Part shown: positions 1 to 56,780 of the stretch, piece after piece
Numbering within the stretch: the first letter of the stretch is position 1
How the letters are laid out: each line of letters opens with the position of its first letter
Assembly (NCBI GenBank): GCA_964369505.1
Contig: CAYJGS010000001.1
Coordinates: 1,605 to 58,384, forward strand
DNA: 56,780 bases
Origin: an uncultured Desulfovibrionaceae bacterium
GTDB taxonomy: Bacteria > Desulfobacterota > Desulfovibrionia > Desulfovibrionales > Desulfovibrionaceae
Direction: 5' to 3'
Translations under genes and position numbers: made by a program
Notes under the pieces: generated by a model
Seen by the model: the letters and a program-made list of their open reading frames with translations, nothing else
What the model was told of the DNA's origin: nothing
The model's database searches: none

Positions 1-161
1 TAACTCGCTACCGCTCGAGTCTCCCGACGGGTTAAGGTGCTCAGGGCGGCGGATAAGATGCAACTGGAAGCCAGTTCCAGTTGCCCGCCTACTTCGCTCA
101 ATAACTCGCTACCGCTCGAGTCTCCCGACGGGTTAAGGTGCTCAGGGCGGCGGATAGCATG
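1..161. repeat. Tandem direct repeat of two ~60-nt units (1-60 and 102-161, 101-bp period). The array may continue left of the window.
   Basis: Positions 1-55 are identical to 102-156, and 58-60 match 159-161. Only 56-57 versus 157-158 differ. Each unit runs into a different hairpin (about 48-89 and 149-182) closed by GGCGG/CCGCC-type pairs. The repeat is G+C-rich and abuts the AT-rich island. Confidence 0.8.
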
Positions 162-253
162 CACGTAAATTCCACATGCCGCTTTGCAGGCGATAAAAAT
201 GAACTTTAGCTTATTTCACACGGCGTAAGGCAAGCCTTAAAGGAATATAATGA

Positions 254-2923
254 CTATAAAAGTTGCCTTTTAGCAAGTTTAGCAAAGTGACCATTGGCTT
301 GAATTAATTCTTTATACGTACCTTGTTCGATGATTTTCCCTTCATTTAAAACAACTATACAGTCGGCATCAATAATTGTTGAAAGGCGATGCGCAATGAC
401 TATTTTTGTAACTGGAAGCTCGGCAATTGTTTCCCTGACAATATTTTGTGCATTATTATCCAGTGCGCTGGTTGCTTCGTCAAAGAAAAGTATTTTAGGG
501 CTTTTAACCAATGCCCTAGCAATTAAAATTCTTTGTTTTTGCCCGCCGGAAAGACCACCGTCAGCACCACTTACCACAGTATGCATTTTCATGGGCATTG
601 CTTCTATATCTTTATCGCATCCTGCGTGTTTTGCCGCTTGCCATGCATCATCAATGGTGAGTGAAGAAGAGCCTGCAACAATATTTTTAAAAATACTATC
701 CGGAATAAGTTTACTATCTTGAAGCACAACACCCAGTTGTGAACGAAGCTGGCGCAAATTCACATGATTTAAATCAAGATTATCATAAGAAATAGAGCCT
801 TGCAGTGGCTTTTCAAAACCTAACAAAAGGCGCAATAAAGTGGATTTTCCCGAACCGGATTCCCCCACAATAGCCACAAATTCGCCGGCATTGATTTTTA
901 AGCTCACATTATCAATTATAGCTCGTTGTAGTGTATTATATTTAAATGTTACATGTTTAATATCTATGTTGCCTTGAATGTTTTCAATTTGCCCTTGCCA
1001 TAAGTTTTTTTCAGGCATTGCTTCAAGTAAGGGGCTTAACCTTTGATATATAGGTATGGCTTCAATGGTATTAATTAACGATATCAAAATCGAACTGAAT
1101 GACGCACTCACTATGCCTAGTGCAGATGAAAAAGCCACAAAATCTGAAAGAGAAATCATTGCATCAGGCGAATAATTAAAAAGAAAAGTAATTAAAATAA
1201 TAATTATTATAATAATACAAATAGGAAGAATAGCGCTTAAAAGTGATACAGTTTTTTCGCAGTTTGATAATTTAAAATATATTCGCTTTTGCTCGGAGAA
1301 TTTTTCACTCCAATGCTCAAGAATTTGATTTTCAGTTCCTGTTGCTCTTATTTTACTTAGTCCGGCAAAATATTGGATACTATTTCCTTGCATTTCACCC
1401 GAAAGAGATGCCATTTCTTTTTGTAATCTATAACTTGTAAAAGCAATAATTATAAAAATAAATGATATAATAAACATAAATAAAAGTGTGACAATACTAA
1501 ATAGAGGTGAATAGTAAAACATCAATAATAAAGGAGGAAATATAAATATTGAAGTCAAAGCTGTTTTTAAAAAAGTATTATTTAAAATATTGGATAGTTG
1601 TATGATACTAAGACTTCTATCTGTTATGTCGCCAATGGAATAGTCTTTAAAAAATGTAAGCGGAACACTTAAAAGCCTATCCCAAACACTAGCTTGCAGC
1701 GACCAACACAAGCGATGGCGGATGCGTAGTAAAAGCAAAGAACTTAAATATTCTATGGTTGCCTTTGTTAAAGCAAAGCCAATTGCTAAAATAAAAATTT
1801 GCATGAGCAATTCATAATCTGCAAGGGGTATGACTGTAGAAAAAATGGTGGCATTTATTATGGGAAGGGCCGAGCTTAGTAATGCTATGATAAAAAACAA
1901 AAAGCTTGCTCTTATAAAATCTGTTCGAGACATTTCCCACGCCAAAGAAAATAGTTTTTTTAATGTAATAGGTTCATTTGGAAAGGGCTTATAAAAAATA
2001 GTGCCTTTATTACTTAAGTTTTCAAGAAAAGAATCATCAATTTGGTTAGTTTTTGCAGTGGCACTGTCATACCAATACCACACACTCTCATCATCAAGAG
2101 GAAATATAGCCACTCTTTCGCCTGTTATTAGTTCACCCAAAAAAGGCATACCACACTTATTCTGCCAATCAGATTCCAATGTGATGTTTCTTTTGCGTAT
2201 GGCAGATTGTTTGCAAATCATGTCAAGGTGGGCGTTTTCATCTGCTTCTGAAGTAATATTAGGTATAATAAATTGTATATTTTGAATTTTTCCAAGAGCA
2301 GTAATTGCACCGGCTAAGGAGTTTTTGTTTGCTGTAAAATTATATTTGTTGTTAACATTAAAAAAGTTAAAAACATTAGAAATGGCCTTTTTATGCGACT
2401 GAGTGGATTCACTTTGAAGCAACTTATATTGTTCACTAAAGGCTGCTTTTTGTTCAAAAACAAAATTATTGAAATAGCCATATAGTTCATTGCTGTTTTC
2501 CACAAAAAATTTTGGTATATAATCAGATGAAAATTCAAAGTCTGGCACAGAAATTTTTAACAAATGAGACATAAATATATGCAACTGTTCGTTTATTAAG
2601 AATTTGTCCGAATCTGCTAAATTTTCAAGCTCTTGATACGGCAATTCCACATATATAGTATTTAAATTTGCAATGGCGCATAATTTTATTGTGCTATTCT
2701 TATTTGGCGCTATGCCGCGAAATGCAGTGCAATCATAATTTGAAAGTGAACCATAATATATTCTATGCATAGCTTGATGTTTACTGTCAAATTCTATTAA
2801 AAATAAATTAAAATCTCCTTCTTTTAAAAGATAAATCACATCTGGATTATCTAAGATGACAAGCTTACCGCTGTTTGAATATTCTAAAAGATTCTTAGGC
2901 AAAGTTTTCAGTGATTGTATCAT
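254..2923 (-). CDS. ABC exporter (fused permease and ATPase) without a peptidase domain. It has an N-terminal cNMP-binding-like domain and resembles the NHLM-type second transporter.
   Basis: The ORF is 889 aa. It has Walker A GESGSGKST, signature LSGGQKQR and Walker B ILFFDEATSALD, with a multi-TM exporter core. The ~300-aa N-terminal region has no C39 Cys motif. Its start overlaps the upstream stop (TAATG at 2921-2925). Confidence 0.85.
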   Translation of the reverse strand: MIQSLKTLPKNLLEYSNSGKLVILDNPDVIYLLKEGDFNLFLIEFDSKHQAMHRIYYGSLSNYDCTAFRGIAPNKNSTIKLCAIANLNTIYVELPYQELENLADSDKFLINEQLHIFMSHLLKISVPDFEFSSDYIPKFFVENSNELYGYFNNFVFEQKAAFSEQYKLLQSESTQSHKKAISNVFNFFNVNNKYNFTANKNSLAGAITALGKIQNIQFIIPNITSEADENAHLDMICKQSAIRKRNITLESDWQNKCGMPFLGELITGERVAIFPLDDESVWYWYDSATAKTNQIDDSFLENLSNKGTIFYKPFPNEPITLKKLFSLAWEMSRTDFIRASFLFFIIALLSSALPIINATIFSTVIPLADYELLMQIFILAIGFALTKATIEYLSSLLLLRIRHRLCWSLQASVWDRLLSVPLTFFKDYSIGDITDRSLSIIQLSNILNNTFLKTALTSIFIFPPLLLMFYYSPLFSIVTLLFMFIISFIFIIIAFTSYRLQKEMASLSGEMQGNSIQYFAGLSKIRATGTENQILEHWSEKFSEQKRIYFKLSNCEKTVSLLSAILPICIIIIIIILITFLFNYSPDAMISLSDFVAFSSALGIVSASFSSILISLINTIEAIPIYQRLSPLLEAMPEKNLWQGQIENIQGNIDIKHVTFKYNTLQRAIIDNVSLKINAGEFVAIVGESGSGKSTLLRLLLGFEKPLQGSISYDNLDLNHVNLRQLRSQLGVVLQDSKLIPDSIFKNIVAGSSSLTIDDAWQAAKHAGCDKDIEAMPMKMHTVVSGADGGLSGGQKQRILIARALVKSPKILFFDEATSALDNNAQNIVRETIAELPVTKIVIAHRLSTIIDADCIVVLNEGKIIEQGTYKELIQANGHFAKLAKRQLL

Positions 2924-5115
2924 TACATGCTCTCAATTAATTTGCTATAGTACCCATTAAGAGTGAGTAATTCTTGATGACTTCCCTGTTCAACAATGCT
3001 ACCTTGCTCTAAAACTATAATTTTATCCGCATCTCGTATAGTGCTTAATCTATGTGCAATAATAATAGTTGTGCAACCGCGTCGGCGGATGTTTCTGTCC
3101 ACATGCAATTCCGTGATGGGATCCAATGCACCTGTGGCTTCATCTAAAATCAAAACGCTTGGATTTACAGAAAGCGCGCGTGCAATTTCAAGTCTTTGCC
3201 TTTGGCCACCGCTAAAGTTTTTACCGTATTCGTCTACTTCTGAAAAAAAGCCTGAAGGACGTTGACTTATTTCGTCATATATTTCGGCATCTATTGCCGC
3301 TTGCTGCACTGTTTGTATAGAAATAGCACGATTTCTCATGCTTAAATTTTCATATACTGTGCCTTTAAACATAAAAATTTCTTGATCCACAACTGCAAAA
3401 GAATTTGCAAATAAAGTAGCGCTTAACTCATTGCGCGTTTTTCCATCAAAGGTGATTTCACCAGACCAAGGAGTATATAAGCCAGTAAGCAATTTAGCAA
3501 TTGTGGTCTTGCCTGAGCCGGAAGAACCAACCAAAGCGATGCGGTCTCCTGCAGATATTTTCAATGATAAATTTTTAATTATGGGTTCTTTTATGGGATT
3601 ATAGCCAAATGTAATATTGCATAGTTCAATATACCCCTGAAGCTTTCCCATTTTTTCATCGGCTAAATCACGAGCATCATTGTTAAAAATAGGGTCTGTA
3701 GTATACGTCAGTACATCGTCAATACGTCCCATAGTAACATCTAACCTTTGCACAGATGAAAGCATGGCCACAAGGGCAACAATTGGGGCAAAAAAGTACC
3801 CTATAAGTATCTGAAACGATAATAATTCACCCATAGACAAAGAACCTAAAAGAACACGCAAAGCCCCAAAAACCAAAATACCGATGGTATTTAATGAAAT
3901 AAGTGTTGTGGGTATAGTTCCTATGAAAAGGGAGGATAATTCAAGTTTCTGAGCAGACATAATGGCATTTGTTTGAACACCGCTAATAGTGGAAAAAAAG
4001 TCGTCTTCAGCACCGGTTGATCTTAGCGTTTCCATAAGCATGATACCTGATGCACTATCACCCACTAGGCGCCCGAAATCCAATTGGACAGATTGACTTA
4101 GAATACGCTGATTTTTAATTTCCCAAGTTAAAGCCCATATGGTGCATATGGCAGTAAAGCAAGCAAACAAACCGAGAAGCGTATCATAATAAACAAGCAA
4201 AGCACCATAAAATATAAACGTTATGAATGACAATATATTTATGGCCAAATCTCGTGAAATAAAGTTTGCGACCTCATCAACAGTTGTTAATCTATTAGCT
4301 AATTCACCTGGCTGGCGTAAATTAAAAAAATTAATAGGCAGGCGGATAATATGTTCAAAAAATTTAAAAGATGATTCTAGGGAAAGTTTAAGATTGAATC
4401 GTATTATAATATTCTGTTGCATATTATGTAACATGAAAATCATAAAAGCAACCATGATGGCAGCAAAAAGAAGCGGTGTTCCCCACGCATAATTTTCGCC
4501 AGTAATAAGCTTATCAACTAAAATTGCTGAAAAGCTTGGCACTAAAATACTTGCAGGAATAAGCAAAAGCCCTGCTAAAACTGTGAAAAAAATCACATCT
4601 TTATATTGCGAAAAGCGTTTTTTTAAAAGATCAACAAAGGAGCGAGGCTTGCCCGAAGGAACAAAGTTTTCATTGGGATAAATTTCCAAAAGTACACCAC
4701 TAAAGGATTGATCCATCTCTTCAGTTGTAACAATTCTTTCGCCAAATGCCGGATCATTAAGGTAATGCTTATCGCCTTTTCTGCCCGTATATAGCAAAAA
4801 ATGATTGAAATTCCAAAATAGGACAATAGGAAGCTTGTATTCACATAAATTATTGATGTCATGCTCTTTATAGCCTGTAGCCACCATGTCATACGACCTT
4901 GCTACCTTTAGCAAAGAAGAAGCCGTGCTTCCATCTCGAGAACAACCGCATGCATCACGCATAAGTTCTAAGGGGATAAATTTCTTATAGAAAGCAAAAA
5001 TCATTGCCAAAGAAGCAGCTCCACACTCAATGATTTCCATTTGTAAAATCAAAGGAACCTTAATTCGGTGTGGTGTAAAGACGTGCTTAATGAGTTTTAA
5101 TATATTTTTAAACAT
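2923..5115 (-). CDS. Peptidase-containing ABC transporter (PCAT): C39 double-glycine peptidase, permease and ATPase
   Basis: The ORF is 730 aa. The N-terminal C39 motif is QMEIIECGAASLAMI (catalytic Cys). It has Walker A GSSGSGKTT, signature FSGGQRQR and Walker B LILDEATGALD. Confidence 0.9.
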   Translation of the reverse strand: MFKNILKLIKHVFTPHRIKVPLILQMEIIECGAASLAMIFAFYKKFIPLELMRDACGCSRDGSTASSLLKVARSYDMVATGYKEHDINNLCEYKLPIVLFWNFNHFLLYTGRKGDKHYLNDPAFGERIVTTEEMDQSFSGVLLEIYPNENFVPSGKPRSFVDLLKKRFSQYKDVIFFTVLAGLLLIPASILVPSFSAILVDKLITGENYAWGTPLLFAAIMVAFMIFMLHNMQQNIIIRFNLKLSLESSFKFFEHIIRLPINFFNLRQPGELANRLTTVDEVANFISRDLAINILSFITFIFYGALLVYYDTLLGLFACFTAICTIWALTWEIKNQRILSQSVQLDFGRLVGDSASGIMLMETLRSTGAEDDFFSTISGVQTNAIMSAQKLELSSLFIGTIPTTLISLNTIGILVFGALRVLLGSLSMGELLSFQILIGYFFAPIVALVAMLSSVQRLDVTMGRIDDVLTYTTDPIFNNDARDLADEKMGKLQGYIELCNITFGYNPIKEPIIKNLSLKISAGDRIALVGSSGSGKTTIAKLLTGLYTPWSGEITFDGKTRNELSATLFANSFAVVDQEIFMFKGTVYENLSMRNRAISIQTVQQAAIDAEIYDEISQRPSGFFSEVDEYGKNFSGGQRQRLEIARALSVNPSVLILDEATGALDPITELHVDRNIRRRGCTTIIIAHRLSTIRDADKIIVLEQGSIVEQGSHQELLTLNGYYSKLIESM

Positions 5116-5123
5116 GGCATGAG

Positions 5124-6449
5124 CTAATGTAGTATTTGTTTGACCTTTTGTTCAATCACATCCTCATGAACACCTGTTCCCAAAAGCGCTTTACGTATTT
5201 TAGAAAAAATAATTTCAATAGGCCGCAACGTTGCAACAGCAATACTTGCACTACAATATGTGCCTTCTGGAATTTTAATATTTGGACCAGCGCCACTTGT
5301 CCATTCAAAACCGCTAAAAGTGTCAGCATTACTGGTAAGCATAATTTTTACTTCCACAGGCATATTATTGCTCATCTTAAAAATAGCATCAGAAAAATTT
5401 TTATTACGATATTTCAAATTTAAAGCTTCGGCAGATTGTACATAATTATTCACAGAATGTACAACGCCCCGTATTGAACCTTCCCTTTCAGCTTTTACCA
5501 TGGAAGGGGTAATCAAAACGGGCATACCTGTTTTAATTTTACCACTATTAAGCAGTGGATAATAGGCATAAAGCACCCAATTATCCGCGTGGCTTTCAGA
5601 GGTGTCATTAATATTTACAACTGCTTGATTGGTATTTACTATCATTCCATGCTCAACAAGTACTGAAGTCACAAGACCTGTACCGGTACTGATAATTTGA
5701 GTATTTGCTCTATAAAGATTATTTTTTTCAACCAATTCTTCACTAAGTGCAATCAATTCTAGATATAGCTGGAGTTCTTCGTGGTTGATTTCTTTTTTTT
5801 CCTTCAAATATTCGTTTTCTGTTTTTTTTAATTCGGTTATTTTATCAACCAAGTTCATGGTAACTCTATCTCTTTCGGCACGGAAATCTGCATATTCCTT
5901 ATCAGAAGTAGCCCCCCTGGCTCGCACTCCGCTCAATTTTTCTAAAAATGCATCATGCCATTCTATTTGCTTTTTAAGCAACTCAATGGTTGTATTTATA
6001 CTTTCTTGCATTTGTGTTTTTTGACTTTCATTACTTTGATCAAGGGACGCGTTGAATGCAATGATTTGGTCACTCATTTTCTTTTTGCGCTCAATCTTAT
6101 CAATCAAACTTTTAATTTCGGAACGATCTTTAGGAATCAAAATTGTAGCTATTAAGTCACCATATTGAACATAATCACCAACAGAAACATTCACTGAGTC
6201 GACAACACCGTTTGCCGGAGAATACGCACTATAAATACCCTGTTTTGTAAGAATAATGCCACTTGCTGTTATGCGTTCGTTTATCTTGCCAAATAAACTC
6301 CAGTAAATTATCAAAACTACCAATAAACCTAAACTAAGAAGGGCTAACCAGCTTTTTCTTGATACGATAACAAACGAACGATCTAACTCCATAGGAGAAA
6401 ACATTTTTTTCAAGGCGTTATTTCTAAAAAGATTTTTTTTCATAATCAT
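5124..6449 (-). CDS. HlyD/CvaA-family membrane fusion (secretion adaptor) protein
   Basis: The ORF is 441 aa. It has an N-terminal TM anchor (WLALLSLGLLVVLIIYW) and a lipoyl-like segment (GVVDSVNVSVGDYVQYGDLIA). A long charged coiled-coil middle and a C-terminal beta-rich part follow. It lies immediately upstream of the two ABC genes. Confidence 0.85.
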   Translation of the reverse strand: MIMKKNLFRNNALKKMFSPMELDRSFVIVSRKSWLALLSLGLLVVLIIYWSLFGKINERITASGIILTKQGIYSAYSPANGVVDSVNVSVGDYVQYGDLIATILIPKDRSEIKSLIDKIERKKKMSDQIIAFNASLDQSNESQKTQMQESINTTIELLKKQIEWHDAFLEKLSGVRARGATSDKEYADFRAERDRVTMNLVDKITELKKTENEYLKEKKEINHEELQLYLELIALSEELVEKNNLYRANTQIISTGTGLVTSVLVEHGMIVNTNQAVVNINDTSESHADNWVLYAYYPLLNSGKIKTGMPVLITPSMVKAEREGSIRGVVHSVNNYVQSAEALNLKYRNKNFSDAIFKMSNNMPVEVKIMLTSNADTFSGFEWTSGAGPNIKIPEGTYCSASIAVATLRPIEIIFSKIRKALLGTGVHEDVIEQKVKQILH

Positions 6450-6551
6450 ACTGCTTTACGCATCAAGGGCGTGTTTATCATTTTGCGGGAAATGTGCTCT
6501 AGTATGGTTTCATGTGAATACAAATATTACTACTTACATTATATTTTGGCT

Positions 6552-7799
6552 TTATTTAACAATACCAATATCAACTTTTTTTAAAAAATCGTATAGCTCA
6601 CTTGCTCGAACAACACTAATAGGATAATCTTTAATATAACCATCTTCACCAAATGCTATATCACCCATTGGTGTTGATAGTGTTTGCGTGTTCATATAAT
6701 CAAGAACTATATTTATATCATTAGAGCCTGCCTGCTCTATGGCATTATATAAAATGAATACCATACGGTACACCATGGGAATTATATAAAATGTTGTTTT
6801 TATTTTTCCTTCATTGTAAAGCTCTTTCATTATCGAAATTAAATTATCATCAAGTCTATAGTTTAAAATTATATAGCTTTTGTTAATATTTGGTAGAAGT
6901 TGTAATTCTTCCCAAGTGATAGAATCTTGGTTGATAATAAAATCATTATATTTAGGCTTTTGTAAAAAATTTTTATTATTAGTATAAAAATCTAAAAACA
7001 TAGCTCTATTACCAATAGAAATAATATTTAGATCCGGTGCAAATTTTAAAGATTCATTGATATATCTTTGCACGTGACCACTTAGGTTTTTCTTTTCGTA
7101 ATTTAAAGTTCCTAACATATTTAAGTTGTTTGAATGAAAATTACGCAAAATAACACTGGAATATTTTTTACTGTATAAGTCGTCTTCATGCATTATGATA
7201 AAAGGCGTTTCTGTATCATATTTTTGAGCATTCCATTGCGCTGCAGCTTTTGCCTCGGTAAAAACTGAAGCAGTGCTTGAAAAATAACTCTTAGCACGGG
7301 GAACTGCTAAATCTATATCCCCTTGTGTCATGGTGATTTGCAATAAATTGGCAGCAGCAACTTTATTTTTTATAACGGAAACAATGGAAGAACTAAAAGG
7401 ACCAATTATTCCAAAAATATCTTCTTGAGCCATAATTTCACTCAATAAATCGTCACTTTTTTTTGCTGATCCTTCATTATCATACCACAATATTTCGATT
7501 TTTTTCCCGTGTTCTTTCTTTTGAGCGTTGATTTTATTGACAGCAAACTCTATGGTATCCTTTAATTTTATATTATGGTTGTCCCAATTTTCCCAAGCTC
7601 CAAGAGCGGCAAATTTTATAATTTCTCTTGGTTTTTTGTAATATTCTAATCTTTTATTGCCAAGTTCCTGCAGGCTTAGTTCTTGCGTTGATATGAAAGA
7701 TGAAAAAGTGCCCAAGCTTTTTAAGTCATTAGCATTAATCAAAAAAAATATAGGAATTATTGCAATAAATAATATTATTAGAACAGCCTTCTTTGGCAT
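6552..7799 (-). CDS. Membrane-anchored or secreted type-1 periplasmic-binding-fold protein (LivJ/ANF-receptor-like)
   Basis: The ORF is 415 aa. It has an N-terminal hydrophobic anchor or signal (AVLIILFIAIIPIFFLI). An alternating beta-alpha pattern and length are typical of Peripla_BP_6-type proteins. A GGAGA RBS lies 5 nt upstream of the ATG. The fold assignment is from pattern recognition only. Confidence 0.6.
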   Translation of the reverse strand: MPKKAVLIILFIAIIPIFFLINANDLKSLGTFSSFISTQELSLQELGNKRLEYYKKPREIIKFAALGAWENWDNHNIKLKDTIEFAVNKINAQKKEHGKKIEILWYDNEGSAKKSDDLLSEIMAQEDIFGIIGPFSSSIVSVIKNKVAAANLLQITMTQGDIDLAVPRAKSYFSSTASVFTEAKAAAQWNAQKYDTETPFIIMHEDDLYSKKYSSVILRNFHSNNLNMLGTLNYEKKNLSGHVQRYINESLKFAPDLNIISIGNRAMFLDFYTNNKNFLQKPKYNDFIINQDSITWEELQLLPNINKSYIILNYRLDDNLISIMKELYNEGKIKTTFYIIPMVYRMVFILYNAIEQAGSNDINIVLDYMNTQTLSTPMGDIAFGEDGYIKDYPISVVRASELYDFLKKVDIGIVK

Positions 7800-7936
7800 T
7801 GTTTTCTCCGTAGGCTTGGGGCTCGCAAATAAATTTTTTTCGGAATTTTATATAAATCATCTTAAAAAAAGGTAACAGTGCTCAGAGTCCATTTCGCCAT
7901 ATAGCATACATGCGTTATTACGCTTATTTCATTATA

Positions 7937-7976
7937 TAAAAAACTCCCAACGGTTTTGCTTTGCACCGTTAGGAGT
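7937..7976 (-). terminator. Rho-independent terminator or attenuator directly after the precursor-peptide gene
   Basis: On the minus strand, the stem actcctaacggt/accgttgggagt (one mismatch) is followed by TTTTTT. It lies 61 nt after the precursor stop and upstream of the next gene. Confidence 0.7.
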
Positions 7977-8036
7977 TAAAATGAACAACGGATATTACCC
8001 GCTAATAGCAATTACGTTGTAAGTAGTCGCACGTAT

Positions 8037-8234
8037 CTAAATATTATATGTTGCGTTTGGTTTGTAAGCGCCTCCCCTAGATCCTCCACCTGAAGAACTA
8101 TATTGGGCAGCACCACCAGTAATTGAATCTAATGACTCTTCGTCAAGCTCATTGGTTAACTTATTAATTTTTGAAGCTTGTTCTTGTTTTATTTTTTGGT
8201 CAAGTTCACATTTTTTTTTCGTTGCTTTTTCCAT
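8037..8234 (-). CDS. Double-glycine-leader precursor peptide (41-aa leader, 24-aa core AAQYSSSGGGSRGGAYKPNATYNI)
   Basis: The ORF is 65 aa with an AAGGA RBS about 10 nt upstream. The leader ends L(-12)DEESL(-7)DSI(-4)TGG, which matches the LSxxELxxIxGG double-glycine consensus. It is the first gene of an operon that ends with a C39-peptidase ABC exporter. Confidence 0.8.
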   Translation of the reverse strand: MEKATKKKCELDQKIKQEQASKINKLTNELDEESLDSITGGAAQYSSSGGGSRGGAYKPNATYNI

Positions 8235-8359
8235 AATGAGTTATCCTTTTGATTATTAGTGAGTAAATACTGAGAATGCTTTACAAAAAAAAGTTCTATT
8301 CGCAATATGGCTTCACGATTTTTGATAGTTAAGACTAACTTACAGGCTGAAAATTGTCA

Positions 8360-8391
8360 AGCTAAACGCAAATGACAGCTAAACGCAAATG
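8360..8391. promoter_or_regulatory. Tandem 15-bp direct repeat agctaaacgcaaatg x2 (17-bp period) in the divergent promoter region
   Basis: Exact copies lie at 8360-8374 and 8377-8391. This is 126-157 bp upstream of the precursor start codon (minus strand) and about 140 bp upstream of the wbpE-like start (plus strand). Confidence 0.45.
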
Positions 8392-8529
8392 CAGCACATT
8401 ATAAGCCTAGACAATTCTATAAAATGGGTCTATGATACTAATTTCTATGAAGGTATAATCATGCATAGCAATCTTGAATATATACCATGTTATTGTGATT
8501 TTGTATGAAATTAGTGAAAAGGACGCACC

Positions 8530-9717
8530 ATGGAATTTATCGATTTAAAAACACAACAAGCGCGCATAAAAGAAAGCATAGACAAACGCATAGCAACTGT
8601 TTTGCAACATGGTCAATACATCATGGGGCCTGAAGTAAAAGAGCTCGAAGGGCAACTAGCCGCCTTTGTGGGTGCTAAGCATTGCATAGGCTGTGCTTCG
8701 GGAACCAATGCCTTAGAACTTGTGCTTGGTGCGTGGAATATAGGGGCAGGCGATGCTGTCTTTACCACGCCTTTTTCTTTTATTGCCACAGCAGAAGTTA
8801 TTGCAAAAACAGGCGCTGTGCCCATATTTGTGGATGTAGATCCCCACACATGGAATATAGACAGCTCAAAGCTCGAAAGCGCCATTATGGCTGTGCAAAG
8901 TAACGCTATTACTGATTATCCTTTACCGGCCATATGTAAAAATAAAGCCTTACATGCCAAAGCTATTATTGCCGTGGATCTTTTTGGTAATCCTGCAGAT
9001 TATGAAAATATTTTGCGCATTGCCCAAAAATATAATCTTTCTGTGCTTGAAGATGGTGCGCAAGGTTTTGGGGCTGAATATAAAAACGAAAAATTGTGCA
9101 ACTGCGGTTGCCATGCCGCTACAACCAGTTTTTTTCCTGCAAAGCCTCTTGGTTGTTATGGTGATGGTGGGGCTGTGTTTACCAATGATGCGGCTTTGGC
9201 GCATACGGTGGATTCATTGCGCTATCATGGTCGTATAGATGCGCAAAATAAAAATGAAAATATACGCCTTGGGTATAATGGGCGCTTAGACACCATGCAA
9301 GCGGCTATTTTATTGGCAAAAATGGAAATTTTTGCAGAAGAAGTAAGTTTACGCCATAAAATCGGCGCGTATTATAGTGATTTTTTCCAAAAAAATCCAC
9401 AATATGGCATAAGTACACAAAAAGTGACACCGCAAGGGCAATGCACTTGGGCTCAATATACCGTATGCTTGCCAGAGCATGTGGACAGAGCTTCTTTGAT
9501 GCAAAAACTCAAAAAGGAAAACATACCCACAGCCATTAACTATCCTTTGAGCATGCATGTGCAAAAATGCTTTGCGTATTTGGGTTATGGTGCGGAAGAT
9601 TTTCCTGTGGTGCAAGAATTGAGCAAGCGTGTGCTTTCTTTGCCCATGCACCCTTATTTAACTGAATCCATGCAGCAGCATGTACTTGAAAAACTTATAG
9701 CTTATTGTGGGAACTGA
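8530..9717 (+). CDS. wbpE: DegT/DnrJ/EryC1-family PLP aminotransferase, WbpE/WlbC-like (UDP-2-acetamido-2-deoxy-3-oxo-glucuronate aminotransferase)
   Basis: The ORF is 395 aa. The N-terminus MEFIDLKTQQARIKESIDKRI..LQHGQYIMGPEVKELE closely follows the WbpE N-terminus as I remember it. The motifs SFFPAKPLGCYGDGGA (Lys for PLP) and LSLPMHPYL are present. Confidence 0.85.
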   Translation: MEFIDLKTQQARIKESIDKRIATVLQHGQYIMGPEVKELEGQLAAFVGAKHCIGCASGTNALELVLGAWNIGAGDAVFTTPFSFIATAEVIAKTGAVPIFVDVDPHTWNIDSSKLESAIMAVQSNAITDYPLPAICKNKALHAKAIIAVDLFGNPADYENILRIAQKYNLSVLEDGAQGFGAEYKNEKLCNCGCHAATTSFFPAKPLGCYGDGGAVFTNDAALAHTVDSLRYHGRIDAQNKNENIRLGYNGRLDTMQAAILLAKMEIFAEEVSLRHKIGAYYSDFFQKNPQYGISTQKVTPQGQCTWAQYTVCLPEHVDRASLMQKLKKENIPTAINYPLSMHVQKCFAYLGYGAEDFPVVQELSKRVLSLPMHPYLTESMQQHVLEKLIAYCGN

Positions 9718-9718
9718 T

Positions 9719-10783
9719 ATGTTACATGTAGCTCTTGTAGGGTGCGGTCGCGTTTCTAAGCGGCATTGCGAACTTTTAGGCGGTGGAAAAATTAAAGGCG
9801 CTGCCCTTGCTTGTGTGTGTGATATAAAAGAAGAAAGAGCCAAGCAAGCCGGCGAACAATGGAATGTTCCTTATTTTACCGATATGCACGAAATGATGCG
9901 CGCCATGGGAGATAAAATCCAAGCTATAAGCATACTTACCGAAAGCGGTAATCACGCAGCACATACGGTGGCGCTTGCTCCATATAAAAAACATATCATT
10001 GTAGAAAAACCCATGGCCTTAACCTTGGCCGATGCCGATGCCATGATACGCGCTTGCGATGCTGCAGGGGTACGGCTTTTTGTGATAAAACAAAACAGAT
10101 TCAATGTGCCTGTGCAAAAAGTGCGTGAGGCCTTAGAGGCTGGGCGCTTTGGCAAATTGGTCATGGGCACTGTTCGGGTGCGCTGGTGCCGCAGGCAACA
10201 ATATTATGACCAAGATGCATGGCGCGGCACTTGGGCCATGGACGGCGGCGTTTTGACCAATCAGGCCAGCCATCATGTGGATCTTTTGGAATGGATGCTC
10301 GGTGATGTGGAAAGTGTTTTTGCCAAAAGCGCCACCATGCTTGTGGACATTGAAGCCGAAGATACAGCCGTTGTGCTTTTAAAATTCCGCAACGGCGCCC
10401 TTGGCATTATCGAAGCAACCACCGCCATGCGGCCGAAAGATACAGAAGGCTCTTTATCCATTTTGGGCGAAAAAGGCAGCATAGTTATTGGCGGTTTTGC
10501 GGTGAACAAAATGGAGACATGGCAATTTGAAGAGCCTTTACCCGAAGACGAAACCATTATGGAAAAATTCTCTGTAAACCCACCTGATGTTTATGGTTTT
10601 GGCCATAAAACCTATTATGACCATGTGGTGAATTGCTTAGAACAAGGGACACATCAATTGGTGGATGGGCTTGAAGGCAGACGTAGCCTTGAACTCATTC
10701 TTGCCATTTATGAATCCATAGAAACAGGCCAAGAAGTAAAGCTGCACTTTGTGCCAGAGCGTTGCCGTTTGGGCCATAAATAA
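9719..10783 (+). CDS. wbpB: Gfo/Idh/MocA oxidoreductase, WbpB/WlbA-like (UDP-GlcNAcA 3-dehydrogenase)
   Basis: The N-terminal Rossmann motif is VALVGCGRVSKRH. An EKP motif and a FVIKQNRFN segment are shared with the paralog at 21178-22230. The ATG at 9719 follows the wbpE stop. The ORF track gives an alternative GTG at 9707. Confidence 0.8.
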   Translation: MLHVALVGCGRVSKRHCELLGGGKIKGAALACVCDIKEERAKQAGEQWNVPYFTDMHEMMRAMGDKIQAISILTESGNHAAHTVALAPYKKHIIVEKPMALTLADADAMIRACDAAGVRLFVIKQNRFNVPVQKVREALEAGRFGKLVMGTVRVRWCRRQQYYDQDAWRGTWAMDGGVLTNQASHHVDLLEWMLGDVESVFAKSATMLVDIEAEDTAVVLLKFRNGALGIIEATTAMRPKDTEGSLSILGEKGSIVIGGFAVNKMETWQFEEPLPEDETIMEKFSVNPPDVYGFGHKTYYDHVVNCLEQGTHQLVDGLEGRRSLELILAIYESIETGQEVKLHFVPERCRLGHK

Positions 10784-10802
10784 TACTTGGCAGAGCGTAA
10801 TT

Positions 10803-11381
10803 ATGAGTGAAACTACAGAATATTTTGTTCATGAATCTTCCTACATAGATGAACATGTTAGCATTGGAAAGGGCACGCGCATATGGCATTTTTCGCATAT
10901 TTTGTCTAATACTGCCATAGGTGAACGTTGCGTCATAGGGCAAAATGTCACGGCGGGTCCGCATGTAACCATTGGTAATGGTTGTAAAATTCAAAATAAT
11001 GTCAGTGTGTTTAAAGGGGTTACTTTAGAAGATGATGTCTTTTGTGGCCCAAGCATGGTTTTTACCAATGTATTTAATCCCCGTGCGAATATTGCTCGCA
11101 TGGACGAAGCCCGCCCCACCTTGGTGCGCAAAGGAGCTACCTTAGGAGCCAACTGCACCATTGTTTGCGGTGTTACCATTGGCGAATATGCTTTTGTGGG
11201 TGCGGGATCGGTGGTAACAAAAGATGTACCTGCTCATGCACTTGTATACGGAAATCCGGCAAAAATGCACGGATATGCTTGTAAGTGTGGTGAAAAAATA
11301 GAAAATATGTCTTGTATTGCTTGTGGCTTGCAATACAATATCACAGCAGATGGTGTGTGTAGTGTAGCAACAAGCGCTTGA
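10803..11381 (+). CDS. wbpD: Left-handed beta-helix N-acetyltransferase, WbpD/WlbB-like (UDP-2-acetamido-3-amino-2,3-dideoxy-glucuronate N-acetyltransferase)
   Basis: The protein is 192 aa from the internal ATG (MSETTEYFVHESSYID). Hexapeptide repeats are present. The block IQNNVSVFKGVTLEDDVFCGPSMVFTNVFNPRA...TLGANCTIVCGVTIGEYAFVGAGSVV is typical of WlbB/WbpD. Confidence 0.85.
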   Translation: MSETTEYFVHESSYIDEHVSIGKGTRIWHFSHILSNTAIGERCVIGQNVTAGPHVTIGNGCKIQNNVSVFKGVTLEDDVFCGPSMVFTNVFNPRANIARMDEARPTLVRKGATLGANCTIVCGVTIGEYAFVGAGSVVTKDVPAHALVYGNPAKMHGYACKCGEKIENMSCIACGLQYNITADGVCSVATSA

Positions 11382-11405
11382 AAAAGACAATATAAGGAAA
11401 AAAGA

Positions 11406-12104
11406 ATGCAAAAGATTGGCATTATAACATATCAATATCCGCACTTAAAGGCTGAGCAAATGATTTTAGCTTTGCTTGAAGAAAAAGATTTGCAACTTAA
11501 AATCTATGCAGCTCCTTATAAGCAAAGAACAGAGCGTAAAGTTCGCTTAATGCATAGACCTCCGCATCAATACGCTGCAACTCCTGAGGAAATGGCTTCT
11601 AAATTTTCTTTATCATATAAGGCTTGTGACAGCTATTTAGATATTGACGATGCGTGCGATGTGTATCTTATTGCAGGAGCAGGCATTATCCCTGCGCAAA
11701 GCATAACAGGCAGGCGTATTGTCAATGCACATCCCGGCATTATTCCTTATTCTCGCGGCCTTGATAGCTTTAAATGGGCAATTTATAATATGATTCCTGT
11801 GGGCAATACCTTGCACTATATTTCAGAAGAAGTGGATATGGGCGAAACCATTGCCATCAGAGAAACTCCTGTATTTATGTCCGATACTTTAGAGGTTTTG
11901 GCCAGACGCCATTTTGAGTCAGAAGTATATTTGATATCCAACGCTTTGTCGTATATACGTAAGGGCTCGCCTGTAATTTCTCCGTATATGCAAGATTATA
12001 TGCATAAAAATCCGCAAATTAACGAGCCTACGCGGCGTATGTCCCTTGAAATGGAAGACGAACTGTATATAAAATTTGAACAATATAAAAAGCTGTTTGC
12101 GTAA
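11406..12104 (+). CDS. Formyltransferase-fold protein (possible sugar N-formyl/acyl transferase)
   Basis: The ORF is 232 aa with an AAGGAAA RBS. The motif IVNAHPGIIPYSRGLDSFKWAI...HYISEEVDMGETIA resembles the N-terminal formyl-transferase domain (NxHpslLPxxRG ... D.G.I). Confidence 0.6.
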   Translation: MQKIGIITYQYPHLKAEQMILALLEEKDLQLKIYAAPYKQRTERKVRLMHRPPHQYAATPEEMASKFSLSYKACDSYLDIDDACDVYLIAGAGIIPAQSITGRRIVNAHPGIIPYSRGLDSFKWAIYNMIPVGNTLHYISEEVDMGETIAIRETPVFMSDTLEVLARRHFESEVYLISNALSYIRKGSPVISPYMQDYMHKNPQINEPTRRMSLEMEDELYIKFEQYKKLFA

Positions 12105-12128
12105 AAAATCGTGATGTAATATACGCAC

Positions 12129-13229
12129 ATGAATATTGTATTATTAAGTAACCATTGGTTTTGTTCGCCGCGCAAAGCCGGATTTCACCACCTTGCCCAT
12201 GCTTGGCATGCAGAAGGGCACAAGATTACTTTTGCAACCATAGGGCTTTCTTTTATTTCTTATTTAAGGCGTGATTATCGCACAAAATATAAGGGGCTGT
12301 GGCAAGCTTGCAATGTCATGCAAAAGGTGCAAGAAAATCTTTTTTCGTATGTGCATTTTACGCCTTGGCATCCGCACACCACTTTGCTTGCGCCTGCAGA
12401 TAATTTGCTGGCACCTTATCTTGAAAAATATGCCAACTTTCCCTTAGGTGCGTTAGAAGCGCATATTAAAGAAGCAGATATTGTTGTATATGAAAGCAGT
12501 GTTGCAATTTTTTTGCTCAAACTCTGCAAAAAATTAACCCCCACCGCCAAACATATTTATCGTGTTTCCGACGATATCTCAGTTTTGCGCTCCACACCAC
12601 AAAAAATGCAGGATTTGGAACTAGAAATAGCTCCACTTTTTGATGTGATTTCAGCGCCTTGTTCGTATATCAAAGAAAAATTCCCCACCCCCAATGCTTT
12701 TGTGCACAGGCATGGAATTTCTACAGCTTCTTTTGATGCTGTACAAGAATCCCCCTATGCTTTGGGCACTAAAAATGCTGTTTTTGTGGGGGTGTTTAAT
12801 TTTGATGCTGAAAGTGTTTGGCTTATGGCCAAACATAACCCCGAAGTGCATTTTCACATTATAGGTAATGTGCCTGTAAAAGCAGGTCTTGATAATGTGT
12901 TTACGTATGGTGAAATGCCTTTTATAAAAACACTTCCTTATATAAAATTTGCCGATATTGGTTTACAATCTCGAAAATTTGGCCCTGCGGCACAATCATT
13001 TTCAGATTCCCTTAAAGTTATTCAGTTCCGTTATTGTGCTTTGCCCATAATCTCGCCGGAATTTTTAGATTTGCAACGTGATGGTGTGTTTTATTATACA
13101 CCTTGCGACGCGCAGTCTTGCGCTAAAGTCATACAAGATGCTTTGCAAAGCGGCAAAGATGCACAGCGCGCCAAAGAAGTACAAAATTGGACTATGGTGG
13201 CGCAAACAATACTTAATAGTTGCCTGTAA
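12129..13229 (+). CDS. GumK-like (GT70) glycosyltransferase, putative glucuronosyltransferase
   Basis: The ORF is 366 aa. The blocks IVLLSNHWFCSPRKAGFHHLA, ADIVVYESSVAIFLL..AKHIYRVSDD and EVHFHIIGN..DNVFTYGEM line up with my recollection of Xanthomonas GumK. No search was run. Confidence 0.55.
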   Translation: MNIVLLSNHWFCSPRKAGFHHLAHAWHAEGHKITFATIGLSFISYLRRDYRTKYKGLWQACNVMQKVQENLFSYVHFTPWHPHTTLLAPADNLLAPYLEKYANFPLGALEAHIKEADIVVYESSVAIFLLKLCKKLTPTAKHIYRVSDDISVLRSTPQKMQDLELEIAPLFDVISAPCSYIKEKFPTPNAFVHRHGISTASFDAVQESPYALGTKNAVFVGVFNFDAESVWLMAKHNPEVHFHIIGNVPVKAGLDNVFTYGEMPFIKTLPYIKFADIGLQSRKFGPAAQSFSDSLKVIQFRYCALPIISPEFLDLQRDGVFYYTPCDAQSCAKVIQDALQSGKDAQRAKEVQNWTMVAQTILNSCL

Positions 13230-13248
13230 TTTATATACTTTAATTACC

Positions 13249-14361
13249 ATGCTTTCAAAGAAACATCGTATACGCGTTTTGCACATAAGTGCATCTTCTG
13301 CCATAGGCGGCGGGCCTGAGCATGTATGGCAATTGGTTAAGCATTTGCCGCATCCCATAGCGTCTTATATTGCAGCGCCTGATTCTAAGCCCTATGCTTC
13401 ACGCTTTGCTGCAGCTGTGGGGCAAGAACGCATGGTTATTATACAACAACGCCGTTTTAGCCTTGCAGCTTTTTGGCGTGTTTTTCGTTTTATCCAAAAA
13501 CATCAAATCCAGATAATACATTCCCATGGTAAGGGAGCCGGCATATATGGGCGTTTATTAGCTTTAATTACACATGCCCAGAGCGTACATACTTTTCACG
13601 GCGTGCATTTACCGCAAAAAAAAATCCCGCAAAAGCTGTATATTTTTTTGGAGCGCGTGCTCTGCCGCATAAGTAAAGTGTGCATAAATGTTTCCAAGGG
13701 GGAACAAGAGCTTACGCAAAAATTACAATGGTTTTCCAAGCAGGCAACGGTTATATATAATGGGGTGCAAGTGCCGGAAACTATGCCGCAAAGGCCTATG
13801 CCAAAGCCATTTACTATCTTGCACATAAGCCGCTTTGACCAAAAACCAAAAAATTCTCTCTTTGTATTACCCATAGCTCACGCTTTGCAAGAAAAGCATA
13901 TGCTGTCTGCGTGCACTTTTGTGCTCATTGGCGATGGGGAACAAAGGCTAGAGCTTGAACAAGCTGTACATACTACAGGCTTTGACCATATCTTTCAATT
14001 TTTGGGGCAACAAGATTGTGTGCAGCCCTTTTTTGCCAATGCAGGCTGCCTTTTATCCACATCGCATTATGAGGGCATGCCCTTGGCCGTTCTTGAAGCC
14101 AAAGCCCATGGCGTACCGGCGGTGGTGAGTGATGTGATGGGCAATAGAGATGCCATAGAGCATGCATGCACAGGCTTATTATATACACCGGGCAAGGCCG
14201 CATGCGCGGCAGATGCCATTATACACCTTATGACACACGAAAAAGAATGGCATAGCATGTGTGCACAGGCGCATGCACAGGCCAAAAAGCATTTTACCAT
14301 ACAAAATATGGCTCTTGCCACAGCAAAAGTCTATGAAAATACCGTTGAGGCCAAAATATGA
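13249..14361 (+). CDS. GT-B glycosyltransferase (GT4/glycosyl transferases group 1)
   Basis: The protein is 370 aa from the internal ATG (MLSKKHRIRVLHISASSAIGGGPEHV). The C-terminal motif is STSHYEGMPLAVLEAKAHGVPAVVSDVMGNRD (E-x7-E type). The upstream ORF-track extension overlaps the previous gene. Confidence 0.8.
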   Translation: MLSKKHRIRVLHISASSAIGGGPEHVWQLVKHLPHPIASYIAAPDSKPYASRFAAAVGQERMVIIQQRRFSLAAFWRVFRFIQKHQIQIIHSHGKGAGIYGRLLALITHAQSVHTFHGVHLPQKKIPQKLYIFLERVLCRISKVCINVSKGEQELTQKLQWFSKQATVIYNGVQVPETMPQRPMPKPFTILHISRFDQKPKNSLFVLPIAHALQEKHMLSACTFVLIGDGEQRLELEQAVHTTGFDHIFQFLGQQDCVQPFFANAGCLLSTSHYEGMPLAVLEAKAHGVPAVVSDVMGNRDAIEHACTGLLYTPGKAACAADAIIHLMTHEKEWHSMCAQAHAQAKKHFTIQNMALATAKVYENTVEAKI

Positions 14362-15443
14362 AAATAGCCTACTATGCCTCACTCGGTAATGCACAATTTC
14401 AAGGTGTTGCGCATAAATTGGCTAGGCAAATAACTGTATGGAATGCCATGCCCCATGTGCAAGCCAAACTTTTTTGCCGCAGTGTTAACACTGCATGGTC
14501 TTTACCGGAAAAAGTATATCCTTTCAAGGGTATGCCTGTTTTATGTTATGACGCAAAACTCTTACAAGATATGCAAGCTTTTGCGCCGGATGTGGTCTAT
14601 GTGCGCGATGAACTTTGCGGCCCCATGCTTTTTGCTATTCTACGCGCTTTTCCGCAAAAAGTAGTACTTGAGGTGAATGCAGATATATTGCAAGAGTTGC
14701 AATTAGAAGGGCAAAAATCTTTTAAACGAAAGCTGGCATGGTATTATGCCATATTTACCTATGGTTTTGTAAAAAAACGCATACGCGCTTGCGCATTGGT
14801 TTCAGGGGAGTATGTGCCATTATTTCCTCTGCTTGAACCATCGTGCAAAAAAGTTTTTCCTAACAGCATAGATGTGCAAAATATACCCATTTGTAAAAAA
14901 AATAGAGAAAGCGCGCCCTCTCGCCCAGCGCTTATTTTTGTGGGAACCCCAGGTCAGGTTTGGCATGGTGTAGATCTGATGTATCCTTTAGCCAAGGCTT
15001 TACCTGATTTTGATTTTCATATTGTAGGGCCTTATGCAGAAAAAAATGCTCCGCCAAATATGATTTTTCATGGCTATGTGACAGGAAAAGACTTGTTAAA
15101 GCTGTATGCGCAATGCCATGTGGGTGTGGGAGCATTGGCTTTATTTCGCAAAAACCTTTATGCAAACAGCACATTAAAGGTGTGTGAATATATAGCGCAT
15201 GGTTTACCGGTAATTACCGGCTATACCGAAATGATTTTTAAAGAACATGCTCCCTCTTGGGCTTTAGAACTAAAAGGCGAAGAAGGTATGTTTACTAAGG
15301 CTCAAAATATTTTTAAAGTGCAAGAATTTGTTTTGCAAAATGCAAGGCGCGTTGTTTCCCACGCAGAAAGCGCGCCCTATATTGACGCGCATATGTGGGA
15401 AGCAAAAAAAATACTTTGGCTACAAAGTATTTTAGAGTGCTGA
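14358..15443 (+). CDS. GT-B glycosyltransferase-like protein
   Basis: The ORF is 361 aa and overlaps the previous gene by ATGA. It contains FVGTPGQVWHGVDL...FHIVGP...FHGYV...STLKVCEYIAHGLPVITG. The last codons and the TGA stop lie inside repeat copy A. Confidence 0.7.
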   Translation: MKIAYYASLGNAQFQGVAHKLARQITVWNAMPHVQAKLFCRSVNTAWSLPEKVYPFKGMPVLCYDAKLLQDMQAFAPDVVYVRDELCGPMLFAILRAFPQKVVLEVNADILQELQLEGQKSFKRKLAWYYAIFTYGFVKKRIRACALVSGEYVPLFPLLEPSCKKVFPNSIDVQNIPICKKNRESAPSRPALIFVGTPGQVWHGVDLMYPLAKALPDFDFHIVGPYAEKNAPPNMIFHGYVTGKDLLKLYAQCHVGVGALALFRKNLYANSTLKVCEYIAHGLPVITGYTEMIFKEHAPSWALELKGEEGMFTKAQNIFKVQEFVLQNARRVVSHAESAPYIDAHMWEAKKILWLQSILEC

Positions 15444-15584
15444 CAAAGTCAGCACGACCGATAAATCAAGAGTAGGCGCAATTTATTTGCGCCGTTAAGC
15501 GATTGATTTTCGTGCCTTTCCACCAAGACAGTTTTACTGTCTTAGGTGGCGCAAACGCCCGTAAGGGGGGTTGTCATCAAACTG
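15434..15584 (-). repeat. Multi-hairpin intergenic repeat element, copy A (subtype 1, inverted orientation)
   Basis: The reverse complement is near-identical to copy C (43743-43894). This includes ccac.taagacagtaaaactgtcttggtgg, ggaaaggcacgaaaatcaatcgcttaacggcgcaaataaattgcgcc and gtgctgac...gtcagcac. Confidence 0.85.
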
Positions 15585-15608
15585 GATACTTTGGTTACAA
15601 ACTATTTT

Positions 15609-17567
15609 TTACTCTTCAATGCGTAAAAGCTCTTTCCAGCGTAAATAATTTATGCAGCGCCAAATATACCAATGGAAGGGGCGTTTGCCATTGCATATAT
15701 CTTTCCATTCCTTAAGCAGATTTTTGTGGTGCAGTAATTGCGAATTCTTTGCTAAATCAAGGCTTTCTTCCACCCACGCGGGCATTTGTTCCAGCCATAA
15801 TTTTTCCGGCGTGGCAAAACCAATTTTATCTCTTCTGTCAAGCAAGGTGTCAGGCACAATGCCGCGCATGGCTTTGCGGAAAACAGATTTTGTCCAGCCT
15901 GCATTATCAATAAGATAATGCTCGGGCAGAGAAAGAAAAAATTCTGCCAATTCCTTGGTGCAAAAGGGCACACGGCTTTCCACAGAAAAGCTCATGGCAT
16001 TGCGGTCTCCATGGCGCAATAAATTGGGCAAGCCATCCCATGTGAGCTGTGTGGCTAAAGCTTTACGCACTTTGTCCCTTGAATTGTATATGGATAATTG
16101 CGAACGCAAAAGCTGTAAGGCTTTATGTTCACGCAAATTATCTTCGCGTAACCAAGAAGGCACAAGCGGCTTGTCAACTATTTTACGGGCAATCCTTTGT
16201 AAGCAATCCGGTGTGTGCAGTCCTATAAATCTTTGAAGCACAAAGGTATAATCTCTACCGGGCCATGTATTATTTGTGCGCAAAAGTTGCAAGGCTTGCA
16301 CGAATTGGCCTTTATGCACCAATGTTTGCAGCCTGTATTCCGGATAGCCAAAATAACCCGCCAACATTTCATCGGCACCTTGTCCATCAAGGGTAACCAC
16401 TATGTCGCGTTCTTTTACCAACTGGAAAACCCTATACTGGGCATAGATGGATGTAGAAATAAAAGGTTCGCCAAGGCGCAAGATGAGGCGGTCAATGTCG
16501 TTTTGTAATTCGCTTTGTGATACAAAAACCTTATGTGCTGTGGCTTGGGTATGGGCTATGACGGCATCGGCCCATTTTTCTTCTGAAATATCTTCACTAT
16601 CTTTAGCCACATAGGTAAATGTGTGCAAGGGCATATCCGGTTCTAAATGGCGCACAGCGCAAGCCACGGCAGAAGAGTCTATACCGCCCGAAAGAGCAAC
16701 GCCCAAGGGTACGTCAGAGCGCAAATGCAAGCGCACAGATTGCAAAAAAAGCCGTCTTGCTTCTTCGGCAGCTTCGTCAAAAGAAATTTTTTGCGGCGAG
16801 GGCAAGGGCACTTGCCAATAGCGCTCTTTGTGTAAAACTTCACCGGTTTCACTGTGGATGAGCATATAATGGGCAGGCTCTAGTTGAAATACATTTTCGA
16901 TAAGGCATTCAGCGCCCACACCAACGCGCGCAATAATAAAAAAATTATACGCTTGCAACCAATTGAGCTTGCGCTTAACGTGTGGAAAACACAATAAGGC
17001 CGGCAATTCTGAAGCAAAGGCAAAACCTACATTTTGCTGCCTTGTCCAATAGAAAGGCTTGATGCCAAAAAAATCTCTGGCGCAAAAAACGGTTTTTTCC
17101 ACATTATCATAAAAAGCAAAAGCAAACATGCCTGTTAGGCGATTTAAGCAAGCTTTGCCCCAATGTATAAGCGCTTGTAAAAGCACTTCGCTGTCTGTAG
17201 CTGTGTGGAAAGAGGCACCAAGCTTTTGTAATTCGACTTTAAGTTCAAGATAATTATATACTTCACCATTGTACACAAGGGTGTATCTGCCGCAAGCGCT
17301 GTGCATGGGCTGATGTCCGGCAGAGGATGTGTCTATGATGGAAAGGCGAGTCTGTCCGAGCAACAATTGCGCTTTTGCATCTTGCCCTGCAGAGGAAGAA
17401 ATAGGGCCTTTTTCTGTGCCAAGTAGCTGGCCTTGCGCAGAATAGGCCGCATAACCCCTATCGTCAGGGCCGCGCTCTTTCAAGGCTGTAAAAAGCGACT
17501 GAGCTATTGTATCAGCTTGCCTAAATTCCACAGGTTCTTTAGGAATATATCCAAATATACCACACAT
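15609..17567 (-). CDS. Glutamine-hydrolysing asparagine synthase family amidotransferase (AsnB/WbpS-like)
   Basis: The ORF is 652 aa. It has the N-terminal nucleophile MCGIFGY and the PP-loop LSGGIDSS. Its start overlaps the upstream stop (TAATG at 17565-17569). Confidence 0.85.
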   Translation of the reverse strand: MCGIFGYIPKEPVEFRQADTIAQSLFTALKERGPDDRGYAAYSAQGQLLGTEKGPISSSAGQDAKAQLLLGQTRLSIIDTSSAGHQPMHSACGRYTLVYNGEVYNYLELKVELQKLGASFHTATDSEVLLQALIHWGKACLNRLTGMFAFAFYDNVEKTVFCARDFFGIKPFYWTRQQNVGFAFASELPALLCFPHVKRKLNWLQAYNFFIIARVGVGAECLIENVFQLEPAHYMLIHSETGEVLHKERYWQVPLPSPQKISFDEAAEEARRLFLQSVRLHLRSDVPLGVALSGGIDSSAVACAVRHLEPDMPLHTFTYVAKDSEDISEEKWADAVIAHTQATAHKVFVSQSELQNDIDRLILRLGEPFISTSIYAQYRVFQLVKERDIVVTLDGQGADEMLAGYFGYPEYRLQTLVHKGQFVQALQLLRTNNTWPGRDYTFVLQRFIGLHTPDCLQRIARKIVDKPLVPSWLREDNLREHKALQLLRSQLSIYNSRDKVRKALATQLTWDGLPNLLRHGDRNAMSFSVESRVPFCTKELAEFFLSLPEHYLIDNAGWTKSVFRKAMRGIVPDTLLDRRDKIGFATPEKLWLEQMPAWVEESLDLAKNSQLLHHKNLLKEWKDICNGKRPFHWYIWRCINYLRWKELLRIEE

Positions 17568-18742
17568 TACTTAGTCCTTGGATGATGATTATGTATGTTC
17601 ATAATAGTTTGGCGCAGTTTTTCGTCATTTTGTTCCCAACAAAGCTTTTTTGCTGCTTCATGGGCCTTTGCTTTAAAATTGTCCACTTTTTCAGGACTTA
17701 GGGATTGCATTGCTTTTGTAAGGCTTTGCGGGCTAAAATCTTCTGTAACAAGCCCAATTCCATGTTCTTTAGTAAGCATGGCCATATCTTGTACAGGGGA
17801 AACTATAACACCTAAACGAGCTTGAATAAATTCAAAAAATTTATTGGGTAAGGCATGTTGATGATTAAAGGCATTGGACGGTAACAAATAAACGCCCATA
17901 TCGTATTGGGCAATAAAAGAAACAATTTCAGACATGGGCACTGTAGGAATAAAGTTAACATGGGGGGTGTTTTGAGCCAATGCTTGAAGCTCTTTTAAAT
18001 ATGTGGGATTTTGCGAACTAGGGGCAAGCATAAAGTCAAGGCTTGCCGTAGCTTCTAAAGGTTTAAAGGCTTCAATCATAAGTTCTAATTTTCGCCCAGG
18101 CATGGCAAAGCCGTGATGGATACAGCGTATTGTTTTAGAGGTAGGTTTAGGCTCTATATGATGATAATAAGAAAGACTGGGTAAAACTTCGCAGGTGACT
18201 CCATATTCTTCTTTAAAGCCTTGAGCTAAACCGGGGGAAACCGTAAAAACCACATCTGCTTGCGGAAGGTATTTTTTACAAAGATATTCTTTTAATCCTT
18301 TAAAAAAAATATTCCAAACAATACTGTGTTCCAATTCTCGTGGATAAAATTCACGCGCATCCATAATAACACGGCAATGTTCTTTATTTTGCGGTAAGTT
18401 TTTAACTGCTATGGCTAAAGGTAAAAGCATGATATCCTGACAAACTATGAGAGAAAAAGTGCGCTTTTGTAACGTAGCAAATGTTTCTTTTAAAAGTGGA
18501 GACCAAATATCATTTTCATACTTTTGTAAAAGCAAAGTGCATGCTTTAAGCAGTTTTCCTATATTATTTTTGGGTTTTTGCACTATTTCAACAAGTTCTA
18601 TATTATCTATATTCATTTTGAAACTTGGAGCAGGAGGCGCAGAACATACGGTCACATGACCAAATTCTTGCAAGATGCTACTAATACGTGTGGGGCGCGG
18701 CGATTGGCCAAGGGATGCCCAAAAAAGTTGCAATATTTTCAT
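17567..18742 (-). CDS. Putative glycosyltransferase / capsule-biosynthesis protein, paralog 1
   Basis: The ORF is 391 aa. By eye it is about three-quarters identical to the 390-aa product of 19943-21115. It shares long identical blocks such as RTFSLIVCQDIMLLPLAIAVKNLPQNKEHCRVIMDAREFYP. The function is inferred from context only. Confidence 0.5.
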   Translation of the reverse strand: MKILQLFWASLGQSPRPTRISSILQEFGHVTVCSAPPAPSFKMNIDNIELVEIVQKPKNNIGKLLKACTLLLQKYENDIWSPLLKETFATLQKRTFSLIVCQDIMLLPLAIAVKNLPQNKEHCRVIMDAREFYPRELEHSIVWNIFFKGLKEYLCKKYLPQADVVFTVSPGLAQGFKEEYGVTCEVLPSLSYYHHIEPKPTSKTIRCIHHGFAMPGRKLELMIEAFKPLEATASLDFMLAPSSQNPTYLKELQALAQNTPHVNFIPTVPMSEIVSFIAQYDMGVYLLPSNAFNHQHALPNKFFEFIQARLGVIVSPVQDMAMLTKEHGIGLVTEDFSPQSLTKAMQSLSPEKVDNFKAKAHEAAKKLCWEQNDEKLRQTIMNIHNHHPRTK

Positions 18743-18809
18743 TTATAAAATTTATCCAATTCGTGTATTCTAGGTATAACTGCGCTGCTAAAATTTCAAA
18801 TTTACATAT

Positions 18810-19895
18810 TTATGTTAAGAAATTCAGTACTGTTTTAACTATATAAGGTGCCGCCTGACCATCGCCATAAACATGTTTAATGTAGGGCATATCCTGCTGC
18901 AAAGTTTGTGCTTTTGGCACCATATCTTGCTTATGGGGAGCGCTTAATATATTCCATCCCATATCCGTAAGCTCACGCCAACCTGTATCAGGCATAATAA
19001 CAAGGCTACGCTTTTGTGCATAATAGGCTTCTTTTTGCAAGCCGCCCGAATCTGTTATAACAAAAGAACACGCTTTGGCAAGAGACAGAAGGTCTACATA
19101 GCCCATAGGATCCACAAGCTGGAGGCTTTTAGTAAGAGAGTGGAGATTATATTGATGTAACATTTTACGCGCACGAGGGTGTATAGGCCAAACAATATCT
19201 AGATGTAATTCTTTTTGTATGGCCACAAGGCCTTCTACTACACCGTGCAGATTTTCTTCAGTATCCACATTATAATCACGGTGTATTGTGGTTAGGACAA
19301 AATTTTCCGGTTTAAGACCATATTGTTGACACAATTTTTCCGGTGCAAAACGCTTTTCTATGTGACAATAAAGGTCATACATAACATCACCGGTAATATG
19401 TGTATTTTTAGTAAGACCTTCATTAATAAGATTTTTTTGCCCCAAAGCAGAACAACAGCACATGACAGACGCAATACGGTCTGTAAGAACTCTATTTATT
19501 TCTTCCGGCATGGTGCGCGGTTCCATGCGAATACCAGCTTCTACATGCACAATAGGAATATGAAGTTTAGCAGCTGCTAAAGCGCCAGCTAAAGTAGTAT
19601 TGGTATCTCCATAAACCAAAAGGGCGTGAGGTTTTTCTTTTAAAAGCACCTTTTCCATGGCTTCAAGGGCTTTGGCAGTCATCGCACCGTGAGAACCTGA
19701 GCCTATTCCCAAGGTATATTCTGGTTCCGGCATATTTAATTCTTCAAAAAAAATACCTGCCATATTTGTATCATAATGTTGCCCAGAATTAACCACCACA
19801 TGCTGCCACGCGTTCATTTGACGCACAACGTTTCCCACTATGGCTTCTTTAATAAACTGCGGTCGTGCCCCTATAAGAGAAATGATTTTTTTCAT
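18810..19895 (-). CDS. Non-hydrolysing UDP-N-acetylglucosamine 2-epimerase family (WecB/WbpI-like)
   Basis: The ORF is 361 aa. It contains IGARPQFIKEA...SGQHYD...VYGDTNTTLAGALAAAKLHIPIVHVEAG.R...PEEINR..TD, which are typical Epimerase_2 motifs. Confidence 0.85.
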   Translation of the reverse strand: MKKIISLIGARPQFIKEAIVGNVVRQMNAWQHVVVNSGQHYDTNMAGIFFEELNMPEPEYTLGIGSGSHGAMTAKALEAMEKVLLKEKPHALLVYGDTNTTLAGALAAAKLHIPIVHVEAGIRMEPRTMPEEINRVLTDRIASVMCCCSALGQKNLINEGLTKNTHITGDVMYDLYCHIEKRFAPEKLCQQYGLKPENFVLTTIHRDYNVDTEENLHGVVEGLVAIQKELHLDIVWPIHPRARKMLHQYNLHSLTKSLQLVDPMGYVDLLSLAKACSFVITDSGGLQKEAYYAQKRSLVIMPDTGWRELTDMGWNILSAPHKQDMVPKAQTLQQDMPYIKHVYGDGQAAPYIVKTVLNFLT

Positions 19896-19942
19896 ACCGA
19901 ATCATGTCCTAATAAAATGCATTGTCAAGTTACTGTAGTTTT

Positions 19943-21115
19943 TTATTTCTTTAAAATAATGTTCTGCATACGCATAATGGTTTGTTGCAATTTTTCGTCA
20001 TTGCGTTCCCAGCAAAGCTTTTCTGCCGCTGCGTGCGATTTTGCTTTAAAGGTGTCCACTTTTTCAGGGCTCAAGGATTGCACAGCCTTTCTAAGGCTTT
20101 GTGGGCTAAAATCTTCTGTAACAAGCCCAATTCCATGTTCTTTGGTGAGCATGGCCATATCTTCTACAGGAGAAACGATAACGCCCAAGCGAGCTTGAAT
20201 AAATTCAAAAAATTTGTTGGCTAAGGAATATTTATGATTAAAAGTGTTGCACGGCAATAAAAAAATTCCCATATCGTATTGTGCAATAAAAGAAACAATT
20301 TCAGGCATGGGCACTGTGGCAATGCATGTAATGTGTGGGGTGTTTTGCGTTAAATCTTGAAGTTTTTTTAAATATAAGGGGTTTTGCGGATCCACTGCAA
20401 GCATAAGGTCAAGGCTGGCTGTACCCTGCAAGGGTTTAAAGGCTTCAATCATAAGCTCTAATTTTCGCCCGGGAAAGGCAAAACCATGGTGAATACAGCG
20501 TATTGTTTTAGAGGTAGGCTTAGGTTCTATGTGGTGATAATAAGAAAGGCTTGGTAAAACTTCGCAGGTAATGCCATATTCTTCTTTAAAACCTTGAGCA
20601 ATTCCGGGGGAAACCGTAAAAACCGCATCGGCCTGCAGAAGATATTTTTTACAAACATATGCACGCAGCCCACCTAAAAAAAACTTCCAAATAACATTGC
20701 TTTCAAATTCTTTTGGGTAAAATTCGCGCGCATCCATAATAACACGGCAGTGTTCTTTATTTTGCGGTAAGTTTTTAACAGCTATGGCTAAGGGCAAGAG
20801 CATGATGTCCTGACAAACAATGAGGGAGAAAGTGCGCCTTTGTAAAGAATCAAAGATTTCTTTTATGTGTGGTTGCCAAATATCATGTTCATAGTTTTGC
20901 AAAAGTAAACTGCAGGCTCGAAATAGTTTTTCTGCAATATTTTTACGCTGCTGCTGTATTTCGATAAGGTCAATGTTGTCTGCCTCTATTTTGAAGTTTT
21001 GAGCAGGGGGTGCCGAACACACGGTTACATGTCCAAACGTTTGCAAAACAGCGTTGAAGCGTGTGGGGCGTGGCGATTGGCCAAGGGATGCAAAAAAAAG
21101 CTGTAAAATTTTCAT
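19943..21115 (-). CDS. Putative glycosyltransferase / capsule-biosynthesis protein, paralog 2
   Basis: The ORF is 390 aa and is a paralog of 17567-18742. It shares DNA stretches such as an identical 41-nt run gggctaaaatcttctgtaacaagcccaattccatgttcttt. Confidence 0.5.
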   Translation of the reverse strand: MKILQLFFASLGQSPRPTRFNAVLQTFGHVTVCSAPPAQNFKIEADNIDLIEIQQQRKNIAEKLFRACSLLLQNYEHDIWQPHIKEIFDSLQRRTFSLIVCQDIMLLPLAIAVKNLPQNKEHCRVIMDAREFYPKEFESNVIWKFFLGGLRAYVCKKYLLQADAVFTVSPGIAQGFKEEYGITCEVLPSLSYYHHIEPKPTSKTIRCIHHGFAFPGRKLELMIEAFKPLQGTASLDLMLAVDPQNPLYLKKLQDLTQNTPHITCIATVPMPEIVSFIAQYDMGIFLLPCNTFNHKYSLANKFFEFIQARLGVIVSPVEDMAMLTKEHGIGLVTEDFSPQSLRKAVQSLSPEKVDTFKAKSHAAAEKLCWERNDEKLQQTIMRMQNIILKK

Positions 21116-21177
21116 GAAAAAAGGCCTGCTATCCCGTATTAATTTTATCTACACATATAACGCAATTATAATTATAA

Positions 21178-22230
21178 TTAATATTCCAAGGGCAAAGAAA
21201 TGGTCTTATTATCACGAGCACTTAAATAAGCCGCAATGAGCACTTCCAAGGAATTTAAGCCTTCGCGCCCATCGGTTTCTGGCTCGGCTTGACCGCGCAA
21301 CACATCAATAATGTTTTTGAAATACAAAGGATGCCCAAAGCCATACACCGAAGTGGTTTGATAATTGGCCGATTGCACTTGCGCATCATATTCTTTTTCT
21401 TCGGCAAAGTCCCAAATCTGGATGTCGTTCACAGCCACACCGCCCACGCGCACCGTGCCTTTTTCACCAATTATGGTAATAGAGCCTTCCAGATTTTTGG
21501 GATAGGTGAGCATGGTCACAGCCATGGAACCTAAAGCCCCAGAACGCCAACGCACATTAAGCACCCCGGAATCTTCCACTTGAATATCACGTGCAAGTGT
21601 GCCGGTCATGGCTTGCACGTCGGCTATGGGGCCGATAAGCCATTCTAAAAGATCCACATAATGGCTGGCTTGGTTCATAAATGCGCCGCCGTCCATTTCC
21701 CACGTGCCGCGCCACTTGGCAGAATCGTAATATTCTTGAGGACGTGTCCAAAATACATTTATATGCACCATATGGATACGCCCAAAGCGCTTTTCGTCCA
21801 CAGCGCGTTTTAATAATTGCAAAGTGTCATTACGGCGGTTTTGTTTGATAACAAAAAGGCGTACATTGGCATCATCACAGGCCTTAACCATGGCAAGGCC
21901 GTCTTTCCAACGTGTGGCCATGGGTTTTTCGGTAATCACATGTTTGCCAGCTTTGGCGGCAGCAATGGTTTGTGCGGCATGTAAACCGGAAGGCGTGCAT
22001 AAAGAAACGGCGTCACAATCACATTTATGTAATAATTCAGCATAATCAGTATAACCGGTAACGCTGTATTTTTCGGAAAATTCTTTAACGATGGCTGGGT
22101 TTTCGTCACAGACGGCCACTAGTTCAAAATTGTCGGCATGTGTTTCTAAGGCGCCAAAATGGTTTTTAGAAATACGCCCACAGCCAATAACAGCAATTTT
22201 AATTTTTCTGTCTGTAATAATAGGAAACAT
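21178..22230 (-). CDS. Gfo/Idh/MocA oxidoreductase, second WbpB-like paralog
   Basis: The ORF is 350 aa. It contains IAVIGCGRISKNH, EKPMA, FVIKQNRRN and WRGTWEMDGGAFMNQASHYVDLLEWL, which parallel the product of 9719-10783. Confidence 0.8.
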   Translation of the reverse strand: MFPIITDRKIKIAVIGCGRISKNHFGALETHADNFELVAVCDENPAIVKEFSEKYSVTGYTDYAELLHKCDCDAVSLCTPSGLHAAQTIAAAKAGKHVITEKPMATRWKDGLAMVKACDDANVRLFVIKQNRRNDTLQLLKRAVDEKRFGRIHMVHINVFWTRPQEYYDSAKWRGTWEMDGGAFMNQASHYVDLLEWLIGPIADVQAMTGTLARDIQVEDSGVLNVRWRSGALGSMAVTMLTYPKNLEGSITIIGEKGTVRVGGVAVNDIQIWDFAEEKEYDAQVQSANYQTTSVYGFGHPLYFKNIIDVLRGQAEPETDGREGLNSLEVLIAAYLSARDNKTISLPLEY

Positions 22231-22433
22231 GTTTCACCTAGGCATGTAAGAAATTTAATACAGTTTTAATCATATGTCATGCGCTTTGCCGCCACTCTGT
22301 ATTTGCTACACTAAAAGAGTGCGTTTTGGCAAGAAATATAAGACTGCGTCTGCATAGAGCTTTACAAAAAGAGGCTTTATGGGTAGGTTTCTGTTTTTCA
22401 AATAATCGTACTATTTTTGGGGAGTTTTTTGTT

Positions 22434-24263
22434 TTGCAACTTTCGTCTCTTCCATATATAGAGTTTTTTCTAAATATCTATCGTCGCTTACCTAAAGTTT
22501 TGCAAAAAGATTTTTGGTTCACCACCAGTGTGTCATTTTTTGTGGCTATTTTTGAATTAGCGGTAGCACTAGCTGTTTCTTTATTTGGGGTGGCTCTTGC
22601 GACCCCGGATTCTGTGGCAAATTTTGGTCCCATAGAAAAAATAGTTCATATTTTCCCCGTATTATCTTCCGTTATAAATGATCAGCGCAAGCTGCTTGTT
22701 TTTTTGCTTTTTGGCATAGTTTTGCTGCTTGCAGGTAAATTTATCTTAAATCTTTATATGTACTGGCGGCAAGCTCGTTATGGGCAAAGAGTGGCAAGAT
22801 ATATTAATTACACACTTTTTGAGGGTTATTTATACAGCTCCTATCTTTGGCATACAAAACAAGAAACGGCCGAATTGCAAAGCCATCTTGTATGGCGCGA
22901 GCGTGTGGCCGGCTTTATGCTCTATACACTGCAGTTTTTTACATACATTATGGTGACATTGGTTCTTTTATTAGGAATTTTAATAACATCTCCTCTCATC
23001 GGTATTTTTGTTTTAGGCTGCACAGGTAGCGTTGCTTTTTACCTTTTTCGCTGGTCACGTAAGCGTGCGCATGAATTAAATACAGAAATTGCTGCAATAC
23101 AATTAGAAATAAACAATATCACTTTGCCTGCCCTGCAGGGCATTCGCGAAGTGCTCATCTATAGGCAACAAGCCGAATTTTTGCGTATGAGCGATGATTT
23201 AATGCGCAAGGTTAAAACATTACAACCTAAATTTGATATACTACCCCCCATGCCTTCCTTGGCTTTAGAGTTGATGGGCATGCTCATGCTTTGTGTAAGC
23301 GTTGTCATCATGAATGTTTATGGCGTTTCACTTGCGCAAATGGTTGCCACGTTAACCCTTATGGCCGCAGTGGCATGGCGCCTTTTGCCCATTATGAATC
23401 GTTTTTTAACAAGTATTATTTTAGCACAACAAACTATTCCTTTTGTTATGCCTGTTTTAGCGCGTATAGATGAGATACAAAAACGCGATGACAGAGCCGC
23501 CATAGAAGCTCCTCCTTGCCCCTTGCATAAAGATTTTTCTTTGCAGCAAGTGCATTTTCGCTATCCCGAAACGGAAATCGCAAAAAGTGACGCCATCCAA
23601 AATATAACGTTAACCATAGCAAAAGGAAGCAAGGTTGGTTTTGTGGGCACATCAGGTGCCGGAAAAAGCACGCTCATTGGATTGTTTACGGGTTTATTTG
23701 CCCCCACTTCCGGTAATATTTATATTGATGGTGTGCCTATGACAGATGAACTACGCGCCGGCTGGATGCAGCGCATAGGCTATGTGCCGCAAGCAACATT
23801 TTTGCTCAATGCCACCATTGCGCAAAACGTGGCTTTTTCTGATTGGGGCAAAGAAATTAATGAAGAACGCGTAAAAGCGTGTTGCCACATGGCAGCCATG
23901 CATTTTATTGAAGATTTGGCTGAAGGCATACACACTGTTATCGGCGAGCGTGGCATTCGCCTTTCCGGCGGGCAAGTACAAAGGGTTTCTGTGGCCAGAG
24001 CTTTATACAATGCGCCACATACACTTATTTTTGACGAAGCAACGTCTGCCCTTGACGGTGGTTCTGAGCGTGAAATCATGCAAATGATTGAAGGACTTGA
24101 CGATCAAATCACTGTTATTATTATTGCGCACCGTTTATCTACAGTAGAAAAATGCGATTATATTTATTGGATGCAAGACGGTAAAATTTATAAAGAAGGT
24201 AAAGCAGAAGATATTTTAAATGAATATGCTGCCTTTTTAGACACGTCTTCCAATACAGCTTAA
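22434..24263 (+). CDS. Fused TMD-NBD ABC exporter, PglK/MsbA-like (candidate lipid-linked glycan flippase)
   Basis: It has Walker A GTSGAGKST, signature LSGGQVQR and Walker B LIFDEATSALD after a six-TM-type domain. I chose the TTG at 22434, which has a GGGGAG RBS 9 nt upstream. The ORF track starts at the TTG at 22326. There is no in-frame ATG near the N-terminus. Confidence 0.8.
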   Translation: MQLSSLPYIEFFLNIYRRLPKVLQKDFWFTTSVSFFVAIFELAVALAVSLFGVALATPDSVANFGPIEKIVHIFPVLSSVINDQRKLLVFLLFGIVLLLAGKFILNLYMYWRQARYGQRVARYINYTLFEGYLYSSYLWHTKQETAELQSHLVWRERVAGFMLYTLQFFTYIMVTLVLLLGILITSPLIGIFVLGCTGSVAFYLFRWSRKRAHELNTEIAAIQLEINNITLPALQGIREVLIYRQQAEFLRMSDDLMRKVKTLQPKFDILPPMPSLALELMGMLMLCVSVVIMNVYGVSLAQMVATLTLMAAVAWRLLPIMNRFLTSIILAQQTIPFVMPVLARIDEIQKRDDRAAIEAPPCPLHKDFSLQQVHFRYPETEIAKSDAIQNITLTIAKGSKVGFVGTSGAGKSTLIGLFTGLFAPTSGNIYIDGVPMTDELRAGWMQRIGYVPQATFLLNATIAQNVAFSDWGKEINEERVKACCHMAAMHFIEDLAEGIHTVIGERGIRLSGGQVQRVSVARALYNAPHTLIFDEATSALDGGSEREIMQMIEGLDDQITVIIIAHRLSTVEKCDYIYWMQDGKIYKEGKAEDILNEYAAFLDTSSNTA

Positions 24264-24269
24264 ACGGCG

Positions 24270-25178
24270 TTATTTTTCTTGTAAAATCACTTTTGCTACA
24301 TCTTTAGAAAATTCTACAGCAGAATCCCCGCGTAAATGACTTCCGTCATAGGAATGGTATTTTTGCTTTTCAGGTAAATCTAGCCATATACCGCCGGCAT
24401 TGCGGATAGCTGCTTTTGTTTTTTCTTCGTCAAATCCGGAAAGTTCATTTTCGATTTTTTCCATAGCTGGTATGGTTGGTGGGCGCACACAATATACACG
24501 GTATCCTTTTTCTGTAGAATCTTTGATAAAATCAATAAAATTCTGTACGATGTCAGGAGAGATTTGGTATTGGCTAAATTGATCCTTGTATGCTTGCAGA
24601 GCCGGTTGTACATCTTCTACTCTACTGGCAGATTCTACCCATCCATCATTGTGTGGGATTTCTATGTAATTTTTTGTAACTATATAAAAATTAATAAGGC
24701 TTGCTGTGCTGTCTCTGCCAAAAATAAAGGCAAGCGCTTTTTCAAAAGCTGAAATATCTTTGTAGATCATAAACTCTTCACTGGCGTATTCATGATAGGA
24801 TTCATTGCGGGCAGCGATATCGGTGAGCGAGTGCGGAGTCACTCCTATAAAAATAATTTTCTTGCCATCTTCACGCAACTTATTGCGAGCATCATTCAAA
24901 AAGGCTTTAGAAAAACCTGCGGAGTTAAAACCAAAATTTAAAACATTCATATGAGGGTTATGTTCTAAAAAAGGTTTTGAACTTATGCCGCGGTATATGC
25001 GTGAATCTCCAATGGCGATTATGTCTTTATCGGCTCTCGCGTATACTTTTTCTACCCAAAAAGCCGTTGGAACAGCAAAAGCGCCTTTTTCTTGCAGTGT
25101 GAACTTTAAAGCTGTTAATGGCAGAAATAAAAGAGCTGTCGCCAAGAGTATGTAAAAAAAATTTTTGCGATAATCCAT
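24270..25178 (-). CDS. SGNH/GDSL-like hydrolase-fold protein, probable partner of the adjacent MBOAT (DltD/AlgJ-like role)
   Basis: The ORF is 302 aa. It has an N-terminal signal or anchor (FFYILLATALLFLPLTAL) and a block-I-like AIGDSRIY motif. It lies 9 nt downstream of the MBOAT gene. Confidence 0.6.
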   Translation of the reverse strand: MDYRKNFFYILLATALLFLPLTALKFTLQEKGAFAVPTAFWVEKVYARADKDIIAIGDSRIYRGISSKPFLEHNPHMNVLNFGFNSAGFSKAFLNDARNKLREDGKKIIFIGVTPHSLTDIAARNESYHEYASEEFMIYKDISAFEKALAFIFGRDSTASLINFYIVTKNYIEIPHNDGWVESASRVEDVQPALQAYKDQFSQYQISPDIVQNFIDFIKDSTEKGYRVYCVRPPTIPAMEKIENELSGFDEEKTKAAIRNAGGIWLDLPEKQKYHSYDGSHLRGDSAVEFSKDVAKVILQEK

Positions 25179-25187
25179 ATAAAAACC

Positions 25188-26618
25188 TTAAAAATTAAAA
25201 TAAATAAATGTAGCTGTGGCGTCTTCTGTATAAATGCAGCTTAAGGATAAAAAGAGCAGGATCACAATAAGTATGGGAGTATATTTTTTATATTTATATT
25301 CCAACATATACGAACTATTTTTTGCAAACAATGCAATACCTAAAGCAAATAAGACAAAGAGGCATGCGCTTGAAAAATTTGTGAAGACCGAGTGGTATGT
25401 GGTGCCGTATTTAAAAGCATAAGCAAAGCCTAGACCATTAACACCTAAAAAGCCCTGTATAAATTTCCAAACATCTTCAAACGTGAGAGCCCGAAAAATA
25501 ATCCAAGCCATATTCACAAAGCAAAAGGTGATGCTCCAACCAAGGATTGTAGGTAGTTTTTTGGCGTATTTTTGTGACCACAAACGGTGTATTATGAGTG
25601 CGGCGCCGTGCATGGCTCCCCAAAGCACAAATGTCCAAGCTGCCCCATGCCATAAACCACCCAATAAAAACGTAAGAAAAATATTAATGCACGTTCGTGT
25701 ACCACCAAGGCGATTTCCTCCAAGAGGTATATACAGATAATCGCGCAGCCAACGCGAAAGGGTCATATGCCATCTACGCCAAAAGTCTTGAATATCACAA
25801 GCTTTATAAGGAGAGTCAAAATTTTTAGGCAAATGTATATTAAAGAAAAGAGCACAGCCAATGGCCATATCGGTATAGCCTGAAAAGTCGAAATATAATT
25901 GCAAGGTATAAGCAATGCTTGTGAAACATGCGTCCAAAAATCCCAATGCGGGAGCGGTGTCAAAGCCATACGTAACTATGGGAGCTAAACTGTCGGCTAT
26001 GATGAGTTTTTTAGCCAAGCCAATACTTAACAAAAATAGGCCACTGTAGATATTTTCCCAATTAATTTGCTGATTTTTGGCGTTTTTAAATTGCGGCATC
26101 ATCTCGCTGTGATGCACTATGGGGCCGGCAATGAGTTGAGGAAAAAAACACACAAAGCAACAATAGCTTATGAACGATTCACCACCTGCGTTGTATTTTT
26201 TAGTGTAAATGTCAGAAAGATAGGCAATTTGCTGAAAGGTGAAAAAACTTATGCCTATGGGCAAAACAATGCCGGTTAAAGGCAAATCAGTATTAGTGAG
26301 CGCGCTGAGAGTCGATAAGGCAAAATCAGTGTATTTATAGTAGGCAAGCAAGGATAAGTTAAAAACTATACCAATAATAAAAAGGAATTTGCGCGAAAAA
26401 GAATTTTTAGCAATATGTTTGGCGAGTGTAAAATTCATTGCAATGGATGCTATAATAATCCATATATTTTCCGGTTTCCAATATCCATAATAAAATAAAG
26501 ACGCCAAAAAAAGAAAAGGCATGACCAAGCGGCCATAACCTGTTTTATGCAAGGCATAAAATATAAAAATACAAAAGGGTAAAAAGAGTAAAATAAATTC
26601 TAATGAACTGAAAACCAT
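25188..26618 (-). CDS. MBOAT-family membrane O-acyltransferase (AlgI/DltB-like)
   Basis: The ORF is 476 aa and polytopic. It has the conserved motifs FWRRWHMTLSRWLRDYLYIPLGGNR and LLGGLWHGAAW (catalytic His region). Confidence 0.85.
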   Translation of the reverse strand: MVFSSLEFILLFLPFCIFIFYALHKTGYGRLVMPFLFLASLFYYGYWKPENIWIIIASIAMNFTLAKHIAKNSFSRKFLFIIGIVFNLSLLAYYKYTDFALSTLSALTNTDLPLTGIVLPIGISFFTFQQIAYLSDIYTKKYNAGGESFISYCCFVCFFPQLIAGPIVHHSEMMPQFKNAKNQQINWENIYSGLFLLSIGLAKKLIIADSLAPIVTYGFDTAPALGFLDACFTSIAYTLQLYFDFSGYTDMAIGCALFFNIHLPKNFDSPYKACDIQDFWRRWHMTLSRWLRDYLYIPLGGNRLGGTRTCINIFLTFLLGGLWHGAAWTFVLWGAMHGAALIIHRLWSQKYAKKLPTILGWSITFCFVNMAWIIFRALTFEDVWKFIQGFLGVNGLGFAYAFKYGTTYHSVFTNFSSACLFVLFALGIALFAKNSSYMLEYKYKKYTPILIVILLFLSLSCIYTEDATATFIYFNF

Positions 26619-26721
26619 GCCATGCCTCTATGCTAAATTTGAAGAAGCAATAGCATAGCGCAAAGAAAATTTTTCTGCAATAATAGCGGTTTATATAGAG
26701 TTGAATATAATTTTTCCAATA

Positions 26722-26764
26722 TAAAAGCCCCATCTGTATTGTACAAAATCAGACGGGGCTTTTA
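26722..26764 (-). terminator. Rho-independent (bidirectional-looking) terminator after the MCP gene
   Basis: The stem is agccccatctg/cagacggggct (one mismatch). It is flanked by an A-run and a T-run (aaaagcccc...ggggctttt), 23 nt after the MCP stop. Confidence 0.7.
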
Positions 26765-26786
26765 TATGTATTTATTAGATGTTAGC

Positions 26787-29165
26787 TTATTTTTTTTGCA
26801 TGGTTACTATCAGTTCGCTCAAAGATTGGCTTTGTGATGTAAGCTCTGCAATGGCATTTAAAGATTCTTGCATGGTGGTTGCTGTTTGGGCAGCCAATTG
26901 ATTTATTTCTGTTAATTGCTCATTCACATTTTGGCTATGTTCAGCCTGTTGTACGCTGGATGCGGCAATATTTTTTGCTTTCGAGGTTGTTTGCTCAACC
27001 ATATTCATAATACTTTCAAACACAGCCCCTGTTTCGCCCACCAGTTGGCTGGTTTTTTGTACTTCTGTGGCAGATTCATTTACCTGCTCAACGCTTATCC
27101 GCACACTATTTTGGATGGCAGTAATAGCTTCTTGCACTTGTGTTGTGGACGACATGGTTTTTTCTGCCAGCTTACGCACTTCGTCTGCCACAACGGCAAA
27201 GCCCCGTCCGGATTCGCCCGCTCTTGCAGCCTCAATGGCGGCATTCAGTGCCAAAAGATTTGTTTGATCTGCAATATCACCAATGGTGATGATAACTTCG
27301 TTAATGGCATTGGCGTTTTCGTTGAGTTTTTCCATACCATTTTTAAGATTTTCTGATTGAATTTCCACAGCGCGAATGCTTTTTACTGTTTTTTGCACAA
27401 CGTCAGAGCCGGTAATGGCTTCATTTCTTGCTTGTTCTGAAGCTTCTGAAGCTTCTTGTGCCATACTTGCCATGGTGCTTACGTCATCATTCATATTATG
27501 CATGATATTGCTGGCTGTTGCGGTTCGTTCTGCTTGTATGGTAGCCGTTTCTTCAGAGTATTTTAATTGTGTGCTCAACTCTTGTGAAGAATTTGCCACT
27601 TGCGAAGAAATCTGCGTAGCCTGTTCTGCCACGTGCAAAATGGTTTGTTGTGTTTCTTTAAAGGCAGTAACATCAGTTATAAGTTGCAATACAGCATTTA
27701 CTTCGTGTGTTTTTTCGTCAAGTAAAGGTATGGCATTGTACACAATATCAAGCTCTCCTTTTTGCGGATGAGCTTTTGTCTCGCCCCCTTGCGGTTGCTT
27801 GGTGGCAAGAGCTTTTTGCAAACCGTCAGCGGGGCTTGAATCATCTTCACGATTAAACAGCTCTTTGCAAGATTTATCGCGATACTCTGAACCGGCAAGA
27901 GAAGTGCCTGCCTTATTAACATATTTGGCTTGCAATTTGCCATTAAGCACCACCACCGGTGATGGAATATTATCAATAACAGTTATATAGCTTGCTATAA
28001 TGGCATTGGTGCCTTGCACAAGATTTGCAAAATCTCCTTTAAAGTTTTTTGCATCGGATGCAGCAATAAGGTCGCCATGTTTTATGTCCATTTCAAGGCG
28101 GGCGTATTCATCAATGATATTACGCAAAACGTTCGCAATATTTTGCAAAGATTCTGCCAACATGCCAATTTCGTCTTTGCTGGTTTTTTGAATTTTTGCG
28201 TTAAGTTTACCATCGGCAATATCCTGAGCAAATTTCATGGATGCTATTAAAGACTTACGTATATTTAATACGCAAAATCCCGTTACAAGAACTATTATCA
28301 AGGTTACAAGAGCCGCAATGCCAAAAATTCTTTGGCCTATAACAAGGCTTGGCGCATTAACTTCTGCAAGGTCAAGAGCAGCAACGGCAATCCATCCGGT
28401 ATCTTTTTGCTCGTCAAAATAAGCAAATTTTGCTTCACCATTAATGTCAAAGTCTATATTACCTGACTTGGTTTGCATAATGCTTTTACCCCAAGGAGTA
28501 TCATTAAGACGTAATTTAAGCACATTAGCAGGATCATTACTCAAAAAAACAGATCCATTCCTATCTGCCACCATAAAAGAACCCTTTTCCCCAAGGGGAA
28601 TTCGCTTGCTGAACGTGTCGTCAAGGTAGGTTACGTTAAATACAACGCCGATAATTTCTTTGGTGCCTGTTTTATATACAGGCGATGAAACAGCATACAC
28701 AACACGGCCGTTAAACAAAAATGGCGCTCCGGCCGTGACGTGCCCTTGCATAGCATTGGTAAACATATAATCTTTTGAAAAATCTTTGCCCACAAGGTCT
28801 TTTTCGGTATGGCGCAGAGTAATGCCTTTTGTGTTAATAATGCCAAGCATAGCATAGCTATAGGTTTTGCGCATATTCACAATACGATCAATGGCTCCTT
28901 GGGTATTAGCCGCCACTTCTTCCGGAGTTCCCGTAAGGTAAGGTTGCAAGAGGCCTGTTTGTGAAAGTGAAATGGCATTAAGCACATTGAATTCATGGAT
29001 ACCACTAAGTTCAGAAATAGTATTATTAACGGCCATAACATTTAAATCTTGCTGTGCTGCATGCATGTTTTGTGCACTCATGTTGTAAGTAAGATATGCA
29101 ATAACTAGCATACCCAAAAGAATAATACCGCACATGGGTAAAAGAATTTTGCTGGCAACTTTCAT
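26787..29165 (-). CDS. Methyl-accepting chemotaxis protein with periplasmic Cache-like domain, HAMP and PAS-like segments
   Basis: The ORF is 792 aa. It has the highly conserved signalling hairpin [40 protein letters not shown]. Two TM segments flank a periplasmic domain of about 250 aa. Confidence 0.9.
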
Positions 29166-29324
29166 AAAACACTCCTTACGTAGTTCTTATATGTTTTATC
29201 GTTTATGGCTAAAAAAACGTTAGGCCGTCCTAATTTTCTATACATCTTTTGTCAAGTGTATTGGTGCAAGGTCAGCAAAATAGGGCATATAACAATTTAT
29301 TGAGACGTTATCAAATAATCCTGC

Positions 29325-29353
29325 TTGACAATGAGCATAAAGCCCATTACAAG
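29325..29353 (+). promoter_or_regulatory. Candidate sigma-70 promoter for tRNA-Leu
   Basis: TTGACA (29325-29330), a 17-nt spacer, then TACAAG (29348-29353). This lies about 12 nt upstream of the tRNA 5' end. The -10 element matches only 4/6. Confidence 0.45.
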
Positions 29354-29365
29354 ACTTGAACGTGT

Positions 29366-29450
29366 GCGAGAATGGCGGAATTGGTAGACGCACTGGACTT
29401 AGAATCCAGCGCCGTGAGGTGTAAGAGTTCAAATCTCTTTTCTCGCACCA
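29366..29450 (+). tRNA. tRNA-Leu (anticodon UAG), CCA encoded
   Basis: I folded the cloverleaf by hand. The acceptor stem is gcgagaa/ttctcgc. The anticodon stem-loop is ctgga-cTTAGaa-tccag. There is a long variable arm, a T arm aagag-ttcaaat-ctctt, and a discriminator A followed by CCA. Confidence 0.9.
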
Positions 29451-29459
29451 CAATATTTT

Positions 29460-29486
29460 AGGCTAGTTTAACGACTAGCCTTTTTT
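29460..29486 (+). terminator. Rho-independent terminator after tRNA-Leu
   Basis: The perfect 8-bp stem aggctagt/actagcct has loop ttaacg and is followed by T6. Confidence 0.8.
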
Positions 29487-29507
29487 AATGCTTATACCTG
29501 TCACTGT

Positions 29508-29537
29508 CAAAATCTCTGCACAATCCATTGTGCAGAG
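29508..29537 (-). terminator. Rho-independent terminator after the 905-aa membrane protein gene
   Basis: The perfect 11-bp inverted repeat is ctctgcacaat/attgtgcagag. On the minus strand it is followed by ATTTTG. It lies 35 nt after the stop at 29572. Confidence 0.6.
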
Positions 29538-29571
29538 AGTTCTAAATAATAACCGCTTATAAAATTGTATG

Positions 29572-32289
29572 TTAGCTCCAAGCTTTATGCATGGCACGTA
29601 AAAGCTCTTGCGGGTTATTTTGTAATGCGGGCTCTTGAAAAAGCAAAGAGCGTGGATGGCGCACAAGCGATGGTGATAATCTTTCGTGTATTCCTTTTTC
29701 AAGATACCAGCTAAAGGGTTGCGCTCCTGACCAATATAAGATGGGGTTCATAAATAAAAAAACAAAAGAATTAAACCAAGGCACAAGCTCCATACCCTGA
29801 TACATGCCTTGGGTTAGATAATGCCAATAAGGCGAAACGGTGTTATTAACTTCTGGATTTTGCTTTTGATACCATTTTTTATCGAAAACGCCGGAAGAAA
29901 GCGTAAGTCGCATGAGGGTATCTAAGTCTTTACGTGCATAATCTTTCACTTTATTAAGCTCTGCGTCTTCAATGGAGAATTGTAAAGCAAACCTTCCTAG
30001 TGCTTGATAAACATGCAAGGAGTTATCCACAAGTGCCGCAGCCTTTACCAAGGTTTCAAAGGCTGCATCAAGCTTCCCTTGTTTTTGCAATATATGGGAA
30101 TAGATAATCCAATTCCAGGATATTCTTTCTCGAAAAGAACAGGCTTCTTTACTCTTTTTTTCAGCTTCGTCAAAATTTTGAGCAAGCATTTCAGCAACCA
30201 TGGCAAGCTCAAAATACATATTATTTACAATTTTAGCCTTTGCATTTGTTTGTAATGCTCTTGATATGGTGCACGCCTCTTGATATCTTCGCATACTTAA
30301 TAACACACAGCAGGCATAATAGTGAGAGTTTATATCACTGCCGTATTTCTTTAATTGTTCCACATAATCAAGTGCTTTTTCTTCTTGTTGCAATTTAAGG
30401 CAGGCACAAGCTTTTGCAAAACAAAATTCTGCAGAGTCGTGCATATGAGAATTGTTTTGTATAAAGGGCAATGCCTTTTCGGGTAATACTTCAAGCAATT
30501 GTTTTGCATGACATAAATTTATTTCTTCGTTACTGGTTTCTTTTGTGGTAAGCTCTTGCACCAATGAAAAACCACGTCGTACTTGCCCATGCAAAAATTC
30601 TGCTTCGCCAAGTTTTAAGCAGGCTTCGTTAGATTCAGGAAAGCGCGCATATGTTTTTTCTAACACCTTTATAGCTTCAGTGTATTGTAGTCGTGAAGCC
30701 AGAGTTAGGCACTCTTGCAATGAAGCGTTGCCTTCTACATAACGTTTATGTATGCGATAAATGGAGGCATTAGGATCATAAGGCTCAAGCTTTTCTAAAA
30801 TAACACCGTCACGCACGGCTATGGCATTACAAGGAAGTATAGAAATATTTTCATCTTCTTGAGGTAATGCTTCTTTGATTGCTCCTAAAGATAAAAAAAC
30901 ATGATGGAAAATATTTACATGCGAGCATACGTTTTGTGCAGCATAACCCTGCGGCCAACGAATAGCGCAGCGCACACCAAAATGATCCAAAGCAAGATCT
31001 GCAATGCTCACACCACGGTCTAACGTGGCTTGTGTGGCGTCTTTACCAAACCATACATTGCTGTGCCGCAAAGAACCGTGATCCCCCACAGCAATAATAA
31101 GGGCTTCTGGATCATTTTGGACAATACTTTCTACAATGCTTTTTATTTCTTTTTGTGCGCTTTGTATGGTTTTTGTGTAGGTTTGTATAAAGTCATTGGC
31201 ATCTTTTTTCCATGGAATTCTAGCGCTTTGGTGTGTGGCTCCAAAGCGCATGGCAAAAAAGCGAGGTGCTTGTTGCTTGAGCGAAAGCCTGTGCTGCAAG
31301 GCTGCAAAAATATGTTCAAAAGAGCATTCTGCTTCCACTTCAAAAGGGTCTACACTGCCAATGAGCCTACGCAAATAATAGGATTGAGCCCAAATGGGCG
31401 CAAGAAGCATGTGCAATGCATATTGAGTGGGAGACATATAAAAAGATGCGTATTCATTTTTCTTCATATAGCGCCCAAACACATAATAACTTATATCAAA
31501 AAATTCGCACTGATAACCGTTTTCTCTAAGCACATCTAAGGCAAAAGCTTCTTCTTGCTTATTTTCTAAAAGCTGGCAATTAAAGAGTGTTTTCAACGCT
31601 GTAAGCGTAGAAGGCCTATTGCAAAAAAAGTTTTTATAATCTGTAAAATTATACTTTTCAAATACTGCGTCAGTTGCCGCATCGTCTATGTCGTATAGTT
31701 TTTTTAAAGATTGCGCCGAAAGATAGGATTCAAGCAATAAAAAATATATATTTTTTTTGTGCGCTAAAGAAATATTTTTCTTTTCACGCTCTACATAGTG
31801 CGTGCTTTGTATATTAGCAGCAAAAATAATTTGCTTTTCTTCATGTCTTTTTTTGTATGCGTCCAAAAGAGAAAAAGCAAAAAAAATACCAAGAATTGTG
31901 TTTAAAGGAACTATTGAATACAGTGATGCTGTTGCCACAAAAACAATATAGAGAAAAAATATAGTTAGAATTCTATGTTTCTTTTGAATTAAGTTTTCGG
32001 TAAAAAACCTTTCGTGCAAAAAAACAAAAAGGGTCAAAGCTATAAAACTCCCCAAAAACGAAGTTAGGGAAATCCCATAGGTATACAAAGATTGCGCTAT
32101 AGGCAAAGTTTTTATTTGCTCGAAAATCCAAAAAGCACCAAAGCCTCCCCCCATGGCTAGAAATAGCACTAGGCTTGTAGCGTGGATGAGTTGTCGCGAA
32201 GTAAAAAAACGTTGATTTAGGGCGCAAAAGCTCACCGTAGGCGTAAGTATGGCAAGAAAAATAGCTAATGCAGCATTATCTAGCCACAT
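29572..32289 (-). CDS. Polytopic membrane protein with sulfatase/alkaline-phosphatase-superfamily domain and C-terminal TPR repeats
   Basis: The ORF is 905 aa. It has about 5 N-terminal TM helices. A central region contains LLLESY... and AVGDHGSLRH, which resemble LTA-synthase or phosphotransferase-type sulfatase motifs. The C-terminal third is TPR-like (alternating A/L/Y helices). Confidence 0.65.
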   Translation of the reverse strand: MWLDNAALAIFLAILTPTVSFCALNQRFFTSRQLIHATSLVLFLAMGGGFGAFWIFEQIKTLPIAQSLYTYGISLTSFLGSFIALTLFVFLHERFFTENLIQKKHRILTIFFLYIVFVATASLYSIVPLNTILGIFFAFSLLDAYKKRHEEKQIIFAANIQSTHYVEREKKNISLAHKKNIYFLLLESYLSAQSLKKLYDIDDAATDAVFEKYNFTDYKNFFCNRPSTLTALKTLFNCQLLENKQEEAFALDVLRENGYQCEFFDISYYVFGRYMKKNEYASFYMSPTQYALHMLLAPIWAQSYYLRRLIGSVDPFEVEAECSFEHIFAALQHRLSLKQQAPRFFAMRFGATHQSARIPWKKDANDFIQTYTKTIQSAQKEIKSIVESIVQNDPEALIIAVGDHGSLRHSNVWFGKDATQATLDRGVSIADLALDHFGVRCAIRWPQGYAAQNVCSHVNIFHHVFLSLGAIKEALPQEDENISILPCNAIAVRDGVILEKLEPYDPNASIYRIHKRYVEGNASLQECLTLASRLQYTEAIKVLEKTYARFPESNEACLKLGEAEFLHGQVRRGFSLVQELTTKETSNEEINLCHAKQLLEVLPEKALPFIQNNSHMHDSAEFCFAKACACLKLQQEEKALDYVEQLKKYGSDINSHYYACCVLLSMRRYQEACTISRALQTNAKAKIVNNMYFELAMVAEMLAQNFDEAEKKSKEACSFRERISWNWIIYSHILQKQGKLDAAFETLVKAAALVDNSLHVYQALGRFALQFSIEDAELNKVKDYARKDLDTLMRLTLSSGVFDKKWYQKQNPEVNNTVSPYWHYLTQGMYQGMELVPWFNSFVFLFMNPILYWSGAQPFSWYLEKGIHERLSPSLVRHPRSLLFQEPALQNNPQELLRAMHKAWS

Positions 32290-32315
32290 ATTTCCCCCTT
32301 ATTATGCATATAATG

Positions 32316-33719
32316 CTACCCATGCGCCATATCTTTTTTAACAAAACATACACACGTTCTTTGAGAGTCAGCAATGGTAATTCTTTCGATTTCTTGGAAA
32401 TATTGCAAAAATGCTTCCATAAAATGGTCAAAAGTATAGTGTGGAAAAATATCATCTCTGGCCATAAGCATTCGTTCCACTTGGCTGTCCTTGCGCGGCA
32501 CAAATTCAATGACAAGTCCAGCACCTACTTTAAGCAAGGAAGCAAAAAAAGGTGCTTGCTCAGTGAAAGGAATGCCTGCAGTAAAAAAAAGATGGTGCGT
32601 TAAAGCAAGGGCGCACAGCATATCCACTTGGCAACGCTGTACAAAAGATGGCCGTTCTGTACATGCCCAACCAATGGCCGGAGAGGGATTTGCCAAATCA
32701 AGCACAAGGGGTAAAATGGGGCTGTATTCTTGCGCAGATATATTGGTATAATGCTGTGCCACAGCGGTGGCATCTATATCAGCAGCTAAAACCGTTGCAA
32801 AAGAATTTGCCATGATGGCGCTGTATTTTCCCGTATTTGCCCCTAAGTCTAGAGCTATATCTCCGGAAAATTTTTTTGAAAATTGTGCAATGATGTTCTG
32901 TTTATGCTCTTCTCCGGCTTCGGTATAATTGGTATCTGTATAATAATTTGCCCAATCTCCCAGCACCCTTGGTTGCGGCAGAGCTTGTATGGTGCGTTCA
33001 AGTGAAGCAATAAGTTCTTGTAATTGTTTCGTTTCAAGTTTTGCTTTGTGCTTGTGCTGCACTGCCTTGCGCCCATCTTCATAGTTTTTTTCTGCTTTGG
33101 CGTGCAGATGTAAATGCATTTGCAAGCCTGCAGAAAAAGAAGCTTTTGCGGGTAATAAGGCCCAAGCTAAGTCTAAAGGTATGCCGTCAATCCATTGCGT
33201 GTTTATGCGTGAAAGGCGATGGTCAAAGCTTTGCAAAGCTAAAGGCGCCAAAAAATGCATGCAAAACTGCCTATACGCTTCCCAAGGAGCTGTAGGGGGA
33301 CGTTTTTCAAAAGAAAGAATGTCAATAAATATAGGTTTTCCCTGAAAAAATTGTATATTGTATGCCGAGGCATCTTTTAAAGTCATGCCATGCTCTAAAG
33401 CTATGCTTTGTATTTTTAACGTAAGCAGAGCAGCGTCACGCAATTGCGGTAAGGACCATTCGTAAGGGTAGGATATGAAAGGAAGTTTTTTCGCAAGGAT
33501 GATTTTCCAAGCTTGTGTACTTTCTAAAAGAGCAGGGTCTTGTTTTTCTGTAAATGGCAACAAAAGTTTTTGCTCTATGAGCGAAGCGAACAAACCAGAA
33601 GAAGTGGCATGTTCCCAATGTTCTTGATAATTGGCATGGACAGTGCGCAATATTTCATCTTTAAAAACAAATACCTGCCCGCAAGGGTCTCTGAAAGAAG
33701 CACTGTTTTTTACCAACAC
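32316..33719 (-). CDS. Class I SAM-dependent methyltransferase with a large N-terminal extension
   Basis: The ORF is 467 aa. SAM motif I is ALDLGANTGKYS, followed by an acidic ADID motif. It lies 26 nt upstream of the sulfatase-TPR gene. Confidence 0.7.
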   Translation of the reverse strand: MLVKNSASFRDPCGQVFVFKDEILRTVHANYQEHWEHATSSGLFASLIEQKLLLPFTEKQDPALLESTQAWKIILAKKLPFISYPYEWSLPQLRDAALLTLKIQSIALEHGMTLKDASAYNIQFFQGKPIFIDILSFEKRPPTAPWEAYRQFCMHFLAPLALQSFDHRLSRINTQWIDGIPLDLAWALLPAKASFSAGLQMHLHLHAKAEKNYEDGRKAVQHKHKAKLETKQLQELIASLERTIQALPQPRVLGDWANYYTDTNYTEAGEEHKQNIIAQFSKKFSGDIALDLGANTGKYSAIMANSFATVLAADIDATAVAQHYTNISAQEYSPILPLVLDLANPSPAIGWACTERPSFVQRCQVDMLCALALTHHLFFTAGIPFTEQAPFFASLLKVGAGLVIEFVPRKDSQVERMLMARDDIFPHYTFDHFMEAFLQYFQEIERITIADSQRTCVCFVKKDMAHG

Positions 33720-33740
33720 AAAACACCTTCCTCTACAGGA

Positions 33741-33962
33741 TTATTTTTTACCAAAGCCCAAAAGCTGTTTCACCTTGGCAACCATGCGGCCAAAAAAAGC
33801 CATTATGGATACAATACCTTGAATAAAAGAGCTTCCTGAACCGGAGTCGAGGTAGCCGGCATGTGCATTTTCAGCAAAGATCAAAATAAACACGGCTAGG
33901 AAAAAGCAAATAGGCAAAAGAGATTTTTTTTGTTGGAAAAATAAATATTTACTAGTATTCAT
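33741..33962 (-). CDS. Small secreted or membrane peptide (73 aa, signal peptide ending AHA|G)
   Basis: The ATG at 33962 has a GGAG RBS 6 nt upstream. A hydrophobic signal (LLPICFFLAVFILIFAENAHA) is followed by GYLDSGSGSSFIQGIVSIMAFFGRMVAKVKQLLGFGKK. It lies 21 nt upstream of the methyltransferase gene. Confidence 0.5.
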   Translation of the reverse strand: MNTSKYLFFQQKKSLLPICFFLAVFILIFAENAHAGYLDSGSGSSFIQGIVSIMAFFGRMVAKVKQLLGFGKK

Positions 33963-34320
33963 GAATGACTCCAGCTTGTACATGTTGTAGCATTGTGTAT
34001 CTATAAAAACTCTAGAAAAGCATATGCTACTGTTAAGCTTTTGTAAAGTCTTAACGCTCTAACAGGCTGATAGGCATCTTTAAAGGGATAGACAAGCATA
34101 GGGCGCAGAAGCTGGATAATAGGTGACAAATGCAATCCTTTAGTGTATGAGTCCCCTACAAAGGGTAAAATTTCTTTATTTACGGATGGGGTTATTATTT
34201 AGGATGTGTCGCTTTAAAAAGCTTGTTCGAGAAGAGCGCCCTGTTTAAATTAATATTTTAGTATATTGTAAAAAATTATTGTCGTATTGATTTTTTCAAT
34301 GGATTTACAGGGTGGGCTTT

Positions 34321-37300
34321 ATGAAAAAAACATATGCTCCGATTAAAAAAATACTTGATTGGATGTCGTATATTTCTGATAAATTAGGTTTTGGTTTGCG
34401 TGCCAAACTTATTTTGCTTTTTGTAGTTATTAAAGTTGTTCCTCTTATTCTTATAGCTCTTGTTGCATGGTATCAAGCCGTTGAACTTGGCAATGAAATG
34501 CGCTCGCGTACAGAAAATATAGCTGACCGTGCTGTAGAAGAATTAAGTGATGCTGGTGCCTTGGCAGTTGCCGATGCTGTAAAAGCTCTTGACGATAGAG
34601 CCACTGACGAAATAGAGCGCATGACCACCGACGCCGCCCAAAACTTAGCCACATTTTTATACGCTCGCGATGATGATTTGCGCTTTTTATCCACGCTCGA
34701 ACCCAGCGAAAAAATATTCAAAAATTTCCTTGCGTCCAAAACAGGGCTTCTTGTTAAACCGCGTGAATGGGTGCTGGCTGAAGACGGCAAATCTTGGGTT
34801 CCTGCTACAGAATATGTAAAATCCCCTACAATTACTTTGCGTAACGAGCAAAATAAAACAAGTTTTCAATCTCGCCCGCCTGATAATTTTATATACGAAT
34901 CTGTTCCCCTATACTTAGAAGCCACATATATAGACCTTAAAGGGCAAGAAATACTCAAAGTAACTTCTTCTGATTTAATGGATCCGAGCCTTAAAAATGT
35001 GGCAGACAGAAAAAATACATTTTGTAAGGCGGAAGGGTATTTTTCCGAATTACAAAAGCTTAAAACTGGTGAAATATACGTGTCTGATGTCATAGGCGAA
35101 TATGTTGGTTCATCTATAATAGGTATGTACACGCCTGAAAATGCCCAAAAAAAAGGCATTTCTTTTGAGCCAGAAAAAGCTGCCTATGTGGGAGATGAAA
35201 ATCCCAATGGTAAACGTTTTAAGGGCTTAGTGCGCTTTGCCATGCCGGTGGAAAAAAATGGTGAGAAAGTTGGCTATATTACCATAGCTCTTAATCACGA
35301 TCATATTATGAGCAAAGTTGAACATATTGCGCCAGACAAAAAGCGCTATGCAGACATTTCCAGTGCCGCTCATGGAAATTACGCATTTATATGGGATCAT
35401 GAAGGGCGCAGTATTTTTCATCCTCGTCACCATTCTATTGCTGGATATAATGCCGAAACCGGCCAATTGCAGCCGACTTTTCTTGATGATGTTACCTATA
35501 AAAAGTGGCAAGAAAGCGGTTTAAGCTATACAGATTTTATCAAAAATGAACCCCAATTTAGCAATCAAAGCCGTGAGAGAAGACCCGCTCTTGATGCCAT
35601 AAAAAATGGTATGATAGGTCTTGATTGTCGCTATTTGAATTTTGCCCCGCAGTGTACAGGTTGGTATAATTTAGCTCAAGACGGCGGTTCTGGATCATTT
35701 TTAATATTGTGGAGCGGCCTTTGGAAGCTCACCACAGTGTCGGCTATACCATACTATACAGGGCAATATGGAAAAAAACTTGTTGGTTTTGGTATACTCA
35801 CCATGACCATGGACATTAATGATTTCCACAGTCCAGCTTTAGAAACGCAAAAAAATATTCAACGGCTTATAGAAGAAACTGATGAGGAACTCTCTAATAT
35901 TTCAAGGCAAACCTTTGCCTCCATTGCTAATAATTTATGGAATACAGCCACAAGCCTTTCGGTATCCACTCTTTTAATGACTCTTTTGGTTGTGCTTGTG
36001 GCCATTTGGATGGCTTCTGCTCTCACAAAAAATATCACACAACTTATCCAAGGTATCTCACAATTTAGTGCAGGTTATCGTAGATATAGGTTTAATATTC
36101 CAAGAAATGACGAATTTGGGGTTTTGTGCAATTCTTTGGATGAACTGTTTAATAGCATTGTGAATAGTACAAAATCACCCATGACCATCACCGATCTTGA
36201 CCAAAAAATATTGTATATGAATAGGTTAGCTCTGGAAATTTTGGACAAGACTTTTGCAGCGGTAAAAGGAAAGTATTATCCTGAATTGACTATTTTTGGT
36301 GAAGGAAGTGGACCCATACCTTTGTTTTTAGCCAACGAGCCTTCTTCTATCAGCTATCACGTGGGTACAAAGCGCTATTATAAAAGTAGAGTTTCGTATT
36401 TGGTAGATAAAAAAGGGGATAATATCGGTTATATCATCGAAGCAGAAGATGTAACGCAGCTTATTGCCGAGCAAGACCGCATTGAAAGAGAAAGAGTTAT
36501 ATTAGATATGGTGCTTTCGGCATCACCGGATATGATTTGGTATAAATCTGTAGAAGGTATTTATCTTGCGGTAAATCCACGCTTTGCCAGTATGATAGGC
36601 CTTAGCCCCGAAGAAATACAAGGCAGACACGATAAAGAATTACTTTCAGAATCCCTTTATGCCATTAGTCAAGAATGCATGGGGCCACTGCTTAATGAAG
36701 GTGCACCCACATATACAGAAAGCCGCGTAAGCTTTGCCGATGGGCACGAAGAAATATTAGACATTGTGCGCACGCCAATTTTTGGGCCCGATGGTAATGT
36801 TCGGGGTATTCTTGGGGTGGGGCGTGATGTTTCTTTGCGCGTAAATGTAGAAAGTGAATTACGTCAGACACAGCGCGATCTTATGAAAGCTGTGACCGAA
36901 GCCAATGAAGCCAGCAAATCAAAAAGCGAATTCTTGGCCCGCATGAGCCATGAAATCCGCACACCCATGAATGCTATTATTGGCATGACCAACATTACAA
37001 AACGCATACTTACCGAAGAAAAATGCTCCAAAGAAGTCTTGTTGCCCAAAGTTTTGCAAATTGAATCTTCTTCTATACATTTGCTTGGTTTGCTCAATGA
37101 TATTCTTGATATTTCAAAAATCGAAGCCGGTAAAATTGAGCTTAGCGAAGAAAGTTTTGACCTGCCCAAATTGGTTAACGATGTGGCTTCTATCATCGCG
37201 CCGCGTTGTGACAGCAAAAATATTGCTTTTACTATAAATGTAGAGGGTTTTGATTGTAAGCATTTTATTACAGACGTACTGCGTTTGCGCCAAATCCTCA

Positions 37301-38058
37301 TTAATCTTTTAGGCAATGCCGTAAAGTTTACCCCGGAACTGGGCTCTATCACCTTCCATGTTGCTTTAAAAGAGCGCAAAGAGGGTAGGGTGTGTATATT
37401 CTTTTCTGTGGCTGATTCTGGTATAGGCATAGCTCCAGAAAGACTCAAAAATCTCTTTGCGCCCTTTGAACAAGGTGGCGGACATATTACGCGTATGTAC
37501 GGCGGCACAGGCCTTGGTCTTTCCATCAGCAGAAGCATTGCCAGACTGCTTGGCAGTGAAATAGAAGTGATAAGTGAAGAAAATAAAGGCAGCGAATTCT
37601 TTTTCTCTCTTTGGATAGAAGAAGATACCAGCATAGCAAATGTCGAAGATCATAATGATAACACAAGCATTACACCCGGAAAACGCGTTTTACTTGTGGA
37701 TGATGTAGATATTAACCGCATAATTGCCATGGAACTTTTAGCGCCCTTTGATCTGATTATAGACGAAGCAGGCGATGGCACTGAAGCTGTACAGATATTT
37801 GAAAAATCTGCGCATAATTACTACGATTTGGTGCTTATGGATATTCAAATGCCCAAAATGAATGGTTATGAAGCCACAAAGGCTTTGCGCGCCCTAGATA
37901 GAAGCGATGTCAAAACAATCCCCATAGTGGCCATGACTGCCAATGCCTTTAAAGAAGATATAGATATGGCTTTTGCCAGTGGTATGAATGGACATGTTGC
38001 TAAGCCCATCGAAATGGATAAGCTTGTAGATGTGTTAAAGAAATATTTGGGGAAATAG
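34321..38058 (+). CDS. Hybrid sensor histidine kinase/response regulator (TM, Cache-like, TM, HAMP, PAS x2, HisKA, HATPase, REC)
   Basis: The H-box is SHEIRTPMNAIIGM. The N and G boxes are LINLLGNAVKFT and DSGIGI...GTGLGLSI. The receiver domain has LLVDDVDINR...DLVLMDIQMPKMNG...K. I preferred the ATG at 34321, and a GTG at 34312 is possible. Confidence 0.9.
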   Translation: MKKTYAPIKKILDWMSYISDKLGFGLRAKLILLFVVIKVVPLILIALVAWYQAVELGNEMRSRTENIADRAVEELSDAGALAVADAVKALDDRATDEIERMTTDAAQNLATFLYARDDDLRFLSTLEPSEKIFKNFLASKTGLLVKPREWVLAEDGKSWVPATEYVKSPTITLRNEQNKTSFQSRPPDNFIYESVPLYLEATYIDLKGQEILKVTSSDLMDPSLKNVADRKNTFCKAEGYFSELQKLKTGEIYVSDVIGEYVGSSIIGMYTPENAQKKGISFEPEKAAYVGDENPNGKRFKGLVRFAMPVEKNGEKVGYITIALNHDHIMSKVEHIAPDKKRYADISSAAHGNYAFIWDHEGRSIFHPRHHSIAGYNAETGQLQPTFLDDVTYKKWQESGLSYTDFIKNEPQFSNQSRERRPALDAIKNGMIGLDCRYLNFAPQCTGWYNLAQDGGSGSFLILWSGLWKLTTVSAIPYYTGQYGKKLVGFGILTMTMDINDFHSPALETQKNIQRLIEETDEELSNISRQTFASIANNLWNTATSLSVSTLLMTLLVVLVAIWMASALTKNITQLIQGISQFSAGYRRYRFNIPRNDEFGVLCNSLDELFNSIVNSTKSPMTITDLDQKILYMNRLALEILDKTFAAVKGKYYPELTIFGEGSGPIPLFLANEPSSISYHVGTKRYYKSRVSYLVDKKGDNIGYIIEAEDVTQLIAEQDRIERERVILDMVLSASPDMIWYKSVEGIYLAVNPRFASMIGLSPEEIQGRHDKELLSESLYAISQECMGPLLNEGAPTYTESRVSFADGHEEILDIVRTPIFGPDGNVRGILGVGRDVSLRVNVESELRQTQRDLMKAVTEANEASKSKSEFLARMSHEIRTPMNAIIGMTNITKRILTEEKCSKEVLLPKVLQIESSSIHLLGLLNDILDISKIEAGKIELSEESFDLPKLVNDVASIIAPRCDSKNIAFTINVEGFDCKHFITDVLRLRQILINLLGNAVKFTPELGSITFHVALKERKEGRVCIFFSVADSGIGIAPERLKNLFAPFEQGGGHITRMYGGTGLGLSISRSIARLLGSEIEVISEENKGSEFFFSLWIEEDTSIANVEDHNDNTSITPGKRVLLVDDVDINRIIAMELLAPFDLIIDEAGDGTEAVQIFEKSAHNYYDLVLMDIQMPKMNGYEATKALRALDRSDVKTIPIVAMTANAFKEDIDMAFASGMNGHVAKPIEMDKLVDVLKKYLGK

Positions 38059-38089
38059 CAATCACACAAATGATGCTTTAGCACAGCAG

Positions 38090-38347
38090 TTATCTGCGCT
38101 TGGCAACGCCAGAAGCCTTGGTCACTTTTGTTCCTGCATATGTAAAGCTGCCCTTTACCATGCCCAAAAAAGTTTCTTTATCAATGGCAATAACTTTACC
38201 GCAAAGGCACCAAACTTTGCCATGGCGCTCATGCACGTCGTACATTTTACTTATACGTGTTTTATGGCAACGCAAAACTTCGCCTTGCCCCAGTTTTTCA
38301 TATTTCCAAAGTTTACGACGACATGCCGCACATTTTATTGTAAGCAT
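38090..38347 (-). CDS. Small Cys-containing (zinc-ribbon-like) hypothetical protein
   Basis: The ORF is 85 aa. It has a CAAC pair plus C...CLC in a basic protein. No family was recognised. Confidence 0.45.
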   Translation of the reverse strand: MLTIKCAACRRKLWKYEKLGQGEVLRCHKTRISKMYDVHERHGKVWCLCGKVIAIDKETFLGMVKGSFTYAGTKVTKASGVAKRR

Positions 38348-38384
38348 ACATATACCTTATCCGAATATTTTAGCAAAATCACAG

Positions 38385-38422
38385 CAGTTAAGGAAACACT
38401 GATTAAATCGTGTTTCCTTAAT
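38385..38422 (+). repeat. Hairpin direct repeat, left copy (flanks repeat element copy B)
   Basis: The sequence is cagttaaggaaacactgattaaatcgtgtttccttaat. It has a 12-bp stem ttaaggaaacac/gtgtttccttaa. It is repeated at 38574-38612 with a compensatory a:t to g:c change. Confidence 0.8.
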
Positions 38423-38576
38423 CAATGAGATACAAACACCACTTCGTGGCGTTTGCGCCGCCGAAAGACAGCAAAGCTGTCTTTGCGGAAAGGCACAAAA
38501 ATCAATCACTTAACGGACAAGCAAAGCTCGTCCTATTCTTGATTTTTGGTCGCATTGACTATCGTCAACGCTCCAG
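38423..38576 (+). repeat. Multi-hairpin intergenic repeat element, copy B (subtype 2, full length)
   Basis: It shares the cores ccacttcgtgg, gtttgcgcc, gacag...ctgtc, ggaaaggcacaaaaatcaatc.cttaacgg and tattcttgattt with copies A and C. It is near-identical to copy D over its 3' two-thirds. Confidence 0.85.
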
Positions 38577-38612
38577 TTAAGGAAACGCCGATTAAATCAG
38601 CGTTTCCTTAAT
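38574..38612 (+). repeat. Hairpin direct repeat, right copy (flanks repeat element copy B)
   Basis: The sequence is cagttaaggaaacgccgattaaatcagcgtttccttaat, with stem ttaaggaaacgc/gcgtttccttaa. Confidence 0.8.
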
Positions 38613-38647
38613 AGCAAGAAGTTTCATACAATAACAAATCTTTTCTA

Positions 38648-39670
38648 TCAGCGAAAATCAACTTCAATAATACGTATTTCGCTACGTGTCCCAAACCTAT
38701 AGGGCATTTGCCAAGGCCCCACAATCTTCCAAAAGCCAACGCTCACACCAGATGTGACAATGGTGTGTAAATCTTCAATTTTTTTATGGCCATAAGCATT
38801 GGCAAATTTTGTTTTCAACAACAGATTATAGGGGAAAAATTGTCCGCCATGGGTGTGGGCAGAAAGCTGTATATCAGCCTTTAGCTCTAAGCTTTCAGGT
38901 ATACTTTGTGGATTGTGGTCTAGAACAATAATCGGCATATCAGGGGAAATGCTGTATTCTTGGTATAATTCTTCTAAAGTTTTTCTTTTTCCCTGTACAT
39001 AATCTCTTCTAACATCATCTCTGGCAATAAATTGTATACCGTTTAATGTTAAAACGGTATCGCGCAAAGTTGTAATACCTAATGTTGAAAGATATTTAAT
39101 GTTTTCTTCAATGTCATTCCCATAATATTCGTGATTCCCCAATATGGTGTATATGCCTTGCGGGGCTTTTATGTTTGCAAACACCTGTACATAATCATCT
39201 TTTATTTTTGTGTGACTATTTTGTAAGATATCACCACCAAAAAATACTATATCTGGCTTTTGCGCATTTATCTTTTCAACCATATCTTCAAACAAGCTTT
39301 TGTTCGACGTTGTTGTGAGGTGCAAATCTGCAATAAAGGCTATTTTAATGTTTTTTATGTCTGATTTTTTATTAAGCGTTATCTTAGTGTGCGCTATTGT
39401 TGCATTTCTGTAATTATAATAGCCAACACTGCCCACAAAAATTAAAGCAAGGGGAATAATTATACATAATGCTTTTTTGGGCAGAGGGAAAATGCAATAA
39501 TGTACCAAAAAAAGTACGATGGAGATCATAAGAAAATAATGCACATAATATATGTAATTTCCAAGGAAAATACCATAAAAGTCATTTTCGATGACAAAGT
39601 TTTTTCTTAATTTAGCCAAAGGATAAATGCAAAAAAACATAATAATGCTGTATAGTAATAGTTTTATCAT
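38648..39670 (-). CDS. Membrane-anchored calcineurin-like metallophosphoesterase (YaeI-like)
   Basis: The ORF is 340 aa with 3 N-terminal TM helices. The motifs are IADLH, GGDIL, GNHEYY and AHTHGGQ. Confidence 0.85.
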   Translation of the reverse strand: MIKLLLYSIIMFFCIYPLAKLRKNFVIENDFYGIFLGNYIYYVHYFLMISIVLFLVHYCIFPLPKKALCIIIPLALIFVGSVGYYNYRNATIAHTKITLNKKSDIKNIKIAFIADLHLTTTSNKSLFEDMVEKINAQKPDIVFFGGDILQNSHTKIKDDYVQVFANIKAPQGIYTILGNHEYYGNDIEENIKYLSTLGITTLRDTVLTLNGIQFIARDDVRRDYVQGKRKTLEELYQEYSISPDMPIIVLDHNPQSIPESLELKADIQLSAHTHGGQFFPYNLLLKTKFANAYGHKKIEDLHTIVTSGVSVGFWKIVGPWQMPYRFGTRSEIRIIEVDFR

Positions 39671-39780
39671 TCTAAACCTTATGAAAAAATGTTGTAATTG
39701 ATGTATGAAATATGGGCTTGGTTTGTGATTACAGCAAGTGGGAATGAAGAATACTCTGGGGTAAGGCTTGTATGGTGACT

Positions 39781-39811
39781 CTCATTGCGCCACAGTTAGT
39801 GGCGCAATGAG
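39781..39811. repeat. Perfect 13-bp inverted repeat (ctcattgcgccac-agtta-gtggcgcaatgag)
   Basis: I read it directly. It lies in the 171-bp spacer between the permease stop (39842) and the phosphoesterase start (39670). The U-run is on the wrong side for a minus-strand terminator. Confidence 0.7.
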
Positions 39812-39841
39812 AAAAAAAGCAATGTTTTAATGTGGCAATTC

Positions 39842-41143
39842 TTAGCCTACTATCAGCTTCCAAGCAAATAGCGCTGCTAAAGCAACAGAAAGCACGGATA
39901 TTTTTTTCATTTGCCCCGTTACTAAGCAAAGAAAAACATGCGCAACCATTCCCCACATAATGCCCGCAGCTATGCTATAAGCAAGCGGCATCATAAGAAT
40001 TGTCAAGAAGGCGGGAATAGCTACCACATAGTCAGAAAAATCTATATCTACCACAGAAGCCATCATAAAAAGCCCCACTATAACAAGCACAGGAGCTGTG
40101 GCCGAAGCCGGAACCAATAAAAATAGGGGAGCGAATAATAAAGAAATGGCAAATAGCACCGCAACGGTTAAGGCCGTCATACCCGTTCTGCCGCCTTCAG
40201 CTACTCCACTGGCGCTTTCCACATAGCTTGTAACTGTGCTTGTGCCAAGTACAGCACCAAGGGTTGTGCCTATGGCATCAGCCATTAAGGCGCGCTTAGC
40301 ACGGGGCACTTTGCCGTCTTTTGTTAAAAAACCACCGGTGGAGCACACGCCGATGAGCGTTCCAAGGGTATCGAATAAATCAACAAATAAAAACGTGACC
40401 ACTACAACCAGCATGTCTAATGTGAAAATATTATTCCACTCAAATTGCATAAAAGTGGGGGCTATGGAAGGAACGCTCAAAAGTTGGCTAGTGTCGAAAT
40501 TGGCTAAATTTGTAACACCAAGCGGAATGCCCACAAGGGTTGCCACAACTATGCCCAAGAGCAAAGCACCCTTTACCTTAAAGCACAAGCAAAGCCCAAT
40601 GACAGCAAGGCCAATCATGGCCACAATACCTGTGGGAGAACCCAAAGGAGCAATGGCCACAAGTGTTGCAGGATTATCCACAACAATCCCGGCACTTTTT
40701 AAGCCGATAAATGCAATAAAAAGTCCAATACCTGCCGATATGGCTTGTTTTAAAGAAAGGGGAATGCTTTCAAGTATAGCTTCGCGCAGATTGGTGAGCG
40801 TTAAGAGGATAAATATAATACCTTCAATAAATACGGCTGTAAGTGCGAATTGCCAGCTATATCCCATGCCCATAACAACGCTAAAGGCAAAAAAGGCATT
40901 GAGCCCCATGCCCGGAGCCAGTCCCACAGGCAAGTTGGCTAAAAAAGCCATAATGAGTGTTGCCACAGAGGCGCTGATGGCTGTGGCGGCAAAAACAGAA
41001 GCGCTGTCCATGCCCACTTGTGATAAAATGCTAGGATTTACGGCCAAAATATAGGCCATAGTCATAAATGTTGTGATGCCTGCTAAAATCTCTGTGCGCA
41101 GGTTGCTACCGCTTTTTGCTATGGCAAAATATTTTTCCCACAT
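39842..41143 (-). CDS. NCS2-family purine (adenine/guanine/hypoxanthine) permease, AzgA/PbuG-like
   Basis: The ORF is 433 aa. The N-terminus FAIAKSGSNLRTEILAGITTFMTMAYILAVNP is characteristic of the AzgA clade. It has about 12-13 TM helices. Confidence 0.85.
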   Translation of the reverse strand: MWEKYFAIAKSGSNLRTEILAGITTFMTMAYILAVNPSILSQVGMDSASVFAATAISASVATLIMAFLANLPVGLAPGMGLNAFFAFSVVMGMGYSWQFALTAVFIEGIIFILLTLTNLREAILESIPLSLKQAISAGIGLFIAFIGLKSAGIVVDNPATLVAIAPLGSPTGIVAMIGLAVIGLCLCFKVKGALLLGIVVATLVGIPLGVTNLANFDTSQLLSVPSIAPTFMQFEWNNIFTLDMLVVVVTFLFVDLFDTLGTLIGVCSTGGFLTKDGKVPRAKRALMADAIGTTLGAVLGTSTVTSYVESASGVAEGGRTGMTALTVAVLFAISLLFAPLFLLVPASATAPVLVIVGLFMMASVVDIDFSDYVVAIPAFLTILMMPLAYSIAAGIMWGMVAHVFLCLVTGQMKKISVLSVALAALFAWKLIVG

Positions 41144-41186
41144 GGATCACGCTCGTAATGTTATGAATAAAATAAAGTAAAAAATC

Positions 41187-41657
41187 CTAGCTTTCAAAGG
41201 ATACTTCAACTACAAATCTTCCTTCTGGCAATTCAAAGGGAAGTACAATTACAGGGGCAGAGCCCACATGATTAATTTCGTGGCTATCACCTTCTATAAA
41301 GGTAGGCGTGGAGCCGGAATATACAAAGTTTTTTTCTGCCAAGCGCCGCCTGGCATCACCGGAAATAATATTGGCAAGTTCGCCCACCATTTCCTTAGCA
41401 GCCACAAGACCATCGTCCACATCATCACCAAACATAACATCCACCACCACAAGAGCTGTTTTTTGGGGAAAACTTATGGCTATGCTGCCCTTATGTCCCG
41501 CAGTGTTTTCAACGGTAATAAAGGCAGTGGTGTGCCCTAAAGCTTTGTTATCTTTTTTATAATACGGTTCACAAGACTTGGGGCAAAGCTGCGCCATGGT
41601 TTTACAAACATGAACTGTGGCTTCAATAAAAGCCTGCATCAAAATTTTTGCATCCAT
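41187..41657 (-). CDS. cheX: CheX-like chemotaxis phosphatase-fold protein
   Basis: The ORF is 156 aa. The layout and the MVGELANIISGDARRRL helix resemble the GELGNMTAGK region of Thermotoga CheX. No other che genes are adjacent. Confidence 0.6.
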   Translation of the reverse strand: MDAKILMQAFIEATVHVCKTMAQLCPKSCEPYYKKDNKALGHTTAFITVENTAGHKGSIAISFPQKTALVVVDVMFGDDVDDGLVAAKEMVGELANIISGDARRRLAEKNFVYSGSTPTFIEGDSHEINHVGSAPVIVLPFELPEGRFVVEVSFES

Positions 41658-41766
41658 ATTTTATTCCTTACGATAAACAACAAGTTGTCTTGCTTGTATA
41701 AAAACACAAGCTCCATGTGTCAAGCTCTACATTAAAAAAACAACTGTTTTAAATTATTAATAAAGG

Positions 41767-42828
41767 CTATATTCCCTCTAAGCTGCCACTCTGGGCAAAG
41801 CGGTCAACAAGGCCAAAAACCAAGGAATTGCCACAAAAATTTCCTTTAGAAATATTATCCTTAAAAAATATAAGTTGCGACTCAAAATCTTGCAAAAGTT
41901 GGGGCGTAAGGCGTAGCATATTTGCTTGCATACCATAACCAAGCTTTTCCACATAATGAGCATTGAGCCTTTGTTCTACCATGGCCATTATGGGCAAGGT
42001 TAAAATGGGCTTTCCAAGATATAAAGATTCAGTCATAAGTGTGTGGCCGCCCCCTTGCACCACATACGAACAGCCCTCTAAAAGCTCTAAAAATTTTTGC
42101 TCGGATTTTTGCATAAAAATCACATTGCCTTCTTGGCCTTCTGTTCTATCATAACCAAATACATAACATTTTTTATCCGTAGCCTTGAGTAAAAAATCCA
42201 CCAAACCCCTATGTGTTGTATTGCTTTGATACACAAGCACATGCCCATCATCACGGGCTTTGCTCGCAATAACAGCGTCGCGCAAAATAGGCGGTACCAC
42301 ACGCGCTGCATATTTTTTTTGTACAGGGGGGGCATAAAAAGACACGATGAGGTTTTGCGCTGTGGGTTTAAAAAGGTAACGTGGAGTCAGGCCTTGTAAA
42401 AAATAGTCAAAGAGCATGTCTTTTGGCAAAGAATGTTCACAGCATGTGAGCACGTGCTGATGGTCCAAGGTCAAGCAAGGCAAGCCTGCCCTTTCTGCTG
42501 CGCGGGGCACAAAATATTCAAGGTCGGTCATGCATACATCAGGCTTAAAGCGCTCGATAATACGCAAAACTTCTTGTATATATTTTTCTCGTTGCCATAA
42601 AATGGGCAAAGCATTGGTGATAGTTGCAGGTATATCTACTTGATAACCTTTAAAAACAGTGCCTAAATTGGGTATTTTTTCCACAGGGAATTCTTGGCCA
42701 AAAATGCGCAAAGCATCGTCATTGGCCACAAAAAGAAATTCATGCTGCCCAAGTTTTCGCGCAATGGTTAGACCGCGCATGGCGTGGCCATGCCCTGTTC
42801 CGTGAATGCCATAGAGAATACGCGCCAT
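41767..42828 (-). CDS. GT-B glycosyltransferase of the MJ1255/MGT (UDP-glycosyltransferase-like) type
   Basis: The ORF is 353 aa. The N-terminus RILYGIHGTGHGHAMRGLTIARKL and the C-terminal VVQGGGHTLMTESLYLGKPILTLP are typical of that family. Confidence 0.7.
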   Translation of the reverse strand: MARILYGIHGTGHGHAMRGLTIARKLGQHEFLFVANDDALRIFGQEFPVEKIPNLGTVFKGYQVDIPATITNALPILWQREKYIQEVLRIIERFKPDVCMTDLEYFVPRAAERAGLPCLTLDHQHVLTCCEHSLPKDMLFDYFLQGLTPRYLFKPTAQNLIVSFYAPPVQKKYAARVVPPILRDAVIASKARDDGHVLVYQSNTTHRGLVDFLLKATDKKCYVFGYDRTEGQEGNVIFMQKSEQKFLELLEGCSYVVQGGGHTLMTESLYLGKPILTLPIMAMVEQRLNAHYVEKLGYGMQANMLRLTPQLLQDFESQLIFFKDNISKGNFCGNSLVFGLVDRFAQSGSLEGI

Positions 42829-43202
42829 AAGTACCTAGCATGTTATTAAAAATTAATGTTTTAGGGTGATTGAAATGCATACCCAATGCCCTGTTTTCTG
42901 CATACAAAAGCATAACAAAGAGCCTCTTTAAGGTCAATGCCCATACAGTAATCCAAAACCAAACTCCAATAAATACAGTATATTTTTAGCATCAGCACAG
43001 CATGTACGCAGTGCTCTTGATTGACATTATCTAAATGCGTATTACGTTCAATATTGCATAAGAAGATTGTTATGAACACGGCCATATTCCATATAAACTG
43101 CCGAGTTATATGGCTTTGATTTTACGATTTTTCATGCGCATAGGAGCATACCTAAAAGACGGTAACAGAGAGAACGCATTAAATTTTAACAAAGAAGTTA
43201 GT

Positions 43203-43568
43203 ATGTTAAAAAAAATAGACCATTTAGTTATAACCACCAGTCAGATTGAACCTTGTCTAAAGTTTTATAAAGCCTTGGGCTTTAATGCAAACTTTACTAA
43301 TAATAGGTATGAACTGCTTGCTCAAGATTTTAAAATAAATGTACATGTTATGGGTAGAGAACTTTCTCCGCATGCTAAAAATATTCAAACCGGCAGTGCA
43401 GATTTTTGCATTGAAGTGCAATGTATTGAAGATTTTAAGCAATGCCTTGAGCGTCAAGGCATAGAAATTGAACTAGGTATAGTTAACAGAACAGGAGTCA
43501 AGGGTAGTATGAAGTCAATATATTTGCGTGATCCAGATGGAAATTTATTGGAATTTTGCAGTTATTAA
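43203..43568 (+). CDS. VOC (glyoxalase/bleomycin-resistance/dioxygenase) family protein
   Basis: The protein is 121 aa from the internal ATG (MLKKIDHLVITT...IYLRDPDGNLLEF). The longer ORF-track start at 43110 has no support. Confidence 0.75.
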   Translation: MLKKIDHLVITTSQIEPCLKFYKALGFNANFTNNRYELLAQDFKINVHVMGRELSPHAKNIQTGSADFCIEVQCIEDFKQCLERQGIEIELGIVNRTGVKGSMKSIYLRDPDGNLLEFCSY

Positions 43569-43742
43569 TAAAACGCTTCCTTAGCAGCATAAAGCGATGT
43601 AAGGTTTGTCAAAAATATACCTTGCCTATATCTATTTTTTTTTGCATTATATTGCTCTGTTTTTTACAAGAGTTTTTCCTACAAAAATGAGAGCAATAAT
43701 CTTAGAAAAGCCGTTTTAAAAAACTGCTCAAACATAAGCAGA

Positions 43743-43894
43743 CAGTTTGATGACAAACCCCACTTCGTGGGTTTGCGCCACTTAAGACAGTAAAACTGTC
43801 TTGGTGGAAAGGCACGAAAATCAATCGCTTAACGGCGCAAATAAATTGCGCCTACTCTTGATTTATCGATCGTGCTGACGAAAGTCAGCACTCT
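43743..43894 (+). repeat. Multi-hairpin intergenic repeat element, copy C (subtype 1, full length)
   Basis: It is a 152-nt unit. Hairpins are cccacttcgtggg, ccacttaagacag-taaaa-ctgtcttggtgg and gtgctgac-gaaa-gtcagcac. The outer helix aaaatcaa/ttgattt encloses ggcgcaa-ataaa-ttgcgcc. It is near-identical to the reverse complement of copy A. Confidence 0.85.
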
Positions 43895-43946
43895 GGCTGC
43901 TCAAACATGAGCAAACTGTGCTGAAACTGCCTGATAGGACACGTAT

Positions 43947-44528
43947 ATGAGCGTAAAAGAAATTAAAGAAAATTTAAGTCGAGCCAAAAGCTATGCGCAG
44001 CGTCAAGATACAGAAAGAGCCGTTGGCGCACTCATCACAGCCTTGCGTCACCTTGGCACCAAGCCCTTAGCTTCGGATTTGCGCCCCGTCATGCGCGAAG
44101 CTGTTCAAGCTCTTGGGCGCAATGCCACCGTCAAAGAAATTTGGCCACATCCCATCAATTACCAGCCGGGGCAAGAAGCGCAGCTGTTAGCCCCTTTTGC
44201 ACAAATATATAAAACCTTGCGCCAAGAAGTAGAAGAAGGCCGCGACGTTGCCAAAGCCCGAAAATTGCGTATAGACCAAACATTGAATGCCGGTATTAAA
44301 CTCTTGCAACTAAACCGGGTGTCCGAAGCAGATGCCTGTTTTGCTGAAGCCGTAAAAAATTACAAAGACGAGCACGCTCTTTTTGGCATGATTGGCAAAG
44401 CACTTATGGAAGTTAACGAATTTCGCCGTGCGTATCCTTATCTTAAGCGCGGAGTAGAAGTTGCACCCCAAAATGCCAATGTGCAAAATTTGTATAAACA
44501 ATGTTGCGAATTACGCGCTAAAAGCTAA
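43947..44528 (+). CDS. Hypothetical helical (TPR-like) protein
   Basis: The ORF is 193 aa and alpha-helical. A TPR-like C-terminal part is FAEAVKNYKDEHALFGMIGKALMEVNEFRRAYPYLKRGVEVAP. A terminator follows it. Confidence 0.6.
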   Translation: MSVKEIKENLSRAKSYAQRQDTERAVGALITALRHLGTKPLASDLRPVMREAVQALGRNATVKEIWPHPINYQPGQEAQLLAPFAQIYKTLRQEVEEGRDVAKARKLRIDQTLNAGIKLLQLNRVSEADACFAEAVKNYKDEHALFGMIGKALMEVNEFRRAYPYLKRGVEVAPQNANVQNLYKQCCELRAKS

Positions 44529-44551
44529 ACACAACAAAAATCATACACGAA

Positions 44552-44598
44552 ACAAGGCCCTTAAGCATATATGATATACTTGAGGGTCTTGTTTTTTT
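44552..44598 (+). terminator. Rho-independent terminator
   Basis: The stem is acaaggccct/agggtcttgt (one G:U pair), with an internally paired loop. It is followed by T7. Confidence 0.6.
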
Positions 44599-44749
44599 AT
44601 GCGTAAAAGTGCCAAAGGTGCCGTAAAAAGCTTGCTTTTTTACAGAAAAGTTCTAGACTTTCTCTTAACACCTATGGGCAAAATATTTCGCATTTTTTTG
44701 AGACGCACACGTCAAAAAAGGCAATGCAAATCTTTTTGAGGAGGGATTT

Positions 44750-46078
44750 ATGGGCGCAAGCACAATTAGATACATTCACGCAGCCGATTTACACCTTGAC
44801 GCGGCTTTCATAGGCATAAGCCGTGAAGCCTATACAGAAAATTTAGGGCAAGAGCTGCACAAAGCGACATTTGTGGCTTTGGAACGTCTTGTGGCTTTGT
44901 GTCTGCAAGAAAAGCCCCATTTTCTTGTATTGGCTGGTGATATATATAATGTGAAAGATCAAAGCCTTAAAGCTCAACTTGCTCTGCGCGATGCTTGTCT
45001 TACCTTGGCAAAACACAACATTAATGTGTATATTGTCCATGGCAATCATGATCCCTTATCCTCGCGCTTACAAATGCTGCACTGGCCAGAAAATGTGTAT
45101 ACTTTTGGCCAAGATATAGAAAGCCATGTGGTAAAATTTCAAGAAAAGCCCATTGCTGTTGTGCACGGCATAAGCCATACCAATGAATATGAAGGCCGTA
45201 ATTTAGCCAAAGATTTTGCACGGCGCAATGAACCGGAATATAAGAATATTTTCCAGCTTGGCCTTTTGCATTGCACCCTTGATACAGCCCAACATGTCGA
45301 CCGCTATGCCCCCTGTACCCTTGATGATTTGCAAAAAACCGGATTAGACGCTTGGGCACTTGGGCATGTACATGAAAAAAAGATTATCCAAAAGAATCCC
45401 TTGGTGGCCTATGCCGGCAATACTCAAGGCTTGCATATCAACGAAGAAGGTCCCAGAGGTTGCTATCTTGTAACAGCAAAAGCCAAACAAGACGGCGGTT
45501 TTCATACGGAAGCACAATTCCACGCCCTGGGGCCTGTGGTTTGGGAAAAATGCCTTGTTGACCTTGAAGAAGTGCAGCAGTTTGATACAGCTGCACAGCT
45601 TATTTTAGACCATATAGACTTGTGCAAAGCGCAATTACCCATTTCTTGCTCCGGACTTATTGTGCGTATTATTTTAACGGGGCGCACAAACCTTGATGGA
45701 CCTTTGCGTAATATTCAAGAACGCGCCGATCTTTTGCAGCACTTGCGAGCCCAATTGGCCGAAGGCTCCGCGCGCTCTGTTTCAAGCATTACTCAAGACC
45801 CACAAGTCAGCATTAAAGATATTCAAGTGGAAACCAGCCCCTTGCTCGATTTTGAAACCTTACGTAAACAAGATGATTTATTGGGTGAAACTTTGCGTTA
45901 TTCACAAAAACTTTTGGAAAATGAGCAAGACGCGGCCGCTTTTGTGCAAAATATTTTAGCGCCTTTGTATGCGCATCCCAAAGCAAGGCACATTTTGGTA
46001 AATCCTCATAGCGAAGAAATACAAAACCTTCTGCAAGAAGCAGAGCGCCTTTGCGCAGACAGCATGGAGAATCGCTAA
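44750..46078 (+). CDS. SbcD/YhaO-like metallophosphoesterase (DNA repair exonuclease family)
   Basis: The ORF is 442 aa with a GAGGAGGG RBS. The motifs are AADLHLD, AGDIYN, HGNHD and GHVH. Its stop overlaps the start of the next gene (TAATG). Confidence 0.8.
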   Translation: MGASTIRYIHAADLHLDAAFIGISREAYTENLGQELHKATFVALERLVALCLQEKPHFLVLAGDIYNVKDQSLKAQLALRDACLTLAKHNINVYIVHGNHDPLSSRLQMLHWPENVYTFGQDIESHVVKFQEKPIAVVHGISHTNEYEGRNLAKDFARRNEPEYKNIFQLGLLHCTLDTAQHVDRYAPCTLDDLQKTGLDAWALGHVHEKKIIQKNPLVAYAGNTQGLHINEEGPRGCYLVTAKAKQDGGFHTEAQFHALGPVVWEKCLVDLEEVQQFDTAAQLILDHIDLCKAQLPISCSGLIVRIILTGRTNLDGPLRNIQERADLLQHLRAQLAEGSARSVSSITQDPQVSIKDIQVETSPLLDFETLRKQDDLLGETLRYSQKLLENEQDAAAFVQNILAPLYAHPKARHILVNPHSEEIQNLLQEAERLCADSMENR

Positions 46079-49000
46079 TGCATATCCAATCTTTTCATAT
46101 TGACGCTTTTGGCAAATTGTCTGATGTGGGTATTGAAGACTTGCCGCGCGGTTTGGTGGTCTTTCTTGGCAATAATGAGGCCGGCAAATCCACGTGCCTT
46201 GAATTTTTTCGCACCATGCTCACAGGCTATACCGCTTATGTCAAAGATATATATGAGCCCATGCACACCACTGATAATAAGGCCGGTGGCTCCATTGATT
46301 TGCATTCTTCAAGCTATGATTTGGTGCGCCTAACCCGCAGGCCCGGCAAGGGGCAAGGGCTCATGTGGCTTGCCGACCGCCAAGGCGAAGCCTTGGACAC
46401 AAGTTTGCTTGATAAAATATTGGCCGGCGTTACGCGCGATGTATACCGCAATGTGTTTGGCTTTAGCCTTAATGAGCTGCAAGTTCTTGAATCTTTAAGC
46501 AGCGAAGAAGTGCGCCATGCTCTGTACGGCGCAAGCTTTGGCATGCATTTGCGTTCCCCAAGTACTGTACTTAAAGAACTCACCACACAAATGGAAAAGC
46601 GCTTTAAAAGCAGAGGCACCACGCCGCTTTTAAATATTACGCTTAAAGAATGGGAAGAAGTACAAAAGCATTTGCGCCATGTGCAAAACGAATGTGCACA
46701 ATTTGACAGTTTGAGTTTGCAAAAAAAAGAATTGGAAGAAAAAATCTTTGGAATTCGCCAGCAAAAGAGCGATTTTGAACAGCAAAGGCGACAAGCCGAA
46801 CGTCAATTGGGCGTTTGGAAACAATGGGATGAATGGCGAGCCACTGAACAACGCTTGGCACGTCTTGAGCCTGTGGCTGCATCCTTTCCTTCAGAGGGGC
46901 CTTCGCGCCTAGAAAAAGCACAACACATGGCCATGGAGGCCGCAAGGCGCATACAAACACAAGAAGAACGCTGCAAAAAAATTGAAGAAAGCATAAAACA
47001 TGTGCCCATAAACGAAGCTTTGCTCGAGAAAAGACCAAGCCTACAGAGCTTGAGCGAGCGCAAAACTTCTTTCAGGCAAGCTCAAAGCTCTTTAGGGCCT
47101 GTTTCGGCACAAATTGTACGGCATGACACATTATTACAAGAACGTTTGGCCGACCTTGGGCCGGAATGGACTTGCGCGCGTATTCGCAGCATGAACCGCT
47201 CGCTCTTTATCCGCAGTGAACTTGAAAAATGCGCTTCGCATATCCAAGCCACCGAAGGTGCCCACAGTGCCGCCGCCAGTGCTTTGGAAAAAGCCAATAT
47301 TACTACAGAAGAAGCCAAACACGCTGTGGAAATTGCCCGCACAAGCTATGCATCCATACCTGTGCCCATGGCTCTGTTAAATTTAGAAGAGCGTGAAGAT
47401 ATACGCCGCAGTTTGGCGCTCATAGAAAATGCGCAACAAACGCTGCAAGAAAAAGAACACGCTCTGCGCCAAGCAAAGCAAACCCTACGCCGCACTTTAA
47501 ATCCCTTGCATATACGCCATCAAGATATGGAATTTGAACAGGAACAAAAAAACGGGCTTTTGCAAAAATTAGAAGGTCTTATGCAAAGCCGTGAGCAAGG
47601 TTTGCGTTTGGCTAAAGAAGCTCAAGAAGCCCGCAAAGAAACGCAAAACAGTGAAAGGGTTGTGCAACTTGCCCAAGAAGAAGAAGATACTTTGCGCTCT
47701 CGCCTTGACCGCACCCGCAAAAGCAAGGACGAAACTGCCGATGCTTCACGCAAAAGTGTGGACATGCGCACCAGTGCCGTGCGCACTTTGCGCCATTTGT
47801 GCAGCAGCCTTACCCTTGAAGAAGAACGCTTAAAAGAAATGAGCATGCGCCATGCCGAAGCTGTGGCGCCTGAACCTGTAAAAAGCATTTTGCTTATGCT
47901 CATTGGGCTTATTGTTGTGGTTGCCGGACTTGCGGGCTTGCTCATGCCCCTCTATTTTGGCATACACGAAATCCAAATAACCAAGCGATTGGTATTGCCG
48001 CTTACTCAATTTACCAGTTATTTTGTTGTGGTGGCCGGTGCCGCTTTTCTTGCAGGCGGCATGCCACGTTCAGGCCCTGAAAACGAACGCTTTAAAAGAG
48101 AACAAAAAAGTCTTGAAGAGCGCATGGCTACGCAAAAAAACCGTATTTTGGAATTAGAAGGTCGTATCCAAGAGCAATGCGTATTGGCAGAAGTGCCGGA
48201 TGCTGATCCCATTTCCCTTGATGCTGTAGAGCTTGTGCTTGAAGAAGAAAGGCAAAAGTGCAGCACCGACGAAAGACTCAGTGTTGAATTGTTGGAATTG
48301 GAAAAAGAATACACAGATATAACTTCAAAAACTCAAATAAAAAGACATATATTTGGGCAATTACAAAATGCCGAACAGCAAACACTGCATAAATGGCATA
48401 ACCTTTTGCGCGCGCACGGCATAGATACAGTGCCTTCACCCGACGCGGCAGAAGCTTTTTTTGCTAGGGTAGAAGCCGCCATTGTGGCTCAAGAAGCCTT
48501 GCAAAGCTTACAGCTTGAAACAGAACAATTGGAACGCCAAATTAAAGAGCGCATTCGTAAATTAGCAAGCTATGCCCCCATTGCCGCCGGCCTTCATAAA
48601 TATCAAGAAGAGCATCCGGAAATTCTACAATTCGAAGAAAGCTCTACTCAAGAAGCAGAAGCATCTTTAACAGCAACACCTGCTCTAGAGGCAGAACATC
48701 TTATGGAGCTTGAACAAGTTGTAACAGACGAAACGGCGCCACAAGAATGGACAGTACTGCAAGTTATTACGGTTACGCAACGCGTGCTTGACGCATGTCG
48801 TTTGGCCGACGAAGCTGAAGCTGAGCGCGTAAAAGCTCAAACAGCTCTTGATAATGCCGGTTATAGCGAAGATATGGCTTTGCGAGCTCAAGCCGAGGCC
48901 ATGGCCACGCTGCAGCAGTGCGAAAAAACCCTTGCCGAAGCGCGAGAATCTTGGAAAAGCAATTTGCAAGAACTTGGCATAGGTATGGATGTGGAGCCAA

Positions 49001-50235
49001 GCATGCTCAGAGCTGCTCTTGAATGCATGGAAAACTGCTTAAATATTGAAAGTGAAATCCTTAAATTAAAAGAAGAATACGAGCGCTTGGAAAAAGAATG
49101 CCAAGCCCTGATACTTCCGCTGCAAGGTATTTTAGAAGAATTGCAATGGGAACTTCCCACTGAAAGCACAGATGCAGAAGAACATACCGAGCTTGTCGGC
49201 ATTCCCTATCAAGAAGACTGGATAGGCACCCTTGATACCATTTTGCACCATGCCCAAGCGGCAAGAGAAAATAAACAAGCTTATGAACAATACGCAAGTC
49301 AGCTTATCACGTATGAAGAAGAATTGCACGAAGCCCAAAGGCAATTGCAAGATGCCAATGTTATGCAAGCAGAACTTTTGCGCTTAGCCGAAGCTTCAGA
49401 TAGTGAAAACTTTTTACATCTTGCCGCCATACTTAAGCAAAAAGAAGAATTTTTGCAGCGCAAAGCCGACCTTGAAGACGCCTTACGCCTTGCTGCCGGT
49501 CAACAAGAATTTGAAGAATTTCTCACATCTTTCACAGAAACCGATGAACAAGAACGCGAGACATATATTCAAGAAATGGAAAAAAACCTGCAAGCATGCA
49601 GCCTTGAAGAAGAAGAAAGCGTTACCACTTTGGCCGATGTCAATGCCACCTTGCGTACTTTAAGCACCAGCGATCAATTGGCAAAACTTCGCCAAAAAGA
49701 AAAAAACTTACAAGAAAGCTTGCACAATGGCGCCAAAGATTGGGCAAGATATGCTTTGGCAAGACAGCTTATTTTACAAGCCAAACATAATTTTGAATTG
49801 GAAAGACAACCCCAAGTCATACGTATGGCTTCGGAAATATTCCAAAAAATCACGGCGGGACGCTGGAAAAGCATTAGTGCTTCTCTGGAAGAATCAAGCC
49901 TTTATGTGTTACCGCCACACGGTGAACCCGTTTCGCCCGTTATTTTAAGCCGCGGCACCCAAGAACAACTCTATCTTTCTTTGCGCCTTGCCTATATCCG
50001 TAACCATGCAGAACATGCGGCGGCCTTGCCCATTATTATGGACGATGTGCTTGTAAACTTTGACCCCCAAAGGGCAGAGCGCACGGCTCATGCCTTACTA
50101 CACTTGTGTGAAGAACCCCATGCCCATCAGGTGCTCTTTTTCACTTGTCATCCGCATATTGCCGATATGCTGCAAGAAAAAAGCGCGCAAAGTCAGCGTT
50201 ATATTGTGGAAGATGGAAACATTCTGAAGGCTTAA
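46078..50235 (+). CDS. YhaN/SbcC-like AAA/SMC-type ATPase with long coiled coils and a central two-helix membrane hairpin
   Basis: The protein is 1385 aa from the ATG at 46078, with a GGAGA RBS. Walker A is GNNEAGKST. The signature-like motif is SRGTQEQLYLSLRLA and Walker B is LPIIMDDVLVNFD. The hydrophobic segments are ILLMLIGLIVVVAGLAGLLMPLYF and FTSYFVVVAGAAFLAGG. Confidence 0.8.
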   Translation: MHIQSFHIDAFGKLSDVGIEDLPRGLVVFLGNNEAGKSTCLEFFRTMLTGYTAYVKDIYEPMHTTDNKAGGSIDLHSSSYDLVRLTRRPGKGQGLMWLADRQGEALDTSLLDKILAGVTRDVYRNVFGFSLNELQVLESLSSEEVRHALYGASFGMHLRSPSTVLKELTTQMEKRFKSRGTTPLLNITLKEWEEVQKHLRHVQNECAQFDSLSLQKKELEEKIFGIRQQKSDFEQQRRQAERQLGVWKQWDEWRATEQRLARLEPVAASFPSEGPSRLEKAQHMAMEAARRIQTQEERCKKIEESIKHVPINEALLEKRPSLQSLSERKTSFRQAQSSLGPVSAQIVRHDTLLQERLADLGPEWTCARIRSMNRSLFIRSELEKCASHIQATEGAHSAAASALEKANITTEEAKHAVEIARTSYASIPVPMALLNLEEREDIRRSLALIENAQQTLQEKEHALRQAKQTLRRTLNPLHIRHQDMEFEQEQKNGLLQKLEGLMQSREQGLRLAKEAQEARKETQNSERVVQLAQEEEDTLRSRLDRTRKSKDETADASRKSVDMRTSAVRTLRHLCSSLTLEEERLKEMSMRHAEAVAPEPVKSILLMLIGLIVVVAGLAGLLMPLYFGIHEIQITKRLVLPLTQFTSYFVVVAGAAFLAGGMPRSGPENERFKREQKSLEERMATQKNRILELEGRIQEQCVLAEVPDADPISLDAVELVLEEERQKCSTDERLSVELLELEKEYTDITSKTQIKRHIFGQLQNAEQQTLHKWHNLLRAHGIDTVPSPDAAEAFFARVEAAIVAQEALQSLQLETEQLERQIKERIRKLASYAPIAAGLHKYQEEHPEILQFEESSTQEAEASLTATPALEAEHLMELEQVVTDETAPQEWTVLQVITVTQRVLDACRLADEAEAERVKAQTALDNAGYSEDMALRAQAEAMATLQQCEKTLAEARESWKSNLQELGIGMDVEPSMLRAALECMENCLNIESEILKLKEEYERLEKECQALILPLQGILEELQWELPTESTDAEEHTELVGIPYQEDWIGTLDTILHHAQAARENKQAYEQYASQLITYEEELHEAQRQLQDANVMQAELLRLAEASDSENFLHLAAILKQKEEFLQRKADLEDALRLAAGQQEFEEFLTSFTETDEQERETYIQEMEKNLQACSLEEEESVTTLADVNATLRTLSTSDQLAKLRQKEKNLQESLHNGAKDWARYALARQLILQAKHNFELERQPQVIRMASEIFQKITAGRWKSISASLEESSLYVLPPHGEPVSPVILSRGTQEQLYLSLRLAYIRNHAEHAAALPIIMDDVLVNFDPQRAERTAHALLHLCEEPHAHQVLFFTCHPHIADMLQEKSAQSQRYIVEDGNILKA

Positions 50236-50273
50236 ATAGAGTAGTGTATAGACAAAAGAGGAATTTATGTACA

Positions 50274-50307
50274 AAAGCGCCCCTTGTATAATAACAAAGG
50301 GCGCTTT
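50274..50307 (+). terminator. Possible terminator hairpin after the ATPase gene
   Basis: The stem is aaagcgccc/gggcgcttt, with a 16-nt loop. Only a short T-run is present. Confidence 0.35.
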
Positions 50308-50370
50308 AGACGGGAGAGGCCGGCGCACACTATGTGAAAACTCTGCACGATTATTTTTACATAAAATTTA

Positions 50371-50469
50371 CTGTCCAGAGCAAAAGGCACAAAAATCAAT
50401 CATTTAACGGGCAAGCAAAGCTCGCTCTATTCTTGATTTTTGGTCGCATTGACTGTCGTCAACGCTCCG
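50371..50469 (+). repeat. Multi-hairpin intergenic repeat element, copy D (subtype 2, 5'-truncated)
   Basis: The sequence aaggcacaaaaatcaatcatttaacgggcaagcaaagctcgctctattcttgatttttggtcgcattgactgtcgtcaacgctcc matches copy B with a few substitutions. The 5' hairpins are missing. Confidence 0.8.
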
Positions 50470-50601
50470 TGAGACCCTACGCAATGAATTGCGAAGAGGT
50501 CTCCATGTGCGAAAAACCTTTGTGACGGCAAAGGTCTGCCAAACTCCATAGGCTGTACCTAAATACTATATTCGGCAGAAAGCCAAAGAACTTTAGATTT
50601 T

Positions 50602-51576
50602 TTATTTCTTTTTATTGGGTTGCTGTGCTTTTAAATATTCTTTGGCATTTTTATCGCCATTTTTGGCCGCAAGTTTGTACCATTTTTCGGCTTCGGCAAT
50701 ATTGCGCTCCACACCATTGCCTTGTTCATACATATAGCCAAGGCTGAATTGCGCGGCAGCGTCGTTTTGTTCGGCAGCCAAGCGATACCATTTCACCGCA
50801 TCGGCATAATTTTGCGCCACGCCGCGGCCTTCTTCATACATAAAACCTAAATTATATTGTGCGGGTGCATAGCCTTGATTGGCAGATTTTACATAATATT
50901 CCAAAGCGTTTTTGTAATCTTGGGCATAGCCGCGACCTTCTAAGTACATAAAACCAAGGTTATTTTCGGCCATGGCATGCCCTTGTTCTGCCGCTTTTTG
51001 AAACCAATGCACAGCCCTTGTATCACTTTGTTCTGTGCCTTTAGCGTTTAAATACATCCACCCAAGAGAATATTGTGCCTCGGCAAGTCCTTGCTCTGCG
51101 GCCTTGGTATACCAAGTAAGTGCTTCTTTTTCATTTTTTTTCACACCTCGCCCCATGGCGTACATATAACCTAAATTATATTGCGCCACGGCATGTCCCC
51201 CTTCAGAAGCTTTTTTGAACCACTTTATGGCCGAAGGATAATCTTTTTTGGTGCCGCGCCCTGCCGCCAAAGCGCCGCCAAAGCTGTTTTGTGCGCTCAC
51301 ATCTCCGGCTTTGGCCGCTTTTTCATACCAAATGGCGGCATTATATACGTTCTTTTTTACACCTTGGCCCGCTTCGTACAAGCGCCCTACAAAATACATG
51401 GCTTCGGCATTGCCTTCTTTGGCCATGGGTTGCAAAATTTGAAAAGCCTTTGTAAAGTCGTGCTGTTCCAAAGCTTTTTGCGCATCTTCAAGGCTGGCCG
51501 CCCACAAAAAACTTTGCGTCATAAAAATTTGCCCCACCAAAAACATTCCTAAGAGAATTTTTTTCACAGAAATCAT
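50602..51576 (-). CDS. Secreted Sel1-like repeat (SLR/TPR-related) protein
   Basis: The ORF is 324 aa with a signal peptide. It has about 8 tandem ~36-aa repeats of the form A..WY.KAAEQG...AQ..LG.MY..G.GV..N. Confidence 0.85.
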   Translation of the reverse strand: MISVKKILLGMFLVGQIFMTQSFLWAASLEDAQKALEQHDFTKAFQILQPMAKEGNAEAMYFVGRLYEAGQGVKKNVYNAAIWYEKAAKAGDVSAQNSFGGALAAGRGTKKDYPSAIKWFKKASEGGHAVAQYNLGYMYAMGRGVKKNEKEALTWYTKAAEQGLAEAQYSLGWMYLNAKGTEQSDTRAVHWFQKAAEQGHAMAENNLGFMYLEGRGYAQDYKNALEYYVKSANQGYAPAQYNLGFMYEEGRGVAQNYADAVKWYRLAAEQNDAAAQFSLGYMYEQGNGVERNIAEAEKWYKLAAKNGDKNAKEYLKAQQPNKKK

Positions 51577-51736
51577 CCTTTATCTTTAAAATAAGTGCAA
51601 TAATGTTTTTGAAAATCAATGATAATCATTTTTGCATTGTGCTTTTTTATGCCATTTTTTAAACATAACACCTATGCAAAGCCAAGGTGCAAGTTTTATT
51701 TTTACGAACAGTTAAGCCTTTTTATTGTTAACACAA

Positions 51737-53128
51737 TTATTCCAAATCGTATTTTTTCAATTTATTGTGCAATGTGGCTCGCGTAATGCCAAGTCTGCGG
51801 GCAGCTTCGCTTTTATTTGCATCCACCAAGCGCAAGGTTTCTTCTATGTGAAGTCGTTCCAATTCGTCAAGGGAAAGACTTGCCAAAGAAAGCCCTGTAC
51901 CTTCCTGCAAGGCGGAAAAATCGCCCCGTTCTAAAGCCGAATCCAAAGTGGTATTTTCTGACATCATGCTCAAAGGTAATTCACGCTCGGTTATGGTGTC
52001 TTCAATGCACAAAATAACGGCGCGCTCCACGGCATTTTCCAATTCGCGCACATTGCCGGGCCAGGCATAACGCAGCATGGTGTCCATGGCCTGTTGTGAA
52101 AAGCCTTTAATGCTCTTGCGGTTTCTTTGGGTAAAGCGTTCTAAAAAATGCGTGGCAAGCACAGGTATATCTTCTTTACGTTGGCGCAAAGAGGGTACTT
52201 CTATGGTGATGACATTCAAACGAAAATACAAATCTTCGCGAAAATTACGCTCGCGTACTTCTTTAAGTAAATCTCTGTTGGTGGCAGCCATTACGCGCAC
52301 ATCCACCTTTATGGGCGTGTCAGACCCCACGCGTTGTACTTCGCCTTCTTGCAAAGCACGTAAAAGTTTTGCTTGTAAAAGCAAGGGCATTTCGCCTATT
52401 TCATCCAAAAATAATGTACCGCCATGCGCCTGTACAAAGCGCCCTTGGCGTTGTTTATCCGCACCGGTAAAAGCTCCGCGCTCATGCCCAAACAATTCTG
52501 ATTCCAAAAGATTTTCAGATAATGCCGCACAATTCACCGTCACTAAAGGTTTTTCTGCCCTATGGCTACCCTCGTGCAAGGCCTTGGCCACCAATTCTTT
52601 GCCTGTGCCGGATTCGCCGGTAATGAGCACCGTTGCCTCAGAGGCCGCCACCGTAACAATAAGATGGCGCATGTCTTCCATAGATTTACTGCGCCCCAAA
52701 ATTCCGGGCACTTGACTTGCTTCTGAAAGCTGGCGGCGTAATTCTTTATTTTCTACAGATAAACGGCTGTGCTGCAAAGCACGCTCTAAAGTTGCTTTTA
52801 ATACGTCAAAATCCAAAGGTTTTATAAGATAATCATATGCACCCAAGCGCAAAGCCTCTACAGCATTTTCTACAGAAGAAAAGGCCGTCATAAGAATTAC
52901 AGGCAGCACAGGATTATAGTCTAAAATACCGCGTAAGGCATCTATGCCGCTCATGCGTGCCATGCGCACATCGGTGAGCACCACGTCAAAGGGCTGTTCG
53001 CGCACTATGGCAACAGCTTCATCTCCATCACTCACTAATTCTACAGTATATCCCCACGAGCGCAAAAGCGTGCACAGCATGCTGCCGTGCGCGGCATCGT
53101 CATCAACTATTAAAATGGTATGGGTCAT
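51737..53128 (-). CDS. Sigma-54-dependent response regulator (REC, AAA+, Fis-type HTH; NtrC/ZraR/AtoC family)
   Basis: The ORF is 463 aa. It has receiver residues DD...D...K, Walker A GESGTGKE, a GAFTGA loop (ERGAFTGA), and C-terminal AARRLGITRATLHNKLKKY. Confidence 0.9.
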   Translation of the reverse strand: MTHTILIVDDDAAHGSMLCTLLRSWGYTVELVSDGDEAVAIVREQPFDVVLTDVRMARMSGIDALRGILDYNPVLPVILMTAFSSVENAVEALRLGAYDYLIKPLDFDVLKATLERALQHSRLSVENKELRRQLSEASQVPGILGRSKSMEDMRHLIVTVAASEATVLITGESGTGKELVAKALHEGSHRAEKPLVTVNCAALSENLLESELFGHERGAFTGADKQRQGRFVQAHGGTLFLDEIGEMPLLLQAKLLRALQEGEVQRVGSDTPIKVDVRVMAATNRDLLKEVRERNFREDLYFRLNVITIEVPSLRQRKEDIPVLATHFLERFTQRNRKSIKGFSQQAMDTMLRYAWPGNVRELENAVERAVILCIEDTITERELPLSMMSENTTLDSALERGDFSALQEGTGLSLASLSLDELERLHIEETLRLVDANKSEAARRLGITRATLHNKLKKYDLE

Positions 53129-54786
53129 TAGGTGCTCTCCTGTGAAGTCAAGGGGGCAAGGGGTATGAGTATTTTAAAAGTCGTTCCCGTATGCTTTTTG
53201 GATGAAGGTTTTTTGGATTTAGATAATAATGGTTTAGTTGTGGGCATGTTGGCAGCGTTCACCGACTGCACGCTAATGCTTGCCCCATGCGCTTCTAGTA
53301 TCTTATGCACCGTAGCAAGGCCAAGCCCTGTACCGTGCCCCTTGGTGGTAAAATACGGATCAAAAATATGCGCCAAATGTTCCTTGGCTATACCTTGTCC
53401 TGTGTCTTTTATCTCTAAAGTAAGCCCATGTTTAGCACGCGCGTACATAATTAAATACAAATGCCCCCCTTCGGGCATGGCTTCAATGGCATTTAAGCAA
53501 ATATTAAGCAAGGCTTGTCCAAAACGGTCCACGTCCACCAAAACCTTGGGCAAAGGTCGACGCGAGCGGCGCACGTGCAGTTGCACACCATTTTTGTTGG
53601 CATCTTGTTGCACAAGGCGCATGATATGTTCCACCACCACGGCCATGTCGGTGGGCACAGCTTGAATGTCCGTTGGGCGAGAAAGCCCAATAAGGTCAGT
53701 TATTACCCTGTTTAAACGGTCCACTTCGCGCACCATCACATGCGCGGCTTGCCTGTCTTCACTTCCTTCGGCAAAACGCTGCCCAAAATATGTGGCATAT
53801 CCCTTGATAGAGCTTAAAGGATTCCGAATTTCATGGGCAACACCTGCGGCCAGATTGCCTATGGCGGCCATTTTTTCTTTGCGTGCAACCTCTGCTTCTA
53901 GCTGGCGCACTTGTCCCTCTGCCGCATGCTGCCTTTGTCGCGATTCCTGCGCTCTTTGCGCATAATATAAAGAAAGCAACAAAGCCATACCCACTAAAAC
54001 GCCGCCGCCGCCCAATGCCCAAAGCTGCATGCGGCTCTGGGCTTGGCTGCGCTCTAAGGGGCCTATGTCTAAGCCTAGAAAAATAAGCGGTTGTGCTATG
54101 TTACGCGCATTTTGTGCAGTATTATCTCGAGGCGGTCGCCGAAAATCCGGACGAGGCGGCCTGGGCATATTTTTTTCACGTTCTTTTCTTATGAGGGGCA
54201 TCATAAAAGGCCTGTATACCACAAAGGAACGCGTGCCCTCGGTTTTTGCCATAAACCAACGTACTTGCTCCTCTTCATCAATTTCTGAAATGTTTTGCAG
54301 TAACTCTTTGTTAGCTTCTTGTCCGTCTATTTCTAATATCTGACCAAGGCGTCCGGGTAAGTTGTGGGTTAAAATGGTGCCGTCCGGCAAAACAATGGCG
54401 ATAAAGCGCACATCACCGCCAACCATTTCTTGCAAAGAACGCTGCAATTGCAAAGGACGTCGCTCGCGTATGGCTATGCGCATGGTATTTTCTACAGCCT
54501 GCACAAGGGCGGCACCTTCGCCAGTCAAAAGTTTTATGGTGGTGGATTCATTTTGCCCAATGGATACAGCGGTAAGTGCTATAACTACAAGCATAAGCAA
54601 GCCTGTGGCTCCCAAAACGGGCCACATGGTCAAAAAAGCTCGACCAGGCTGTGTGTTGGACGACACATCAGATTGAAATGCTTTGCTTTTAGAAGTGCTG
54701 GGCATGGGTTGGCTTTGTTCATGTTGTAAAGACGCAGCCCCATGAAGATCGTGTTGGTCTTTCATAAGCAAAGCATAGCCATACAA
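53128..54786 (-). CDS. Sensor histidine kinase (ZraS/AtoS-like) cognate to the NtrC-family regulator
   Basis: The H-box is AHEIRNPLSSIKGY. The N box is LLNICLNAIEAM and the G boxes are DTGQGI and GTGLGL. Two TM segments flank a periplasmic domain. Its stop overlaps the regulator start (TAATG). The start is uncertain: TTG at 54786 in the ORF track, ATG at 54765. Confidence 0.85.
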   Translation of the reverse strand: MYGYALLMKDQHDLHGAASLQHEQSQPMPSTSKSKAFQSDVSSNTQPGRAFLTMWPVLGATGLLMLVVIALTAVSIGQNESTTIKLLTGEGAALVQAVENTMRIAIRERRPLQLQRSLQEMVGGDVRFIAIVLPDGTILTHNLPGRLGQILEIDGQEANKELLQNISEIDEEEQVRWFMAKTEGTRSFVVYRPFMMPLIRKEREKNMPRPPRPDFRRPPRDNTAQNARNIAQPLIFLGLDIGPLERSQAQSRMQLWALGGGGVLVGMALLLSLYYAQRAQESRQRQHAAEGQVRQLEAEVARKEKMAAIGNLAAGVAHEIRNPLSSIKGYATYFGQRFAEGSEDRQAAHVMVREVDRLNRVITDLIGLSRPTDIQAVPTDMAVVVEHIMRLVQQDANKNGVQLHVRRSRRPLPKVLVDVDRFGQALLNICLNAIEAMPEGGHLYLIMYARAKHGLTLEIKDTGQGIAKEHLAHIFDPYFTTKGHGTGLGLATVHKILEAHGASISVQSVNAANMPTTKPLLSKSKKPSSKKHTGTTFKILIPLAPLTSQEST

Positions 54787-54843
54787 GGAGCATTAGACAA
54801 GTAGAAAAGATTTGCTCGCGGAGGAAATTGTTTTCGCGAAATA

Positions 54844-54858
54844 TGGCACGATTTTTGC
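54844..54858 (+). promoter_or_regulatory. Sigma-54 (-24/-12) promoter for the first ZraP/Spy-like gene
   Basis: TGGCAC-gattt-TTGC is an exact match to TGGCAC-N5-TTGC. It lies 110 nt upstream of the ATG at 54969 and is divergent from the sensor and sigma-54 activator operon. Confidence 0.8.
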
Positions 54859-54968
54859 TTTTGTTTTGTCGGGGAAGTAGAAAACTTTTTACCAAAAATG
54901 AAAATTAGTTACATATGCGCATTGCGAAAATACGCATAAAAATATATCTACAATAACAGGACGCAATT

Positions 54969-55433
54969 ATGAAGCAATATACAATATATATAGGACTTTT
55001 GGCTTTGGCGGCTTTTGGCTTGGCTTTTAGTGTGCAGGCTAAAGAGCACAATACCATGCGTTGGACACAAGAACTTTCTGAAAAGCAAATCCGCATGGCT
55101 ACAGATATTATTGATGCAATGAAACCACAAGTGCAAACATTACGCGAAGATGTGCGCAATAAAATGCAAGCACTTAAAGAATTTCATTATACAGACATCG
55201 AAGATCATAATGAATTGGCTAGGCTTGGGCACGAATTGCAACAGTCTCGTGAAGCTTTGCGTAATGTTCTTTTAGAGTTGGACGCGCGTCTTTTGCAAGA
55301 AGTTGGGGTTTCCTTGCACGAAGCTTATAGAGGGCGCAATTGTGAAAGCCTTACGGAAGCAAAGCACAGCTCAGCTCGCCCACTATTTATGACTACTAAT
55401 GTGCAAAACCATAACCCCCACCATCAAGAATAA
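54969..55433 (+). CDS. Periplasmic Spy/CpxP/ZraP-family protein, paralog 1
   Basis: The ORF is 154 aa. A signal peptide ends SVQA|K. The mature part is helical, with an LSEKQ (LTxxQ-like) motif. It follows a sigma-54 promoter. Confidence 0.7.
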   Translation: MKQYTIYIGLLALAAFGLAFSVQAKEHNTMRWTQELSEKQIRMATDIIDAMKPQVQTLREDVRNKMQALKEFHYTDIEDHNELARLGHELQQSREALRNVLLELDARLLQEVGVSLHEAYRGRNCESLTEAKHSSARPLFMTTNVQNHNPHHQE

Positions 55434-55459
55434 AAAATCCGCTCATAAATCTGTTAATA

Positions 55460-55491
55460 CCGCTCGCAAATTATTTGTGGGCGGTTTTTTT
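55460..55491 (+). terminator. Rho-independent terminator
   Basis: The stem is ccgctcgcaaa/tttgtgggcgg (two G:U pairs) with a 3-nt loop. It is followed by T7. Confidence 0.8.
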
Positions 55492-55536
55492 GTGCAATGT
55501 ACACGAAACCTTTTCTGTCTAAAAAAAATACACCTG

Positions 55537-55580
55537 CATAAAATTTATACACTGGAAAAATGCTTGTGTATAAAATTTAG
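55537..55580. promoter_or_regulatory. Inverted repeat, candidate enhancer (UAS) for the sigma-54 activator
   Basis: The sequence is cataaaatttatacac-N13-gtgtataaaatttag. The arms are about 12 bp and nearly perfect. It is centred about 95 bp upstream of the -24/-12 element at 55650. Confidence 0.45.
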
Positions 55581-55649
55581 TAAGTCCCTTCAAGTGGCGG
55601 ATTTGTAATTTTATATTTAATTTCAATAGAATACGCCATTGAACAGCTT

Positions 55650-55664
55650 TGGCACGCACCTTGC
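55650..55664 (+). promoter_or_regulatory. Sigma-54 (-24/-12) promoter for the second ZraP-like gene
   Basis: TGGCAC-gcacc-TTGC is an exact consensus match. It lies 72 nt upstream of the ATG at 55736. Confidence 0.8.
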
Positions 55665-55735
55665 TATTACCAAGGCACAGGGACAAACCCTTAATAAGCT
55701 GCTCAAGCAGAAAGACGAACCCTAAGGAGATATAT

Positions 55736-56251
55736 ATGACTACGAAAAAAATTCTTGTTCCCGCTCTTGTGGCTGCCATGCTTTGCGGTGGTGCCGTAAT
55801 GAGCACTGATGCTGAAGCCCGCGGCGGATTTCATGGTGGGCAATGTGGCAACTATCAAAGTAACCTTACTGACGAACAACGCGCCAAGGCTCGTGAGCTT
55901 GTCATGCAGTCTAAAAAAGCCAACGAAGATTTGCGCAACAGCATTTTTGTAAAAGAAAATGAACTTCGCGCCCTGCATAATGCCACCAATCCTGATGTGC
56001 AAGCTGTGTCTAAGGCTGCATCTGAATTAACCGCGTTACGCCAGCAATTACGCGATGCTCGCGAAAAATTGGGCAAAGATATTGATACAGCCCTTGGACT
56101 TGAGCCCGGCACACATGCCTTTTTGGGGCAAGGTAACCACCGCGGTGAAGGCAAACATAGATCATATGGGCAAGGACATGGACGCGATGACCGCCGCGGT
56201 AGACAACACGGGTATGGTGGCGGCCAACACATGGGAAATGGACATTATTAA
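55736..56251 (+). CDS. ZraP-like periplasmic protein with His/Gly-rich C-terminal tail, paralog 2
   Basis: The protein is 171 aa from the ATG at 55736, with an AAGGAGA RBS. It has a signal peptide (..STDAEA|R) and the LTDEQ (LTxxQ) motif. The tail is GNHRGEGKHRSYGQGHGRDDRRGRQHGYGGGQHMGNGHY. Confidence 0.75.
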   Translation: MTTKKILVPALVAAMLCGGAVMSTDAEARGGFHGGQCGNYQSNLTDEQRAKARELVMQSKKANEDLRNSIFVKENELRALHNATNPDVQAVSKAASELTALRQQLRDAREKLGKDIDTALGLEPGTHAFLGQGNHRGEGKHRSYGQGHGRDDRRGRQHGYGGGQHMGNGHY

Positions 56252-56405
56252 AAATATATCAGCAATAAATATACAAACAACAATATACTAATATAACAGC
56301 GGATAACGCTTAACTATATACGGAATGCGGCTTCATCCACCGCATAGGTAACGAAATAAACCTTTAACCTCCTCCTTTTATAAACCCAAATACAACTCCT
56401 CATGT

Positions 56406-56439
56406 GGCCGTCGCGTTCTGCGACGGCCAAGGCTTTTTT
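56406..56439 (+). terminator. Probable terminator after the second ZraP-like gene
   Basis: The stem is the 9-bp G+C-rich ggccgtcgc/gcgacggcc. A T6 run follows after a 5-nt spacer. Confidence 0.5.
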
Positions 56440-56672
56440 AGCAATGCTAACTAAATTTTAAAAAATCCATAATAAAAATATTTTGTTAAATATGCGCACC
56501 ATTTTTTAGATACACAAAAAACAACGAAAATAAAAATAATGAGCAGCCTGTAGTTTTTTGAAAATTGCTATTTTTATAAAAATAAACTAGCTCTATCTTT
56601 CTAATTTAGTACAAGTTTTTGTAAAAATAAACCTACAGTTTTAATTTTATTAAAAAAAATACATTTTATAGC

Positions 56673-56701
56673 TTGACAACCTCAAGCTAACACCATATTG
56701 T
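56673..56701 (+). promoter_or_regulatory. Sigma-70 promoter with A/T-rich UP-like element for the initiator tRNA
   Basis: TTGACA (56673-56678), a 17-nt spacer, then TATTGT (56696-56701). About 30 nt of A/T-rich sequence precedes it. The tRNA 5' end lies 30 nt downstream of the -10 element. Confidence 0.65.
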
Positions 56702-56730
56702 CTCCTTTCTGGTTAACAAAAACCACATGT

Positions 56731-56780
<50 letters not shown>

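Follow-up and report, generated by a model that had tools for sequence, protein, structure and literature searches.

A candidate four-component peptide secretion module with an NHLM-type exporter, a LivJ-like binding protein, and a short double-glycine precursor in a Desulfovibrionaceae genome

Our analysis of a 56.8-kb stretch of Desulfovibrionaceae DNA (hereafter, the window) revealed a locus that we consider moderately likely to be a self-contained and probably mobile four-component peptide secretion module, which carries its own cargo gene and the cargo core of which is probably exported unmodified. This explanation builds on the observed gene content, family memberships, conservation of the open reading frames (ORFs) and of the cassette, and variability of the peptide core. 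New here are the recognition of the binding-protein gene as a cassette-bound, rare subfamily, the link to a related locus (L001) with other cargo, and the combination of hypervariable cores with conserved leaders. The original prediction had placed five co-directional genes on the minus strand, and the ORF list of the window bears out each of them at these positions:

8037-8234, minus strand: 65-aa peptide gene (ORF list)
6552-7799, minus strand: 415-aa binding-protein-like gene (ORF list and Pfam PF13458)
5124-6449, minus strand: HlyD-type membrane-fusion adaptor, 441 aa (TIGR03794)
2923-5115, minus strand: ABC1, a C39-peptidase ABC exporter, 730 aa (TIGR03796)
254-2923, minus strand: ABC2, a second, peptidase-less ABC exporter, 889 aa (TIGR03797)

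The NHLM export triad comprises an adaptor (TIGR03794), a peptidase-ABC protein (TIGR03796), and a further ABC protein (TIGR03797) (Haft et al. 2010, PMC2887384). The three exporter genes of the window had been assigned to this architecture, and their products all score above the NCBI curated cut-offs (i.e., 255.7 bits against a cut-off of 156.2 [adaptor, TIGR03794], 888.6 against 853.3 [ABC1, TIGR03796], and 731.2 against 709.4 [ABC2, TIGR03797]). As in the described triad, these genes are adjacent and co-directional, and the C39 domain resides in one ABC protein only. More specifically, Peptidase_C39 (PF03412) was detected by Pfam solely in ABC1 (92.7 bits), of which the C39 catalytic residues Gln25, Cys31, His105, and Asp121 are invariant, and the Pfam domains of ABC2 are limited to ABC_membrane and ABC_tran. 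Both nucleotide-binding domains gave strong ABC_tran matches. The ABC1 stop codon and the ABC2 start codon share 1 nt (TAATG) in the window and in the related loci L002, L007, and L009. The TIGR03797 model begins at residue 202 of ABC2, leaving an N-terminal extension of ~200 aa, and residues 1-335 matched no Pfam family even at E<=10. Consistent with the proposal that this N-terminus lacks a peptidase, Pfam returned no C39 match, and hhalign comparison with the C39 region of ABC1, using shallow 5-sequence profiles, was negative. The cNMP-binding family (PF00027), for which a check had been suggested, was not detected either, since residues 1-335 match no Pfam family, and hhalign comparison with E. 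coli CRP (approximate sequence; likewise shallow 5-sequence profiles) was negative. The ABC2 N-terminus may adopt a degenerate C39-like or cNMP-like fold; its single-sequence structure prediction (pLDDT 34) was too poor for use, and a JGI metagenome scan with its profile gave no matches.

The module differs in base composition from the remaining window (34.2% versus 41.7% GC). Transposase and integrase remnants occur near the cassette in L004 and L009. Moreover, the segment from the peptide gene to the start of the binding-protein gene is almost identical in L010, but the upstream context there is different. Taken together, the module is probably horizontally mobile.

The 65-aa ORF proved to be a genuine and conserved precursor of the double-glycine type. 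It is intact in six loci, and its in-frame conservation across them supports the earlier claim that it represents a true gene. Its two parts are as follows:

8112-8234, minus strand: leader-coding part, residues 1-41, ending ...LDEESLDSITGG (ORF and alignments)
8037-8111, minus strand: core-coding part, 24 aa, AAQYSSSGGGSRGGAYKPNATYNI, plus stop codon (ORF list)

The leader is nearly the same in the window and in L010 (118/123 nt identical, 96%; pN 0.03), and the motif LDExSLDSxTG[GA] is kept in the close short-leader peptides, with a looser form in L009 and L011. The core, in contrast, is a local hot spot of divergence, as only 43/60 nt (72%) are identical to L010 versus 96-97% in the flanks. 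The pN/pS ratio of the core (~1.15, window versus L010) derives from very small counts and is no proof of positive selection, cassette exchange being equally possible. Across eight short-leader peptides from six loci, a common leader motif is likewise joined to very different cores, which are mostly Cys-free and hydrophilic; those of the window, L010, L002, and L009 contain no Cys. The window core AAQYSSSGGGSRGGAYKPNATYNI has a GRAVY of -0.78 and a computed monoisotopic mass of 2376.11 Da, in agreement with an earlier hand sum of ~2376 Da. Such a hydrophilic, Gly/Ser-rich 24-mer is unlike a typical membrane-active bacteriocin, a point against our favored explanation. The cargo had also been described as unlike NHLP or Nif11 precursors, and the peptide indeed had no NCBIfam match at E<=0.01, hence none to the NHLP (TIGR03793) or Nif11 (TIGR03798) leader models. 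Its single Pfam match, to Bacteriocin_IIc, was sub-threshold.

Several candidate expression signals flank the peptide gene:

8355-8360, minus strand: TTGACA, a -35-like box upstream of the peptide gene (conservation)
~8332-8337, minus strand: TAGTCT, a weak -10 candidate (17-nt spacer after the -35 box)
8242-8247, minus strand: AAAGGA, ribosome-binding site ~8 nt 5' of the ATG (sequence reading)
7936-7977, minus strand: intrinsic terminator or attenuator with a 13-bp stem, 10-nt loop, and U6 (folding)

The TTGACA box is the sole well-conserved block in an otherwise divergent upstream region (window, L002, L004, and L010), which suggests a putative promoter element; a consensus promoter scan did not include it among its calls. 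The AGGA of the ribosome-binding site is kept in L010. The hairpin and U-run predicted 3' of the peptide gene were recovered as the 13-bp stem followed by U6 (read from 7977 to 7936), and this region folds with a dG of -33.2 kcal/mol (z -3.6). The terminator hairpin is kept in L004 and L010, and L002 has a different hairpin and T-run in its place. These features bear on the idea that the 65-aa ORF is the remnant of a decaying NHLP precursor and that the cassette now serves other, unlinked cargo. Such decay would fit the L012/L013 cassettes, whose lack of an adjacent precursor also speaks against our favored explanation, and the window leader, which is much shorter than the leaders of L001. Yet the ORF is intact in six loci with its ribosome-binding site, -35 box, and terminator kept, the leader is 96% identical to that of L010 at low pN, and the double-glycine recognition motif is fully preserved, so that decay seems to us highly improbable.

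The prediction that the locus lacks a maturase holds for the whole 56.8-kb window, in which we found no radical SAM, LanM, YcaO, or other tailoring enzyme. Only 253 nt of the window remain past the ABC2 stop codon, and exact-sequence look-ups with the window ABC2 and the window peptide retrieved nothing. The sequence further downstream was therefore judged from relatives only: a LysE gene follows ABC2 in L002, and an integrase remnant and ProRS follow it in L009, with no maturase in either. The absence of an outer-membrane factor and of a small hydrophobic immunity gene had likewise been foreseen; neither was found within the 56.8 kb, and no small membrane ORF lies between or beside the five genes. 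An AsnB-like gene (15609-17567) was considered as a lasso-type cyclase and dismissed, since its neighbors are glycosyltransferases belonging to a polysaccharide cluster. Upstream of the L010 peptide lie radical SAM and ATP-grasp genes, which we likewise dismissed as maturases: their resemblance is to cofactor/metalloenzyme maturases and RimK ligases, and the window has neither gene next to its near-identical module. Given a hydrophilic core devoid of Cys and the lack of any linked tailoring enzyme, the 24-aa product (2376.11 Da) is most likely released without modification, a deduction that allows for unlinked maturases.

This deduction has to be weighed against the situation in L001, where a related cassette (46% identity) comes with NHLP-like precursors and a radical SAM/SPASM maturase. 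The L001 precursors matched TIGR03793 with E values of 3e-12 to 7e-8, although all scored under the curated cut-off of 50.9 bits. The window locus, which had been called an orphan, is not one in evolutionary terms. L001 also lends weight to a split RiPP cluster, in which the window peptide would be modified by a maturase encoded elsewhere and the locus would hold only the precursor and export part. NHLP/Nif11 precursors do occur in species without identified maturases, and the genes need not cluster (Haft et al. 2010, PMC2887384); in addition, just 253 nt are visible beyond ABC2. We nevertheless regard a split cluster as unlikely. Each L001 core contains three Cys, whereas the cores of the window, L010, L002, and L009 contain none; the window leader lacks the N-terminal NHLP domain carried by the L001 precursors; tailoring enzymes are missing from the window as well as from the downstream regions of L002 and L009; and the radical SAM gene on the L010 side is of the cofactor/metalloenzyme type and has no counterpart next to the window's module.

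The product of the fourth machinery gene had been described as a 415-aa, membrane-anchored protein of periplasmic-binding-protein fold. In agreement, it matched Peripla_BP_6 (PF13458) near full length (59.8 bits, gathering score 31.7, E 4.9e-16) and its N-terminus contains a single hydrophobic stretch (residues 5-23; mean Kyte-Doolittle of 2.94). A 13-sequence profile of the subfamily retrieved LivJ-type structures from the PDB (4GNR, E 1.1e-19; 1Z15, E 2.4e-16). The subfamily is rare: a search of 1.84 billion proteins gave 14 representatives at E<=1e-10. Even so, its gene was located beside or inside an NHLM-type cassette in 11/11 loci with readable context (window, L001, L002, L003, L004, L007, L009, L012/L013, L014, L015, and L016), down to 23-27% identity, and the exporters of the distant loci were confirmed as NHLM-type. 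Within the cassette the position of the gene varies, and it is always co-directional with the pump genes. Based on this sequence-level linkage, we propose that the LivJ-type binding protein is a conserved fourth component of a rare NHLM cassette subtype rather than a local curiosity, with a likely role in cargo handling or producer protection. Its retention alongside cargo of entirely different kinds speaks against immunity that is highly specific to one cargo. Searches with its profile in JGI metagenomes and by tblastn against plasmids gave no matches. A structure prediction from a 5-sequence alignment (mean pLDDT 43) was too poor for use, and an apparent frameshift in the L009 gene coincides in position with an N-run.

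Two further explanations turn on this protein. It might sense a small solute (e.g., an amino acid) and gate or regulate the exporter, or it might belong to the periplasmic structure of the pump; neither role would involve contact with the cargo. Its closest solved relatives are Leu/Ile/Val-binding proteins, and both its conservation whatever the cargo type and its invariably co-directional, if variable, position would suit such a function. Against this, the binding protein and the ABC2 N-terminus are the fastest-evolving parts of the cassette, a behavior not usually seen in core structural components of a pump, and our literature search yielded no earlier case in which a type I binding protein acts with an exporter-type ABC and a HlyD adaptor; the probability that we assign to a solute-sensing or structural role is low. 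Alternatively, the locus might be a signalling module, with the peptide as a strain-specific pheromone and the Venus-flytrap-type binding protein as its extracytoplasmic receptor. Double-glycine pheromones are exported by peptidase-ABC transporters in streptococci (ComC and BlpC), and the window shares with these systems the short double-glycine precursors, variable cores, and a C39-ABC with an accessory protein. Small hydrophilic peptides with conserved leaders and pherotype-like core variation would be expected of such a module, the binding protein matches the receptor family PF01094 in Pfam and, by its profile, class C GPCR ligand-binding domains in the PDB, and it diverges faster than the pump components. 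The ComAB/ComC and BlpAB/BlpC loci, however, include a linked histidine kinase and response regulator and a single ABC gene, whereas neither a kinase, a response regulator, nor any other transducer is adjacent in any of our loci, the kinases within the window being >26 kb away. Furthermore, the binding protein is anchored at its N-terminus only and lacks a cytoplasmic output domain, and it is retained with the very different, Cys-rich NHLP-type precursors of L001. A signalling module of this kind is unlikely in our judgment.

The secretion module that we favor departs from each known system with which we compared it, and, as had been anticipated, our literature search found no described microcin or RiPP family, or paper, with this gene arrangement. 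Relative to the described NHLM triad, the cassette has the embedded LivJ-like protein as an additional, fourth conserved gene; relative to NHLM cargo, its leader is 41 aa without an NHLP or Nif11 domain, its core is Cys-free, and no maturase is linked. From radical SAM/SPASM-modified NHLP RiPP clusters it is set apart by the lack of both a radical SAM gene and core Cys, both of which L001 possesses. Class II microcins (e.g., MccV with CvaAB-TolC) have signals of 15-19 aa and mature products of 5-10 kDa, and their systems combine a small immunity protein in the membrane with a single ABC transporter (Parker et al. 2025, PMC12219008). The window resembles them in its double-glycine leader, in presumed cleavage during export by a peptidase-ABC with a membrane-fusion protein, in probably needing no modification, and in an outer-membrane channel encoded elsewhere; it is unlike them in the 41-aa leader, the 2.4-kDa product, the two ABC genes, the 415-aa binding-protein-fold gene, and the missing small immunity gene. 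Finally, homology to the LivJ/LivK binding proteins (PF13458; 4GNR, 1Z15) extends over most of the domain. Unlike LivJ/LivK, the window protein has a conserved N-terminal extension of ~55 residues and apparently keeps, uncleaved, the N-terminal anchor that tethers it (in some distant relatives this anchor is lipobox-like), and no importer permease/ATPase of the LivHMGF type is nearby, the linked genes being NHLM-type exporters in every readable context.

We therefore suggest the following working model, in which cleavage, heterodimer formation, the unmodified state of the product, and the functions of the peptide and the binding protein go beyond the observations. The putative promoter would drive high-level transcription of the 65-aa precursor, and the strong hairpin terminator would let only some transcripts reach the four machinery genes. 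The C39 domain of ABC1 would recognize the 41-aa double-glycine leader and cleave behind Gly40-Gly41. Translationally coupled, ABC1 and ABC2 probably pair as a heterodimer that has one peptidase domain. This heterodimer, with the HlyD-type adaptor and an outer-membrane channel whose gene lies elsewhere, would export the 24-aa core from the cytoplasm. The membrane-tethered LivJ-like protein would face the periplasm as an integral fourth part of this cassette subtype and may bind the exported peptide, for self-protection or hand-off. As the cores are hypervariable between otherwise near-identical loci, the comparison points to a role of the peptide between cells, which could be narrow-spectrum antagonism or a strain-specific signal. 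More tentatively, the cassette might represent a new four-component secretion class, in which the tethered LivJ/Venus-flytrap protein captures the just-exported peptide (for immunity, as an autocrine receptor, or for hand-off), and the cargo in one Desulfovibrionaceae clade might have changed from NHLP peptides modified by radical SAM enzymes to hypervariable short peptides that stay unmodified; we hold this to be possible rather than probable.

Bioinformatically, the NHLM triad has been known since 2010, and its mechanism is almost unstudied; a conserved ligand-binding-fold fourth component offers a handle on cargo handling or producer protection in two-ABC exporters. The contrast between close relatives, i.e., NHLP-like precursors with a radical SAM maturase versus short Cys-free peptides without one, amounts to a natural experiment on the repurposing of RiPP exporters for peptides that are left unmodified. 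We found no paper on double-glycine bacteriocins in Desulfovibrio in the searchable literature that we checked, and the locus extends double-glycine peptide secretion to the Desulfovibrionaceae. The host genome is sulfate-reducer-like.

The original prediction had placed five minus-strand genes in the module, and all five open reading frames were found exactly where it had put them:

8037-8234, minus strand, peptide gene, 65 aa (ORF call)
6552-7799, minus strand, binding-protein gene, 415 aa (ORF call)
5124-6449, minus strand, HlyD-type adaptor, 441 aa (ORF call)
2923-5115, minus strand, C39-peptidase ABC exporter (ABC1), 730 aa (ORF call)
254-2923, minus strand, peptidase-less ABC exporter (ABC2), 889 aa (ORF call)

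The export triad of the NHLM (NHLP/Nif11) type had been named correctly: the three proteins scored above the NCBI curated equivalog cut-offs, i.e., 255.7 bits versus 156.2 for the adaptor (TIGR03794), 888.6 versus 853.3 for ABC1 (TIGR03796) and 731.2 versus 709.4 for ABC2 (TIGR03797). Pfam searches located Peptidase_C39 solely in ABC1, in which Gln25, Cys31, His105, and Asp121 are invariant across the five loci compared, with a spacing that we take to be like that of characterised C39 domains, e.g., ComA. The TIGR03797 model starts at ABC2 residue 202; for residues 1-335, a Pfam search relaxed to E ≤ 10 gave no match, and the cNMP-binding domain for which a check had been proposed was not detected there. 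The ABC1 stop and ABC2 start share one base (TAATG), as they also do in the related loci L002, L007, and L009, which suggests that the two proteins are translationally coupled and form a heterodimer with a single peptidase domain. A weak Rfam CRISPR-DR22 match at 955-987 (minus strand; 23 bits versus a gathering score of 50, E 0.35), inside the ABC2 coding sequence, is almost certainly a chance match.

The main new result is a conserved fourth component of this cassette. Profile matches identify the 415-aa product as a genuine homologue of type I binding proteins: it matches PF13458 (E 4.9e-16), and a profile of 13 sequences matches the LivJ-type structures 4GNR (E 1.1e-19) and 1Z15 (E 2.4e-16) and, more weakly, class C GPCR ligand-binding domains. 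Its single N-terminal hydrophobic anchor, replaced by lipobox-like Cys motifs in some distant relatives, indicates that the protein is probably tethered to the inner membrane, on its outer face. The subfamily is rare: when 1.84 billion representative proteins were searched exhaustively by HMM, 6 matched at E ≤ 1e-30 and 14 matched with the threshold set to E ≤ 1e-10. All members with readable context (the window, L001, L002, L003, L004, L007, L009, L012/L013, L014, L015, and L016; cassette visible only in part in L003 and L004) lie beside or inside an NHLM-type cassette. This linkage persists down to 23-27% identity, the exporters of the distant loci having been confirmed as NHLM-type, and the gene may stand before the adaptor, between adaptor and ABC1, or after ABC2. 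Such linkage, kept despite rearrangement, argues for a functional tie between binding protein and cassette. We found no curated NCBIfam model for the protein, and our literature search found no paper tying any binding protein to NHLP, PCAT or double-glycine export.

Divergence was consistently fastest in the binding protein and in the N-terminal ~200 residues of ABC2. More specifically, identities between the window and L001, from a Thermodesulfobacteriota MAG, were 46% (binding protein), 43% (ABC2 residues 1-200), 67% (HlyD), and 70% (ABC1), with 57% for ABC2 as a whole; the values for L012 were 27%, 24%, 37%, and 51%, respectively. In the distant cassette of L015, where the binding-protein gene sits between adaptor and ABC1, ABC2 (4755-6980) is shorter, at 741 aa, and has no N-terminal extension of ~200 aa; thus, extension and binding protein are not strictly co-inherited. 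The binding-protein gene of L009 (193-1446) appears frameshifted, with the first disruption at a run of N, so that it may be either a pseudogene or an artefact of assembly. Convergent with the L007 cassette, a 490-aa protein (7157-8629, minus strand) with Gly/Asp-rich repeats resembles calcium-binding repeat proteins (weak NF046115 match) and may itself be secreted by a type I system.

Judging by sequence, the peptide gene is real. A profile search retrieved eight related peptides, all from uncultured Desulfovibrionaceae MAGs of a single study (ERP123703), and the 65-aa ORF is conserved in related loci. It is preceded by an AGGA ribosome-binding site and, ~120 nt upstream, by a TTGACA box, the only well-conserved block in the otherwise divergent upstream region of four loci; a 13-bp hairpin plus U6 follows it and is kept in L004 and L010. 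Close relatives have in common the leader end LDExSLDSxTG[GA], with a looser version in L009/L011. The cores vary widely (17-48 aa), are hydrophilic (GRAVY -0.3 to -1.0) and, with one exception, contain no Cys. The core mass summed by hand was reproduced by computation (2376.11 Da). Tandem pairs of precursor genes occur in L002 and L009, compared with one gene in the window, and in the second L002 peptide (937-1131) the site where cleavage is predicted reads Gly-Ala rather than Gly-Gly.

Compared with L010, the closest relative, 118/123 nt of the leader (96%) and 231/239 nt of the intergenic region as far as the next gene (97%) were identical, versus 43/60 nt of the core (72%). Both pN (0.29 core, 0.03 leader) and pS (0.26 core, 0.09 leader) were raised in the core, a pattern that fits either diversifying selection or core-cassette exchange, the counts being too small to choose.

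The 56.8-kb window encodes no radical SAM enzyme, lanthionine synthetase, cyclodehydratase or outer-membrane factor. A surface-polysaccharide cluster lies on the far side of the peptide gene, and the downstream view covers 253 nt past ABC2. Past ABC2, L002 has a LysE gene, and L009 has prolyl-tRNA synthetase and an integrase remnant (8895-9520), which fits module mobility. Module GC is 34.2% versus 41.7% for the remaining window, the L004 peptide has IS110-like transposase fragments on its upstream side (300-800), and L010 carries its nearly identical peptide segment in a different upstream neighbourhood; together, these features indicate that the module may be regarded as a mobile, self-contained unit. 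That L010 neighbourhood (98-6425) encodes a 617-aa TraB/PrgY-family protein, a 296-aa protein with a C-terminal motif in common with it, a radical SAM/SPASM protein similar to tungsten-cofactor or metalloenzyme maturases, and, on the opposite strand, a methyltransferase and two RimK-type ligases; it looks like a separate, uncharacterised system. Its radical SAM and ATP-grasp genes were rejected as peptide maturases, since they resemble cofactor maturases and RimK ligases.

Upstream of its cassette, L001 encodes three precursors of 110-120 aa whose matches to the NHLP leader model stay below cut-off (E 3e-12 to 7e-8) and whose cores each have three Cys. Next come genes for a RiPP-type maturase of the radical SAM/SPASM kind and for a GNAT-like protein. 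A fragment of an NHLP-like precursor is present in L016 as well. Thus, the cassette lineage is tied elsewhere to predicted NHLP-type, radical-SAM-modified cargo. The Desulfovibrionaceae clade with the window has short-leader, Cys-free cargo and no maturase, an apparent cargo switch whose direction we infer.

In the model that we propose, the precursor would be transcribed at a high level with attenuated read-through to the machinery genes; its leader would be cut after Gly-Gly by the ABC1 C39 domain; the core would be exported via ABC1/ABC2, the adaptor, and an unlinked outer-membrane channel; and a probably unmodified 24-mer would be released and act between cells. Taken jointly, we hold these four steps to be somewhat likelier right than wrong. 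The binding-protein role is the weakest step. We favour the view that the protein catches the peptide after export, on the periplasmic side, either to protect the producer or to pass the peptide on; alternatively, it may sense a small solute, have a structural role in the pump, or be a receptor.

As known here from its genes, the locus operates in the manner of exporters of class II microcins or double-glycine bacteriocins, but it departs from the class II microcin definition in signal length, product size, ABC gene number, and immunity-gene type (PMC12219008). By three proteins it belongs to the NHLM family, although the defining NHLP or Nif11 cargo is absent and a fourth gene is added. The original prediction is upheld overall, with refinements, and its interest comes mainly from the conserved binding-protein component and the apparent cargo switch.

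Elsewhere in the window, a calcineurin-like phosphoesterase (442 aa) and, after it, an overlapping 1394-aa AAA_23/AAA_27 protein (44750-50235) form an SbcCD-like pair. Just downstream of the ABC2 stop, positions 1-163 hold a 62-nt direct repeat (1-62 and 102-163, 97% identical; GC ~53% versus 34% in the module), which showed no Rfam match or significant fold (z -0.7), was not found in related loci or plasmids, and may extend past the window edge. Between its two copies lies a perfect hairpin, CAACTGGAA-CTGGC-TTCCAGTTG.

Follow-up and report, generated by a model that had tools for sequence, protein, structure and literature searches.

The window analysed here, that is the whole stretch of 56,780 nucleotides (56.8 kb), carries an island of ~8 kb in which five genes follow each other in the order precursor peptide, periplasmic binding protein (PBP), HlyD-type protein, C39 transporter and second ABC protein (ABC2), the precursor being the first gene. 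The features of the island and of its upstream region are the following.

8360..8391, minus strand: two direct copies of CATTTGCGTTTAGCT (8377-8391 and 8360-8374), which abut the -35 box
8332..8360, minus strand: sigma-70-like promoter, ~120 nt 5′ of the ATG, made of a -35 box TTGACA (8355-8360), a 17-nt spacer and a -10-like TAGTCT (8332-8337)
8244..8248, minus strand: ribosome binding site (RBS) AAGGA, 9 nt 5′ of the ATG
8234 to 8037, minus strand: precursor ORF, 65 residues, MEKATKKKCELDQKIKQEQASKINKLTNELDEESLDSITGG followed by AAQYSSSGGGSRGGAYKPNATYNI
8112..8234, minus strand: leader, codons 1-41, MEKATKKKCELDQKIKQEQASKINKLTNELDEESLDSITGG
8037..8111, minus strand: core, codons 42-65 and stop codon, AAQYSSSGGGSRGGAYKPNATYNI, the hypervariable payload
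7936..7977, minus strand: intrinsic-terminator-like hairpin between the precursor and PBP genes, with a 13-bp stem (7942-7977) and U6 (7936-7941)
6552..7799, minus strand: divergent type I PBP of 415 aa, whose N-terminus bears a hydrophobic signal or anchor (Peripla_BP_6, 59.8 bits, gathering threshold 31.7)
5124..6449, minus strand: HlyD-type membrane fusion protein (TIGR03794, 255.7 bits, cut-off 156.2)
2923..5115, minus strand: peptidase-containing ABC transporter with C39, TMD and NBD (TIGR03796, 888.6 bits, cut-off 853.3)
254..2923, minus strand: ABC2, second ABC permease/ATPase of 889 aa without peptidase domain (TIGR03797, 731.2 bits, cut-off 709.4, over residues 202-888)

The plus-strand frame across 8037-8234 is interrupted by many stop codons. 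In the minus-strand ORF, the leader comprises 41 aa and ends with TGG at residues 39-41; it has Ile at -4, Leu at -7 and Leu at -12, and E, E and D at -9 to -11. The core of 24 aa contains 5 Gly, 4 Ser, 3 Tyr, 4 Ala and one Pro, with neither Cys nor acidic residues. Its charge is +1.8 at pH 7, its GRAVY -0.78 and its average mass 2377.5 Da, and no hydrophobic or amphipathic segment is present. An earlier, sequence-only reading of this DNA had described the ORF (giving no strand), the leader numbering (hydrophobic at -4, -7 and -12, acidic at -9 to -11) and the core composition, all of which proved exact on translation. It had also described the core as having no hydrophobic helix and as much shorter than class II microcins, which, with 24 aa and a negative GRAVY, stands for the hydrophilic core of the window.

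Six related peptides were found on four MAG contigs, L001, L002, L003 (two peptides) and L009 (two peptides). These contigs belong to “uncultured Desulfovibrionaceae bacterium” MAGs of study ERP123703, for which a literature search found no publication. The reading frame, on whose conservation in related genomes the sequence-only reading had staked its claim, is kept in all six. The peptide alignment thus comprises seven members, the window and its six relatives, five of them cassette-linked. An exhaustive profile search over 1.84 billion representatives returned the known members and one spurious repeat protein, nothing else; a word-index profile search found the seven known peptides and no others, and scans of JGI metagenomes with the peptide and with the PBP gave no matches. 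The precursor family, known from a handful of MAG contigs of one study, appears restricted to a few uncultured Desulfovibrionaceae.

Leader and core were then compared separately, as the same reading had proposed, and the leader was found conserved and the core hypervariable. Leader pN/pS lies between 0.24 and 0.62 in all pairs, so that the leader is under purifying selection. Q17, L30 (-12), L35 (-7), D36 (-6) and G40 (-2) are invariant in the 7 peptides, position -4 is I or V in 7/7, and the leader ends with GG in six peptides and GA in one. The K-Q-E-Q found at leader positions 16-19 is kept in the five cassette-linked peptides (5/7 members). Cores, by comparison, vary from 16 to 24 aa and differ in sequence: those of the four cassette-linked long forms share x-x-Q-G/Y-x-S-x-G-G-G-S/T and K-P-A/N-P/A, and nothing else. 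The lack of Cys, which the sequence-only reading had stressed, holds for the window core (0 Cys) but is not a family trait, as the L002 core contains one.

The difference between the two parts is most marked for L001, the closest relative of the window. DNA identity is 95.9% in the leader, 66.7% in the core, 96.6% in the 3′ intergenic region and 100% at the start of the PBP gene. Differences affect 25 of 75 core positions, against 13 of 406 flanking ones (Fisher p = 1.7e-13), and core pN/pS for this pair is ~2.6, a value based on small counts. We concluded that the core is a replacement hot spot within an otherwise near-identical locus: the leader is the constant part, and the core the fast-changing one, differing even between near-identical strains. 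This replacement pattern is pherotype-like or arms-race-like, and counts for both a signal and a toxin.

Gene signals are partly shared between these loci. An AGGA is present in L001 at a spacing equal to that of the window RBS, and the window, L001, L002 and L003a all have CTTGACA, followed after 17-19 nt by TA(G/C)T.., at an unchanged distance from the ATG. A generic promoter scan did not report this promoter because its -10 element is weak. A regulator might bind at the two direct copies of CATTTGCGTTTAGCT; this candidate repeat was found in the window only, and the regions upstream of the gene in L001, L002 and L003 lack it. Downstream of the precursor, the 112-nt terminator region folds at -33.2 kcal/mol (z = -3.6). 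The L002 hairpin matches that of the window and differs on the 3′ arm alone, where GG becomes AG and two G-U pairs become A-U. A small precursor gene with a strong promoter in front and a leaky terminator behind is the usual layout of peptide loci. An Rfam scan of 7600-8700 detected no RNA family, and a sigma-54 promoter considered before the PBP gene was rejected, as its spacing, judged by eye, does not fit.

A loose leader motif, defined as hydrophobic residues at -12/-7/-4 followed by G[GAS] within a short ORF, was met once when the window was translated in all six frames, while first-order Markov simulations of the window predict 2.6 +/- 1.6 occurrences. Being at chance frequency, the motif on its own proves nothing, and the possibility has to be weighed that the ORF is non-functional, having arisen by chance or being the remnant of a gene in decay ahead of the transporter operon. 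The expected ~2.6 occurrences per window speak for it, and so does the outcome of the family searches: no NCBIfam family matched the precursor at E <= 0.01, NHLP (TIGR03793) and Nif11 (TIGR03798) included, and Pfam Bacteriocin_IIc (PF10439) gave 17.4 bits, below its gathering threshold of 27.1, over residues 28-56, which are mostly the leader end. The significance of the ORF comes rather from its placement at the C39 operon, its RBS, the conserved frame and leader, and the leader pN/pS. This sole motif match in the window lies directly upstream of the C39 transporter operon and is co-oriented with it, and four loci agree in placing the peptide gene beside the cassette. The existence of seven intact homologues whose leader is under purifying selection, and the joint presence of RBS, promoter and terminator, make a non-functional ORF very improbable. 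We concluded that the ORF at 8037-8234 is a real gene. No second leader-bearing ORF was found in the window.

The three adjacent proteins encoded contiguously at 254-6449 all score above the curated NCBIfam equivalog cut-offs, so that the window exporter is a bona fide NHLP-type cassette (TIGR03794/03796/03797). Pfam Peptidase_C39 matches residues 20-149 of the transporter, whose gene lies ~3 kb downstream of the precursor on the same strand, and comparison of this domain with LahT150 (6mpz) gave E = 1.8e-40. When it is aligned to ComA, the residues of interest are the Gln in LQMEIIECG, the Cys in ECG, the His in NFNHF and the Asp in LNDP. They fall opposite Gln11, Cys17, His96 and Asp112 of ComA, which we take to be the catalytic residues. 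As for ABC2, its N-terminal 335-340 aa (an extension of ~200 aa and the ~130 aa that follow) gave no Pfam or PDB sequence match, and a single-sequence AlphaFold model of this N-terminus had a pLDDT of 35.

LahT150 is a promiscuous double-glycine protease for which the last 13 leader residues suffice, and its hydrophobic groove holds residues -4, -7 and -12 of the leader helix (PMC6363468). Substrates of C39 transporters have Gly-Gly, Gly-Ala or Gly-Ser at -2/-1. As a rule, positions -4, -7, -12 and often -15 of their leaders are hydrophobic, and -8 is Glu (PMC6363468). The precursor has the core elements, G-G at -2/-1, hydrophobic residues at -4/-7/-12 and a C39 transporter nearby, and departs from the rule at two optional positions, with Ser instead of the consensus Glu at -8 and a non-hydrophobic Thr at -15. 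The sequence-only reading had proposed a double-glycine-leader precursor, and the six relatives keeping frame and leader, together with the adjoining, co-oriented C39 operon, bear this out. The precursor is thus probably a double-glycine-leader substrate of the adjacent C39 transporter, as predicted from the leader and its neighbourhood.

A second, internal GG (SRGG|AY) had been put forward as another cleavage point. At this place the relatives have SRGS, TDRT and TDKE, and the residues at -4, -7 and -12 of the internal GG are S, G and Q, which do not make a plausible C39 site; this cleavage was rejected. The 41-aa leader exceeds what a C39 domain needs, and its Q17 and K-Q-E-Q could dock a modifying enzyme encoded elsewhere.

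The second gene of the island encodes the PBP, for which four homologues only were detectable among 5.8 billion proteins. It adjoins the cassette in every locus with a readable neighbour, in two gene orders and down to 47% identity. In the window, L002 and L003, the gene has the precursor on one side and HlyD on the other. In L001, it immediately follows the precursor, and the contig stops within it; in L004 and L005, it comes after the second ABC gene. The cargo of L005, whose PBP is the one 47% identical, consists of three NHLP-like Cys-rich precursors located by a radical SAM/SPASM maturase-like gene. These precursors match TIGR03793 with E = 3e-12 to 7e-8, all under the 50.9-bit cut-off of the model. 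As the PBP is found there with an unrelated Cys-rich cargo, it may belong to the exporter, and not to the core of the present peptide.

PBP dN/dS is 0.13, compared to 0.07-0.08 for HlyD and the C39 transporter and 0.12 for ABC2, and the PBP is under purifying selection. Co-diversification of the PBP with the core was looked for and gave no signal, no region of the protein standing out as variable. A search of the PDB with the single PBP sequence gave no match, while its profile retrieved weak LivJ-type matches (best E = 0.0011); an AlphaFold model built on a 5-sequence alignment had a pLDDT of 43. Our literature search found no report of a solute-binding protein paired with such an export cassette. 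Most likely, the PBP is an extracytoplasmic partner of the exported peptide, which it would contact, in self-protection or in sensing.

Several observations concern the island as a unit. Its GC content is 31-36%, against 37-48% in the rest of the window. When the contigs were compared to the window by BLAST, homology with L001 started at ~8237, beside the start codon of the peptide, and homology with L003 stopped at the ABC2 stop codon, at 253. Flanking genes were different in every genome compared: a polysaccharide cluster with glycosyltransferases at 12129-21115 in the window; YjdM, ATP-grasp and radical SAM genes in L001, where a radical SAM/SPASM gene lies ~3 kb upstream; an IS110-type fragment in L002; LysE in L003; and an adjacent DUF1848 gene in L009. 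From these homology limits, differing flanks and low GC, the five genes of the island behave as one mobile module.

A search for peptide-modifying enzymes found none in the island and none among the window ORFs of 150 aa or more that were scanned, and none of the window ORFs scanned contained a sulfotransferase domain. Kinases and regulators were absent from the island in the window, L003 and L005, the nearest kinases of the window being more than 26 kb off. There is no space for an immunity gene either, because the intergenic gaps are just 237 and 102 bp.

Taken together, we consider it likely that this is a genuine precursor gene, first in a five-gene island, and that its product is a linear peptide cut by the C39 domain and exported. 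The 65-aa precursor would be made in the cytoplasm, and the last ~13 residues of its leader, with L-12, L-7, I-4, G-2 and G-1, would fit in helical form into the C39 domain. Once the leader had been cut off after Gly41, the two ABC proteins, together with the HlyD adaptor and an unlinked TolC-type channel, would carry the 24-aa core out of the cell in a single step. The expected product is a linear, hydrophilic, weakly cationic peptide of ~2.38 kDa, most likely unmodified.

What such a peptide would do is a separate question, and two roles, signal and antagonist, were weighted about equally. As a strain-specific signal, which is a tentative proposal, the peptide would re-enter the periplasm and bind the PBP, which would relay the signal to an unlinked sensor, for example a chemoreceptor or a histidine kinase, in the manner of LuxP/LuxQ; “pherotypes” would then be defined by the core variants. 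Hydrophilic cores of 16-24 aa without a linked modification enzyme resemble Gram-positive double-glycine pheromones. This resemblance, the variation of the core while leader and flanks stay near-identical, the ligand-binding protein encoded in the operon and the lack of a small membrane immunity gene are all consistent with a signal. So is the example of RaxX, a non-toxic signal of 21 aa with a 39-aa leader, which uses a C39 transporter in a Gram-negative bacterium (bioRxiv 10.1101/442517). However, at none of the loci does the island encode a transducer, be it a kinase, a regulator or another protein, the PBP (dN/dS 0.13) does not seem to co-diversify with the core, its family is also found with the unrelated Cys-rich NHLP cargo of L005, and L003 and L009 each have two paralogous peptides. 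Such paired paralogues are more typical of bacteriocin loci and, to our knowledge, there is no precedent for a Peripla_BP_6 protein as a bacterial peptide-signal receptor. The suggestion of the sequence-only reading that the peptide could be a signal rather than a toxin therefore stays a live, if tentative, option, to which the islands bring no transducer. As an antagonist, which is a possible role, it would be a small microcin-like peptide acting on related bacteria, with the exporter, sequestration by the PBP of peptide that gets into the producer's own periplasm, or both, protecting the producer. Most characterised Gram-negative double-glycine peptides exported by C39 transporters are indeed class II microcins, which are widespread (PMC12219008), and cyanobacterial clusters made of transport genes only, with double-glycine precursors of 28-164 aa, have been classed as putative bacteriocin clusters (PMC3140520). 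The mobile, low-GC island with varied flanks, and the several divergent paralogues with a hypervariable core, also argue for an antagonist. Against this role are the core itself (24 aa, five Gly, GRAVY -0.78, no hydrophobic or amphipathic segment), the lack of an adjacent small inner-membrane immunity protein, and the cassette, which has two ABC proteins and is not a CvaAB-type pair. Known class II microcins are of roughly 60-100 aa.

Alternatively, the core could be a RiPP modified by enzymes encoded elsewhere, for example by sulfation of Tyr, by a cross-link of the radical-SAM type or by glycosylation of N-A-T, in which case the long leader would recruit the modifying enzyme. The 41 aa of the leader, compared to the 13 residues that C39 needs (PMC6363468), the invariant Q17 and the K-Q-E-Q kept in 5/7 peptides are in line with this, and NHLP-type cassettes often serve precursors with unlinked maturases (PMC2887384). 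Candidate enzymes occur near some loci: L005 combines a related cassette with a radical SAM/SPASM enzyme, L001 has its radical SAM/SPASM gene ~3 kb upstream, and L009 its adjacent DUF1848 gene. None of these is conserved across loci, however, the homology block begins beside the peptide start codon, and the island contains no maturase, sulfotransferase or peptide glycosyltransferase. The absence of Cys and of acidic residues in the core excludes thioether cross-links and graspetide-type ester or amide links. Glycosylation, which the sequence-only reading had left open on account of the N-A-T tripeptide, did not hold: N-A-T occurs in the window alone, the relatives carrying KPAP, KPAPT or other sequence there, and the window glycosyltransferases are part of a polysaccharide cluster absent from relatives, with no counterpart by the peptide in L001, L002, L003 and L009. 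As the tripeptide is not conserved and the sugar genes are not syntenic with the peptide, nothing points to glycosylation, and modification at N-A-T was rejected. On the whole, a modified core seems improbable, and we retain the linear, exported peptide as the preferred reading.

Double-glycine peptides with C39 exporters are well known, and the basic assignment is therefore ordinary. Two aspects of the locus are less so. The leader of the family is neither NHLP nor Nif11, and is followed by cores of 16-24 aa without a linked modification enzyme. The divergent PBP accompanies the cassette in either of two gene orders and with two unrelated cargo types. This PBP partner and the sharp hypervariability of the core are what makes the locus mildly interesting. 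If it were true that the PBP binds the peptide, double-glycine peptides of two-membrane bacteria would have a receptor or immunity factor of a new kind. It is conceivable, but in our view rather unlikely, that the locus is a self-contained communication or recognition module, in which a strain-variable linear peptide, processed by C39, is exported and afterwards recognised in the periplasm by a membrane-associated PBP from the same island. The core is short enough for chemical synthesis, so that binding, signalling and killing assays are directly feasible.

Among known systems, the NHLP bacteriocin export cassette was defined by phylogenetic profiling (Haft et al. 2010, PMC2887384). NHLP and Nif11 systems share with the present island the export cassette, the Gly-Gly motif and the combination of a conserved leader with variable cores (PMC2887384), and in the relative L005 NHLP-like precursors are found on an orthologous cassette. 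They differ in that the window island has a 41-aa leader matching neither model and a short core free of Cys, lacks a linked maturase and carries an additional PBP gene, which PMC2887384 does not mention (the word “periplasmic” occurs 0 times in it). Cyanobacterial transporter-only clusters resemble it by their C39 ABC protein, second ABC protein, HlyD and diverse double-glycine precursors without modification enzymes, although they belong to another phylum and to another precursor family (PMC3140520). Some groups of these clusters carry a periplasmic SurA-like accessory protein (PMC3140520), so that an extracytoplasmic helper is not unprecedented; the accessory protein of the window is a type I solute-binding protein, not a rotamase/chaperone.

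Compared to the window, microcins have much shorter leaders and several-fold longer cores. Class II microcins of the MccV type are also double-glycine-leader peptides of Gram-negative bacteria, unmodified as the window peptide is predicted to be, and exported by a C39 ABC protein, a fusion protein and TolC (PMC12219008), but they are accompanied by an adjacent small membrane immunity protein, and there is none here; the microcin immunity proteins that have been validated are small inner-membrane proteins of at most 216 aa, whose genes adjoin that of the microcin (PMC12219008). Judging from sequence features, the window peptide does not fit class II microcins.

In the double-glycine pheromones of Gram-positive bacteria, the mature peptide varies from strain to strain while the leader is conserved. 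These pheromones (ComC/CSP, BlpC; PMC7595303; ComA 8hf4-8hf7) are, like the predicted product, short, linear, unmodified, cationic and released by C39. Their loci encode a cognate histidine kinase and response regulator, whereas the window island has none; moreover, the present host is two-membraned, and the sole candidate receptor is the PBP.

RaxX of Xanthomonas oryzae, with its RaxSTAB system, is from a Gram-negative bacterium, as here (bioRxiv 10.1101/442517; PMC6637879). Its precursor of 60 aa consists of a 39-aa double-glycine leader, in which -4, -7 and -12 are hydrophobic, and a core of 21 aa that contains Tyr and Pro but lacks Cys. In layout too it is alike, as a C39 transporter, an adaptor protein and an unlinked TolC cut and export RaxX, which is not a toxin. 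It differs in needing the operon-encoded sulfotransferase RaxST and an Asp-Tyr site, neither of which is found in the window, where the core has no acidic residue, and RaxAB has a single ABC protein and no PBP. In size and layout, RaxX is the known system closest to the predicted window peptide.

The GC content of the island that carries the peptide gene, the PBP gene (a divergent type I periplasmic binding protein) and the exporter genes (window 254-8360) is 31-36%, versus 37-48% in the rest of the window. The genes flanking the island are different in each related MAG, and an IS110-type transposase fragment lies just upstream of it in one of these, L002 (Transposase_20, 20.1 bits, slightly below the 21.3-bit threshold). 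Because of this low GC, these differing flanks and the L002 fragment, the sequence data suggest that the island is horizontally mobile. The settings in which its parts, or its relatives, are found are listed below.

Window 8530-22230: large polysaccharide or O-antigen-type cluster, divergent from the peptide gene.
L001 98-6425: genes upstream of the closest orthologue.
L005 265-11606: orthologous cassette and PBP, accompanied by another kind of cargo, in a related Desulfovibrionaceae MAG.
L004 1830-3950: dCache-type methyl-accepting chemotaxis protein gene, convergent to the PBP gene (PBP 64% identical).

Among the products of the polysaccharide cluster are a DegT aminotransferase, two GFO/IDH/MocA oxidoreductases, a hexapeptide acetyltransferase and a formyltransferase-like protein, together with a GumK-like glucuronosyltransferase, several GT4 enzymes, an AsnB-like amidotransferase and a UDP-GlcNAc 2-epimerase. 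In relatives this cluster is not syntenic with the peptide. The L001 genes, which encode a TraB/PrgY/GumN-family protein, a radical SAM/SPASM enzyme, a methyltransferase, two ATP-grasp (RimK-like) proteins and a 296-aa protein without domain match, have no counterpart in the window; they may form a separate peptide-modification cluster.

The cargo in L005 consists of three NHLP-like precursors of 110-122 aa with Cys-rich cores, accompanied by a radical SAM/SPASM maturase-like gene (best match TIGR04463, 207 bits, under cut-off), a weak GNAT-like gene and an ABM-domain protein. Such a gene set suggests an NHLP radical-SAM RiPP cluster that is so far uncharacterised. The chemotaxis gene of L004 is relevant to a possible role of the PBP in feeding a sensor; its position beside the PBP gene may be a coincidence.

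Two further segments lie within or directly beside the island.

Window 1919-2923: residues 1-335 of ABC2, the non-peptidase ABC partner, comprising its N-terminal region of about 330 aa.
Window 8360-8391, read on the minus strand: two tandem direct copies of CATTTGCGTTTAGCT, abutting the peptide promoter at its -35 box.

The N-terminal region of ABC2 matched nothing in Pfam (E <= 10) or, by sequence, in the PDB, and the TIGR03797 model leaves out its first ~200 aa. Single-sequence AlphaFold produced an unusable model (pLDDT 35), the DSSP trace of which suggests that residues 20-93 are rich in beta structure. The N-terminal region could serve as a domain that binds the leader or a ligand. The tandem repeat, found in the window and absent from L001, L002 and L003, may be a site for an activator or a repressor.

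With the peptide profile, a match to P0009 (1284 aa, representative library) was obtained at E = 1e-6. This protein contains nine ...ITGGGTGLTYKPNADY... repeat units, and we rejected it as a peptide homologue, the match being judged a compositional or repeat artefact. Related peptides are found in another Desulfovibrionaceae MAG contig, distant from any exporter.

L009 1434-1835: a tandem pair of peptides, flanked by a DUF1848 gene and feoAB.

Both have the same leader end (LDEESLDSITGG and LSQSDLDHVVGG), followed by short cores containing Pro, Phe and Tyr (SAPNRSFYSGGPQPPRF and AAPKQSFMSGYQLPKF). The PQPPRF tail may bear a loose likeness to proline-rich antimicrobial peptides.

Follow-up and report, generated by a model that had tools for sequence, protein, structure and literature searches.

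The four multi-hairpin repeats of the window, by which we mean the whole stretch of 56,780 nt analysed here, are probably copies of two related families of miniature, non-coding transposons that reside in a clade of uncultured low-GC Desulfovibrionaceae. Several characters by which MITEs are recognised are present: small size, no coding capacity, terminal inverted repeats, target duplications that are specific to each locus, and many dispersed copies. A preliminary description of this DNA had spoken of a MITE-like look, which the terminal inverted repeats together with the target-site duplications bear out. Three of the copies (A, B and C) have the architecture that we call type 1, and the fourth (D) belongs to type 2; the two types share a core.

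A search of the 56,780-nt window by nhmmer recovered exactly four copies (E 1e-34 to 1e-55), and a covariance model of the core, run with its filters off, recovered the same four (E 1e-21 to 1e-25), the next match having E>0.1. Hence the presence of A-D at the sites first proposed is supported by both methods, and the shared cores and helix variants quoted for them in the preliminary description are indeed found in the copies. Compared with shuffled sequences, the folding of every copy is far more stable (z -5 to -7 for A, B and C). The copies are as follows:

Copy A, 15434..15584, minus strand: type 1, 151 nt, between convergent glycosyltransferase and asparagine synthase genes
Copy B, 38423..38573, plus strand: type 1 architecture, 151 nt, with a decayed left inverted repeat (CAATGAGATACAAAC)
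Copy C, 43743..43895, plus strand: type 1, 153 nt, starting with CAGTTTGATGACAAAC and ending with GTCAGCACTCTG
Copy D, 50336..50503, plus strand: type 2, 168 nt, with inverted repeats GAAAACTCTGCACGATT and AATTGCGAAGAGGTCTC, core present

Three of them (A, B and D), rather than two as first counted, lie between convergent genes.

The family is by no means confined to the window. When species-representative genomes were scanned with a query of 22 specified core bases, more than 109 core loci were obtained among the matches listed, and every locus among these matches comes from one of about 20 bins named "uncultured Desulfovibrionaceae" in study ERP123703. With nhmmer, the listed loci and the window together gave at least 137 hits. 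All counts given below for type-1 and type-2 copies refer to the window and the loci from the matches listed. Among the loci listed, 35 of 111 core matches lie within 150 nt of a locus end, which fits a repeat at which assemblies break. The listed loci have a mean GC content of 42% and the window of 40.6%. A sigma-54 regulator encoded in the window shares 92% identity with a protein from bin CAYJHG (GCA_964369535.1) and 72-74% with proteins named from Desulfovibrio isolates or uncultured Desulfovibrio (D. porci, D. legallii), and these identities place the window in the same clade as the bins. The genes of the window are ordinary chromosomal ones for polysaccharide synthesis, ABC export, chemotaxis and two-component systems. 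The bins with ERP123703 loci appear unusually rich in small repeats; the flanks of four loci (L007, L049, L074 and L106) contain other short repeat families of ~55-130 nt that occur in many loci of these bins.

Elsewhere the core was not encountered: it had no match in plasmids (PLSDB), GenBank phages or IMG/VR, and it was absent from 241 million JGI metagenome records, a collection without these organisms. In a cmscan against Rfam 15 at gathering thresholds, no match to the element was found, the sole match in the window being a tRNA-Leu (29366-29450), and at E<=10 copy C drew only chance-level matches (E>=2). Our literature search found no account of this repeat family, nor of any miniature element that duplicates whole palindromes. 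With neither an Rfam nor a literature match, the initial impression that the element is not a named family holds.

Type-1 elements are 151-153 bp long, and A, B and C are joined by 30 other distinct complete copies among the loci listed. Their terminal inverted repeats are 16 nt long, CAGA(C/G)TG(A/C)TGACAAA(C/G), and in the consensus 13 of the 16 positions agree; the preliminary description was right that such repeats exist, though not in their length, which it gave as 12 nt. From left to right, the left end CAGACTGATGACAAAC is followed by hairpins H0 and H1 and then by GGAAAGGCAC, after which a long-range helix, AAAATCAA/TTGATTT, encloses hairpin H2. The last hairpin, H3, overlaps the right end GTCAGCACTCT(G/C). 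Copy B carries the core variants that predominate in type 2. A gene for a small protein was considered and rejected, since the sole long frame through the element (42-45 codons) is not conserved and is broken in 15 of 38 copies. The CUGAUGA at the left end also recalls a hammerhead ribozyme, but the layout of a hammerhead core does not fit and there is no such Rfam hit at E<=10.

Individual copies show some peculiarities. Two type-1 copies contain extra self-pairing sequence in the H2 loop, one of ~65 nt (L025, minus strand, ~7715-8000), where the flanking hairpin duplication is still present, and one of ~130 nt (L073, minus strand, ~1-450). At copy A, the glycosyltransferase frame (14358-15443, plus strand) crosses the hairpin next to the element and ends at a TGA (15441-15443) inside it; the insertion may have changed the C-terminus of the glycosyltransferase or supplied its stop codon. 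Upstream of copy C lies a VOC/glyoxalase gene (43110-43568, plus strand) without a close relative in the clade; its best matches, proteins named from Bacillus and Clostridia, share 69% identity with it. These matches outside the clade suggest horizontal acquisition.

The most informative feature of type 1 lies just outside the element. Among the loci listed and the window, 25 of 29 complete type-1 copies have direct repeats on their two sides that adjoin the element ends, leaving 0-1 nt in between. These repeats are 15-38 bp long (median 24 nt), reaching up to 34 nt by automated scan and 38 and 39 nt at copy B as measured by eye, and their sequence is different at each locus. In the control, in which the upstream flank of one copy was compared with the downstream flank of another, scores did not exceed 8. 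Nearly the full length of the repeat folds as a hairpin in 23 of the 25 cases, with stems of 5-14 bp; a T-rich tail follows 19 of the 25 repeats and an A-rich head precedes 16. The hairpin fold with its T-rich tail or A-rich head identifies the flanking repeats as palindromes resembling intrinsic terminators, and the fact that they are locus-specific and abut the element argues that the target hairpin was duplicated at insertion. The preliminary description had missed these duplicated hairpins (17-39 nt), which bracket each of A, B and C in the window:

C, upstream copy of target hairpin, 43724..43740: CTGCTCAAACATAAGCA
C, downstream copy, 43897..43913: CTGCTCAAACATGAGCA, 16/17 identical to the upstream copy
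A, hairpin on the 5' side of the element, 15586..15608: AAAATAGTTTGTAACCAAAGTAT on the minus strand
A, hairpin on the 3' side of the element, 15411..15433: AAAATACTTTGTAGCCAAAGTAT on the minus strand, followed by a T run
B, upstream copy of hairpin, 38385..38422, 38 nt: CAGTTAAGGAAAC...GTTTCCTTAAT
B, downstream copy, 38574..38612, 39 nt: CAGTTAAGGAAAC...GTTTCCTTAAT

The two hairpins at B differ by a compensated change in the stem (ACAC/GTGT vs ACGC/GCGT), which suggests that both have been kept as working hairpins since an old insertion. In line with a terminator-like target, 17 of 19 copies with both neighbours called (among the loci listed) have at least one neighbouring gene whose 3' end faces them. 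Relative to the neighbouring genes, 6 copies point the same way and 5 are antisense, and another 6 sit between genes that converge. The four copies of 29 without matching flanks include two from the same bin (CAYJOQ): the element of L044 has unlike hairpins on its two sides, and the right-hand one matches the left-hand hairpin of L019. Such an exchange of flanks suggests recombination between copies or a chimeric assembly.

When the flanks were used as queries for empty sites, no match was found among the listed loci, and the comparison with relatives likewise yielded no strict empty site. However, three relatives carry one terminator-like hairpin and no element 3' of the orthologous phosphoesterase gene, in a different gene order, where the window has hairpin, copy B and hairpin. 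The same region differs in another respect. In the window (34312-39670) the histidine kinase and metallophosphoesterase genes are convergent with B between them, whereas in the closest bin (L111, CAYJHG010000125.1) they are co-directional and 40 nt apart, and the contig stops right at the last codon of the phosphoesterase gene, its stop codon. This difference in arrangement may be a repeat-associated inversion.

These observations can be accommodated by a simple model of type-1 transposition. A transposase supplied in trans would bind the 16-bp terminal inverted repeats, and the element would integrate at DNA palindromes, mostly the hairpins of intrinsic terminators. The two strand transfers would take place at the outer edges of the palindrome, and gap repair would then duplicate the whole hairpin (15-38 bp), so that each neighbouring gene keeps a terminator. 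A precedent exists among full-length insertion sequences. IS1630 of Mycoplasma fermentans, a member of the IS30 family, is reported to generate variable target inverted-repeat duplications of 19-26 bp, with lengths of 16, 23, 25 and 26 bp in strain M64, and ISMhom-1 is likewise reported to have a long and variable target inverted-repeat duplication (PMC2853133, PMC3317919, PMC7648426). The likeness lies in the duplication of whole palindromes, 16-26 bp there and 15-38 bp in type 1, and the hallmark of IS1630, a duplicated inverted repeat that is entire and variable in length, is matched by the 23 hairpins among the 25 type-1 repeats. In contrast, IS1630 and ISMhom-1 are autonomous elements of 1.2-1.4 kb from Mollicutes, with a transposase gene and inverted repeats of ~27 bp, whereas type 1 is a 152-bp non-coding element of Desulfovibrionaceae with 16-bp repeats. 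No IS30-type gene with type-1 ends was found in the window or in the 632 kb of loci.

The second family has a different architecture. Among the loci listed there are 41 full copies of type 2, ~207 bp in length, whose ends are 17-nt inverted repeats (RAGACCTCTGCACAATT) unlike those of type 1 and which are flanked by 5-bp target duplications. The 3' half consists of the 3' ~85-90 nt of type 1, i.e. the core, followed by a palindromic unit, and in the 5' half the two arms of this unit, first the left and then the right, enclose an AT-rich stretch of poor conservation. In the window, copy D is flanked by the following:

D, left target duplication, 50331..50335: TATGT
D, right target duplication, 50504..50508: CATGT, 4/5 match

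With inverted repeats of its own and the TATGT/CATGT flanks, D is a complete but internally shortened type-2 element; the earlier reading of D as a 5'-truncated copy thus gives way to that of a complete 168-bp element (50336-50503) of the second architecture, with its own ends and a 5-bp duplication. Type 2, with 17-bp ends unlike those of type 1 and a duplication of 5 bp, would be a MITE of the conventional kind. The palindromic unit that provides these ends also exists on its own: solo units of ~34 nt occur, including one at 29516-29535 of the window (AATCTCTGCACAATCCATTGTGCAGAGAGTT), between the tRNA-Leu and the gene at 29572-32289, and it is the arms of this family of units that serve as the type-2 inverted repeats. 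A pattern search returned 14 hits to the palindromic unit in the listed loci, some of which are reverse-oriented ends of type-2 elements, and two type-1 copies (L071, L091) sit at ~34-nt palindromic units. The solo units and the position of these two copies suggest a route for the origin of type 2, in which a type-1 3' half and a flanking palindromic unit probably became mobilisable together by way of the arms of the unit.

The core shared by the two types, ~90 nt long, is built from the long-range helix, two hairpins and conserved unpaired segments with an IHF-type site at the centre, and it is presumably kept by selection. The IHF-type site coincides with an unpaired segment, AATCAATC(G/A)(C/T)TTA, that is present in all copies, is invariant outside two N positions and occupies positions 77-89 of the 152-nt element. 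It fits the IHF consensus, WATCAANNNNTTR preceded by an A/T tract, and was located as follows:

C, 43819..43831, plus strand: IHF-type consensus AATCAATCGCTTA (WATCAANNNNTTR) at the centre of the copy, invariant columns
A, 15496-15508, minus strand: IHF-type site, by motif search
B, 38500-38512, plus strand: IHF-type site, by motif search
D, 50394-50406, plus strand: IHF-type site, by motif search

By chance, 6.6 occurrences of the motif would be expected in the window; there are 10, of which four lie in the copies. Within the 13-nt consensus, the family varies solely at the two N positions, and the conserved unpaired bases reach beyond the consensus. The core may aid transposition, for instance because bending by IHF would bring the ends together or in the form of a folded single strand. 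A site of this kind is also present in the end region of a known transposon, the outside end of IS10/Tn10 (IS4 family), which contains WATCAANNNNTTR; this stretch is the IHF site of IS10. The type-1 left end moreover has CTGATGA like IS10. On plasmid R100, the IS10 end sequence is found with 100% identity beside a gene for an IS4-like transposase. The differences are that the IHF site lies ~30 bp from the end in IS10 and ~77 bp in type 1, and that the IS10 end starts with CTG whereas type-1 copies start with CAG. IS10 makes 9-bp duplications, and the overall resemblance to it may be coincidental.

Both the pairing and the sequence of the core are conserved. In 33 distinct type-1 copies from the loci listed and the window, 98.4% of cells pair, and 14 of the 41 predicted pairs are changed on both sides, against 5.6±1.2 in shuffles (0 of 500 reach the observed value) and 0-2 in slid controls. 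Across 63 distinct cores of both types, 10 of 25 pairs are double-changed, against 5.8±1.0 in shuffles (0/500) and 0-4 in slid controls. Although the shuffle control ignores the relatedness of the copies, the slid controls and the spread of the variants over both types make a purely phylogenetic artefact unlikely. Compensatory changes above the controls indicate that pairing is under selection, and the initial argument from covariation for selection on a fold is upheld in both data sets. In the outer helix, the closing long-range pair is G-C in 45 cores, A-U in 17 and unpaired in one; the other nine pairs are invariant or have a single unpaired cell, and are uninformative for covariation. Covariation means selection for pairing, and speaks neither for RNA over DNA nor for one strand over the other.

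As to sequence, the mean pairwise identity of the core is 90% in type 1 and likewise in type 2 (among the loci listed). In type 1, the ends reach 84-89% and H0 plus H1 74%; in type 2, the left inverted repeat has 86%, the 3' hairpin 81% and the AT-rich part 55%. Element copies at unrelated loci or in different genomes are 85-93% identical, compared with 70-72% for the coding DNA of orthologues in the window and in the bins and 83% for nusA between two bins. The core is therefore the most constrained part of both elements, which could be due to a role in cis during transposition, common to both, or to an independent function. A purely cis-acting role in transposition does not predict that the core is better conserved than the ends and common to two types of end.

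This raises the question of whether the core functions as a structured RNA or single-stranded DNA, such as a small RNA or a transposition helper, that is carried on two vehicles and conserved because of that function. Such a reading is compatible with mobility and overlaps with the MITE explanation, and we regard it as unlikely, though it has several points in its favour: no helix is without compensatory changes, and one long-range pair shows them too; the identity of 90% exceeds that of the inverted repeats and of host genes; and the core is common to elements with different ends and different duplications. The covarying long-range pair speaks for a folded single strand and against duplex DNA. 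Strand preference offers conflicting hints. On the written strand the core has ~70 A.C cells, of which one H2 pair accounts for 34 and two H3 pairs for 30 and 7; on the complement these would read G.U, and for each of the four window copies the complement also gives the more stable fold. Nevertheless, the wobble bias is inconsistent, as H1, with 11 G.U cells on the written strand, favours this strand while H2 and H3 favour the complement; the type-1 wobble cells amount to 15 G.T on the written strand and 22 A.C (G.U on the complement). In addition, the RNA reading is opposed by the lack of an Rfam match even at E<=10, by the mixed orientation relative to flanking genes given above, and by the AT-rich region 5' of the core in type 2, which is not conserved. 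It is also opposed by the lack of a sigma-70-like promoter inside the copies: neither such a promoter nor, in a check by eye, a sigma-54 promoter was found inside A or C. The bolder proposal that the ~90-nt core is an independently selected, mobile module of structured RNA or single-strand DNA, captured by two transposon vehicles, is in our opinion quite doubtful. If it is true, however, this module has been conserved better than the ends and housekeeping genes across ~30 species, and its role might be that of an RNA helper of transposition or of a regulatory RNA, useful to the host, that is spread by terminator-targeting transposons.

Whichever function the core has, the MITE explanation calls for an enzyme. 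The genes of the window include no transposase, Y1/HUH transposase, Cas1, reverse transcriptase or intron-like sequence, and neither the window nor 632 kb of related loci from fragmented bins yielded an autonomous partner. The listed loci contain no inverted repeats at an IS-like spacing; the long repeats that loci have in common proved to be nusA and a prophage-like segment; a search for hairpin direct repeats 0.5-3.5 kb apart gave no transposase partner; and the metagenomes offered no case in which the left half of the element runs on into other sequence. Since no transposase partner was found, the family of the enzyme is a guess. In one related bin, fragments of an IS3-type transposase (HTH_Tnp_1, HTH_21; L114, 1172-1968) adjoin a phage integrase; they are unrelated to the ends of the type-1 and type-2 elements. 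The window also has a 41-nt exact direct repeat (17730-17770 and 20103-20143) inside two genes of the polysaccharide cluster.

One may argue that duplications of this length reflect a route without a DDE transposase, such as a Cas1-like (casposase-like) integrase or target-primed reverse transcription, because the duplication has the length of the palindrome (15-38 bp), much as the repeat is duplicated in spacer integration (on casposons, see PMC5137440). We consider this very improbable, as the element bears classic terminal inverted repeats, the window has no Cas1, reverse transcriptase or intron-like sequence, and the duplication of palindromes already has a transposon precedent in IS1630.

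Still less probable is that the repeats are single-strand substrates of HUH enzymes, i.e. REP/REPIN-RAYT or IS200/IS605-derived palindrome-associated elements, as the preliminary description had considered. Each copy does contain several short hairpins with covarying stems, and elements of this kind are likewise short, hairpin-rich, intergenic and of high copy number. However, REP/RAYT and IS200/IS605 systems have neither target duplications nor terminal inverted repeats, and the window elements have both (16-17 nt in the case of the inverted repeats), which disfavours the HUH reading. Furthermore, the ends lack a conserved GTAG-type REP head, and no Y1/HUH transposase was seen in the window. 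Finally, the notion that the copies are immobile, being chance similarities or decaying local duplicates of a regulatory or terminator sequence, has nothing but their intergenic position in its favour and can hardly be credited in view of E values of 1e-21 to 1e-55, more than 100 dispersed copies with unrelated flanks in ~20 genomes (among the matches listed), and locus-specific duplications that abut defined ends.

With mobile MITEs as the preferred reading, other small elements can be compared. Correia elements duplicate TA and, unlike the window elements, have inverted repeats of 26 bp; there is no sequence similarity between them. Correia elements show neither duplication of a whole hairpin nor a core common to two types of end. 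Nevertheless, MITEs including the Correia elements are known to contain IHF sites and stable stem-loops, and the Correia/NEMIS elements of Neisseria resemble the window families in their size (~100-160 bp), high copy number, terminal inverted repeats, internal IHF site, stem-loops and intergenic or 3'-UTR placement (PMC10969869). The SPRITE, BOX and RUP repeats of Streptococcus pneumoniae are also small interspersed repeats with terminator-like hairpins and nesting, without sequence similarity to the window elements, but SPRITE itself resembles a terminator, while in type 1 the terminator is the duplicated host target outside the element. In the IS1182/IS1272 mechanism, the element uses the arms of the target hairpin as its own ends and makes no duplication, and this mechanism is therefore different.

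In summary, type 1 would be, within the literature searched, the first miniature transposon family shown to duplicate entire terminator palindromes, as whole-palindrome duplication was previously reported only for a few full-length IS30-type elements of mycoplasmas. The copies explain the poor assembly of these genome bins. They also raise the question of why a folded internal core, common to two types of end, outlasts the ends in conservation. For the host, the duplication suggests a "safe-landing" strategy, in which the neighbours of the element retain their terminators; as each neighbouring gene keeps one, hundreds of insertions would be tolerable. At the same time, the copies amount to a natural collection of terminator hairpins from uncultured bacteria.
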